The notes under the pieces were generated by a model that did not search any database, was not told where the DNA came from, and saw only the letters and a list, made by a program, of their open reading frames with translations. From positions 496,001-560,000 of the forward strand of contig JAKIMF020000001.1 of assembly GCA_022605425.2 (NCBI GenBank): a stretch of 64,000 nucleotides of DNA. The letters run 5' to 3'. Position 1 is the first letter of the stretch, and each line of letters starts with the position of its first letter. Position numbers and translations under genes: made by a program. Shown here piece by piece: positions 1-64,000 of this stretch. Origin of the DNA: Hamiltosporidium tvaerminnensis FI-OER-3-3. Taxonomy: Eukaryota > Fungi > Microsporidia.

Positions 1-543
1 TTTTTTACAATGTTTAGTTCGGGAAACAATACTGAAAGAATAAGAATGAGAAATCAAAGAACAGACAATGAAACAATACTTGATTTATATTGTGGAATAG
101 GTTATTTTTTAATACCTTTGCTTTTAAATAATCCAAGTAGTAATGGAATTGCATGTGAAATAAACAAATACAGCCAGATTGCTTTAATAAAAAATATTGA
201 AGTTAATAAACTTCAAAACAGAATTACAATTTGTTGTGGTAATCACAGTTCTTTTATCGATTTATATATAAACAAGTGTGATAGGATTATTATGGGATAT
301 TTGCCATGCCCTTTTGAGGGTATCAAATATGCAGTGATTGCTTTGAAGAATACCGGTACTATTCATTTTCATAAAGTAATAGAAAAAAATGAAACAGAAA
401 GTTATTTTTCTAAAATTAAAGATCATCTATTAAAATATTTTGAAGATGTAAAGCTAGAATCTCTAACGAAAGTGAAATCATATTCGGTAAGACAATATCA
501 TTTCGTCTTTGACATTAAAGTATTAAATAAATTAAAATTTTAA
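1..543 (+). CDS. TYW2: tRNA wybutosine-synthesis aminocarboxypropyltransferase TYW2/Trm12 (Met-10+/Trm5 superfamily), 5'-truncated by the window edge
   Basis: The frame is open from base 1. Motifs MFSSGNxxERxRM, SAM-binding DLYCGIGYF, DRIIMGYLP and VKSYS..YHFVFD fit TYW2/Taw2 better than Trm5. Confidence 0.75.
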   Translation, partial: FFTMFSSGNNTERIRMRNQRTDNETILDLYCGIGYFLIPLLLNNPSSNGIACEINKYSQIALIKNIEVNKLQNRITICCGNHSSFIDLYINKCDRIIMGYLPCPFEGIKYAVIALKNTGTIHFHKVIEKNETESYFSKIKDHLLKYFEDVKLESLTKVKSYSVRQYHFVFDIKVLNKLKF

Positions 544-3500
544 TATATCTTTAAATTTTTAGTAAATATTTAAGAAAAAAAAGTGAAAGAAATCTTAAGT
601 ACAAAAAGGAAATTTTCTCAAGATTAGTTGTTCATTTGCATGTCTATAACCACATAATTATTTCAAAGACTCATTGCTTTTAAAACATATAAATTATTGT
701 CATATATTCTTTAAACTGTATTTTTTTAATATTAGTTTAAATTTATTTTTCTTTCGGGTCTAACTTTAAGTTTTCGAGTAAAGTGGTAGTACATTTAAAA
801 AAGAATAATTCATATATAATCTAACCTAGAATGTTCATGTTTAAGGCTTTACTCTCATAATTCTTGTTACGGACCATTCCTAGTTTTAAATTTAACGATA
901 TTTTTAAAGTCAGATTTATATAAAGTGCCTTAATGTGAAAAATAAGATTTCGTTAGATTGTAATATAGAGACGTACACCGTTTCCACTATGTAATTCCTG
1001 TAAGAAAATATCATGAACTTTATTGAAAAGAATCTGCGACGTCGAGAATAGAATAAACTTTAAAAGCTTTGAAATCATTGGTATCGTCTTCTTTTCAGAG
1101 AAATAGAGAAGAGTTAACTTAGTTGTTTTTCAGAAGGATGTTTTTGTGAAATATAAAATTAAAAAGCTGATAATTAGCCAACATACTATATTGTCAATAA
1201 ACTAGAAACAAAACTGAATATACTTCGCGTATCACTAAGATAGCGAAAAACCTGGCTAATAACCAGGTAACTTGAATGTGTATCTAACGCTTTTAATAAA
1301 GAAATCTATTTCTAGAGGCGTCGGACCTACAAAATATTTAAGCACGACGTATTTTGTTTTAATGGTAAATATAAAAGTAAAATAGAATAGAAATTGAATA
1401 TAATATGTTTCCTTTGATCAAAGATAAAATTTAATATATAGAGCCAGCCCCCAGTGCCAAACGGCACAAATTAAAAATTAAATTTGATTATAAAGTTTTA
1501 AAGGAGATTTTAACTAATAAATCATAATTTAGATGCAGTTTTTTTAATTATGAACCAATCATTTCTTTTTTTTTTAATTTTATCGGATGTGAATAACAAA
1601 GGCGAAGAGATAAGAAGATATGTTTTAAAATATTCTAACTGGGCCATTTTTTGATCCCGATTTCGATAAAATCAAGAATTAATGATATGACATTTTTTAA
1701 AAAAATACAACATTCTTTTAAAACTGTAGCACACTTTATTTTTTTCTAAAATTAACCGAGATCTAGGTTTATATAAATATCTGATTCCTCGAGACTCATT
1801 GGTTACCTCGAAAAATATCTACAACCCGGAGAATTTCATTTGAAACATGGTTACTTTCTTTACATAAGAAAGGTATATAAAATAATAATTGAGCTAGATA
1901 TCATTAAGATTACAAATTTCTAAAGAAGTATTCTATGCTTATCTGCGAAATTCTTTGGTATAAAACTACAGAAATACTTTCGTTTTTAGCACTAATATAA
2001 TTTATGATTCAAAAATAATTTAATAATTTGATGGTAGGAATACTAATAGTTCTCTCAAACAGACTCTTTTTTGGCAATATTAATCCAATTCGAAATATAA
2101 AAGAGTTTCAAATTTATTTTATCGAATGTAAGCTAATCTATGAATTTGCTTGGAAACAAAACACATAAGAAATTAACAATAGTTTTTAATAATCCAATGG
2201 GTAATGTTTTAAAGTGAGTATTTTTGGTTTTTTTATTAATATTTTTTCTAGCGCATAATACATTTGTCATGTTTCGATATTCCGAATATTCTCAAAGTAT
2301 TTTTTATGTTTGATGGATTTTGGTTGGTTTAATATTTTTTGATATAAAGTAAATATAATGTACATTTCTGTTTCAAAAATTTTATCAATGAAACGTTTTA
2401 AATTCTTTGATATTTTTTGAAAGAAAAAACCAATAAATTTAAACATTTTGGATATTTTTGAGTAAAAAAAATAGTTAAAGTTAATTTTACTCATAAATTT
2501 GTTCCGATAAAAAGTATCCTTAGGTTTTTTTTTTAATTTTTGCGCTTGAGAAATATATTATTCAGTTAATTGTACATTTATCAATGAATCAACATAAATT
2601 TAAAGAATAATTCTCAAGTCGTTGATAAAAGATCAATTCGAGATGGTATAGCATATTCTCTTGTATAATTAAACAAAAATAATTTTAATGAATCACTCCA
2701 ATAAATCCGAAATTGAATTTTAAATTTTAATTTTATTATAGGAAGCTTTAGAGCTAAATACTTTCTATTTTCAAGCATATATAAAACAATTGGAATTTTT
2801 ATTTGATATATATCAACTTCTTTAAAAATTGAAAAATTAGAGTTTTTTGCTCGATATTGATGAATTCTATGTTTGGCAGAGATATCTGCACACTGGCATT
2901 ACCTGCTATAATAGTACTTTGCTAAGATTTTCAACAAAATAATATGTCAAACAATTCTTTAAGCGGAATAGTAGGACGTGGTTCGTTAATTTGCATTGCT
3001 GGCGCGTAATTTGCCTACAAAACGCAGTTTCTGCTCCAAAGAAACCAGTATTCCTACTTTTTCACATTTTTTGAACCTAATAAATTTCGAAATAATATAC
3101 GCCTCTGCGAGTTACATGGAGTTTATCTAAACCTTTGGATATCATATCAACTATTACAATCTACTACCTGATTTTTGCCGGGTTCTAAAAAAGTGTGTTT
3201 TTTGTACTTCCTAGGCGCCAAGTCTTCCAACTTGGGTGATCAAGGTACGTTTCATGATTTCGTATGGGGCAATACTTATATTATTATTTTTGAATTAATT
3301 CTTCAGGTATTAAATGTGGTATGTTCTACGACTGCAACCTTTCATTATACCTTTATTACGTGCAAAAGCAATCAAATATAAGTTAATTATCTTGGCAAAT
3401 TATTTAAGCTTAACCAAATTTATATTTATAGTTTATTTTTCTTCAAAGAATGGTGAAAAATTTATTTCTACGAAAGTCAGATTTTAAAAGCTATATATCT

Positions 3501-6500
3501 CAGAAAATAAATGGTAAGCCTAATTAAATAGAATTCATTTTCGATTTCAACTATTTTTTAATACATTTTGTATTTCTTCTGATTTATGAATTAAAATTCC
3601 TATTATTTTTTTAATAAATATATATTACAATAAAGGTCTCCTTATATAATATCCATTAATAGCATTTCATATTTTGATTGATTATCATAATCTTCTATAA
3701 AACAGTATTCCCTAACTTTCAATTTCTTTTGATTATATTTGGGTTGCTTTTTTTGAGAAAAAATAGCTCATATTAGATTATTAAGATCTTATTTATTAAT
3801 CTAATATTGATTTTCTTCTAATACTTAAGTATTAAATTTATATTTTGCAATCACTCATCATTTTCAAAAATTTGGGGACCGAGATGTTAGTATTAGTTTA
3901 CTTTGTAAACGAAACAACCTTAACGAAGAATTGTTTGTTTCTATCTAGAGAACCGGTTCTAATTCATAAATATTAGAATGCAAAACATCATTCAATGTTT
4001 TATTAACAGTGTTGGTTAGAGTTTTTAATATCCAACTTCTTATTGTCTTAATTAGCCTTTTCTAATTGTGCTGGTGCATATAATTCTCGGAACCTTTTGA
4101 AAATTAGTCTTATATCTAGAATACTATAAAATACATTTAACGTCTGGTTTAAAAAATACGTTGCTCGTTTTAACTTGGAAGTTATGGGCCCAGTAAAATT
4201 TATATATATTCTAATGGTTTTTAAATTTATTGAGCGCACATATTTTGCAATTCGAAATACTATAGAAACCTATTGTAAATGCAAATTACATTTAAATTCA
4301 AGATTCTCGCTTTCGTTTTTCTCATTTATGTTAATATCTACGAAACTTATAAATCAACTATAAATTTAGTTGCTAATGTTTTTTTTTGGGTTCCCGTAAG
4401 TTATTACGACTCATATTCAAAAAAAGTTTTACATGATCATTGGAGCTTTTATAATTTGTAATCGATAGACATAATATTTTTCTGAGGTATATCCACATTT
4501 TTTTCCCTAGAATGACTTGAAATATATTCTGTACTAAAATTTATTTTTAATGCCGCAGATTCATGTTTAACTAGTCCACTTTTTGAGGCACTATCAGATA
4601 TTTTATAGAATAAGAATCGTGAATTATTACAAAATCCTGGCTGATGTTTCTAAAGGTTATTTTCGTAAATTTTTAAAACCAAATGGCTAGTTTTTTGAAC
4701 AAGGAAATATTTTTTTGTTTTTCTAAAAGTGATTTACCTCTAAAACTTTCATCATGGAGGTTATATTTATATAAATTTAAACAAATGAAAATATTAGAAA
4801 CATCCCAAATTATGAATTATGTTTTATACGATTATGTACATAACGTTTAGATTTAAAAATATTTCATTCTTGTTGAACATTTAAGCAATTTTCAGAAGGC
4901 TTTTTTTGCCAGATGTAAGTTTTTTCCGAACAATATTATCGCTGGTTAAAATTACAAAGAAAGGTTTTATAAAAAATGTGTCCTGTAAAATACCGAAATT
5001 TGAAGTGGTTGGATTTTAAGAATAGTTTTGGTTAAATAATAAGCTTTATAAAATTTTCCGGAATATTCTCTGTATTTTTCGACATTCAATATCGATTGAG
5101 GTTGAACAAATATACAGAAACATATTTTCATAATGATTCTTACACTTTAATACATGTTATTTTTAATTGAGAGGTCTTGTATAGATTTTTTCTCACAAAC
5201 ATTAGCTTCTATATTGTATTTTGAATCATGCTTTTTCAAATGCCTCAAATTGGAATGATATTTAGCATGTGTTTTCTAGTCAAAACTTTATTTTTTTGTG
5301 ATTTTTTTTAGACTTATATTTACATGATATATATAAAATACAGCAGCTTAAAAACCAGAATATTTAAAATTTAATCGAAATTAAAAATTATTTTTATTGT
5401 ACAATACTATTATAAATTATAGGATGCTATTTTTATAGTGATTAATTTTCATAATTAATCAAACAATGCCTTATGATTTTTGCGTTTGTATGAATTCGAT
5501 ATTTATCTATAATAGATAAGTAGACGGATTGCGCATTTGATTTATGACATCAAAATGGCTTTTTTGACTGGGAAAATATTATCGCTTTGAACTATATGTA
5601 TAAAAAAAATCCGAGAAGATTAAAAAATATAGTATTTTCCTAAAATAAAATTAGGAGGTACTTTCTCGTTAACTTATCAAATTAGTTCAAATATTAAACG
5701 CGACTTTTGATATTTTTTTCTGAAATATATTTTATATTGTTTAGGTGTGTAAAATAAAGCTCTATATATTCAAAGACTAAACCATGTCATTTATATAGTT
5801 TTGTTTTCGATAGAATACGCTACTGTTATTTTTCAGGTATTTGGAAAATAAGTAAGCATATAACATGCGAAATTTTTACGCTTGAAATAGAAATTTCATA
5901 AAAAATATTCTTTTTAGATTAAACAATTATACAGAATAAAATAGAGAGAAAATATATAAAAAATACAATTATTCTTATAAAAATATTAAAGTTATTTTAA
6001 ATTTAAAAAAAATTTAAGCATAGATAGGCAATTAAAAGTTTCAGAAAGTAATTACAAGGTTTTTTTTGGTTCATAAAAAGTGTTAAAAGAGAGGAATTTA
6101 AAAAAAAATATACATACCAGATACATAGGATTCAAATATCTGTTAGGTCTTTAATTTTTAAATAAAACCTATTTTTGGATATAAGAAGTTATTTGTTTTA
6201 ATCAAATTTATATTTGTGTTACGAGAAAGAAAATCAACTGCAATCATCGGACTTTTGATTGATTATTTTTATTCTTTGCGTGACCATAGTTTTCAAAATA
6301 TTTAATCATATAATGCTGTCTTTAACAAAACTAGATTCCAAAGTAAATATTAGAACAAACAAATACATTACCATTTCCGTTTCAATCAAGATCATCACTA
6401 AAAAAGAGATCTGGCTATCAAAAAAATCAGGCAAAAACGCATAATAATGCTCCAAAGGAGAACATGAGACAAAAAATTGTTTCATTTTCACTAATTACTT

Positions 6501-6574
6501 TTTTAAGCTTTAAATAGAGTTTTAAAATAAATGAAAATGATAATTCGGATGAGTTATTTTATTGGTTACATATA

Positions 6575-9500
6575 CTACTACTAGATAGCGCTACGGCTAT
6601 TATAGAGCCCTGATTTCTTTGACGATTTTGCTCTATTATTTTCTAACTTTCGCTTTTTTCACCTACTGTTTCACATTAAATATTTATAGAAATTATCTAC
6701 ATCATCCATTCATATATCCTGTGGTTTAACCTTGGTTCTTTTCCAATTGGGTTTATACATATAGACTTGGTTTGCCTCTCTATCAGACTGCATTGGTATT
6801 ACATGTCCTAGCCACGTTAATCTACCTCTTTTTGTTTTAGTCCCTTTTTTTTTCACGAAAGAAGTCATAAATTTCTTGATTAGTTCAACTTTTTCGCACA
6901 TTTTTTTTGGATTTCAGCTATATATTCTGCGAAAATTTTCATTCTCATGTGTCTAAAATTAGCTCATCTATTTTTCTTCATAATCCAAGTCTTTTATCTA
7001 TACATTACAACAGAGCGTATAATTGTCCTATATATATTCTTTTTCGAATTCCTACTTATTTATGTTGATTTAATCAAGCATTGTAGCACAAAGTAAACTT
7101 TATTTCCTGCTTTCATATTTTCCTTAATTACCCCTATTGCTTTTGTTAGTTTCATTTATTTAAGTTCCCAAATACAAAGCTCGATACCCTTTCAGACTTC
7201 ATTGAATCGATTTCGAAAGCATTTTTAAAGTTATTTGGCGAAAATTTCATTTCCTGTTACTTTTTTTTGTTTTATCTTTAATCCGGCTTTTGTTGATTCT
7301 GTTACGATTGTACCAAAAAGATTTTATTTTGATTTCTTTCTGCATATTTTAGTTAGATCGTCGGCATATGTTAGGCATAAATTTTTCCTATCATATATAA
7401 TTTCATTTCCTCAGATTTTGTTTTTACGAATAATATTTTCCATTGTTAGGTTTCATAGAATCCACGAAACTTATCTCCTTTCTTTAGGTTTTTGCTTATT
7501 CTAGAATCATTTGAAATATTGTTTGTTATCCATATCTTTCCTTTTCGTTTCTGCTAGAGTTAATTTTATAATTCCTATCAGTTTTGATGGAATTCGAGAA
7601 TCCCCAATAGCATTAAACATGTATTTCCGATGATTAGTATCAATAGCTGTTTATAATCTAGAAAAAATTGATATGTAGGAATATTATATTCGTAGCATTT
7701 TTCCAAGATCATTCTTTCTAAAAAATATTTGATCTGTTGTAGACTCTCCTTTACGGAATCGTCATTGATAATCTCATATAATTATTCAGCTCTTTCTCTG
7801 ATCTATTGGCAACTTTTTCGCTTAAAACTTTATCACCAGTATTTAATAGAGATCTTCTTCTATAATTAGACTTGTTTATCTTCGTACCTGTCATATGTAA
7901 AGGTATTATCAGATTTAAATCCGTTCCTCGGGCATTTCTGCATTTTTTTGATATGATTTTAACTAATTCGTATAAATTTGCGAATAATTTATCACGCCCG
8001 TATTTTACAAACTAAGCTTAAGTTTTATGTTCATCCGGTGCTCTATGATTTATCAAACATACAATGGCAGTTATTGTTACTTAGAGAGTTGGATCTTCGA
8101 TTGTTTTAATATTCTTACTTCGCTGAATTATTATGATATTCTTCCTTATCAGATTTATCCTCTTTCATGCAGTTTAGGAGGCTTTCAAAATATTTAGCTA
8201 TGTATCGAAACTTTTTGGGATCCGAAAAATTTCCACTATTCGTTTCTTATAAAATAAAGGCTTTGGATACAAGGCCTTGTTTCTCATTTCATATGAATTC
8301 ATACATTCTTCTTATATTTTTACTTTCTTCTATTCATTCTATTTCTTTTAGCCTTTTAATCCTCAGACCCTCTATTTTCCCATTAAAACACGGCTTTCAT
8401 TGGTTCTTGATGTACAGAACTTCTGTTTTATAACAATGGTATTAGGTTGTCGCATTTTTAATTCTGGCTTTGATTCGTTGATTATAACCTCCCTATACTC
8501 TTGATCGAATCAAGATCTCGTATCTCAGGTTTATTTAAATCCCATCATTTGTTCTGCTGTTTCTTTGATTGTTTTCTTTATCTTGGTCCAGATGTCATCT
8601 ATGTCAGCTGATTTATAAGGCTTGTTCATGTTTAAAGGTTTAGTCAGCGTCTTTGCATATTTTCTCAAATATTCAAATCATTCGGCATATAGTATCATAT
8701 CTTTCTAATTTAGATTTTCCGGGGGTTTTGAGGCGGATATTCGCTGCCTATAAATCATCTTAACCAAAAAGTGATCTAGATTCACCTCAGTGCCTCCAAA
8801 GCTCTTCACATTCATGACACTTGATGCCTGTTTCGAATCAATAAATACGTGGTCGATTTGATTGAATGGTATACCATCCGGAGATCGCCAAGTGTATTTA
8901 TGCATTGTTTTATGGGAAAAATAACTGCTAGAATATGTCATGCTCTTACACATTGCAAAATTGATCTGTGTGATTCCATTGATTTTGGCTCTGTATGGAT
9001 AGTTTCCTGTCAGATAATAGGCTTGCACCCTATCTCCTTTCCTATATTTGAGTTCAAATTTCATATAACAATTTTATGTATTATTTTTTCGGGCACATTC
9101 GTAGGCAAATAGGAATCATTCATAGAATGCATAGTTTATTTCTTCATTAGTATCTTCAGCTGGGTCATGAATACATATCAATTTCGTGTTAAAGAAATGC
9201 CCCTTGAATCTTATTGAGCAGAATCGTTTATCAATAGGCTTATATCCCAAAACATTTTTCACAAGATTTTTTTTATGTAAAAAATGCTGTGCCCAGTACG
9301 TTAGTCGTGTTACCGCGGTAGAACACTCTGTATTCCTTTGCTTTTATCATATCTGACCCTTTTCATCTGATTTCTTGCAGTAAAACAATATCAATTTTAT
9401 ATTTCACTAATTCCTTAGATAGATTAGATGATGCACCTAATTGAAAAAGGCTTCGCATCATCCATGTTCCAATATTAATTAGACTTTTTTTCATTATTTG

Positions 9501-9642
9501 ATTTTTTTTAGAACTTATTTATTACGTTTCGGATCCGTAAAAATATGGTTATGTGAGATAAGAGTGTTGGCTCTATGCTCAACTCCTCCTTTATTCATAG
9601 TTGGGACCAGCAGAGCAGAACTCGTCGTATCTCTCACAAAGT
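6575..9642 (-). mobile_element. Full-length, decayed RTE-type non-LTR retrotransposon (APE endonuclease + RT)
   Basis: Remnant motifs INIGTW, LQEIR, HKYTWRSPDG..NQIDHVFID, YADDL and RLTWLGHV; (TAG)n 3' tail; 13-bp target-site duplication TTGGTTACATATA at 6562-6574 and 9643-9655; many stops and frameshifts. Confidence 0.9.
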
Positions 9643-10149
9643 TTGGTTACATATAGATATAAATATTTTATGTATAAAATAATTATGCAGTTATTTTTAA
9701 ATTGTTTTATTGAATATAGAAGATGGTTTATTAAGGCGCGAATTTAATCCACTGGTATTATTTTTTAAATTCAGTGAATAAAAAAATATCCAATTAGGAA
9801 TAGCTTAAAAGTTGGGACAAAGACTTACTGGTAAAATTATTTTTGAAAGCTTGAAATAATCTTTCACATTTTAAGTTCTAATATTGTCGTAACTTCTTCG
9901 AAGCATGCAGATTTAGTGTATTTTGGTAGAATGGCTTTGTTTTTTGAAATAAATAGCTTGGTGACCGTGTTACCAAAGAAATGTTTTGATTAAAAGGTTT
10001 ATTTATTGACTTCCGCAAGTTTTTTTCTTCAATCTTTCTTCTATTCTTATGGATTAAATAAAATAATTTTTTTTTTGAGAAAAACTATTTAATAGAATTC
10101 TAGGTTAACAAAATTTATCTTTTTTATATAATTTTATCTAAATAATAAC

Positions 10150-11050
10150 TCCATCGCTATGCTTTTTTACATCTGGCTCTTCATTCATGTTTATTGTCGA
10201 TTCTTCTACTCTGATTACGTCATCAAAAATAAGGTATAAAATATTTTCGATGTTTGATATTTTAACACCACATTCCTAGTTATTTACTCGCTCGAAGGTG
10301 GTGTTTGTTTTTTATGCATCTCTGGTAATTAAATAACACATAAAGACACACTCTCCTTACCTTCTTCGCGATTTAGTCTCTATTCGAGTGCTCTTCTCTG
10401 ATCAGAATATAATTTTCGACTGTCTTCTTTAGTACTATCGACCAGATACATGACTTTATACTCTCAGATATTTATAGTCTTTTCACATTTGTACTATGGT
10501 ATTTTGTTACAATACCGTTCCGGTTCATCACATAAGGAATTATCACCATGATCCATTTATAAATAAGACCTAGTTTATTTTGAATAAGTCATGCTTTCTA
10601 AGCTTATCTGTTTTAACTATCTTAAGAAAGTCTTGAGATTGTTTCTTACCTAAATAAGAGTTATCATATTTTTCCTCTTATTTTAGATTAATATATATGG
10701 CTTATTAGACCTTTTTCGCCATCAGTTTGATTCCGGCGTTAATTTTAATCTTTGCATGCTCGTTATCAAGAATTCCTGCATTGAGTGACTACTAATTTGT
10801 TTCAAAACTCAAATTTATATCTATTAAGTAAGATTAGATATATGTATCGTATCATTTCATTTTTTCCTCTAGTATAACCATGGCTGTCCATTTTTTCACA
10901 TCTCGTCGTCAAATAGTCTAATTTTTCCTTGATAGTGTTGTAGTGTTGACTCTTATTTTCTAATCCCCCAGAATACATTTTTGCCCCGGATATAGCAGAA
11001 CACTGTTTGATCAAGTAATCTTACATTCCGCTTTTTAATCATTCTTAGAG
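10150..11050 (-). pseudogene. Decayed coding sequence, possibly a retroelement Gag-like remnant
   Basis: Coding-like composition, a 70-aa ORF fragment and a degenerate zinc-knuckle-like CDEPERYCNK near 10500-10535. Boundaries are approximate. Confidence 0.3.
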
Positions 11051-11204
11051 TAAATTTAAACTTATCTGCTCGTTATTTTTAGTATTATATAACTTTGAAT
11101 GTAGTTTTATTTTTCTATTTCGTTGCATAGGTTAGCTAGTTGAAATTCTTTAAATTTCTTCTTTGTGGCTTCATCTTTCAACCTGTATTTTATTCTTAAA
11201 AAGT

Positions 11205-11369
11205 TTTATGCGAAAATACAATTACTGGTTTTTGTACAGTAGGATAGTACACGGAATGTAAAGCAAATCCTCTATAATCTCGAATTACAATAGATTAAAA
11301 GAAACAGATTAAAAATTTAATTTGTACAGCGTCAATACCGAAAAAAAGAGAAATGGAATAAGTAAGTAA
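11205..11369 (+). repeat. Short dispersed SINE-like repeat, copy A
   Basis: Ends in GAGAAATGGAA-TAAGTAAGTAA and aligns by eye with 14580-14782 and 36055-36258. Confidence 0.6.
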
Positions 11370-13057
11370 CTAAGAATACTAAGCATATATACATTCAATT
11401 TTAGAGAAATATTTGTTTATAAACCTAATAGTAATTATAAAAGAACCTAACAAAACTAGAAAATATCTATAAAACCAAGCTTTTCGTTGTGTATAATTTA
11501 TAAATATCGCTAATCTGTAGAACAATATATTTTTCGCTAAAAGTACAAAATAAAGGAATTGAAATGCGGTTGAGCTATAGACTCTTAAACTATAGCTTTT
11601 GGTTAATTAAAATTACACTTGTTTTTATTTTTATAAAACGAACTAGCATTATAGAAGAAATTTACGGAAAAAGTCTTTTCAGCAAACAAATTCGAATATC
11701 GATTATCCCGAAGTGTATTTTTATATCTAAAATGAAAAAAATAAAACTATCAAGGGTTTCCAAAGATTCATTCACTTATTTGAAAGTTTGAATAATGATA
11801 GTAATTGGAAAAAAAAGATATTCAAACATAGTATAGCTTTCTTTGTTATGTTCAAGGCGAGTGTATATTACAAAAACCTATTTGAACTTCCTAGTAATTC
11901 TGGAAAATTAAAGAAATATTGGTAAATTTCAGTGCAAAACTACGGATGGGGAATTAAATCAAATTTTAAGCCATATTTACTTGATTTTATAACATGTTTT
12001 TAAAATTATGAAAGCAATCTAATAAAATGTATCGCTACTTTTATGTTTTATAAATTGTAAAGAGGGATTGCAGGAAATAGTGTTAACACAAGAAAAAAAA
12101 AATTTCAAAATATTTTGAATAGGAATTAAATATATTTTAAGTTCAGTTGTAGAAAACTTTATCTAGGACAATCTTCAAATGCCAAAGTATTAAAAAAATA
12201 GAAATAAATTAAATTGAAATAAAACTAGGTTTTATTATCTTTTACTAATTGTAAAAGTATTTTTAAAAACTTAGAGTGATATTCTAGATACAAGTTTATA
12301 TAGTATCAACAACAAGTGAATAAACATTTAGGTTTTGGTTTTAGTATCGGTTATTAGTTTCAGAGTAATACTAAAATGTGAAACATATTATAAGAAGGAT
12401 ATAATATTGTAGTAGATTGAGAAAACTTTTGTTTTCTAAACTCTAGTCTGAATGTATTTAGACAGCCGATCAGCAAGGTATTGGAAAAACAATGAAAAGA
12501 ACTATAAAAACATATTTTCTGATATGTGATTAAGTTTTAAATTTATAAACATTATATAAGAGTGATTCTGTTTATATTTTACCCAAAAAAATCGGAAATA
12601 TGATGGAAATAGAAACAAGTGTCTGACAAAATTAACATTGTGGGAAATAACAAAAATTATAAATTCACTTAATTAATTAATTCTTGAAATCATATGCCTT
12701 AATAATTTGAATTAAACGATTAAACAATTGATTTTTTTAAAAATTTAATTATGTATTTCAAAAACAATTGCAAAGTTCGATAGATATGTTTATCTAGCTT
12801 AGAAAGCTAAAAAAATATGCTACTTTTTTATTATTCCTTGTGATATTATTAAATTTTTTTTACATTTCCAAAAACTAGAAAATAGATTAATATATATTTC
12901 TGATTTAAATTAAATTGTAATAAATTAATACCGATCTAGGAACCAGAGAAAAGTCTATATTTAATAATAGTAATTTACTTCATATTGTTATGATTTTTAT
13001 TTATCACAGTTTTTTAAATAAAATATAAGTAAGATATTCAAAATACGTTGATTTGGT

Positions 13058-14351
13058 ATGCAATTTATGAACAAAATAATTCAAATTTTCTTACTAAAAA
13101 TCAACTTTATATTTCTAGGAAGGAATAAAATAAATTACATTCAAAACCTAGAAGACAAGTTCCGCGAATTCTTAGATTTATATGTTGATTCAATTCAAAA
13201 ACAACTTTTTGAAAATTCGAAATATGATTTACACCTAATAAGTATTAATAATATAAACAAAACATGAACATTCATGTGCTCAAGTTTTAAAATATATTCC
13301 AATGAAAAAATTCGATCTAAATTTTCTTATTACTTCATATACTTCAAATCATTTCTTTAGATATTTTTTTATTTTCTCGTTTTACAAGCAAAAAACATCT
13401 TCTGCAATCAAATTTCGATCTACTGAGAGTAATATTGTAAAATTTAAGAAAAGTGTGTTTATTTTAGATCATGAAAACGCTTATTCATTTATTGCAAGAT
13501 TTATAGTTTTTTTTGAAAAAATATTCAAAGTTTTAAACAACTATATGACGAAATATGATGGCGTCTTTATAATCCAACCAATAAAATCAGCAGAATATAA
13601 TGAAAATGTGATGACTGAAATATTAAGAAATTACAATGATTATTTCTATTTGAATTTAGTAATTATAATTAAAAATGAATCTACAGATTTTATGAGAAAC
13701 AATATTATTTCCAATGAAAATTTCATAAAGGAATATATTAAACAATATTTCTTCGTTTCTTTGGAAGCTCGATCGGTAATACGATTAATAGACAAAATAA
13801 AACACAAAATCCAAGACATATCATTTCTAAGCTTTGATCTACCGATAAAAATCAATCGAGATGGATTTTTAAATCATCAAATAAGAAATTCTTCATATAA
13901 TATACCCAATTCCCGCACAGATAGTATGGAGAAAATTTTATATTTGTGCATCGATAAGTACGTTGTCATAAAAAACCACAGGATATTAGTCTTACAAAAG
14001 AAACTCAAACATTTAAACTTTTATCGTATCTTTAAAATTTCAAGAACTAATGAAAATGGCAAAAAAACACAGACTTGTTTTCTTTATTTATTCTTATATA
14101 CATTAGAAATTAAAAGATCAATTCATTTTTTCTCATTCAAAGTAAAAGATAAAACCCAATATGATCTGAAAATTACACTAAAGAAACACGTAAATTTAGA
14201 TCCTGATGTAATAATGTTTAAAACTATGACCACATGGGATTTTTCAAGTGACTATTATGATGTGAAAAAAGTTTTACTGAATATGATTGCAAAGAATCCT
14301 TCTGAGTTTAAGGATTTGATCAAATATATTTCTAGCAACACAAAAGAATGA
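13058..14351 (+). pseudogene. Orphan ~430-aa gene, frameshifted copy (69-aa and 349-aa ORFs)
   Basis: Paralogue of 50616..51908. An extra A at ~13264 (AACATGAAC versus AACTGAAC) creates a TGA stop. The downstream frame has its own ATG at 13302. Confidence 0.75.
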
Positions 14352-14579
14352 ATAAAATAATAATAAATATTAAGTTTATGGTTTCTCAACATGATTTGCG
14401 TGATTTTTTCTATTTTATTAACTTTTTTCTCAAAATGGTTTCTAGTTTTTATATTTGAATGTCATTTTTTGCAAAATTTACATGAAATTTGATTAATTAT
14501 ACTGGTGTATACATTTTTTAGAGCAATGCAATGTTTCAAGGTTTGATAAATTTACTTCTATTTCCAATTTAAATACCTT

Positions 14580-14782
14580 TAAAAACTATCTGGCTATCGT
14601 TGAGTGTGTGAAATTAATGTGAAAATCATTGTTGACATTTTGGTGGGATATAGTCCAACTTTGTATCTTTAGATTAATCCCTAGCACTATGAGTATAACA
14701 GATTAAAAGAAGCCTTTCGAAATTTTCTAGTTGTTCATCCTCGACACCCAGAGGTGAACGACGAATGGAATAAGTAAGTAAG
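14580..14782 (+). repeat. Short dispersed SINE-like repeat, copy B
   Basis: TGAGTGTG..ATGTGAAAATCATTG..GGATATA ... GACACCCAGAGGTGAACGACGAATGGAA(TAAG)3; homologous to 36055-36258. Confidence 0.65.
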
Positions 14783-15943
14783 TTGCAATTATAATGATTT
14801 ATGTTGTATGAATTCTTAGAGCTGCGAAAGAGAATCTAAGCCAACCCCAAATTTCAATCTAACTTAAAAAAAAAGAAAAAGTATATGACTTAAATAACAT
14901 CCAGGTATATGCAAAAATATTGCTTGGTACTTAGAAATGTAAAACCAATATTTTAAAGTATAGATTTAGAGTACAGGAAATAAAGCCCATGGTATGGAAT
15001 AGAATTTTAAGATGTTATCACGGATATGGATTTACTTAATATCCAATGGCTTAAATAGGCTTTACTTCTTTTCATACCCAAATTTTTATTTATTTAAAAT
15101 TCGTTAAATTTTCTAAGCTTGAATAGTTCGACAGTATTTCGAACAATTATAAAAGGTTTAGATCCAAAGATTATTATATGACACAGAATCAATATAGTTC
15201 TGTAGTTTATTGTTGTCTAAAATTCCAATATTAATATTGATCTGAGAGGCTAAATAATTTAAATCTTGACTCGATTTTAAGATAAACTGCCAAAAGAAAA
15301 AAAAATTGATGGTATTGTAACCTCAGGAAATTAAAAAACTTAGATCGAATAATATCAAAATAACATCTGATGAGAATTCTGGCTTATATGATGCATCAAA
15401 ATTCAAAGAAAAACATAACCTTTATATTAATTTAGAACCTAGCTGTAGTGATAGTTACCAAAAATAAAATTAAAAAAAAATAATTAACATCTTAGTATAA
15501 AAATATATAATTGAACTTATATAGTGATGGTTTTGGCTTCATATAAATTTATGAAAACCAAGTAAAATACTCACTAAAGCACTCATATAGATTAATATAA
15601 AATTATAAAACATTCAAGATCTCTGATTTAGTCTAGACACGTTAGAAACATCCTTATAACTATTAGCTTAGCAAATAAATGATCTACCTTTTAAATTTTC
15701 GATTTATTGGAATAGCATTCAATACTGCTCAGCATATTATTAGTTAAACAAAAAAAATTAAAAATTATATAATTGATATTAAGAATCTTCAAAAGAACTT
15801 AAAAATCAAAATCTAATATTGGTTTTCCTGGTGATAAATTAGACGTATTTATTTAAAAAATATAACATTGGGAATAAAATAGTTAAAATCGAATTGAAAA
15901 TAAATTTAATCTTAATGAATTAAAATATGAAATAAATTTTTCT

Positions 15944-16327
15944 TTATTGTTCCTTATTGGAAGAGACAAAATCTACGAAATCTGGAATTCTATCTGTAAT
16001 CATAAACTTAACTTGACAATTAGAGCATTCTAAATATCCTTCAAATATCTCATAACCAAGTAAAACTTTTGCAAATTCTTTAAGTTTAGAATTATCCCCA
16101 TTAATAAGCAAATCACAATCATTTTCATTCAAACTTGTGACTTCCAATTTTTTAATGATATTTTTTAATAATTTCCCTTTTTCGATATAAAATTTATTTA
16201 TATGTTCTTTGATAAAATCTAAATCTTCTTCTATTTCTATTTCTTCTGCTTTTTCTATAAATACATTTAAAAAATCCTCAGAATCACATTGATTACACTT
16301 TAATATTGAAATAAGAAATGGCTTCAT
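15944..16327 (-). CDS. TRM112: Methyltransferase activator subunit Trm112
   Basis: 127 aa with N-terminal MKPFLISILKCxxC and C-terminal EIFEGYLECxxC..FMITDRIPDF, typical of Trm112. CCCC lies 8 nt upstream of the ATG. Confidence 0.9.
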   Translation of the reverse strand: MKPFLISILKCNQCDSEDFLNVFIEKAEEIEIEEDLDFIKEHINKFYIEKGKLLKNIIKKLEVTSLNENDCDLLINGDNSKLKEFAKVLLGYEIFEGYLECSNCQVKFMITDRIPDFVDFVSSNKEQ

Positions 16328-16384
16328 CTTAAAATGGGGATTTCTAACCGTTTTTTATATAAATTTTTAATCTGGTATAATCCC
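16328..16384. promoter_or_regulatory. 57-bp bidirectional promoter between TRM112 and the SSF1-like gene
   Basis: GGGG at 16336-16339 (CCCC on the minus strand before TRM112), a central T/A tract with TATATAAA, and CCC at 16382-16384 immediately before ATG 16385. Confidence 0.7.
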
Positions 16385-17020
16385 ATGAAAGAATTAGAAG
16401 AAAATAAAAATAAACTGGTAATTAGAATAGGAAAAGTTACTAAAAATGTAAAACAATTAATTACTGATTTAAGAAAAGTTTTTGAACCACACGTAGCATT
16501 AAAAATTCAAGAACATAATAATGATTTAATTGAAAAATATATTCCAATTATTCATCAATTTTTTCTCTCACATTTTTTTGTTTTTACTGAAAAAAATGGT
16601 GAAATATTATTAAGAATTTCAAATTATTTACATCATGGCCCAACATATTTCTTCAAAATAGAAAATTTTAAAAATATTTTTGAAATAAATAAATGCCTTT
16701 CACAAAAATGGTTTAAAAAAGATCCTATCGTTACATTCAGTGGTGATGACTGTTATGAACAGAATATTTTTAAAAATTTAGAATTTTTTAAAAATGAAAT
16801 AAAAGATGAAAATATTCTTAGAAATATTCATTTACATTTCGAGAATAAAATAATATATTTTAGACATTATTTTATTAAAAAAGAAGAAAAAGATTCAATA
16901 AAAATTATTTTAGAAGAAATAGGACCATCAATATCAATGTCATTTATAAAAGAAGAAGATGGTTTCTTTAATCAGAAAAATATAAATTTAGATTTAAACA
17001 AATATTTAAAAGAGAAATAA
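16385..17020 (+). CDS. SSF1: Brix-domain ribosome biogenesis protein, Ssf1/Peter Pan-like
   Basis: LVIRIGKV..VKQLITDLRKVFEPHVALKIQE, GPTYFFKI, IYFRHY and LEEIGP. Start moved from 16334 to the CCC-ATG at 16385. Confidence 0.8.
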   Translation: MKELEENKNKLVIRIGKVTKNVKQLITDLRKVFEPHVALKIQEHNNDLIEKYIPIIHQFFLSHFFVFTEKNGEILLRISNYLHHGPTYFFKIENFKNIFEINKCLSQKWFKKDPIVTFSGDDCYEQNIFKNLEFFKNEIKDENILRNIHLHFENKIIYFRHYFIKKEEKDSIKIILEEIGPSISMSFIKEEDGFFNQKNINLDLNKYLKEK

Positions 17021-17232
17021 AATTGATTAATTAAAAAATTTTGGGATTTAAACAACTATTTAATTAGAAAGGAAATAATTTTTAATTTGAAAATATATAT
17101 TCAAAAGTGAAATGAAAATCATTTTCTGTTTACAAATTGAAATTTCTGATTAAAATAAATATTTAACAGTAAATCAAAATGATGTTCTATTCTGCAAAAT
17201 AAACGAATAAATTATAGATTTGAATTTAAAAT

Positions 17233-19179
17233 TTATAAATTTTTGTTTAAAAAATGTTTGATTTCACTTAAAATTTGAATAAATTTACATTTTCTAGTTT
17301 TTCTTGCAATCCATGGGGATATTTTACTTATCAAATTATTATATCTTGAATCTATCAATACAATACTTGCATAATCAGTTTTATGTCTAAGTGCCCTTCC
17401 TAATGCTTGATTAACAGTTTTCATTGCTATTAGTGTCGAATAATCATTTCCATGGTATTTTATTCTTTCTTTTAATTCAGTATTAACTGTTGGATAAGGT
17501 ATACCAATTATAATTAATAATCTACAAAGATAATCATTAAAATTTATACCTTCACTCATTTTACCTCCCATTACAGAAAAAAAAATAACAGATTCTTCAA
17601 AAACTAAATTTTTAAATTCTAAAAATGAACTCGTATCATCATATAATATTTTCTTAATAAATTTAAAATTATTTTTTTCTAAATTTATTATTGTTTCTTT
17701 GAGAATTTTTAAATAATATTTTGAAGGTAAAAAACAAATAATTCCACCTTTTTTTACGGTATTTGATAAATTAAAAATTGTATAAACAATATCTTTTAAA
17801 ATTTCAGGAGATTCTCTTGTTTTATAATTTAATTTTATTTCTTTGTTCGAAGGTCCTGTAGATAAAATAAAACTTATAAAATTTGTACAAATTGAATCAT
17901 AATAATAATATTTGACTGTTCTTTCTTTAAATAAATTTAAAAGATTATCGATCGGTTCCATAGTACCTCCTGCTAGAATCAATGATTTACAAACAAAAAT
18001 ATCTTCAAAATATATTTTAGGATCCAACGGAGTAAATCTTATTTTTTTATTGTCATAAAAAATTCTTCCATGACAATCACTCATTATTAATAAAACTAAA
18101 AATTTCGTAATATTGAAAAGCTGAAGATGCAAATTTGTATTAAATCCTTCTAATTTATAAGCTATTCCCGAGTTATGTAAATATTCTTCTAATTCCAATA
18201 AATTGTAATTATGAAGACGAGATTTTATTAAAAAATCATTTACAACAATGCATTCTTCGTTTTTTTCTTGACTAGAAGATTCTGTTTTCGTTTCTAAATT
18301 ATTTGCAAAGTTTTCATGAAATTTCCAAATTTTTCCTAAGATTTCACAAATATTTTCAATTCTTTTCAAATTTACTTCACTCATTCTGCTTTCATATTTC
18401 AAATAATAATCTTCAAAAGCTTTAAAATACTTTTTTACAATTTCAAAAGAAATCGTTACAGTATTCATTTGTATTACAGATTCATAAATATTATGCGCCT
18501 CATCTACAATTATAATCGAATCTGAAATATCAATATTTGCACTTCTACGACCCTCTTTACTAAAAAGTACCGTATAAGGAAGAAAAACAATCTCACATTT
18601 TTTAGAATATATTTTGGCAAAATAGTATGGACAAAACTTTTTTTCTTTTCCTTTTTTTATTAATTCTTCAATATCAATAATATCAGTTTCGTTTTGTGAT
18701 TCAAAATTACAATAAAATTCACAATCGTTTTTTGAAATCAAAGCTTTACATTGTTCATTTATAATTTCTAATTCAACATTTGTTTTATTTACTTTTTTAT
18801 TTACACAGTAAAGTTTTCTCGAACCCAAAATAATTGAATTTACATTCGAATCAAATCTTTTCAATTCATTAATTGCTTGATTTAATTGTGTATGAGTTCT
18901 TGAACAATAAAATACTTTGGTTATTCTATCTGATTGTCCAAAAAGTTGTTCCATAAGTTTTTTATTTTCTGAATTCAAACCAAAATACGTATATTTATTG
19001 GATTCTTCTTTCGGTGGTATAAAATAGTTATAAACCGATAATAAAAGCGATATTGTTTTACCGGTTCCAGTCGGACTTGAGAAAATACCTATTTCATTGT
19101 TTTCTATAACACACTTTGCTTTCTCAATAAAATCTTTTTGAATTTCATACAAATTACCTTTTAATTCCTCTAAAGTCAT
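17233..19179 (-). CDS. CHL1: Fe-S DEAH DNA helicase Chl1/DDX11 (XPD family), intact copy
   Basis: GIFSSPTGTGKT, YCSRTHTQL, Fe-S cysteines (SRKLYC..CPYY), IIVDEAHN, LAGGTMEP, GGKMSEGINF and VNQALGRALRH. First ATG is at 19179 with CCC about 11 nt upstream; the track's TTG start is unlikely. Confidence 0.92.
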   Translation of the reverse strand: MTLEELKGNLYEIQKDFIEKAKCVIENNEIGIFSSPTGTGKTISLLLSVYNYFIPPKEESNKYTYFGLNSENKKLMEQLFGQSDRITKVFYCSRTHTQLNQAINELKRFDSNVNSIILGSRKLYCVNKKVNKTNVELEIINEQCKALISKNDCEFYCNFESQNETDIIDIEELIKKGKEKKFCPYYFAKIYSKKCEIVFLPYTVLFSKEGRRSANIDISDSIIIVDEAHNIYESVIQMNTVTISFEIVKKYFKAFEDYYLKYESRMSEVNLKRIENICEILGKIWKFHENFANNLETKTESSSQEKNEECIVVNDFLIKSRLHNYNLLELEEYLHNSGIAYKLEGFNTNLHLQLFNITKFLVLLIMSDCHGRIFYDNKKIRFTPLDPKIYFEDIFVCKSLILAGGTMEPIDNLLNLFKERTVKYYYYDSICTNFISFILSTGPSNKEIKLNYKTRESPEILKDIVYTIFNLSNTVKKGGIICFLPSKYYLKILKETIINLEKNNFKFIKKILYDDTSSFLEFKNLVFEESVIFFSVMGGKMSEGINFNDYLCRLLIIIGIPYPTVNTELKERIKYHGNDYSTLIAMKTVNQALGRALRHKTDYASIVLIDSRYNNLISKISPWIARKTRKCKFIQILSEIKHFLNKNL

Positions 19180-20156
19180 TTCTATTACTGGGTAGTTCAA
19201 TTATTTAAAATAATCATTCTGATTCATACGAAATAACGGACATCAATTCATTTTTTAAAAAAAATTTTTTTAATAGCAGAGAAGAATAAATATTTTAGTA
19301 AATTTTTATCTGGAATGTACATAAATAAATAAAACAATATTTTATAAATCTTACATTATGTTAAATTTCTTTAGAAATACTATTGAATGATACTTTTAAG
19401 TTATTTTAAATTGATTCACAGAAAACCAAATTGAAAAAAATAGTGATATTCGTTTTTTTTGAAATTATCCAAACCAAATCTTCTTGATTTTCTTCATCTA
19501 TTTAAAATTTTGTATGCTGCGCTGTAAATTTAACCTTTTTTTTACCATGAAATTGACAGACCAGGTACATTAGAAATGATTAAACTGATCAAAAGGGATT
19601 TAATTTTATAGCAAACATTAATATTTTCAGGTCTAGCCAAATAAAACTTTTTGAAGATATAATTCAAATTTATTCGATTACTCTAATTTTAAGTGATTTT
19701 TTTGCAACATGGTTTTACTTTCTATGTTTTCCTATATATTTTAAGTAACCAGACTTATTCTAATAAAGTTTAGTTCAATAAAGATTATTTCTATCTACTT
19801 TTAATCAGATACTAAATTTGGATCAAAATTTCACGATTTCTTTTGATTTAATATTCACTCTGTCATATAATGCTTTCAAAAAGTAGTATTTTAAAAGTTA
19901 TATAATCAAGCAGATTATTTTTTGATCTGATTTTCATTGCAAAAATATACTTGGGAACACTATTAACACAATAAAAAAAGTATGTAAATAAAATTGCTTA
20001 CTTAAATCATTAATTATAAATTTAAAATTGAAATTTTAAATCACAAATTTTGGATGATAATGATACATTTATGTAAAGTTTTAACTTATATTTTTGTTGA
20101 AAAAAACCAACTTTACTACAAAGTATAAATAATTAATTAGAAAATACAATATTTTT

Positions 20157-22316
20157 TTTCACGGGCGAATAAACACCTCCCCATGTCTAATAGAACTCCC
20201 GTTATTTCCTATCCATTTTTAATGTTGATAACACCCTTTATTTTTTGATATAGCCTTGTAATTTCTATTTCCTTAGTACGCATTCATTTTCCTTATTCCT
20301 ATACATCTTCTTATTTTAGTTTCAGTTACAATATTTCTTATCCATCCTTTCTTAACATTTATTTTGTAGAAACAAATAGAATGTGTTAATTATGAATAAA
20401 ATATCCAATAAAATTTATATTTTTCTTTTCAGTTCTTTTTTTTTTGCTTTTTCGATTTTTTGCACTTGTTAGTATTTGTAAGGCAAAATTTCTTTGTAAA
20501 ATTTGATACAGACACTCAACAACATAACACTGTATATAAATTTATTTAATGCTTTCATATTATTTGTTTTTTTTTCTAAGTATTCGGTTTAAATCTATAT
20601 TAAAATATAATGTAACCAAAATGCCAAAGATTGTAAGTTTTAAAAATAGGCAAGAAAAAGAAATTCTTACTGCATATTTAAAAACCGGTCAGAATTCAGC
20701 TGGGTATTCCAAAGAAGAAAAGAGGTTGTTGAGGCATAAGGCAGAACATTTTACTTCGTTCGGTGATGATATTGGTTTTAAAAGGCGCGATCAAATAATA
20801 AGAGCTGTTTTTGGATTTGAAACTGCCTTGATTAAACAAATTATTCAAAGGAGCATGCTGTTGCACACATCGGAGTAAATAAAATGATGGCTTTGATTGT
20901 ACAATAATATTATGGGATTCCCAAGGCATAGATAAGAGAGTATGTAAAAGACTAAGAAGCATGTAGTCGATTCAATTCTCCAAAAAAGATTCAGCCAATA
21001 TATAAATCATATTACCAAAAAATATGATCTTTTTATGATGGATTGCCTAGATCTCAGGAGATATAGTGATCAAAATGATCAATATAGTTGGATTCTTAAT
21101 GTAATCGACACATACACCAAACATCTCTGGTGTTTTAAGTTTATTTATAAAACTTCGAAATTAGTAAAAGATTCCTTAAAATTTTCATTTGACAACTTTG
21201 GTTTCCAGGTGGCAATACAATCCGATAACGGTCGATAGATTAAAAATACCTTACTCTAACCCCCTTTTAACTGATATTTAACACCCAAATTCTACATTAA
21301 AGACTACACTATCCAAAGGTGCAAAGTCAACTGGAATGTGTAAATCAAACCATAAAAAGATGGCTAGCAAAGAAATTGCATGAAACAGGTGGAATAAGAT
21401 GGGTAGAACATCTTAATAATTTTGTTTATGCATATAACAGAACAATATATGGTACAACAAACAAATCTCCATTTATGCTTTTCTTCAGACAACCAGGTTT
21501 TAAAAATCCACTTCTGGAAGCATAATAGTTGAAAACGATGCTAGAATAATAGTGCATTCTATTGATATAGATTCTGATATGGTTTTAGCCGAAGAAAATG
21601 CAGCGGATACACAATAGATCGTGGAAATCGCCTCAGATGTACATGAAGAATTTACTGAAACGGTAACCACCACAACCACTATAATAGCTGATGATCTTGA
21701 AATCGATAATAAGATTCGTTCGGATATTTCTAAGCATTTCTAAAAGTATAGAGAAAGAATTATAGAAAGCAATGATTCGAATAAAACCAAGAGAGATTTG
21801 TCTATTGGAAATTAAGTTTTAATAAAAAAAAGACTTCGATATGAATACTAAAACTAAAAGAGTACCTTTTGATTCTTTTACGATAGTTCGGTTTTTACAG
21901 TTACCGCTATTTTGATGAACAACATGATTGAAGTAAAAAAAAATAATGGTGACACAAGAATAGTTTTTAGAGGCGTACTAAAACGTATTTAATTTCGTTT
22001 ACATTGTAATCATTATAGACATTTTTTATAAGTTAAGTATTATCATTAAAGTTTCTATTTTTATTCTGGCAAAACTTGAAATATTTTTTTCGGCGGGAAA
22101 TTCAAGTTAAAAACTATATAAGCATTTTTTAAAGAGACCCCTATTAAATTTAAGGAAAATATAACCTCCTTTTTTCAAATATATGGGGGTTAGGTAAAAT
22201 ATATGAAAATAACGGGGTTCTATAAATCATTAGAAATAACGGGGTTCTATAAATCATTATAAATAAGGGAGTCTATAAATCATTAGAAAATAAAGGGGGT
22301 TTATTGGCCCGTGACA
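20157..22316 (+). mobile_element. Ginger-like DNA transposon with a decayed Gypsy-type (rve) integrase
   Basis: Terminal inverted repeats TTTCACGGGCGAATAAACACC / GGGGTTTATTGGCCCGTGACA. Integrase remnants: HHCC zinc finger, MMDCLDL, IQSDNGR and QSQLECVNQTIK. No gag, RT or LTR seen. Flanked by TTTT on both sides. Confidence 0.8.
22207..22286 (+). repeat. Subterminal tandem repeat of the transposon, 3 units of 26-27 bp
   Basis: AAATAACGGGGTTCTATAAATCATTA(G/T) twice plus a degenerate third unit. An inverted partial copy (AATAGAACTCCCGTTATTT) lies near the left end at ~20189-20207. Confidence 0.9.
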
Positions 22317-22757
22317 TTTTTTAATATTAAAAATTCATTTTTAACTATAAATTCCCCTACATTTTATGCACTAACTAAAATAATTGGTAACAACCTAGTA
22401 AAAGGTTGATATATATAAAATATAAATTTACATTTTAATTATGTTTGAAACTAATTTGAAGAACTTAAGCCTTCATTAAAAATAAGCCAATTTAATTGAA
22501 ACCTTATTGTAATTATAAATCTGATGAAATGATTTAATAATATGAAAGTTGATTTTCCAAATTTCTAAAAAAATTATCCAGGTATAAAGATTATGATTTT
22601 TGAACCACTCCTCAGAGTCTTATTAATTATATATATATTGATTCTATCTAGCCATGAAACAGTGAAAATCTAAAGAATTTGGATTATAATGAAAGTGTTT
22701 TTTTGATTTAATATTATATATTTTGTCACATTATAAATTTTGAATACTATACAAATG

Positions 22758-23894
22758 TTAAATCGAATTAAACTCGGATTTCGGAATACTTTCAGCATAT
22801 ATTCTTCTACCACCAAAATACCTACCATCCATTATTCTATAACAATGATTTACACTTTCTGAATTTCTAAACAAGCAGTAAACTTCCACATCCTTTTTAT
22901 CACCTTCTTTAAGAATAGTGTATTGTAGTAATGTGGGTTGAAATACAACAATTTTTAATTCCAAAATTTCTCCATATTTTTTTAATTCTAATTTTATCTC
23001 ATTTATGAAATCTTCATCTAAATCATCAACCATTATCATATTCTTGAGAACCAAGCATTCGTTTTCTGTTTTATCGTTAAGTTTACTATTCAAATCTGCA
23101 ATAATTTTAATAACTTCATTTGGTAATTTTGTAATTGTGTCTTGAAATATTTCCTTTGATGGCATTTTTTGCTTAATAACTGTTTTACAGACTTTTAAAA
23201 TCTTACCACCAACAGATAAATTATTATACAGGGATACTGAAAGATCGGCTGAATCAATATTTTGATACTTTATAAATGCTATGCCCATATGACAGCTTCT
23301 GTTTTTATTTAACATCAGATTTAATTGTTCGACTTTACCCACACATTCAAAAATACTAAGAAGCTGATTTTGATCAATAAATTCGTGAATATTTGACACA
23401 TAAATTATTCTTTTGTCCAGATTTTTAATATCATCAGGAATAAATGAAGGAAAATTTGCAGGCCTTCCTACTTTTAATGCTTTCCCATCAACTTCATATG
23501 TGTTCATTTCTTTAATGGCTAACACAGCAGCATTTGGATTTTCAAATTCCACAAATCCAAATTTTTTAGAATATAATTTCGATTTACCTTCAACAGATAG
23601 AGATATGCTAGATATAGGTCCAAATATTTCAAATATTTTATACATATCGCTTTTAGTAATGTGATAAGGCAAATTTCCTACGTATATTTTATTTAAAAGA
23701 TGCATTGAGAAGTTTTTTGCATGTAGATCTTCATTTAAAACAGGCAAAAGACCCGTTGATGGCAAAACCCATGTATTGTAGTCTACTATCTGACAATAAA
23801 GATTGTGTAAATCTTCTATGTTTTTTTTCTTGTTTGAAACAATTCTTTTATAATTTTCTGGCAATTCTTCAGCATTTAAAATTATTTTACCCAT
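22758..23894 (-). CDS. PUF60: Poly(U)-binding splicing factor PUF60/half-pint-like (RRM-RRM-UHM)
   Basis: RRM1 KIYVGNL..FGPISSI..FGFVEFE..LKVGRPAN; RRM2 IYVSNIH..GGKILKVCKTV; C-terminal UHM LVLKNM..KYG..MDGRYFGGR. Confidence 0.8.
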   Translation of the reverse strand: MGKIILNAEELPENYKRIVSNKKKNIEDLHNLYCQIVDYNTWVLPSTGLLPVLNEDLHAKNFSMHLLNKIYVGNLPYHITKSDMYKIFEIFGPISSISLSVEGKSKLYSKKFGFVEFENPNAAVLAIKEMNTYEVDGKALKVGRPANFPSFIPDDIKNLDKRIIYVSNIHEFIDQNQLLSIFECVGKVEQLNLMLNKNRSCHMGIAFIKYQNIDSADLSVSLYNNLSVGGKILKVCKTVIKQKMPSKEIFQDTITKLPNEVIKIIADLNSKLNDKTENECLVLKNMIMVDDLDEDFINEIKLELKKYGEILELKIVVFQPTLLQYTILKEGDKKDVEVYCLFRNSESVNHCYRIMDGRYFGGRRIYAESIPKSEFNSI

Positions 23895-25339
23895 AATAAA
23901 GAAGTGTAAAAGAAAAATTTAAATCTTTTCGTTTGAAAAAGTATTAAATAATTCAAATGATAAACCCTTGGTTCAGATCAAAATAAACTTGTTCGTTTAT
24001 TGTATTATTTATGATTTAAATTATAAATACGAAGGTTTTTTGTCAATCAAACTTGTAAAAATTCAGTTTTAAACTCTAAATCAATAATTAATTAAAATAC
24101 TTCTCAATAACTTTAAACGTCTAAAAAAATAGTTTCTTAAATGTATAAATAAATGAGTTTACGTATAGAAACATATTAAAAAATATCATAAATGATGCAG
24201 GCTATTGAAAAACATATTTTCTTATATGCAGAACTTTCTGTCATAGATATCATCTGTTTGGTTTTGATAGTCGACACACACGTACTGAATTTAAGAAATT
24301 TTGAGATTTTTTACTTTGCAAACCAAAGACGAATATATTTTGGGTAGATTTGTGTATGCTGTATTATATTTATTGCAGTTTCGTAACCAATTCTTTTATT
24401 TTTTTTACTTATATTATCTTAAATTTATTTTTTCTTAGTTTGGTTGCAGATAGAATTTATTTTTATTCGATACATTTTTTTAGGTCTAAAAATTGATTTT
24501 TTTCCGTTTTTTTTTGTTCTCGAATTACTAAATCTTTTTAAGGAATTACTGCTTTACTTTAAAGGCTTTTTTTAGATATCATTATCATTGATCGGTAACT
24601 TTTATCAATAAATTCTATTCCATCAAAACATGGTAATGAATCTTAAAACATATTTATAATACGTTTATTTTAAAAAAATAAGTGCAAAATTATATCAAGC
24701 TTGTAAATTGAAGTTTAGAGCAAATATTGTTTAACTTTTCATCTTGTCGAGCTGCAAATATCTTAAGTTGAAAAATCAAAAGTGCAACATATATATAAGG
24801 CTTTAGATTAGTATAAAAATAAGTAAATTAGAAAATTTTTGAATCATTTGAGTCATGAAAGTAAAAAACACGCAATTAAAAGGAAGGAACGGGGTTAAGT
24901 ATCTTAACAATCAGAAAACAAAAGATTTTTCCAAGTATAAACATCATATTCTACAATTCTTAAATTTTAATTAATATATAGCTTTAGAAAATCAATAATT
25001 ACAACTTTTCTTCATAATCATTATTTTTGTATTTATGCTTGAGAATAATTTTTTAAATTAATGCATTACAACCAAATATTATTTTTAATATATTAAAATA
25101 TCTTTGTGTGTCTTTGCTATTCTAAAATAATAACGTCGCCATTATTAAAAACCAATCATCTTAAAATAATGAATTTTCGAAAGCCACATTTGGGTCTTGA
25201 CTTATTGCTAAAGGTGGTGAGGCAATTTATGGCATATAAAAAATTCTGTTCGTTTTGAAAAATGTTTCACGTATAAAAATTTCCCTGTAGTTGTATATTT
25301 ATATGGTTCAACAGTACATTATATTTACCTACTCAATGT

Positions 25340-26520
25340 CATTAGCTGCTATTTAAACCCCTGCTGATTTTCTATGAACTTCATCTATCAAGATCAAGTG
25401 CTTTTAATTTCCATTTGTCTATACCAGGTTATGATGATCTTTTTTTAACATAGTATAGAAATCTAGTTTTTGGGAAACCAATAAATCTTCTACCTTTGGA
25501 ATTGAACATAAATACCTTTTTCAATACTTTGATTTCTGGCATTTGTCAAGAAAACTCAGCCATCGGAATCTGATTCTTCTAACTTCATTTACCATCCTTT
25601 ATCTCGATATAAATTTTCGAACTTGATATGTTACTAGCTCATCACCCTACTTGTTTATTTCTTGATGATTCGTAGATTACTAAAAAAATTTTCGTTCTCA
25701 TATGTCGAGTTCGAAGCATTACGCTTTTTCAATATCTAAGTCTTCGCGACCTGTACATCACTAAATGTCTAAGAATCGTCTTATACTGTTTTCTTGCTCA
25801 TTTATCTTAAAATTCATGATTTTAGAAATTATTGTGAGTAAAAATATACATTTTTTTCCTGGTTTAATTCTCTCTTATATTTCCGCTCTGTTTGTATTAT
25901 TGCTCTTCAGAAGCACTCTTAGATATTTAAAAAAGGTTACGCTCTTAAACGGTATCCGTAAACTTGAAAGTAAGGTGAAATATTTTTCTTATTCCTTGAA
26001 GTTATCACGTAATTATTTTATTTTGATTAATATAAATACCTATTTTTCTTGTTTCATATTCAATCTTCCTGACATGATCTCCAAGGTCTTCTACTTTTTT
26101 GATATAATGTCAATTTCATCGGCATAGCATGAAGGTGTACTTCTCCGATGTACAGATATTCTTGCAAAAAATTCCCTATCTTTCTAATTGCTTTTTCGAT
26201 CGAGATATTAGAAGGCATACAGGACGAGGCACCTTATTATCTCAAACCACGGAATATTTCGAAGTCCCTCTTAAATTTCCCGATATACAAATTCTACTCT
26301 TTGTTTTTGGTACAGTCATTTGGATAAAACTTACAATATTCTCAAGAATCTGCAATTCTGATAATATTTCATAAAGAAGGTTCCGATTAACGCTATTATA
26401 TCTAATAATAGTTACTAAAAAGCTGATGAATGGTCTGGTTATACTCTTATGATTTTTTCCTAAAGAATTATACGGTAAATATTTAGCCGATTGCGGACCT
26501 TCCTTTTCTAAAGACGGCTC
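25340..26520 (-). mobile_element. 5'-truncated decayed RTE-type LINE (RT and C-terminal part)
   Basis: Minus-strand remnants FRKGRSAI (~26480-26510) and CYADEIDI (~26105-26130). Ends are approximate. Confidence 0.7.
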
Positions 26521-28877
26521 AGTATTTTCCGAGATCTTTCTACATATGGTTCAAGACGCTTAGTACAAGTTAATGCTATACAGGATTACAATTCTTTAAA
26601 GCTGTCTAGAACATATGCTTACGCATATGATCAACGTAAGATAACTATAGAATGTTCTAACAACAGACTTTCTGTAGTAAAATGACATGATTTAGAATTG
26701 GAGGCGCTTGTACTGAACTTTAGATTCTGAATTGTTTTGGCTCTTTTCGCTTCAATAAAAATTGCATTTTTTAGTAGGTTATATGCATATTTGGCAATAA
26801 GTGTACATTACTATGTTTGTGCACCGGAAGTTTTTTTTGTTAGATTTCAGCCGATTTGACGGATCAGAAGTAATTAATTTATTGCATGTAATAACAGGTT
26901 TATATTTTGTGGTTTCAATGAGTAAATTTTCAAGAAATTTGTCGCCGTTTCACTTAATATTTCCCTTAATACATCTAATAAAAATAAGAAACAAATTTAT
27001 CAGAAACATAACCGAGATGCTTAAATAGACATAATAAGTAAATGACATGTTCGAAAGCCAATAAAGCTGTATTTACTTATGTTTCGCAAGAGTGGTATGC
27101 CGAACGACATCAGCAAAATTTCTTTGTGACACAAAGCAGAAATCGCTCACGGAAAAAACAAGGATATCAAAAGAATTTGGTGAATAGGCTTCATAAAATT
27201 AAAAATCCGAGTCAAAATATCTATTAAATTTATCGAAAGTTGTTGGAATATATTTGCTGCATGTCTTTTTACCTATAACTTTATCTTAAAATATGAAAAA
27301 CCATTGGTTTGAGAATTTAAGAAAGAACCATGATTGAAAAGTTACCCGTTTTTTTGTAGATTTTGCAAACAATTGCACAAATCATTTGCCATATAAGGGT
27401 ATACCCTTACTATAAATATCATAAAGATACAATCTTCAAAATTTCTAAAAATTTATATAGCACAAATAAATTGGATACAAAAGCTTCTGAAGTACCTTCA
27501 TTGTGTCATAATTAGAGCACTAGCATAATCAGATTGGGATGTTTAGCATTATTTATTTGTTAGTTACATGCGTTGTATGTAATATAAAAAAAGAAATAAT
27601 CGGTTATGCCTAAATAGCAACGAAAACAAGAGAATGAGAATTAAAACGCGGTTTTAAAGGCTTCGCTGAACTATAAATGGATCCTAAAAAAAATTCTATG
27701 GAGATTAATAGGGCTCGCAATATGACCGAAAACGAAAGCAGGTTTGTAAACTTATATACTCGACGTATTAGATATACAATCAAGAGGTTTCGTTACATCA
27801 TACATCAGCAGGTTTTAAGAAAAATCGGCTTTTCCTATAAAATATCATGATATATGTCAAAAAGTGGTAAATATAATATCTGCCAGTGCTTTGAAGAAAG
27901 AAAATATTCATAGGAATTAACTTAAGTTGATTTCAAAACTAAATTGGATTAATTAAGTGAAAAAATATTATGTTATTAAGTCGAGGGATGTTTTTTCCAC
28001 CCGTGAGTCATGTATTCAGTTATAATTAGACTTTTTTCTACAAAATTAAAAAATTATTCGAAATAGAATCAATGTATATATATCGTATGGCTTCTAATTT
28101 AATGTTTTTTTTACTGAGTTGTGCCTGGTTTAAAGGAATCAATATAAAACTACAAAGTTGCGATAAGAAATTTATTGTCATGTGTGGTTTTATAAAAGCA
28201 TTCGAAGCTAAATAAAAATTCACAATCATGACTTTATTTCTATTACATAAATATATTATAAGTAAAAAAAAAGAAAATTTATATTTCTAGAATTTTATTT
28301 GGAACTTGATCTAGTTCAATTGAAAAGGAAAAATTCTGAAGATATTCCATCTCAGAAAAGAAAATTTTACCGGTATTAACTAATTCATAAACCCATATAT
28401 TATTATTTTTATTTATTATATATCAAAATACGACTTAAGCAAATATACTCTTTTTACAAATTTTTGAGGTGTTAAATTTAGTTAATCTTTAGATATGCAC
28501 AGGCAATTTTCAATTCGGTTCTTATGAAAACAAAAAAATTCCGATTTACAAAATGACATGTAAGTCATTAAAAAAGCTAGGTTATTGAAAGTTTTGCAAA
28601 AATATGTGGAAGATTAAATATGGAGACTTGTGAGGACATATGTAAAAATTTAAATTGCCACAAAACAATGGCTATGGATATTTTATAAAATATATCATTT
28701 ATAGGTTCAAATAAATTATTATATTACAAACTGAACAATTTGAAAAACAATAACAGAAAAAGAAAGATAGTATAATTCAATTTAGAGCGTGTCTTGGAAA
28801 TATGATGGAATAACTTCCTGATATAAACTACTAGTTCGTAATATACATAAAAAAATTGCATTAAATTGTATTTTTTT

Positions 28878-29071
28878 CTGGTCGTCCAGTTTAAGCGTAG
28901 GGCTAACAACGCATCCTTTTAAAACCACCTTGTTATTAAACCCAAAAAGTAAACTAACTTGGACGGAAAATTAGAAAACTATTAGGCAAGGTTAAAAAAA
29001 AAATATGTGGGCTGCATTACAGAGGGATGCAAAGGCTCGTATATGGCTGTGGTGCCGAGGAAAAATGTATG
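28878..29071 (+). mobile_element. Putative internally deleted RTE derivative (5' UTR fused to 3' end)
   Basis: CTGGTCGTCCAG..GCGTAGGGCTAACAAC..AAAA..CTTGTTA..CTTGGACGGA resembles RTE 5' UTRs. AAGGCTC..GGCTGTGGTGCCGA resembles RTE 3' ends. Recognised from memory of the family, not by alignment. Confidence 0.45.
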
Positions 29072-29659
29072 CATTTTTTATACCACAAAGTTTTTACGAC
29101 TTATTCCTTTTAAGCTTGCTATTTTTAGAATTATATTTTATTGATTAAAATATTCTTCATAAAATTCTAGAGAAAAAGCTTTTGCTCATATATTCTCTGA
29201 AGAAGCTAATCACATAACACCAGCTAAATAAATAATAATTTTTGATTTTCCTAAAATAAAAAAATATAAACCACCGCCTTAACTGAATTAATTAAAAACC
29301 TGTATAAAGTTTATTTTAATTCAAATTTAAAATTTTATTATTTTTGCGTAAAGAAATAAAATATTTAGTGAAAATAAAAATTATTTTCAATCTAAAATAA
29401 TCCTACATTATCATAGTATTATACATATCTTTCTACAAAAAATTACTATGAAAAAGGTCATAGAAATATACATACCAACATCACCATAAGAAACAGAAAG
29501 TAAAATTAATAACCCTAATCTCATTACCTGTCTCAAGTATAAAAAAAATAATTATTTCGGAATTTAAGATTAAACTCTGAAAAAAATGAAATTTCTCTAA
29601 ATTTTTATGTAAATTAAAAATTAAGCAAACAATAAAAAAACATAAAAATAAAATAATTT

Positions 29660-30656
29660 TTATTGTCTTGGACAATCATAAACTATTATTTTTCCATTCG
29701 TAAAACCGGCTATCAAATTATTTCTAGACCAAACCAAAGAAGAACAATGAACATTTTTACCATATTCACTGCAATCAAGCTTAAATAACCAATTATTATT
29801 TATCACATCCCACAAACAAATCTCTGTTTCAGTAGCACATGCTAAAATAGTATCAGTCAAAGCAAATGCTAAAGCAGTGACAGCAGAATCAGTTTTAATT
29901 ATTTTAGTGAAACCATCGTTCATTAAATTAAAAACAAAAATTTCAGAATCTCTACTTCCATAGGCACACAATGCACCATCTGGTGTAATTGAAAGAGCAG
30001 TAACGGCTGCTGCACATTTTATTGTCTTTGGTACTCTTTTTTTCTCTTCATTATATGATGGTTTAATTTCTGATCCATTTATATAAGTTTTAATGATTTC
30101 TCCTGTTTCAATATCCCAGACATTTAAAGTACCATCAGTAGATCCAGTTAATATATTATCTTCATTAGAAGGCATAAAGGCAATACAAGTGATCCAACCT
30201 TTCTGAGAATTAGTAATTCCAGATCCAAATCGACGTACTAATGCACCTTCCGTATTCCATAAGCATATTGTTTTATCCATAGAACCAGTTACTATTTTAT
30301 TATCGTTAGAATTTATTGCAACACAAAGGATATCGCCACTGTGTCCTTTCAAATATTTCATGTCTTTGGTTTCCACATCAAATATTCTAACCACACTATC
30401 AGCACAGGCAGTAATTAATTTATCGCCTGTTTTATTTGTAACGATAGAATTCACATAAAAATTATGTTGATCGTATTCTTTCATAACTTTTCCAATTCCC
30501 GTCTGTAGTTCTTTCCAACGTCCACATATATGCTTTTTTGTCTCTGGAAGAAGAAAAAAGTCTTTCTTGTGGACCTTCTTCATTAATTTTTAAACATGTG
30601 ACCATGTTTTTGTGACAGTCCAATGTACCTATTTCTTTGAGAGTAGCGGTATTCAT
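29660..30656 (-). CDS. RACK1: RACK1/Asc1 WD40 40S ribosomal protein with an apparent +1 frameshift at 30498-30500
   Basis: The N-terminal ORF (LKEIGTLDCHKNMVT..SSSRDKK..W) joins the 307-aa WD40 ORF (GIGKVMKEYDQHNFYVNSIV..GHSGDILCVA..GSMDKTICLWN) if one G is removed from GACGGGAATT. CCC lies 6 nt upstream of ATG 30656. Confidence 0.85.
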
Positions 30657-30745
30657 TTTTAAGGGTGGCAGTTTTTTTAAAAAAAATATTTGATTTAAAA
30701 TAAAGAAAAAAAATTTATAAATTTTTTATGAACAATCACTACCCT

Positions 30746-30859
30746 TCTTACATATACACGACAATGAGTAAACTAATGGTAAGCAATTAAACACCGGAAT
30801 TATTGGATTAAAAACTTCAGATATAATTATTCTTGACTAAATTTTTGTTCGCGAGCGAA
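30746..30859 (+). ncRNA. Candidate Sm-class snRNA (possibly U1-like)
   Basis: CCC motif at 30742-30744 with no substantial ORF downstream; 5' CTTACAT; CACGA in a possible loop; Sm-like AATTTTTG at 30840-30847 followed by the self-complementary TTCGCGAGCGAA. Confidence 0.35.
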
Positions 30860-33156
30860 ATAGAAATCAAATATGAAAAAATTGAAAAAAAAACGAAAAA
30901 GAGTAATAATAATGCAAATAGCTATAAAATACATTAACTGACTATTAAATATTAAAAAAATATCAAATAAATCTTGGGTCTTGTATTATTGATTACGAGC
31001 AGTTTTTTTTCGAATTTTTGAAGTAACTAAACCTTTCAATTTTATTTTATAGAATTCAAAGCTTCTATATACAATAACTGTTAAGCTCGTGGAAACAAAG
31101 TTTATTTCACAGGGTAAAAAAAAAGTAGTTTATAGTCTTAAATTTTGTTACTTGGCTAAAATTTTAATTCTATCAAGTAAGATTTTAAGCTTCCTCTATA
31201 TCTTTTCTCGTTTATTCTTTCATTCTTTCATTCTATATTTTTAGTCATCTTTAGACATTTCTTGATAAAAATTTAGGTTGTTTTTAATTTAGCATATGTC
31301 TTCTTCTATTTTATTTACTCTGTATTTCCAGGGTTTTATCTCATCATTTTATGTTTTTTCTGTGTACTTTACCACATATTTTCATTTAATTTCGACTTCT
31401 TTTCTGGTTGGCATTTATTCTTGCGAAGCGTTTTCTTTGTTTTAAAAAACAGTTACTTTTAAAGACATGCTGTATTCGTTACTATATATATAATATAAAT
31501 TAATAGTCATTTTTATTGAAATCTTTTAATTTAAGCAGGTAAAAAATTCCATAGGCTATTCAACCAATAAAATTGGTTTATGTTATTATCATTAAAAATA
31601 TAAATGATTTATGCTGAGGAATGGCAATAAAACATCAATCTTATCGTACAATTGTTTATGTACTTTAAAAATTCTTAGATAAAAACTACAAACGAATTAG
31701 TATGGTAAATTTTACTTTAAAAAATATCAAAAATGTATTTATAATGTTATTCTTGCCATATATTACAAATAGAAAAGATGTTGTCAATAATTTGTGCGAA
31801 TATTTTTTTGAACTAATCAAACGTTTTCGTTTGATTTATGTAAAGTTCTAATCACTATTATTGGTTGTATAAGGTTTATGAACAAATCAAAGAAGTCATA
31901 TTCATAATGTAAACTCTTTATTGGCTTCTTACTTTTTTCGAATTGTTTAAAGATTTCGAGTTTTGTAGTCGTCAAGACATTACTCGGTTATATAATTGAT
32001 TTTATATTAGGTGTGTTTTTCAAAACATGGCTACATATTTAACAGAGTAAATACAGGTAGGTTTTTATTTAAAAAATAATTTGAATAAATCTTCTGGATA
32101 CTCGGATTCAATATTTCTATCCTTTTACAACTAAAGAATTAAAATTATAGAATTTTTATTAATATGTCTGATTCGAAAAAAAAATTGATTATTCTCTCAT
32201 TTTTATAAAATGATTAATTTTAAATATAATTTACACATAAAAATGGCTTCTAATCTTACTTTGAATTTAATTTTACATTTTGATTTGCTTTTTTATATTT
32301 TATTACCTTATAACGGTAAATTAGATGATTATATTTTCAATAATATTAAGCTAATAAAAAAAAAATTATATTTTTTTATTTTCAGTTCTACTCCAAAATA
32401 TACTATGTTGCTCAACTTATTCATCTTTTTTTTAGTCTTTTATTTTTATAATACGTTGATTCTATAATTTAAACTATAAAATTAAAAAAGCTATTCTATA
32501 AATTTTTAGGTAAGGAAATAATTCGGAATTTTTTTTTCCCTCATTGCTTCTGATAAATCTTTATTAAAGCAAAAAACAGTTTGGTAGCTCTTAAAAGATT
32601 TTTGTAAATGACTCTTAAATTAATTTAACGATTATATAGAAGATTTTATATATATTTTTTTTCAAAATTTATAAAAACAAAAAATGCAAAATAGACATTT
32701 TTTAAATAATTAATTTGATAAAGTGATGATTGCAAGCAGCAAAAAACGAAGGTACATTCTTTAAAACCTAATTAAAGCAATAATGGAGTTACATAAAGAG
32801 AATAATACAAAAAACTTATATTAAATCTATCTTTTTTTTATCGTGATAAAAATAAAGCGATAAGAATGATGCTGATGATTGTATCCGTCTCATTTTCATT
32901 ACAACCAATTTAATTTCTTAAATATTTATGTTTTTTTATTCTAACGTAATAATTATTTTAGATACTCATAATTAGTAATCCTGATTTTGTATTATTTGAC
33001 TATAAATTTTGAATAATCTATCTTCTGTTTAACATTTTTTGTCTTATCTTTAATAAAAATTGTAAAACCATAATTAAAGTTTAAATTTGGTTATCGCTTT
33101 TTTGAAGATAAGAAATATTATCTGTAAATTTATATTTATAAAAAAATAATTTGAGT

Positions 33157-34179
33157 ATGAAATTAAGAAACATTTTTTTATGTATATTCGTTCTATGTTT
33201 ACTCTCTGTTATGTCTATAATATCTATTATATTGGTAAAACAAAACTATAACAAGGATAAAAATACAACTAAAGACAAACTTGAATCTAGTGAAAATATA
33301 TTAGAATGTCCTGAGAAAAATATCGTGGGTTTACTCAATCATGACTATGTTTGCTATTTTAACTCAATAATACAAGCACTTTATTACCAACCAAATTTTA
33401 TTGATAAATTGTTTTCTTACTCGTCAAACGAACATCAGATATGTATTATTCTTTTAAAAGACATATTTGCACAGATGTCAGAAGGCAAAATAGTTGATAC
33501 TTCAAAATATTTAAAAAGAATTATAGCAGTAACTCAATGGAGGAAAATTTTTGAAATCGGAAAATATCAAGATGCATCTAGATGTTTGTATATTATTTTT
33601 GACCAAATTGAAAAGGAAATTATTAATACATTATCACTGAAACACAGAGAAATTGTCGATATAACAAAAATACAGTCGAACAATTTTATAAGTGATTTTT
33701 TTCGTTTGGAACTTACATATTCATCATATTGTTCTTATAGCAAAGAAACTAAAACATACAAAACGAATCCTTATTTTTTATGCCTATTTTTAGACAAGTC
33801 AGTGCAAGAATCGATAAATAAATACTTTTCTATACATAAAGCTGTTTGTGAGAATCATCTAGATGAAAGCGAACTTCATTATGAAATAAATAGAAAGGAG
33901 ATAATTGTGTATTCTTCTAATATAATAATTAAGCATTCACTTTTTCCTCCAACCACCGACGTCTTAATTAATAATAAAATAATTATTCAAAACTTTGAAT
34001 ACATATTTACAGCCTGCATATTCCATGTTGAATCAGTACACTATTACACAATTGTTGTATCAGAAACTAGTATCTATGAATTAAATGATATAAAAGTAAA
34101 AAAATTAAATATACAATCGATAGAAGATCTGGAATCCAAGGACATTCCATACTTTTTATTTTATAGAAGACTGAATTGA
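33157..34179 (+). CDS. USP/UBP (peptidase C19) deubiquitinase with an N-terminal signal peptide or membrane anchor
   Basis: Cys box GLLNHDYVCYFNSIIQAL, QDA box, His box FHVESVHYYT, YELND and terminal PYFLFYRR. N-terminus MKLRNIFLCIFVLCLLSVMSIISIILVK. First ATG is at 33157. Confidence 0.85.
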   Translation: MKLRNIFLCIFVLCLLSVMSIISIILVKQNYNKDKNTTKDKLESSENILECPEKNIVGLLNHDYVCYFNSIIQALYYQPNFIDKLFSYSSNEHQICIILLKDIFAQMSEGKIVDTSKYLKRIIAVTQWRKIFEIGKYQDASRCLYIIFDQIEKEIINTLSLKHREIVDITKIQSNNFISDFFRLELTYSSYCSYSKETKTYKTNPYFLCLFLDKSVQESINKYFSIHKAVCENHLDESELHYEINRKEIIVYSSNIIIKHSLFPPTTDVLINNKIIIQNFEYIFTACIFHVESVHYYTIVVSETSIYELNDIKVKKLNIQSIEDLESKDIPYFLFYRRLN

Positions 34180-34656
34180 ACAAGCGCGATCCCTATTCAA
34201 AGATTGAATGTATTTCTGTCTTTTAAATTGTGAATTTGTTCATAATTTGCGATTCATTTACAAAAAGCAGATTGAAATATTACTATTTCTGTAATTTATA
34301 TAGAGATTCTAAAGCTAATGCGATATTATCTTACAAAAAAATATTCATCTTATGAAATTAATGATAAGATGTTTAATATTGATAAAATGATGTTATTTAT
34401 ACTTTTTGCACTAAATTTTTTGTTTTTATGAAATTTATTTTTATAATAATGATTTTGGAATATTAAACTTCCTAATTATAACCAAATCGTTTGATTTTAT
34501 TGTATATGATTTTTTCGTGTAGGTCTTAATATTCATTCTGACACAGGTATTTTTAGATAGAATCGCCATATAAATTTCTTATTCATTCCAAATTTATATT
34601 TTACTTGAATTTTATATTAAATATCTGGTTTTTCTTATATTTGTATGCTAATCCCA

Positions 34657-34908
34657 ATGTTCGAAGATATTAGTTATTAAGGTATTTTGAATTATTTTAT
34701 TTATTTTTTTACAGCTTTGTTGATATTTGTCTTTTGGATAATTGATTTTACCTCTTACATCGAATTTTCTGCCGAATTTCATAATAAAGTCGACCAAACG
34801 CAAAAATATATCTTTAAAGGCTTAAGTATATATTTATATGCCATTATAGTAATATTAGTTGTTAGCTTAGCTATTTTATCAATAAACGAATATTTTGATA
34901 TCAAGTAA
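34657..34908 (+). pseudogene. Small or decayed membrane-protein gene with an in-frame TAA at codon 8
   Basis: CCC-A-ATG at 34653-34659 is in frame with the 73-aa ORF that has two hydrophobic segments; it reads MFEDISY*GILNYFIYFF... Confidence 0.4.
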
Positions 34909-36054
34909 CCACAATATAGGCTTATAAATTATATCTGAGTGGAATATTTAACTTATACATTTTAAAAAACTATAGATCAATTATTCTAAAAATTTCTAAT
35001 ATTTGCATTGTGGCTTATTCATTTGTTAAAGATCAATATATTCTTTTATCGTTTAAATTAATATATGATGTCTTTTATAAAAAGTATATTAAGAATCAAT
35101 CTTTTAAATATATGTCAACCAAAAAAAATACTGGATTATATTGATATTTGCTAAGTTTTATCTGTAAAATAGAATATATAGAGTCAATGAAAAATTATTT
35201 AATAACATGATTATATTTTAAATATTTCACACATAAATTTAAAAAATAACGCCAAGGAAATTTAAATTGACTCCAAAAAATCTTTAAATTATACAAATTC
35301 ACTATATTTTACATATATTTAAAACATCTGTTTATCCACGACACGAAAAGGAAGAAGAGAATCGAAAAACCAAGTTAGTAATATACCCAAAGCATGACTG
35401 TTTTTTGAATCATGCAAATAATTCAATTGGCTTCTTTTTAGTACTTTCTGTAAATAATATTGCATTTATATGATCAAGCGATAAATCATTAAAACAATTT
35501 GTGTAAAATGTCCCTTTATCTTTTCATTGCTGATATACAAACATATGATCAGTCAGTTTAAAAAACATAACTAAGAATTATCAATGTAAAAACAGATTTT
35601 GTACATCCCGAAATGCTTTTTAGATGGTTCTAGGCTTGTTTTAATACTAAGGCAACTAGCATTTTAAGTCAGAGCAAGTAAAACAATTTTTCGTTTAATG
35701 GTTTAAGATTATTTAAATGCAAATAATTTACATCAATGTGTCAATATAAGAATAAAAATGCTTTGAAATGACACTAGATGAGACCAAGACCAGGAAAATC
35801 TACAGACAAAGTATATTTTTAAAATTAGATTTATGTTTTTGTCAATAAATAAGCATTTGAGTAAAACAATATATCTAATAATCTTATTGCTCTTATAAAA
35901 AGTTTACAAAATATCTGACTTGATTTATTTTTAAAAATCTTTTAAAGTATTTAAAAGAATAATTTATGGTAGATATACAACCCGATTGATCATAAGGATA
36001 TATCTAGAAATCCATACATTTAAAAATCGGGTCAAGATGTAGGGAGGGTAACCC

Positions 36055-36258
36055 CATTTAAAATCATCAGCATAGCAATGAGTGTGCACAATTCGTGTGG
36101 AAATCATCGCTACCATTGTGTTAGGATATAAACTACATAAAATCATAGGCCTATACCCTATAATCCGAGTTAAAAAAGAGTAAAAGAATCAAATGGAAGT
36201 TTTTTATTTGGTCATTCGTGACACCAAGAGGTAAAAGAGAAATGGAATAATTAATTAG
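36055..36258 (+). repeat. Short dispersed SINE-like repeat, copy C
   Basis: TGAGTGTGCACAATTCGTGTGGAAATCATCG..GGATATA ... GACACCAAGAGGTAAAAGAGAAATGGAATAATTAATTA; homologous to copies A and B. Confidence 0.65.
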
Positions 36259-36654
36259 GGCCAAGTGTTCAATTATTTATCTTTCACCTCACAAAAAACG
36301 ACAAAATAAATGGAAATACAACGGATAAGTTTTTTTCATTAATAAAAAGATATCGAAGAAAAACAGAAATCCAATAGTTAGATAGACATGTAAGAGTAGT
36401 ACTTGTTTGAATAGTATAAATTTAATCATTTTTAAGCTTGAATCCATATATACAAATGTCAATTATAAAGAAATACGCAATAATGATTCGATATGAATAC
36501 ATACTTTCTAAAAAATAAATATAAAAGAATAGTAATGTAAAAACAGGAGACTTGAAATAAGCCCAACATAAATAATAAAAACCTCATCTAGATTTGCTAT
36601 ATAATAGGCCTGTGGTCTAGGGGAAAAAATCAAAAAGTCTGCCACAAAATTTAT

Positions 36655-37440
36655 ATACTTACATACTCGCGGGAACTACAGCTCTTGAAGTGACCAAACC
36701 TCCTTAACGATATTTCTAAATTTTTCTCTATTTTGCACCAAAGTTATCCATCGAAACACATAAAGCTTCACTAGGTCTTCCTCGACGTTATATAGTCATC
36801 TATTTTGCGATCTGTCTCTTCTTCTCTTACCTTCGGGCATGGTTTTGAATGTTTTACTAAAACTTTCTCTGGTGACTTTCTTTCTGCGTGTCTGAGCTAC
36901 CTAAGTCTTCTTTGTTTGATTATAATGACAATATTGAATTCTTGATATGGATCATAAATCTCTTTATTGGTTCTAAATCTCGACTCGTTATTTTCTCAAA
37001 TTAGTCTATATATCAACTTTAGTATCCTTCTATCTCATATATCTAGCACGGTTTCATCTCTTTTGTTCATCACCGATGTTACAGAAGTATACATTGGTAG
37101 GGACCCAATAACAGTCGTATGTATTTGTTTTTTTGTCTTCAGGTTTATCAGGCTGGACTTCAGTAAGTGTTTTATCGACAAATAGGTTTTGTTTCCTGCC
37201 TTTAGTTCTCTTTTATTTCAAGTGAAGTTTTATTATTCTCATTCAGAAGTGTACATAGGTATTTAGAACTTGATACTTTTTCAAATTTAAAAGAATCTAT
37301 TTCTAAAAATTTTCGAGAGTGTCATGAGATGAAGATACTTTCAAAATTTTCGTTTTATACTCATTTATTTTTAGTCCCAATTTTTCGGATTCCACCAAGA
37401 ATTTATTTACCGGTAGAAATGAAGGCCGAAAAAATCAAAC
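36655..37440 (-). mobile_element. 5'-truncated decayed RTE-type LINE fragment
   Basis: Minus-strand C-terminal remnants (RLR*LRH near 36890-36910) and a 3' end GAGCTGTAGTTCC..AGTATGTAAGTA similar to the other RTE copies. Ends are approximate. Confidence 0.55.
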
Positions 37441-39699
37441 CATGGTTGAGTTAAGCTTATATATTTTCGACGTTCAATTTCATTTTTCTATGAGTCAAAA
37501 AAATTGTAAACCGAAACAAATGCTTATTTTTGCCTTCATAAAAGATTAATACATTAAAAAAAACTAGAACATAAATTTATATTTAGATATTGCTACAATC
37601 TGTTTTGGATACAGATAATGTTAAAAAAGATAATTAGAACGCTCTCATAGAACCCATATGAAATTTCGGATCTTTACATTGTATCTTTTCATCATAAACA
37701 TAACTTTATTCGTCGAAACGAATTAGGAATAATCTTCCATGAGAAAATAGAAAAAATCATTTGTAAATTAGAGTTAACCCAGCTACCAAAAACTCCTGTA
37801 AGAATTCAGAATGAAAATTTAAAAAAAAATTTGACAAAGAAAAATATGTATGTAATTTCTTTACTGCTGTATTTACGTTTTTAAATGCTTTTTTTAACGT
37901 TTTTAAACCGGGAACCTAGAAATTATTAATTTTAAGTATAACGAAGAAATTATCTAAAATAATTATCGCTTTATCACACCCACAAAAAGACTATATTTTC
38001 ATAAATCAATGATTATCTGCTTATTTTTTTGATTTGAAATTCGAATCGAATTTTGGCAATTATTTTAACCGCATTGAACCTAATCTATTTTTAATTTATA
38101 ATAATATATAGAGTCTATACTCCAATTTTAGATTTGAGATTAACTATCAGAGTCTCGTCTTATTTCTAACTGCTCATTAAATATAATTTTTTATAGTAGG
38201 AGATTTCCAATCTAAGTTTAATATTCGTATGTATATATCTAAAGACATGTAAATTTAGACACTTGATTTTTCATTATAGCAGCTGAAGCAGCCATATCTA
38301 AGTAGATTATCTTATGCTCGTTCAAATACTTCAAAAAATTTTCAGCTTCCACAATCTTATCCTTATCATGTACACTGCAAAATACATTTATATGCACAGA
38401 ATAATACAGAGATCATTGTGATCTGACCTGATATTCACTTTACTTAGCTAGTTTTATAAATCTCTAACACAGGTAAACTCATTATTTTAGAGCATTTATA
38501 ATTTAAAATGTAAAATTTTGCTATCTATTTGATAGATCAATTCCAAGTCTGAATATCTCTAAAATTTCACATGTGTTTTCTTCCTCATACTCAAATTCTG
38601 TTTTGATAAAATATTTTATTTCTGCAAGTATCTTTCATTATCATGGGCAACGCCAAATAGTGTTGTTTTTTTTTGACAACTATCATCATTTGTATAATCG
38701 AATAATCTCCCGACGACTCACATCGAAATGTTTAATTAGTTAAAAAAATTTAAAAACTACCAAGAGTGCTCCATTTAACATATGACTCTTTCTATTTGTT
38801 CATATATCTTAAAAAACCAATAATATTGAGTAGAACTGAACATGAAACACCTAGAAATATTCTATTCGGACAAAAAAATATCTAAACAAATATTATAATT
38901 TCTTTTTCCGAAGGCTGTATTTAGTATGAATATAACATAATAGATTTATTTTTTTCCTAAAGATTTCATTTTAAAAAAATGTAAATTAATCTGTTCAAAT
39001 TTCTTTTTCAAGTAATTTTACAGTAACATTAACAATTATATGATGAGATTAGGGCTTTTTTACTTTTCCTCTGTGCAACTTATTTGTATCCTTAATAATA
39101 CTTGTATAAAAAGAATTATTACTTGAATAGCTTCATGGAATTTAATACATTTTTAATTAAACGATTTGTAAATAAAAATTACTAGGAAGTTATAAGATAA
39201 ATAAATATCTTAATACATCATAGCTAAAAAGCAGAGTTTATTTTAATAAAAAAAGATTGTTCTCATCAATGAAGGACAACAAAAAACCAAATAAAAGTGA
39301 AGAAAATAGATGTGTGATCTTGATTGAGCAAAAAAAATAATTAGTTAGAACTACTTTATATTTTAACTTGGTAAAAATATGATAAATAAATATTTTTTGA
39401 AATTTTACTATGAAAATTCTCAAGAACGTCGAGAAATACGGATGTAAAAGACTTAAAAATATATACAATAGATATAATATGAGAGGTTATAAAAACCAGA
39501 TAATATAGCAAACAACTATAGCGAAATTAATAATGTTTAAATGGTAATCTAATGTATATAAAATATTTTGTTAAATGCAAAATTAAGCTCATAAAAACGA
39601 GCCTAGTAACTAGTTTAATCTAATCTACAATTCAAACAATCTAAACAGAAAACACATATTTGTACTTTTTCACTCACCAACTAAAAACATTCTATGAAA

Positions 39700-40190
39700 A
39701 GCTAGTAGAAAATATCGTTCTCTTTGCTTCTTGGTCAGTTATAACCTCGTTTTACACAAATACCGCATTTTCTACCTAGCAGAATCACCCATTTTTGGTA
39801 GAAGTAGCACACATGACAATGTATTAAGTATATTATAGGTTTAGATTCTTATAAACAATCATTGAGCATTTAAGTTGGGGTTACCAGTTTTTGCACTCAA
39901 ATTATCTGCTTTTGTTTGGGTCTCATGAATAAATACCTTTTTGTGCTTTTTGTATAATTTATAATTCTGAAAATTTGTTGCATGTGGCTTTTTTGTTGTT
40001 TGGCGCTGTTCTTCAGGGCATATAATTTACTCTGTGTTGTTTGAGTGTGTTTTTGAAAGGTGATATTTTACTTCATTCAGTTATTTAGGCATATCTGCAG
40101 CATAAACAGCCAGTCACTTGATATCATCAATGAACAAGCGATAATTGTAAAATGAGAAACGTGTCATTATGTATTGTCACTTTTGTGTAT
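39700..40190 (-). mobile_element. Decayed non-LTR reverse transcriptase fragment
   Basis: RT active-site-like RLFIDDIK at 40117-40140 on the minus strand; the rest is heavily degraded. Confidence 0.4.
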
Positions 40191-40378
40191 TTATCATTAA
40201 TTTTTCAGCTTAGAGGAGTCATAAACAAAAAAATGAAATGATAGACCATCTCTTGCTATATTTTTTTTTACTTTTGCTCTCGAAGTACTAAAAAAATTTT
40301 ATGAAATATAAATTAAAACGAATTCTAGAACTGTATTAATTTAAAATATGACTTAAAACTTAAAAAACTAAAATAAAT

Positions 40379-41083
40379 CTATTGACTTTCATCTCTGCCA
40401 TAAGAATATTCAGGTTTTAGTTCATAAGTATTTTTATGATCTTTCTTATTTAACATACCGATTTCAGAAATAAGTTCTTGAATATAGGCAACTGGTTGTC
40501 CAGTAAAATCTGCTAAATCCTTAACCGTCCAGAATTTATGTTTTTCAAATGCATTAAATAACATATCCATGACATGACTCTTATCCAGTCTCTCTCTTTT
40601 CTTATCCATCAACATTTTCTTACGTTTTCTTGCCATTGTTTCTAGTTCACTAATAGATCCTATACGTTCTCCAATCCTACCATCTTTATTAAAATCGATA
40701 ACTTGTGTCATTCTTTTAGGACCACTTGTAATTTCATTTCTGGTTTTTCGATATAAAATATATTCTTCATTTATAACTGGTCTCACAAAACATTCTGTTG
40801 TTACTTTGCCTTCAATTCCCGATGTATCCTTTTCACTCTTTAACATATACATTTGCTTATCTACTTCACTACGATCGAGATGAAACAAGGTCGGAAAACC
40901 AGAACCGCACACTTTTTCTGAAAATTTAATGTTAACAGAAGCAGGTTCGTTTTCTGTCGCCGAAGTAATTTCTAGTTCTCCTATGTCAATATCACCTTCC
41001 AATTCATGTAATCTTTCAGCTAAAAAATTTGGTACTTTTACTAACCAAACTGTAATTTCACTATTCTTAGTTTCTAGACGCAT
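40379..41083 (-). CDS. TFG2: Transcription initiation factor TFIIF beta subunit (Tfg2/RAP30)
   Basis: VWLVKVPNFLAE and C-terminal LFNAFEKHKFWTVKDL..TGQPVAYIQELISEI..YELKPEY. CCC lies 4 nt upstream of the ATG. Confidence 0.93.
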   Translation of the reverse strand: MRLETKNSEITVWLVKVPNFLAERLHELEGDIDIGELEITSATENEPASVNIKFSEKVCGSGFPTLFHLDRSEVDKQMYMLKSEKDTSGIEGKVTTECFVRPVINEEYILYRKTRNEITSGPKRMTQVIDFNKDGRIGERIGSISELETMARKRKKMLMDKKRERLDKSHVMDMLFNAFEKHKFWTVKDLADFTGQPVAYIQELISEIGMLNKKDHKNTYELKPEYSYGRDESQ

Positions 41084-41285
41084 TTAAAGGGAAGACTATA
41101 AATAAAAAGAAAAATTAAAGAAAGGAATATTTTTGAAAAATAAAATAAAAATGTTATGAGAAAGAAAAATAGAAAAGAAAAGGAGAAGAGATAGAATATA
41201 TATATAAAGAAGAAAAGAATTCTTTAGTAAAAATAGAAAAAGGAAGGGAAGAAAGAAATAGAAGACAAATATATTTAGAATATGA

Positions 41286-41464
41286 GACTAGTCAGAAAAC
41301 CACACCACCAATTGAAATGAATCAACCACTTCATCAACAGAGTTTTACACTCTTTATTCCGTGAAGGTAATGTGGTCATCTTTCGTCATCCTAGTCGTAT
41401 GTGCTGCAAATCATGTGATTTGGAATGCGAACCTACTATACAAACGATTCTGAATAGTATGACG
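41286..41464 (-). ncRNA. U3: U3 snoRNA
   Basis: In order on the minus strand: box A'/A (ATACTATTCAGAATCGTTTGTATAG), box C' GGATGA (41386-41391), box B GAGTGTAA (41345-41352), box C TGATGA (41331-41336), box D CTGA (41292-41295). Closing stem GACTAG/CTAGTC. CCC promoter motif at 41468-41470. Confidence 0.85.
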
Positions 41465-42118
41465 CAAGGGTTTGGATTTTTTGGATTTTTATATTTTTTT
41501 TTAATTAAAATAGAAATGTGGTTTCATATAAATAACGGTAGATTATGAAATTTAGAAAAATTTAAAATTTATTTATGATTAAAAAATGAAGCGTTTTATT
41601 TGTTTCACAAAATTTTTACAAAATTACAAATCATACAGATTCAACAAAAAAATATCTGATCTCTAATTTCTTGATATACAACTTAATATTTTTTTATTTT
41701 ATTCTTTGGCTTTTAATCATTTATAAATTTCTATTCTAAATAATTACCAATTATAAAATCAAAAAAAAATCTATTCTTATATATAATCTCTTCTAGTAAT
41801 TTCTAAACTAACTGTTAATCTGCTTAGAAAAATACTTTAATAGCAATTTTTTTTTCCAAAAATCCGTAGAATTTAATTCTAATTTTGAATTCTATATTAT
41901 TTATTTGAGTTATATCATATATTAGTTATATATGATAGTAACTTTTTTACAATCTAAAGTCAAGCATTTAGATTATTTATTTCTTTCTGAAATTTTTTTC
42001 AGAATCAAATGTTTTATTATAAATCATTAAAAAAAATGACTGCAAAAAAATTTACCAATTGAATTGAAAATTCGTAAAAAATATAATTTTATTAAATAAA
42101 TTAAAAATCACGAATATT

Positions 42119-43180
42119 TCATTCTCTCCAAGTTACTTCTACACTATCAGTTCTAAATCTTTGAGTAACATCACATTCTTCTTTTAAAAATCTTTCACCG
42201 CTTTCATACATCAAATATCCCGTATATCCTATCATTGCACCATTATCAATACAATATCTTTCATCCATACATCCAAGCTTACCGTTTCTATCTTTAAGCA
42301 TCTGTGCCATCATTTCCTGTAATCTTATATTGCATCCAACACCACCAACTATTAAAACTTCATTACAGCCTATAAAAGATAAAGCTCTTTCTGTTATTTC
42401 TACCAAAGCAGAAAATACCGTTTCTTGTATCGAATAGCACATATCATTTACAAAACTGTCAAAATCTTCAGTCTTGCTTCGTTTTTTATTTTCAACTATT
42501 CCAATACAATGAGTCAAAATACCAGAAAAAGAAACATCCATTCCTTTAACAGAATATGGTAATTTAATATAATTATTTGATAGTTCTGCACGTTTCATTA
42601 TATTGTACCCAGGCGACGGATTATTAGGTAAATTCAAAACGCGCGCCATTCTATCTAAAAAACTTCCGACTGCAATATCAATCGTTTCTCCAAAGATTTT
42701 ATATCTTTTTGATTTTTTAATTACTTCACCGCTCTTTTCATCATAAATATTTTCACTTTTATAACTTATAAGTTGATTATTTCCACCACTGACATATAAA
42801 ATAACTGGGTTTATCATTTTTGTGATAAGTCTTCCCATTTCTATATGTGCTATACAATGATTAACCGGTATTAATGGTTTATCATATAAATATGCCAATG
42901 TTCTTGCAACAGTTGCACAAATAATAAGTGGGGCACTTATTCCTGGCCCACGTGTGTAACAAAAAATAGAAATTTCATTTAATGTAATATTTGCAACTTT
43001 TAAAGATTCTTCTAATAATGTTAGAATCTCTTTTCTGTGATGTACTCCTATTAATGATGGAATACAGCCTGTCTTATCGGGTGCATTGTATGTTCTACGT
43101 AGGTTTGAAAGTATTTTATCTTTGTAAAGTATACCGATTCCTAATTTATTACAAGATCCTTCTATTGCTAGAATATACAT
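42119..43180 (-). CDS. KAE1: tRNA N6-threonylcarbamoyltransferase Kae1/OSGEP (KEOPS complex)
   Basis: ILAIEGSCNKLGIG, YTRGPG, PVNHCIAHIEMG, YVSGGN, GETIDIAVG, VGGVGCN, CIDNGAMI and TQRFRTD. CCC-T-ATG gives a start at 43180. Confidence 0.95.
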   Translation of the reverse strand: MYILAIEGSCNKLGIGILYKDKILSNLRRTYNAPDKTGCIPSLIGVHHRKEILTLLEESLKVANITLNEISIFCYTRGPGISAPLIICATVARTLAYLYDKPLIPVNHCIAHIEMGRLITKMINPVILYVSGGNNQLISYKSENIYDEKSGEVIKKSKRYKIFGETIDIAVGSFLDRMARVLNLPNNPSPGYNIMKRAELSNNYIKLPYSVKGMDVSFSGILTHCIGIVENKKRSKTEDFDSFVNDMCYSIQETVFSALVEITERALSFIGCNEVLIVGGVGCNIRLQEMMAQMLKDRNGKLGCMDERYCIDNGAMIGYTGYLMYESGERFLKEECDVTQRFRTDSVEVTWRE

Positions 43181-43929
43181 AGGGTCCTTTATAAAATCTT
43201 TCAATATCTTTTTTTAGTGTAAAAAATACATTTTCTGTCCGTTTTTTTAGTGAATAATTAAATTTTTAAATACTATTCGATGTTTTTTATTTGTGTTTTT
43301 TTTATATATGAAAAGGAAAAAAAATTTAAAAGATTGAAATAATCTTGAAACACACATGAGGCCAACTTTTTTTATTAAGTTTAGATATTAAGAGTTTTTT
43401 TATTCGATTCGTTATATTCGTGAGAATATTGATATAATAATGGCACATGAGGTGAATCTTTCTCTCATATTTATAGGTTAATAAATCAATAGGATTAGGT
43501 CTTTTACTAATGATATGTCTTTTGAATATACTGGTACTTTTTTTTGACTGTAGTTTTTTCCATAAGTATTTCGGAATAAAGAATTTTGCAGAGGAAACTC
43601 GACATGTAGATCATTTGAAGAAATACACGCGTTTAGAGTTGAAAAGCTTTGCCACAGAAATTAAATACAACCAGGCTTTCAGACTTACTTATTCCTGCCC
43701 GATTTTATTTCCTGGTGTCGAGAATGATCAAATTAACATTCTCTATTTGTTTCTTTTAATCGGCATAACTCGGATTATAAGAAATTGGCATATGGATCCA
43801 GCTTTGGTACATATCTCATCCGAATCTCAACAATTATTTTCAAACAATTCTAGCACTCATTACCAAACAGAAGGTTTTGAATGAGGTTAATCCTATCCCC
43901 ATCATAGTTTCCATACAATTGATCAAAAC

Positions 43930-45110
43930 GCGATATTCTCATTCAATTATCATATAGAGGTATTCGCCATAAAAGATTGATATCCACATGCCAGATTATG
44001 AAGTGCAACCAATTTCAGGAAAGAAAAGGGTAAACTTATAACTAGTATATCAAAAGCGATTGTACTTTTCTACAACAAAACTTGAAAAGTCTAAATAGTA
44101 TTGAGTTGCGAAGTGAAAATGGCGTTTTGCAAATCTTGAATTTTCTAAAGAAAAGTAATTAAATTTCAACTATATGAGCATTAAAAAAATATAGAAAATG
44201 AAACAAAATCCTATCTTGCATCGATTAAATGCTTCCTCCAGGTAAAATATATAAATAAAGAAGATGTGATTAAAAAAACGAAAAAATTCTACAAACAATT
44301 TTTTTTTTAAAAATTGAAAACTAGATTTAAGTATAAATGTCAGAAAAGATGAACCAATCGGTATTAAATGTTCTTAAGAATACCTCTAAAAAGAGAGCAT
44401 TGGTCTACGCGATAAAGAAGTATCTAATGTCTCTAGGATATAACCAATTCGAGAATGTTAAGGAAAGTATAGACATATTTATTAGTCAGTCGCATAGCTT
44501 GTAAGCATTTAGCCACTCAATGTGAATAAATTTTAAGGCATAACTGTATAGATGATGCAATAAGGTTCTCTGATATTTATTTACTTCACATGAATGTATG
44601 AAGATTGAGGTCAGTCAGACATATTCAGAGTCTGTATGTGCAAGAAATCTTTTGAAATAAGTTTGCGAAATCTGTATTTCCATCAGAATAAGAATTGGTG
44701 TCAAAATTTAGACAATAGACCAGATATTTTTATTTAGGATGACGAATTAAACAAAATCATTTTCATCGATTTTGAAATCACTTCACAAAACTCTGTTCGA
44801 ATTTTTGGTTTCAAAAAACACAGGAAGTATGAATTGTTGGCATATTAGAAAAATATAATTTATAAATTACTGTTGATATGAATTACTATGTGATGAATTA
44901 TGAGGTATAGTTACGAAATAGCCTGTGATTCAAGGCAATAAATACCTGATACTTTTAGAAGAAAAATATTTTTACTGTCGAAACTCCAAAAAAAGACTGT
45001 CAAACTATTTATTTTGATAGAATAAAAGAGCTCTGGAGTCACGACAAATGCTTATAAGCGTTAGAAAGGCACACAAATATATCATAGTAGGGAAATGAAT
45101 AGATGAACGA
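43930..45110 (+). mobile_element. Decayed non-LTR retrotransposon with restriction-like endonuclease (R4/Dong-like C-terminus)
   Basis: 44711-44842 translates as DNRPDIFI*DDELNKIIFIDFEITSQNSVRIFGFKKHRKYELLA (PD..D..K..KY). Boundaries are approximate. Confidence 0.7.
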
Positions 45111-45778
45111 TTCTTAGGTATCTATGTTTAAGTAAAATGTTTTGCAAACTGTATTGGAAAATAAATTCAATTAAAGAACAACTTTTGCGTGTAGATGAAA
45201 AGCTCGAAAATACCAGTCAAAGCAGAGATAAAAAAATGATCAAAAACAAAATAGCAAGTTAAAAGAGCGAGAAATAGATAAGAGAAAGAAAAAAAACAGA
45301 ATTGATTGAGTTTTATATTTGGTTAAAATTAAATTAAGATAGCTTATATTTAAAAATTATTCATTAAATTGGCAATTTTAACAGTAAATTTGGAACAAAT
45401 AAAGTTTATTCATTTTGAAATAAAATAATTATTATTTTTTTTGATTTCGACTTCCACTTTCAAAAATTAACTGACACCAATTTTTTTCGAATTTTCTTTA
45501 TTTTAAATAAATATTATTTTTTTTCAATTTGGTTTTCTGTGAATCAATTTAAAATAACTTAAAAGTATCACTCAGTAGTATTTCTAAAGAAATTAAACAT
45601 AATGTAAGATTTATAAAATATTGTTTCATTTATTTATGTACATTCCAGATGAAAATTTACTAAAATATTCATTCTTCTCTGCTATTAAAAAAATTTTTTT
45701 TAAAAAATGAATTGATGTCCGTTATTTCGTATGAATCAGAATGATTATTTTAAATAATTGAACTACCCAGTAATAGAA

Positions 45779-47727
45779 ATGACTTTAGAGGAATTAAAAG
45801 GTAATTTGTATGAAATTCAAAAAGATTTTATTGAGAAAGCAAAGTGTGTCATAGAAAACAATGAAATAGGTATTTTCTCAAGCCCGACTGGAACCGGTAA
45901 AACAATATCGCTTTTATTATCGGTTTATAACTATTTTATACCACCGAAAGAAGAATCCAATAAATATACGTATTTTGGTTTGAATTCAGAAAATAAAAAA
46001 CTTATGGAACAACTTTTTGGACAATCAGATAGAATAACCAAAGTATTTTATTGTTCAAGAACTCACACACAATTAAATCAAGCAATTAATGAATTGAAAA
46101 GATTTGATTCGAATGTAAATTCAATTATTTTGGGTTCGAGAAAACTTTACTGTGTAAATAAAAAAGTAAATAAAACAAATGTTGAATTAGAAATTATAAA
46201 TGAACAATGTAAAGCTTTGATTTCAAAAAACGATTGTGAATTTTATTGTAATTTTGAATCACAAAACGAAACTGATATTATTGATATTGAAGAATTAATA
46301 AAAAAAGGAAAAGAAAAAAAGTTTTGTCCATACTATTTTGCCAAAATATATTCTAAAAAATGTGAGATTGTTTTTCTTCCTTATACGGTACTTTTTAGTA
46401 AAGAGGGTCGTAGAAGTGCAAATATTGATATTTCAGATTCGATTATAATTGTAGATGAAGCGCATAATATTTATGAATCTGTAATACAAATGAATACTGT
46501 AACGATTTCTTTTGAAATTGTAAAAAAGTATTTTAAAGCTTTTGAAGATTATTATTTGAAATATGAAAGCAGGAATGAGTGAAGTAAATTTGAAAAGAAT
46601 TAAAAATATTTGTGAAATTTTAGAGAAAATTTGGAAATTTCATGAAAACTTTGCAAATAATTTAGAAACGAAAACAGGAATCTTCTAGTCAAGAAAAAAA
46701 CGAAGAATGCATTGTTGTAAATGATTTTTTAATAAAATCTCGCCTTCATAATTACAATTTATTGGAATTAGAAGAATATTTACATAACTCGGGAATAGCT
46801 TATAAATTAGAAGGATTTAATACAAATTTGCATCTTCAGCTTTTCAATATTACGAAATTTTTAGTTTTATTAATAATGAGTGATTGTCATGGAAGAATTT
46901 TTTATGACAATAAAAAAATAAGATTTACTCCGTTGGATCCTAAAATATATTTTGAAGATATTTTTGTTTGTAAATCATTGATTCTAGCAGGAGGTACTAT
47001 GGAACCGATCGATAATCTTTTAAATTTATTTAAAGAAAGAACAGTCAAATATTATTATTATGATTCAATTTGTACAAATTTTATAAGTTTTATTTTATCT
47101 ACAGGACCTTCGAACAAAGAAATAAAATTAAATTATAAAACAAGAGAATCTCCTGAAATTTTAAAAGATATTGTTTATACAATTTTTAATTTATCAAATA
47201 CCGTAAAAAAAGGTGGAATTATTTGTTTTTTACCTTCAAAATATTATTTAAAAATTCTCAAAGAAACAATAATAAATTTAGAAAAAAATAATTTTAAATT
47301 TATTAAGAAAATATTATATGATGATACGAGTTCATTTTTAGAATTTAAAAATTTAATTTTTGAAGAATCTGTTATTTTTTTTTCTGTAATGGGAGGTAAA
47401 ATGAGTGAAGGTATAAATTTTAATGATTATCTTTGTAGATTATTAATTATAATTGGTATACCTTATCCAACAGTTAATACTGAATTAAAAGAAAGAATCA
47501 AATACCATGGAAATGATTATTCGACACTAATAGCAATGAAAACTGTTAATCAAGCATTAGGAAGGGCACTTAGACATAAAACTGATTATGCAAGTATTGT
47601 ATTGATAGATTCAAGATATAATAATTTGATAAGTAAAATATCCCCATGGATTGCAAGAAAAACTAGAAAATGTAAATTTATTCAAATTTTAAGTGAAATC
47701 AAACATTTTTTAAACAAAAATTTATAA
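45779..47727 (+). pseudogene. CHL1: CHL1/DDX11 second copy, split by two +1 G insertions
   Basis: Near-identical to 17233..19179 but CAGAAT has become CAGGAAT at ~46572 and ~46677, giving 274-aa and 321-aa ORF fragments. May be a sequencing error. Confidence 0.8.
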
Positions 47728-47939
47728 ATTTTAAATTCAAATCTATAATTTATTCGTTTATTTTGCAGAATAGAACATCATTTTGATTAAATGTTAAATA
47801 TTTATTTTAATCAGAAATTTCAATTTGTAAACAGAAAATGATTTTCATTTCACCTTTGAATATATATTTTCAAATTAAAAATTATTTCCTTTGTTATTAA
47901 ATAGTTGTTTAAATCCCAAAATTTTTTAATAAATGAATT

Positions 47940-48575
47940 TTATTTCTCTTTTAAATATTTGTTTAAATCTAAATTTATATTTTTCTGATTAAAGAAACCA
48001 TCTTCTTCTTTTATAAATGACATTGATATTGATGGTCCTATTTCTTCTAAAATAATTTTTATTGAATCTTTTTCTTCTTTTTTAATAAAATAATGTCTAA
48101 AATATATTATTTTATTCTCGAAATGTAAATGAATATTTCTAAGAATATTTTCATCTTTTATTTCATTTTTAAAAAATTCAAAATTTTTAAAAATATTCTG
48201 TTCATAACAGTCATCACCACTGAATGTAACGATAGGATCTTTTTTAAACCATTTTTGTGAAAGGCATTTATTTATTTCAAAAATATTTTTAAAATTTTCT
48301 ATTTTGAAGAAATATGTTGGGCCATGATGTAAATAATTTGAAATTCTTAATAATATTTCACCGTTTTTTTCAGTAAAAACAAAAAAATGTGAGAGAAAAA
48401 ATTGATGAATAATTGGAATATATTTTTCAATTAAATCATTATTATGTTCTTGAATTTTTAATGCTACGTGTGGTTCAAAAACTTTTCTTAAATCAGTAAT
48501 TAATTGTTTTACATTTTTAGTAACTTTTCCTATTCTAATTACCAGTTTATTTTTATTTTCTTCTAATTCTTTCAT
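47940..48575 (-). CDS. SSF1: Ssf1/Peter Pan-like Brix protein, second copy
   Basis: One amino-acid difference (L/F) from 16385..17020; CCC-ATG start. Confidence 0.8.
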   Translation of the reverse strand: MKELEENKNKLVIRIGKVTKNVKQLITDLRKVFEPHVALKIQEHNNDLIEKYIPIIHQFFLSHFFVFTEKNGEILLRISNYLHHGPTYFFKIENFKNIFEINKCLSQKWFKKDPIVTFSGDDCYEQNIFKNFEFFKNEIKDENILRNIHLHFENKIIYFRHYFIKKEEKDSIKIILEEIGPSISMSFIKEEDGFFNQKNINLDLNKYLKEK

Positions 48576-48632
48576 GGGATTGTACCAGATTAAAAATTTA
48601 TATAAAAAACGGTTAGAAATCCCCATTTTAAG
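48576..48632. promoter_or_regulatory. 57-bp bidirectional promoter, second copy
   Basis: Mirror of 16328..16384, with GGG at 48576-48578 and CCCC before ATG 48633. Confidence 0.7.
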
Positions 48633-49016
48633 ATGAAGCCATTTCTTATTTCAATATTAAAGTGTAATCAATGTGATTCTGAGGATTTTTTAAATGTATT
48701 TATAGAAAAAGCAGAAGAAATAGAAATAGAAGAAGATTTAGATTTTTTCAAAGAACATATAAATAAATTTTATATCGAAAAAGGGAAATTATTAAAAAAT
48801 ATCATTAAAAAATTGGAAGTCACAAGTTTGAATGAAAATGATTGTGATTTGCTTATTAATGGGGATAATTCTAAACTTAAAGAATTTGCAAAAGTTTTAC
48901 TTGGTTATGAGATATTTGAAGGATATTTAGAATGCTCTAATTGTCAAGTTAAGTTTATGATTACAGATAGAATTCCAGATTTCGTAGATTTTGTCTCTTC
49001 CAATAAGGAACAATAA
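48633..49016 (+). CDS. TRM112: Trm112, second copy
   Basis: One amino-acid difference (I/F) from 15944..16327. Confidence 0.9.
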   Translation: MKPFLISILKCNQCDSEDFLNVFIEKAEEIEIEEDLDFFKEHINKFYIEKGKLLKNIIKKLEVTSLNENDCDLLINGDNSKLKEFAKVLLGYEIFEGYLECSNCQVKFMITDRIPDFVDFVSSNKEQ

Positions 49017-50189
49017 AGAAAAATTTATTTCATATTTTAATTCATTAAGATTAAATTTATTTTCAATTCGATTTTAAAATTCGATTTTAACTATTTTATT
49101 CCCAACGTAATATTTTTTAAATAAATACGTCTAATTTATCACCAGGAAAACTAATATTAGATTTTGATGTTTAAGTTCTTTTAAGATTCTTAATATCAAT
49201 TATATAATTTTTAATTTTTTTTGTTTAACTAATAATATGCTGAGCAGTATTGAATGCTATTCCAATAAATCGAAAATTTAAAAGGTAGATCATTTATTTG
49301 CTAGCTAATAGTTATAAGGATGTTTCTAAAGTGTCTAGATTAAATCATGGATCTTGAATGTTTTATAATTTTATATTAATCTATAGGATTAACTTTAGTG
49401 AGTATTTTACTTAGTTTTCATAAATTTATATTGAAGCCAAAACCATCACTATATAAGTTTAATTAAATATTTATATACTAAGATGTTAATTATTTTTTTT
49501 TAATTTTATTTTTGGTAACTATCAAAAGCTAAATTTTAAATTAACATAAAGGTTATGTTTTTCTTTGATTTTGGATGCATAATATAAGCCGGAATTTTCA
49601 TCAGCTGTTATTTTCGTAATTATTCGATCTAAGTTTTTTAATTTCCTGAGGTTACGATGCCATCTATTGTTTTTTCTTTTGGCAGTTTAATTTAAAATCG
49701 AGTCAAGATTTAAATTATTTAGATACTCAGATCAATATTATTATTGGAATTTTAGACAACAATAAACTACAGAACTATATTGATTCTGTGTCATATAATA
49801 ATCTTTGGATCTAAACCTTTTATAATTGTTCGAAATACTGTCGAACTATTCAAGCTTAGAAAATTTAACGAATTTATAATAAATAAAAATTTGGGTATGA
49901 AAAGAAGTAAAGCCTATTTAAGCCATTGGATATTAAGTAAATCCATATCCGTGATAACATCTTAAAATTCTATTCCATACCATGGGCTTTATTTCCTGTA
50001 CTCTAAATCTATACTTTAAAATATTGGTTTTACATTTCTAAGTACCAAGCAATATTTTTGCATATAGCTGGATGTTATTTATGTCATATACTTTTTCTTT
50101 TTTTTTAAGTTAGATTGAAATTTTGGGTTGGTTTAGATTCTCTTTCGCAGCTCTAAGAATTCATACAACATAAATCATTATAATTGCAA

Positions 50190-50395
50190 CTTACTTACTT
50201 ATTCCATTCGTCGTTCACCTCTGGGTGTCGAAAATGAACAACTAGAAAATTTCGAAAGGCTTCTTTTAATCTGTTGTACTCATGGTGCTAGGGATTAACC
50301 TAGAGCTACAAAGTTGGACTGTATCCCACCAAAATGGCAACAATGATTTCAAATTAATTTCACACACTCAACGATAGCCAGATAGTTTATAAAGG
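50190..50395 (-). repeat. SINE-like repeat, mirror of copy B
   Basis: (CTTA)3TTCCATTCGTCGTTCACCTCTGGGTGTC. Confidence 0.65.
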
Positions 50396-50615
50396 TATTT
50401 AAATTGTAAATAGCAGTAAATTTATCAAACCTTGAAACATTGCATTTGCTCAAAAAATTTATACCCAGTAGAATTAATCAAATCCTGTAAATTTTGCAAA
50501 AATGACATTCAAATATAAAAACTAGAAACCATTTTGAGAAAAAAGTTAATAAAATAGAAAAAATCACGCAAATCATGTTGAGAAACCATAAACTTAATAT
50601 TTATTATTACTTTAT

Positions 50616-51908
50616 TCATTCTTTTGTATTGCTAGAAATATATTTGATCAAATCCTTAAACTCAGAAGGATTCTTTGCAATCATATTCAGTAAAACTTTT
50701 TTCACATCATAATAGTCACTTGAAAAATCCCATGTGGTCATAGTTTTAAACATTATTATATCAGGATCTAAATTTACGTGTTTCTTTAGTGTAATTTTCA
50801 GATCATATTGGGTTTTATCTTTTACTTTAAATGAGAAAAAATGAATTGATCTTTTAATTTCTAATGTATATAAGAATAAATAAAGAAAACAAGTCTGTGT
50901 TTTTTTGCCATTTTCATTAGTTCTTGAAATTTTAAAGCTATGATAAAAGTTTAAAAGTTTGAGTTTCTTTTGTAAGACTAATATCCTGTGGTTTTTTATG
51001 ACAACGTACTTATCGATGCACAAATATAAAATTTTATCAACATAATATGTGCGGGAATCGGTTATATTACGTGAAGAAAACTTCGTTTGTGTAGCTATAA
51101 ATAAATCTCGATGAATTTGTACGGGTAGATCAAAGCTTAAAAATGATATGTCTTGGATTTTGTGTTTTATGTTGTCTATTAATCGTATTACCGATTGAGC
51201 TTCCAAAGAAACAAAGAAATATTGTTTAATATATTCCTTTATGAAATTTTCATTGGAAATAATATTGTTTCTCATAAAATCTGTAGATTCATTTTTAATT
51301 ATAATTACTAAATTCAAATAGAAATAATCATTGTAATTTCTTAATATTTCAGTCATCACATTTTCATTATATTCTGCTGATTTTATTGGTTGGATTATAA
51401 AAACACCATCATATTCCGTCATATAGGTGTTTAAAACTTTGAATATTTTTTCAAAAAAGACTATAAATCTTGCAATAAATGAATAAGCATTTTCATGGTT
51501 TAAAATAAACACACTTTTCTCACATTTTCCAATATTTCTCTCAGTAGATCGAAATTTAATTGCAGAAAATGTTTTTTGCTTGTAAAACGAGAAAATAAAA
51601 AAATATCTTACGAAATGATTAGAAGTATATGAAGTGATAAGAAAATTTAGATCGAATTTTTTCTTTGGAATATATTTTAAAACTTGAGCACATGAATGTT
51701 CAGTTTTGTTTATATTATCAATACTTATTAGATGTAAATCATATTTCGAATTTTCCAAAAGTTGTTTTTGAACTGAATCAACATATAAATCTAAGAATTC
51801 GCGGAAATTGTCTTCTAGGTTTTGAATGTAATTTATTTTATTCCTTCCTAGAAATATAAAGTTGATTTTTAGTAAGAAAATTTGAATTATTTTGTTCATA
51901 AATTGCAT
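50616..51908 (-). CDS. Orphan 430-aa protein of unknown function, intact copy
   Basis: A 1.3-kb open frame in very AT-rich DNA with no recognisable domain; paralogue in the left arm. Confidence 0.75.
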   Translation of the reverse strand: MQFMNKIIQIFLLKINFIFLGRNKINYIQNLEDNFREFLDLYVDSVQKQLLENSKYDLHLISIDNINKTEHSCAQVLKYIPKKKFDLNFLITSYTSNHFVRYFFIFSFYKQKTFSAIKFRSTERNIGKCEKSVFILNHENAYSFIARFIVFFEKIFKVLNTYMTEYDGVFIIQPIKSAEYNENVMTEILRNYNDYFYLNLVIIIKNESTDFMRNNIISNENFIKEYIKQYFFVSLEAQSVIRLIDNIKHKIQDISFLSFDLPVQIHRDLFIATQTKFSSRNITDSRTYYVDKILYLCIDKYVVIKNHRILVLQKKLKLLNFYHSFKISRTNENGKKTQTCFLYLFLYTLEIKRSIHFFSFKVKDKTQYDLKITLKKHVNLDPDIIMFKTMTTWDFSSDYYDVKKVLLNMIAKNPSEFKDLIKYISSNTKE

Positions 51909-53587
51909 ACCAAATCAACGTATTTTGAATATCTTACTTATATTTTATTTAAAAAACTGTGATAAATAAAAATCATAACAATATGAAGTAAATTACTATT
52001 ATTAAATATAGACTTTTCTCTGGTTCCTAGATCGGTATTAATTTATTAAATTTAATTTAAATCAGAAATATATATTATTCTAGTTTTTGGAAATTAAAAA
52101 AAATGAATAATATCACAAGAAATAATAAAAAAGTAGCATATTTTTTTAGCTTTCTAAGCTAGATAAACATATCTATCGAACTTTGCAATCGTTTTTGAAA
52201 TACATAATTAAATTTTAAATTGAAATCAATCATTTAATCGTTTAATTCAAATTATTAAGGCATATGATTTCAAGAATTAATTAATTAAGTGAATTTATAA
52301 TTTTTGTTATTTCCCACAATGTTAATTTTGTCAGACACTTGTTTCTATTTCCATCATATTTCCGATTTTTTTGGGTAAAATATAAACAGAATCACTCTTA
52401 TATAATGTTTATAAATTTAAAACTTAATCACATATCAGAAAATATGTTTTTATAGTTCTTTTCATTGTTTTTCCAATACCTTGCTGATCGGCTGTCTAAA
52501 TACATTCAGACTAGAGTTTAGAAAACAAAAGTTTTCTCAATCTACTACAATATTATATCCTTCTCTATAATCTGTTTCACATTTTAGTATTACTCTGGAA
52601 CTAATAACCGATACTAAAACCAAAACCTAGCTGTTTATTTACTTGTTGTTGATACTATATAAACTTGTATCTAGAATATCACTCTAAGTTTTTAAAAATA
52701 CTTTTACAATTAGTAAAAGATAATAAAACCTAGTTTTATTTCAATTAAATTTATTTCTATTTTTTTAATACTTTGGCATTTGAAGATTGTCCTAGATAAA
52801 GTTTTCTACAACTGAACTTAAAATATATTTAATTCCTTTCAAAATATTTTGAAATTTTTTTTTTCTTGTGTTAACACTATTTCCTGCAATCCCTCTTTAC
52901 AATTTATAAAACATAAAAGATGCGATACATTTTATTAGATTGCTTTCATAATTTTAAAAACATGCTATAAACTCAGGTATATATAGCTTAAAATTTGATT
53001 TAATTCCCCATCCGTAGTTTTGCACTGAAATTTACCAATATTTCTTTAATTTTCCAGAATTACTAGGAAGTTCAAATAGGTTTTTGTAATATACACTCGC
53101 CTTGGACATAACAAAAAAAGCTATACTATGTTTGAATATCTTTTTTTTCCAATTACTATCATTATTCAAACTTTCAAATAAGTGAATGAATCTTTGGAAA
53201 CCCTTGATAGTTTTATTTTTTTCATTTTAGATATAAAAATACACTTCGGGATAATCGATATTCGAATTTGTTTGCTGAAAAGACTTTTTCCGTAAATTTC
53301 TTCTATAATGCTAGTTCGTTTTATAAAAATAAAAACAGGTGTAATTTTAATTAACCAAAAGCTATAGTTTAAGAGTCTATAGCTCAACCGCATTTCAATT
53401 CCTTTATTTTGTACTTTTAGCGAAAAATATATTGTTCTACAGATTAACGATATTTATAAATTATACACAACAAAAAACTTGGTTTTATAGATATTTTCTA
53501 GTTTTGTTAAGTTCTTTTATAATTACTATTAGGTTTATAAACAAATATTTCTCTAAAATTGAATGTATATATGCTTAGTGTTCTTAG

Positions 53588-53750
53588 TTACTTACTTATT
53601 CCATTTCTCTTTTTTTTCGGTATTGACGCTGTACAAATGAAATTTTTCATCTGTTTCTTTTAATCTATTGTAATTCGAGATTATAGAGGATTGGCTTTAC
53701 ATTCCGTGTACTATCCTACTGTACAAAAACCAGTAATTGTATTTTCGCAT
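53588..53750 (-). repeat. SINE-like repeat, mirror of copy A
   Basis: TTACTTACTTATTCCATTTCTC. Confidence 0.6.
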
Positions 53751-55299
53751 AAAACTTTTTAAGAATAAAATACAGGTTGAAAGATGAAGCCACAAAGAAG
53801 AAATTTAAAGAATTTCAACTAGCTAACCTATGCAACGAAATAGAAAAATAAAACTACATTCAAAGTTATGTAATACTAAAAATAACGAGCTGATAAGTTT
53901 GAATTTCCTCTAAGAATGGTTAAAAAGCGGAATGTAAGATTACTTGATCAAACAGTGTTCTGCTATATCCGGGGCAGAAATGTATTCTGACGGATTAGAA
54001 AATAAGAGTCAACACTACAAGACTATCAAGGAAAAATTAGACTATTTGACGACGAGATGTGAAAAAATGGACAGCCATAGTTATACTAGAGGAAAAAATG
54101 AAATGATACGATACATATATCTAATCTTACTTAATAGATATAAATTTGAGTTTTGAAACAAATTAGTAGTCACTCAATGCAGGAATTCTTGATAACGAGC
54201 ATGCAAAGATTAAAATTAACGCCGGAATCAAACTGATGGCGAAAAGGTCTAATAAGCAATATATATTAATCTAAAATAAGAGGGAAAATATGATAACTCT
54301 TATTTAGGTAAGAAACAATCTCAAGACTTTCTCAAGATAGTTAAAACAGATAAGCTTAGAAGGCATGACTTATTAAAAATAAACTAGGTCTTATTTATAA
54401 ATGGATCATGGTGATAATTCCTTATGTGATGAACCGGAACGGTATTGTAACAAAATACCATAGTACAAATGTGAAAAGACTATAAATATCTGAGAGTATA
54501 AAGTCATGTATCTGGTCGATAGTACTAAAGAAGACAGTCGAAAATTATATTCTGATCAGAGAAGAGCACTCGAATAGAGACTAAATCGCGAAGAAGGTAA
54601 GGAGAGTGTGTCTTTATGTGTTATTTAATTAGCAGAAATGCATAAAAAACAAACACCACCTTCGAGCGAGTAAATAACTAGGAATGTGGTGTTAAAAGAT
54701 CAAACATCGAAAATATTTTACCTTATTTTTGATGACGCAATCAGAGTAGAAGAATCGACAATAAACATGAATGAAGAGCCAGATTTAAAAAACCATACTG
54801 ATGGAGTTATTATTTAGATTAAATTTTATAAAAAAGATAAATTTTGTTAACCTAGAATTCTATTGAATAGTTTTTCTCGAAAAAAAATTTTATTTTATTT
54901 AATCCATAAGAATGGAAGAAAGAAGCTTGCAGAGTCAATAAATAAACCTTTTAATCAAAACATTTCTTTGGTAACACGGTTACCAAGCTATTTATTTCAA
55001 AAAACAAAGCAATTCTACCAAAATACACTAAATCTACATGCTTCGAAGAAGTTACGACAATATGAAAACTTAAAATACGAAAGATTATTTTAAGCTTTCA
55101 AAATAATTTTACCAGTAAGTCTTTGTCCCAACTTTTAAGCTATTCCTAATTGGATATTTTTTGATCCACTGAATTTAAAAAATAATACCAGTGGATTAAA
55201 TTCGCGCCTTAATAACCATCTTCTATATTCAATAAAACAATTTAAAAATACTTGCATAATTATTTTATACATAAAATATTTATATCTATATGTAACCAA

Positions 55300-58200
55300 A
55301 CTCCGCGAGAGATACGACGAGTTCTGCTCTGCTTGTCCCAACTATGAATAAAGGAGGAGTTGAGCATAGAGCCAACACTCTTATCTCACATAACCATATT
55401 TTTACGGATCCGAAACGTAATAAATAAGTTCTAAAAAAAATCAAATAATGAAAAAAAGTCTAATTAATATTGGAACATGGAAGATGCGAAGCCTTTTTCA
55501 ATTAGGTGCATCATATAATCTATCTAAGGAATTAGTGAAATATAAAATAGATATTGTTGTACTGCAAGAAATCAGATGAAAAGGGTCAGATATGATAAAA
55601 GCAAAGGAATACACAGTGTTCTACCGCGGTAACACGACTAACGTACTGGGCACAGCATTTGCTACATAAAAAAAATCTTGTGAAAAATGTTTTGGGATAT
55701 AAGCCTATTGATAAACGATTCTGCTCAATAAGATTCAAGGGGCATTTCTTTAACACGAAATTGATATGTATTCATGACCCAGCTGAAGATACTAATGAAG
55801 AAATAAACTATGCATTCTATGAATGATTCCTATTTGCCTACGAATGTGCCCGAAAAAATAATACTAAAAATTGTTATATGAAATTTGAACTCAAATATAG
55901 GAAAGGAGATAGGGTGCAAGCCTATTATCTGACAGGAAACTATCCATACAGAGCCAAAATCAATGGAATCACACAGATCGATTTTGTAGTGTGTAAGAGG
56001 ATGAAATATTCTAGCAGTTATTTTTCCCATAAAACAATACATAAATACACTCGGCGATCACCTGATGGTATACCATTCAATCAAATCGACCACTTATTTA
56101 TTGATTCGAAACAGGCATCAAGTGTCATGAATGTGAAGAGCTTTGGAGGCACTGAAGTGAATCTAGATCACTTTTTGGTTAAGATAATTTATAGGCAGCG
56201 AATATCCGCCTCAAAACCCCCGGAAAATCTAAATTATAAAGATATGATACTGTATGCCGAATGATTTAGACATTAGAGAAAAATGCAAAGACGCTGACTA
56301 AACCTTTAAACATGAACAAGCCTTATAAATCAGCTGACATAGATGACATCTGGACCAAGATAAAGAAAACAATCAAAGAAACAGCAGAACAAATGGTGGG
56401 ATTTAAACAAACCTGAGATACGAGATCTTGATTCGATCAAGAGTATAGAGAGGTTATAATCAACGAATCAAAGCCAGAATTAAAAATGCGACAACTTAAT
56501 ACCACTGTTATAAAACAGAAGTTCTGTACATCAAGAACCAATGAAAGCCGTGTTTTAATGGGAAAATAGAGGGTCTGAGGATTAAAAGGCTAAAAGAAAT
56601 AGAATGAATAGAAGAAAGTAAAAATATAAGAAGAATGTATGAATTCATATGAAATGAGAAACAAGGCCTTGTATCCAAAGCCTTTATTTTATAAGAAACG
56701 AATAGTAGAAATTTTTCGGATCCCAAAAAGTTTCGATACATAGCTAAATATTTTGAAAGCCTCCTAAACTGCATGAAAGAGGATAAATCTGATAAGGAAG
56801 AATATCATAATAATTCAGCGAAGTAAGAATATTAAAACAATCGAAGATCCAACTCTCTAAGAAACAATAACTGCCATTGTGTGTTTGATAAATCATAGAG
56901 CACCGGATAAACATAAAACTTAAGCTTAGTTTGTAAAATACGGGCGTGATAAATTATTCGCAAATTTATACGAATTAGTTAAAATCATATCAAAAAAATG
57001 CAGAAATGCCCGAGGAACGGATTTAAATCTGATAATACCTTTACATATGACAGGTACGAAGATAAACAAGTCTAATTATAGAAGAAGATCTCTATTAAAT
57101 ACTGGTGATAAAGTTTTAAGCGAAAAAGTTGCCAATAGATCAGAGAAAGAGCTGAATAATTATATGAGATTATCAATGACGATTCCGTAAAGGAGAGTCT
57201 ACAACAGATCAAATATTTTTTAGAAAGAATGATCTTGGAAAAATGCTACGAATATAATATTCCTACATATCAATTTTTTCTAGATTATAAACAGCTATTG
57301 ATACTAATCATCGGAAATACATGTTTAATGCTATTGGGGATTCTCGAATTCCATCAAAACTGATAGGAATTATAAAATTAACTCTAGCAGAAACGAAAAG
57401 GAAAGATATGGATAACAAACAATATTTCAAATGATTCTAGAATAAGCAAAAACCTAAAGAAAGGAGATAAGTTTCGTGGATTCTATGAAACCTAACAATG
57501 GAAAATATTATTCGTAAAAACAAAATCTGAGGAAATGAAATTATATATGATAGAAATTTTTTCCGCATAAAATATGCCGACGATCTAACTAAAATATACA
57601 GAAAGAAATCAAAATAAAATCTTTTTGGTACAATCGTAACAGAATCAACAAAAGCCGGATTAAAGATAAAACAAAAAAAAGTGACAGGAAATGAAATTTT
57701 CGCCAAATAACTTTAAAAATGCTTTCGAAATCGATTCATGAAGTCTGAAAGGGTATCGAGCTTTGTATTTGGGAACTTAAATAAATGAAACTAACAAAAG
57801 CAATAGGGGTAATTAAGGAAAATATGAAAGCAGGAAATAAAGTTTACTTTGTGCTACAATGCTTGATTAAATCAACATAAATAAGTAGGAATTCGAAAAA
57901 GAATATATATAGGACAATTATACGCTCTGTTGTAATGTATAGATAAAAGACTTGGATTATGAAGAAAAATAGATGAGCTAATTTTAGACACATGAGAATG
58001 AAAATTTTCGCAGAATATATAGCTGAAATCCAAAAAAAATGTGCGAAAAAGTTGAACTAATCAAGAAATTTATGACTTCTTTCGTGAAAAAAAATTGGGG
58101 ACTAAAACAAAAAGAGGTAGATTAACGTGGCTAGGACATGTAATACCAATGCAGTCTGATAGAGAGGCAAACCAAGTCTATATGTATAAACCCAATTGGA

Positions 58201-58367
58201 AAAGAACCAAGGTTAAACCACAGGATATATGAATGGATGATGTAAATAATTTCTATGAATATTTAATGTGAAACAGTAGGTGAAAAAAGCGAAAGTTAGA
58301 AAATAATAGAGCAAAATCGTCAAAGAAATCAGGGCTCTATAATAGCCGTAGCGCTATCTAGTAGTAG
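55300..58367 (+). mobile_element. Full-length decayed RTE-type LINE, mirror copy
   Basis: Target-site duplication TATATGTAACCAA at 55287-55299 and 58368-58380; INIGTWKMRSL, DIVVLQEIR, YADDL (~57572) and a (TAG)n tail. Confidence 0.9.
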
Positions 58368-61300
58368 TATATGTAACCAATAAAATAACTCATCAGAATT
58401 ATCATTTTCATTTATTTTAAAACTCTATTTAAAGCTTAAAAAAGTAATTAGTGAAAACAAAACAATTTTTTGGTGTCATGTTCTCCTTTGGAGCATTATT
58501 ATGCGTTTTTGCCTGATTTTTTTGATAGCCAGATCTCTTTTTTAGTGATGATCTTGATGGAAACGGAAATGGTAATGTATTTGTTTGTTCTAATATTTAC
58601 TTTGGGATCTAGTTTTGTTAAAGACAGCATTATATGATTAAATATTTTGAAAGACTAAGGTCACGCAAAGAATAAAAATAATCAATCAAAAGTCCGATGA
58701 TTGCAGTTGATTTTCTTCCTCGTAACACATAAATAAATTTGATTAAAACAAATAACTTCTTATATCCAAAAATAGGTTTTATTTAAAAATTAAAGACCTA
58801 ACAGATATTTGAATCCTATGTATCTGGTATGTATATTTTTTTTAAAATTCCTCTCTTTTAACACTTTTTATGAACCAAAAAAAACCTTGTAATTACTTTC
58901 TGAAACTTTTAATTGCCTATCTATGCTTAAATTTTTTTTAAATTTAAAATAACTTTAATATTTTTATAAGAATAATTGTATTTTTTTTATATTTTCTCTC
59001 TATTTTATTCTGTATAATTGTTTAATCTAAAAAGAATATTTTTTATGAAATTTCTATTTCAAGCGTAAAAATTTCGCATGTTATATACTTACTTATTTTC
59101 CAAATACCTGAAAAATAACAGTAGCGTATTCTATCGAAAACAAAACTATATAAATGACATGGTTTAGTCTTTGAATATATAGAGCTTTATTTTACACACC
59201 TAAACAATATAAAATATATTTCAGAAAAAATATCAAAAGTCGCGTTTAATATTTGAACTAATTTGAAAATTAACGAGAAAGTACCTCCTAATTTTATTTT
59301 AGGAAAATACTATATTTTTTAATATTCTCGGATTTTTTTTATACATATAGTTCAAAGCGATAATATTTTCACAGTCAAAAAAAGCCATTTTGATGTCATA
59401 AATCAAATGCGCAATCCGTCTACTTATCTATTATAGATAAATATCGAATTCATACAAACGCAAAAATCATAAGGCATTGTTTGATTAATTATGAAAATTA
59501 ATCACTATAAAAATAGCACCTATAATTTATAATAGTATTGTACAATAAAAATAATTTTTAATTTCGATTAAATTTTAAATATTCTGGTTTTTAAGCTGCT
59601 GTATTTTATATATATCATGTAAATATAAGTCTAAAAATAATCACAAAAAAATAAAGTTTTGACTAGAAAACACATGCTAAATATGATTCCAATTTGAGGC
59701 ATTTGAAAAACCATGATTTAAAATACAATATAGAAGCTAATGTTTGTGAGATAAAAATCTATACAAGACGTCTCAATTAAAAATAACATGTATTAAAGTG
59801 TAAGAATCATTATGAAAATATGTTTCTGTATATTTGTTCAACCTCAATTGATATTGAATGCCGAAAAATACAGAGAATATTCCGGAAAATTTTATAAAGC
59901 TTATTATTTAACCAAGAGTATTCTTAAAATCCAACCACTTCAAATTTCGGTATTTTACAGCACACATTTTTTATAAAACCTTTCTTTGTAATTTTAACCA
60001 GCGATAATATTGTTCGGAAAAAACCTACATCTGGCAAAAAAAGCCTTCTGAAAATTGCTTAAATGTTCAACAAGAATGAAGTATTTTTAAATCCAAACGT
60101 TATGTACATAATCGTATAAAACATAATTCATAATTTGGGATGTTTCTAATATTTTCATTTGTTTAAATTTATATAAATATAACCTCCATGATGAAAGTTT
60201 TAGAGGTAAATCACTTTTAGAAAGACAAAAAAATATTTCCTTGTTCAAAAAACTAGCCATTTGGTTTTAAAAATTTACGAAATTAACCTTTAGAAACATC
60301 AGCCAGGATTTTGTAATAATTCACGATTCTTATTCTATAAAATATCTGATAGTACCTCAAAAAGCGGACTAGTTAAACTTGAATCTGCGGCATTAAAAAT
60401 AATTTTTAGTACAGAATATATTTCAAGTCATTATAGTGGAAAAAAATGTGGATATACCATAGAAAAATATTATGTCTATCGATTACAAATTATAAAAGCT
60501 CCAATGATCATGTAAAACTTTTTTAAAATATGAGTCGTAATAACTTACGGGAACCCAAAAAAAAACATTAGCAACTAAATTTATAGTTTTTTTATAAGTT
60601 TCGTAGATATTAACATAAATGAGAAAAAAGAAAGCGAGAATCTTTAATTTAAATGTAATTTGCATTTACAATAGGTTTCTAAAGTATTTCGAATTGCAAA
60701 ATATGTGCGCTCAATAAATTTAAAAACCATTAGAATATATATAAATTTTACTGGGCCCATAACTTCCAAGTTAAAACGAGCAAAGTATTTTTTAAACCAG
60801 ACGTTAAATGTTATTTATAGTATTCTAGATATAAGACTAATTTCCAAAAGGCTCCGAGAATTATATGCACCAGCACAATTAGAAAAGGCTAATTAAGACA
60901 ATAAGAAGTTTGATATTAAAAACTCATACCAACACTTTTAATAAAATATTGAATGATGTTTTTCATCCTAATATTTATGAATTAGAACCGGTTCTCTAGA
61001 TAGAAACAAACAATTCTTCGTTAAGGTTGTTTCGTTTACAAAGTAAACTAATACTAACATCTCGTCCCCAAATTTTTGAAAATGATGAGTGATTGCAAAA
61101 TATAAATTTAATACTTAAGTATTAGAAGAAAATCAATATTATATTTATAATCAAGATCTTAATTTTTTTTATGAGCCATTTTTTTTCAAAAAAAGCAACC
61201 CAAATATAATCAAAAGAAGTGAAAGTTTAGGGATAATATTTCATAGAAGATTTTGATAATCATACAATGAAAATATGAACCGCTATTAAAGGATATTCTA

Positions 61301-64000
61301 TAAGGAGACCTTTATTGTAATATATATTTATTAAAAAAATAATAGAAATGTTAATTCATAAATCAGAAGAAATGCAAAATGTATTAAAAAACAGTTGAAA
61401 TCGAAAATGAATTCTATTTGATTAGGCTTCCCATTTATTTTCTAAGATATAGCTTTTAAAATCTGACTTTCGTAGAAATATATTTTCACCATTCTTTGAA
61501 GAAAAATAAACTATAAATATAAATTTGGTTAAGCTTAAATAATTTGGCAAGATAATTAACTTATATTTAATTGCTTTTGTACGTATATCAAAGTGTAATG
61601 AAAGGTTGCAGTCGTAAAGCATACCACATTTAATACCAGAAAAATTAATTATAAATAATAATATAAATATTGCCTTATGCTAAATCATGAAACATACCTT
61701 GTTCACTCAAGTTAGAAGACAGGCGCCTAGGGAGTACAAAAAACACACTTTTTAGAACCCGGAAAAAATCAGGTAGTAGATTGTAATAGTTGATATGATA
61801 TCCAAAGGTTTAGATAAAGTGCATGTAACTCGCAGAGGCGTATATTATTTCGAAGTTTATTAGGCTCAAAAAGTGTGGATAAAGTAGGAATACTGGTTTA
61901 TTTAGAAAAAAACTGCGTTTTGTTGGCAAATCACGCGCCAGCAATGCAAATTAACGAACCATGTCCTACTATTCCGATTAAAGAATTGTTTGACATATTA
62001 TTTTGTTGAAAATCTTAGCAAATTACTATTATAGCAGGTAATGACAGTGTGCAGTTATCTATGCCAAACATAGAATTCATCAATATCGAGCAAAAAACTC
62101 TAATTTTTCAATTTTTAAAGAAGTTGATATATATCAAATAAAAATTCTAATTGTTTTATATATGCTTGAAAATAGACAGTATTTAGCTCTAAAGCTTTCT
62201 ATAGTAAAATTAAAATTTAAAATTCAATTTCGGATTTATTGGAGTGATTCATTAAAATTATTTTTGTTTAATTATACAAGGGAATATGCTATACCATCTC
62301 GAATTGATCTTTTATCAACGACTTGAGAATTATTCTTTAAATTTATGTTGATTCATTGATAAGATGTACAATTAACTGAATAATATATTTCTCAAGCGCA
62401 AAAATTAAAAAAAACCTAAGGATACTTTTTTTCGGAACAAATATATAAGTAAAATCAACTTGAACCATGTTTTTTGCTTAGAAATATCCAAAATGTTTAA
62501 ATTTATTAGTTTTTTCTTTCAAAAAATATCAAAGAATTTAAAATGTTTCATTGATAAAATTTTTGAAGCAGAAATGTATAGAATATTTACTTTATATCAA
62601 AAAATATTAAACCAACGAAAATCCATCAAACTTAGAAAATACTTTGAGAATACTCGGAATATCGAAACAGGACAAATGTATTATGCGCTAGAAAAAAGAT
62701 TAATAAAAAAAACAAAAATACTCACTTTAAAACATTACCCATTGGATTATTAAAAACTATTGTTACTTTCTTATGTGTTTTGTTTCCAAGCAAATTCATA
62801 GATTAGCTTACATTCGATAAAATAAATTATAAACTCTTTTATACTTCGAATTGGGTTAATATTGCCAAAAAAAGAGTCTTTTGAGAGAACTATTAGTATT
62901 CCTACCATCAAATTATTAAATTATTTTTGAATCATAAATTATATATGTGCTAAAAATAAAAATATTTCTGTAGTTTTTAAACAACAAATTTCGCAGATAA
63001 GCATAGAAATACTTCTTTAGGAATTTGTAATTTTAATGATACCTATCTTAATTATTATTTTATATACCTTTCTTATATAAAGAAAGTAACCATGTTTCAA
63101 ATGAAATTCTCTGGGTTGTAGGTATTTTTTGAGGTAACCAATGGAGTTTCGAGGAATCAGATATTTATATTAACTTAGATCTCGGTTAATTTTAGAAAAA
63201 AATATAAAGTGTGCTACAGTTTTAAAAGAATGTTGTATTTTTTTAAAAAATGTTATATCATTAACTCTTTATTTTATCGAAATTGGGATCAAAAAATGGC
63301 CCAGTTAGAATATTTTAAAACATATCTTCTTATCTCTTCGTCCTTTGTTATTCACATTCGATAAAATTAAAAAAAAAGAAATGATTGGTTCATAATTAAA
63401 AAAAACTGCATCTAAATTATGATTTATTGGTTAAAATCTCCTTTAAAACTTTATAATCAAATTTAATTTTTAATTTGTGCCGTTTGGCACTGGGGGCTTG
63501 GTCTATACATTAAATTTTATCTTTGATCAAAGGAAACATATTATATTCAATTTCTATTCTATTTTACTTTTATATTTACCATTAAAACAAAATACGTCGT
63601 GCTTAAATATTTTGTAGGTCCGACGCCTCTAGAAATAGATTTCTTTATTAAAAGCGTTAGATACACATTCAAGTTACCTGGTTATTAGCCAGGTTTTTCG
63701 CTATCTTAGTGATACGCGAAGTATATTCAGTTTTGTTTCTAGTTTATTGACAATATAGTATGTTGGCTAATTATCAGCTTTTTAATTTTATATTTCACAA
63801 AAACATCCTTCTGAAAAACAACTAAGTTAACTCTTCTCTATTTCTCTGAAAAGAAGACGATACCAATGATTTCAAAGCTTTTAAAGTTTATTCTATTCTC
63901 GACGTCGCAGATTCTTTTCAATAAAGTTCATGATATTTTCTTACAGGAATTACATAGTGGAAACGGTGTACGTCTCTATATTACAATCTAACGAAATCTT

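Follow-up and report, generated by a model that had tools for sequence, protein, structure and literature searches.

A probable gene-conversion tract between linked paralogues in a duplicated orphan gene of Hamiltosporidium tvaerminnensis

The inverted duplication and its genes

The stretch of DNA analysed here, called the window in the following, comprises 64,000 nucleotides (G000:C12:496001-560000) of the genome of Hamiltosporidium tvaerminnensis, which consists of 21.6 Mb in 17 contigs and has a G+C content of 26%. The species is a parasite of Daphnia, and its near-chromosome assembly has been published (PMC10542269). Within the window, positions 944-19450 are repeated in inverted orientation at 64000-45510; with the neighbouring DNA added, the duplication pairs -793..19450 with 65737..45510, i.e. 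20.3 kb at 97.1% identity. Long segmental duplications have been reported for the genus (PMC6944219). The identity of the arms is about 99.3% in the inner 3.5 kb, where conserved genes are located, and 96-97% in the remainder. Each arm contains one copy of an orphan gene, named A or B after its arm, and a third close copy, C, is found beyond arm B. These features are:

1..19450, + strand: arm A of the inverted duplication; begins 793 nt upstream of the window
45510..64000, - strand: arm B of the inverted duplication; continues 1737 nt beyond the end of the window
13058..14351, + strand: orphan gene copy A; frame broken by a +1 insertion at 13264, with a 349-aa ORF from the ATG at 13302
50616..51908, - strand: orphan gene copy B; intact, 430 aa
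72847-74489 (window-equivalent), orientation as B: paralogue C (locus L003); 7 kb past the end of arm B and 21 kb from B

Paralogue C corresponds to KAK1350821.1 of H. tvaerminnensis (77% protein identity). There are eight matches to the orphan family in the genome: the three close copies are located on one contig, which also contains further members with 41%, 34%, and 29% identity. Homologues were found in Hamiltosporidium magnivora and H. tvaerminnensis only; Pfam gave no domain for the family, a profile search of PDB sequences no relative, a search of the ESM Atlas by features no look-alike of the protein, and a profile search of 1.84 billion representatives only fragments of the family itself. 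Outside the patch described below, dN/dS is 0.29 for A-B and 0.40-0.43 for A/B versus C, which indicates that the copies are real coding genes under constraint. The N-terminus is weakly hydrophobic and not conserved, and this segment is missing in the most distant subfamily. Structure prediction with AlphaFold2, based on a family alignment of nine sequences, resulted in a mean pLDDT of 34.5 for the whole protein and of 41.0 for residues 225-430; both models are unusable for a fold search or for judging the exposure of loops, and the mostly-coil placement of the patch in them carries no weight.

Paralogue C is flanked on both sides by C-terminal fragments of LINE reverse transcriptases in the same orientation (G000:C12:567375-571664; L014, L017). 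In the public gene models P0003 and P0010, the orphan ORF is fused to such a fragment, and UniRef lists P0003 as 'Reverse transcriptase'. A distant family member of 425 aa lies upstream of C in both species. Among the neighbouring genes, the CHL1-type helicase is intact in arm A (17233-19200, 655 aa); its counterpart in arm B contains two separate +1 insertions at 46573 and 46678, each being an extra G before GAAT on the gene strand. This pattern is opposite to that of the orphan gene, which is intact in B and frameshifted in A; reciprocal decay of the duplicates or polishing errors could be responsible for it.

The age of the duplication was assessed by means of contigs from other isolates, namely IL-BN-2 and BE-OM-2 of H. 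magnivora and IL-G-3 of H. tvaerminnensis (names according to PMC6944219). At 368 sites distinguishing the arms, the contig of BE-OM-2 shows the A state 296 times, the B state 69 times and neither of the two only 3 times; other contigs are alike. Contigs of IL-BN-2 (L013) and IL-G-3 (L022) extend beyond the arm and reach the unique B-side flank with TsaD/Kae1. As the diagnostic states are common to H. magnivora, the 20-kb inverted duplication is older than the split of H. tvaerminnensis and H. magnivora. Note that the other isolates have contigs with a mosaic of A and B states, which is due either to arm-to-arm exchange or to switching during short-read assembly. Because the comparator assemblies are mosaic and may be chimeric between the arms, it is not secure that the version of the patch called alpha below resides on arm B of these isolates. 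The locus thus documents A/B mosaic short-read assemblies along with a duplication predating the species split, and for orthology at the orphan gene the short-read assemblies of other isolates are to be used with caution. Short-read contigs (L013, L015, L022) also break near the start of the patch, within about 25 nt: for example, L015 ends at 13818 and L022 begins at 13846. These breaks suggest branches of the assembly graph at the patch.

Divergence of copies A and B within the patch

The patch is a segment of 90 nt, whose two versions are designated alpha and beta:

13842..13931, + strand: alpha patch of copy A; the old, unconverted state of the A/B gene; matches H. magnivora
51036..51125, - strand: beta patch of copy B; C-type tract in an A-like scaffold; proposed recipient of a conversion

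The initial annotation, made by hand from the letters of the window, had singled out this segment, and a direct count agrees with it: 29 of the 90 nt differ between 13842-13931 on the + strand and the reverse complement of 51036-51125, there are no indels, 17 of the 29 residues are changed, and two codons differ silently. The patch is exactly the top 90-nt window in the alignment of the arms, having 29 mismatches as compared to 14 in the next one and 2.4 on average; the maximum reached in 2000 permutations was 14. The next most diverged windows, 3703-3792 (14 mismatches) and 3219-3308 (13), are located in the repeat-rich outer arms, and their counts are at the edge of the level expected by chance from the permutations.

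Other parts of the original description have to be adjusted. It had assumed a duplicated gene of 430 aa, which is correct for the intact copy B but not for copy A, where the insertion at 13264 leaves the ORF of 349 aa. That the protein as a whole differs well above its neighbours was borne out: after the frameshift, 33 of 362 residues differ between A and B, as compared to 1 of 127 in the TRM112-like protein and 1 of 228 in SSF1/Brix. The characterisation of the patch as almost purely non-synonymous is overstated. We counted 24.5 non-synonymous differences at 70.5 sites and 4.5 synonymous ones at 19.5 sites; the excess has the predicted direction, but the resulting dN/dS of 1.69 (Nei-Gojobori) is not significant (Fisher p = 0.21), and the values for A-C and B-C are 0.74 and 0.45, respectively. 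At the same time, dS is 0.28-0.51 in the patch and thus 4- to 7-fold higher than in the rest of A-B (0.074); for A-B itself, the excess (0.28 versus 0.074) has a Fisher p of 0.02-0.06, depending on rounding. The raised dS argues for an older ancestry of the segment, not for faster amino acid change. Moreover, the patch is the least conserved window of 29 residues across five subfamilies, with a mean pairwise identity of 0.29 versus 0.49.

Origin of alpha and beta

In H. magnivora IL-BN-2 (L013), an intact gene contains alpha without a single difference (0/90). Alpha has 6/90 differences to the patch of H. magnivora BE-OM-2 (L012), two to that of H. tvaerminnensis IL-G-3 (L022), and 28/90 to the C types. 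(The contig of IL-G-3 was reached by a homologue search; exact look-ups of two SSF1 products had given no match.) The identity across species shows that alpha is the long-standing state of the A/B gene; it is the old version and not a new one. Using C alone as an outgroup had suggested the opposite, namely 20 of 29 changes derived in A, and copy A as the derived copy; this polarisation was overturned by the data of the sister species.

Beta is of a different kind. Outside the patch, copy B differs by 2.9% from A and by 13.4% from C. Inside, beta differs at 29/90 positions from A and at 11/90 from the C gene of BE-OM-2, to which it has only 2 differences in the left 55 nt; paralogue C of its own genome is 21 kb away and in the same orientation, yet it differs from beta at 15/90. 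A triplet test of informative sites confirmed this switch: inside the patch, B is C-like at 20 sites and A-like at 6, whereas outside it follows A at 139 sites and C at 12 (Fisher 2.7e-13). The Fisher value drops to 8e-16 if the C gene of BE-OM-2 is taken as the second parent. Maximum-likelihood trees are incongruent: the scaffold separates A/B from C with support of 100/100, and the patch separates alpha from beta plus the C types, again with 100/100. By means of AU tests, a grouping of B with A was rejected for the patch (p = 3e-5), and a grouping of B with the C gene of BE-OM-2 was rejected for the scaffold (p = 1e-36). An AU test of a clade comprising all four A/B rows (patch data, p = 0.37) was replaced by the B-with-A test; it is uninformative, as in an unrooted tree this clade only requires that the C types are together.

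The C-like states of B extend, in copy-A coordinates, from 13844 to 13931, and on either side the first informative sites with an A-like state are 13820 and 13962; the length of the tract is consequently 88-141 nt. On both sides, the patch is bordered by sequence shared among the paralogues:

13828..13843, + strand: upstream flank; invariant in 8/8 A/B/C sequences; end of the ISFLSFDLP motif; possible homology anchor
13932..13951, + strand: downstream flank, KILYLCI; invariant in the same 8/8 sequences; second possible anchor

The contig of IL-G-3 (L022), which was added later, has one change in the downstream flank, at 13932. An incongruent phylogeny, raised values of both dS and dN, and sharp edges in shared sequence are features of a conversion tract, and they are observed here. 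Besides selection, the initial annotation had considered gene conversion from other paralogues, and this is the part of its reading that stands, since B has a patch of C type within an A-like scaffold. We regard the patch as probably being a short tract of interparalogue (non-allelic) gene conversion in a weakly constrained segment of a genus-restricted family. As such, it is a new instance of a known process, i.e. of ordinary ectopic gene conversion in the evolution of gene families.

The following course of events is proposed. The A/B type and the C type are old paralogues (dS of about 0.9 upstream of the patch), in which the difference at the 5' end has apparently been reduced to about 2-3% by homogenisation. 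The A/B gene first carried alpha, and this version is still present in copy A as well as in the sister species. Later, in the lineage leading to this assembly, C-type sequence would have replaced 88-141 nt of copy B, with the invariant flanks encoding ISFLSFDLP and KILYLCI probably serving as anchors. A possible donor is a C allele resembling the one of H. magnivora BE-OM-2 that has since disappeared, for instance through loss of heterozygosity in this diploid asexual lineage. Gene conversion has already been invoked for short runs of homozygosity in H. tvaerminnensis (PMC12376958); in a diploid species whose runs of homozygosity arise partly in this way, the loss of a donor allele is plausible. 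If the patch of B was overwritten by C type, the difference of 32% between A and B is imported divergence of old paralogues and not the result of rapid change after the duplication, and it looks mostly non-synonymous because it falls into the 29 least constrained residues of the family. A tempting false lead is thereby removed, as the top hot spot of the duplication would not reflect fast adaptive change.

Part of the data is not predicted by a single clean conversion. No extant donor is closer than 11/90, and genome-wide DNA searches and the read contigs described below revealed no fourth version of the patch. Beta has private changes at 13853, 13908, 13920, 13926, and 13928, and B has two more within 100 nt downstream of the patch (14012, 14030). 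Private changes are 5-fold enriched in the patch (13/90 nt versus 34/1211 nt, p = 1e-5), and positions 13912, 13920, and 13928 have changed repeatedly and independently. The ratio of non-synonymous to synonymous private changes is 9:4 inside and 21:5 outside the patch, so that the excess is not specific to amino acid changes. Furthermore, the C genes of the two species are 1.3% apart overall and differ at 13/90 positions in the patch, and a sub-tract is common to beta and the C gene of BE-OM-2 (Fisher 8e-7). These features could stem from a donor allele that has been lost or was missed by the sampling, from several conversions that overlapped, or from mutagenic repair of the tract. The findings thus come close to a single neutral conversion from an old paralogue, the outcome which the initial annotation had set against its own reading, and depart from it in two respects, the private changes and the absence of a donor with nearly the same sequence. 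A modest lead is offered by this residual excess of private changes, which concerns a single loop in an uncharacterised family restricted to the genus.

Mosaicism is not confined to the patch. Between A/B and C, 58 of 222 nt differ in the adjacent block 13620-13841 (dS 0.93), a divergence as deep as the 28/90 between alpha and the C types, and the central block 13620-13931 is 26-31% different. For the first 211 nt (13051-13262; L003), only 4-7 differing sites were found among A, B, and C, as compared to a gene-wide difference of 13% between A/B and C; here, the 5' end appears homogenised among all three paralogues. Deep divergence beside the patch and a near-identical 5' end indicate that patchy homogenisation is general in this family. 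A B-type cluster encoding RNIGKCE..ILN (13438-13470/51497-51529) comprises 6 nt changes in 45 nt and occurs as well in the IL-BN-2 contig L013 and in the IL-G-3 C-scaffold contig L017. A genome search for this cluster gave no donor besides A, B, and C. With this distribution, it would be a second old 'mobile' patch.

Competing explanations and related systems

The most serious alternative to conversion as the main cause is diversifying or balancing selection on a specificity loop, by which old loop haplotypes are kept and for which conversion is only the vehicle. The four loop types (alpha, beta, and two of C) do persist across two species, three or four states are found at each of the codons 13905-07, 13920-22, and 13926-28, no segment of the family is more variable than the patch, and the C genes are far more different in the patch (13/90) than in their scaffold (1.3%). 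The A-B ratio of 1.69 has the expected direction, but it is not significantly greater than 1 and is opposed by the values of 0.74 and 0.45 versus C. At synonymous sites, divergence and private changes have risen to the same extent as at non-synonymous sites (private changes 9:4 inside versus 21:5 outside the patch), which is why the strong diversifying or balancing selection postulated initially is not sustained. Alpha is 100% identical between the species, copy A is frameshifted, and the protein has no domain and no conserved hydrophobic N-terminus, the latter lacking in the most distant subfamily. A dN/dS significantly above 1 without raised dS, as expected for positive selection, was not found with 6-8 sequences, a sample for which the power is low and the test is weak both ways. 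Taken as the main cause, selection is unlikely. For population-genomic scans of the Daphnia-Hamiltosporidium system it has to be considered that conversion between paralogues can mimic balancing selection or trans-species polymorphism.

A more far-reaching version combines both processes. In this version, the 29-residue segment is a specificity loop, whose ancient types (alpha, beta, two of C) are kept in both species and redistributed between the three linked paralogues through conversion tracts of about 100 nt anchored on the invariant flanks; being locally mutation-prone, the segment would act as a small device for the combinatorial diversification of a host-interaction protein. We consider this speculative and quite improbable.

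An error-prone repair burst in copy B, which made the patch in situ and without a donor, is very unlikely. It would explain why many changes are adjacent pairs and why five B-private changes in the patch are accompanied by two within the next 100 nt (14012, 14030). However, 20-23 of 26-28 informative states of the patch are exactly those of the C paralogues, and the left 55 nt are only 2 sites away from the C gene of BE-OM-2; random mutation would not recreate the sequence of a paralogue. For the bulk of the patch, the burst is largely refuted, and it survives only as an explanation of the beta-private changes.

An artefact might be suspected, i.e. a mis-assembly, an error of polishing, or an inverted duplication that in fact consists of two alleles of a single locus, since the assembly was polished with short reads (PMC10542269) and since an earlier warning stated that some Hamiltosporidium 'duplications' may be alleles (PMC6944219). 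The reads make this extremely unlikely. Logan contigs of Illumina reads from four runs were placed on 50400-52100 (1,701 nt). Run X7, whose label we infer to be H. tvaerminnensis, contains an exact beta contig (193 nt, 0 differences, depth 24; record 29) as well as one contig each of alpha (depth 43) and of the C type (depth 30). These values differ from those of two alleles at one locus, which would be present at about half the single-copy depth. The X7 contigs, in which rare variants are dropped, include no fourth patch type. Runs X16 and X18, whose variants match the assemblies of IL-BN-2 and BE-OM-2 (H. magnivora), and run X17 (other organism label) contain alpha and C types but no beta, so that beta occurs in only one of the four runs examined, X7. 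The presence of exact beta together with alpha and a C type in X7 indicates that the patch is not an assembly artefact, and it settles the reservation of the initial annotation that reads might support only one version. In addition, alpha was assembled independently in three other isolates, and an H. magnivora contig spans the inner junction of arm B into the unique flank.

Finally, the decay of a pseudogene, according to which copy A, frameshifted by the +1 insertion at 13264, accumulated changes in the patch without constraint, as suggested by the 20/29 A-derived changes upon polarising with C only, is refuted by the identity of alpha across species and deserves practically no credence: alpha sits in intact H. 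magnivora genes of 427 aa, only 3 private changes are found elsewhere in copy A, and decay would spread instead of staying within 90 nt.

The locus had also been proposed as a candidate for antigenic variation. Systems in which segmental conversion serves this purpose are the VSG mosaics of Trypanosoma, vlsE of Borrelia, and pilE/pilS of Neisseria; they draw on an extensive archive of silent donor copies, express the gene from a dedicated site, expose its product on the surface, and switch in the course of a clonal infection. What the orphan gene has in common with them is templated copying from related sequences, by which a variable segment of an otherwise constant scaffold is exchanged. Unlike them, it has three close copies, all being full genes (with A frameshifted), and carries its tract as a fixed part of the germ line; no extra variants exist among the read contigs. 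Only three loci in 21.6 Mb can be aligned with the patch, all of them full gene copies and none a silent cassette archive, and the types present in the read contigs are confined to alpha, beta, and C. The interpretation as an antigenic-variation locus thus lacks support. The Daphnia host is not known to have antibody-based immunity.

Interlocus conversion as preferred here resembles that in small gene families, such as the Gal/GalNAc lectin genes of Entamoeba (PMC3125142). The common features are a phylogeny of the tract in conflict with that of the flanks, linked donor and recipient paralogues with mosaic divergence of the family, and a weakly constrained tract between conserved anchors. The differences are that in our case no near-identical donor survives and that there is a 5-fold excess of private changes. 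The locus documents the exchange of tracts of about 100 nt between linked paralogues in a large-genome, largely asexual microsporidian. A second resemblance is to the concerted evolution of inverted segmental duplications: the arms are 97% identical, their diagnostic differences are common to the sister species, and this identity together with the A/B mosaic contigs of the sister species fits repeated arm-to-arm exchange. At the patch, in contrast, the arms were made dissimilar by the input of a third copy.

A minor observation concerns the sequence of alpha at 13846-13871, which can form a hairpin of 12 nt with a loop of 2 nt. In alpha, 11/12 positions are complementary, as compared to 9/12 by hand count in beta and the C types; the hairpin contains five alpha-specific changes, three of which, again by hand count, create pairs. 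Similar hairpins occur at 12 places in the 64 kb. This post hoc observation may be the trace of a templated mutation at a quasi-palindrome or may be due to chance.
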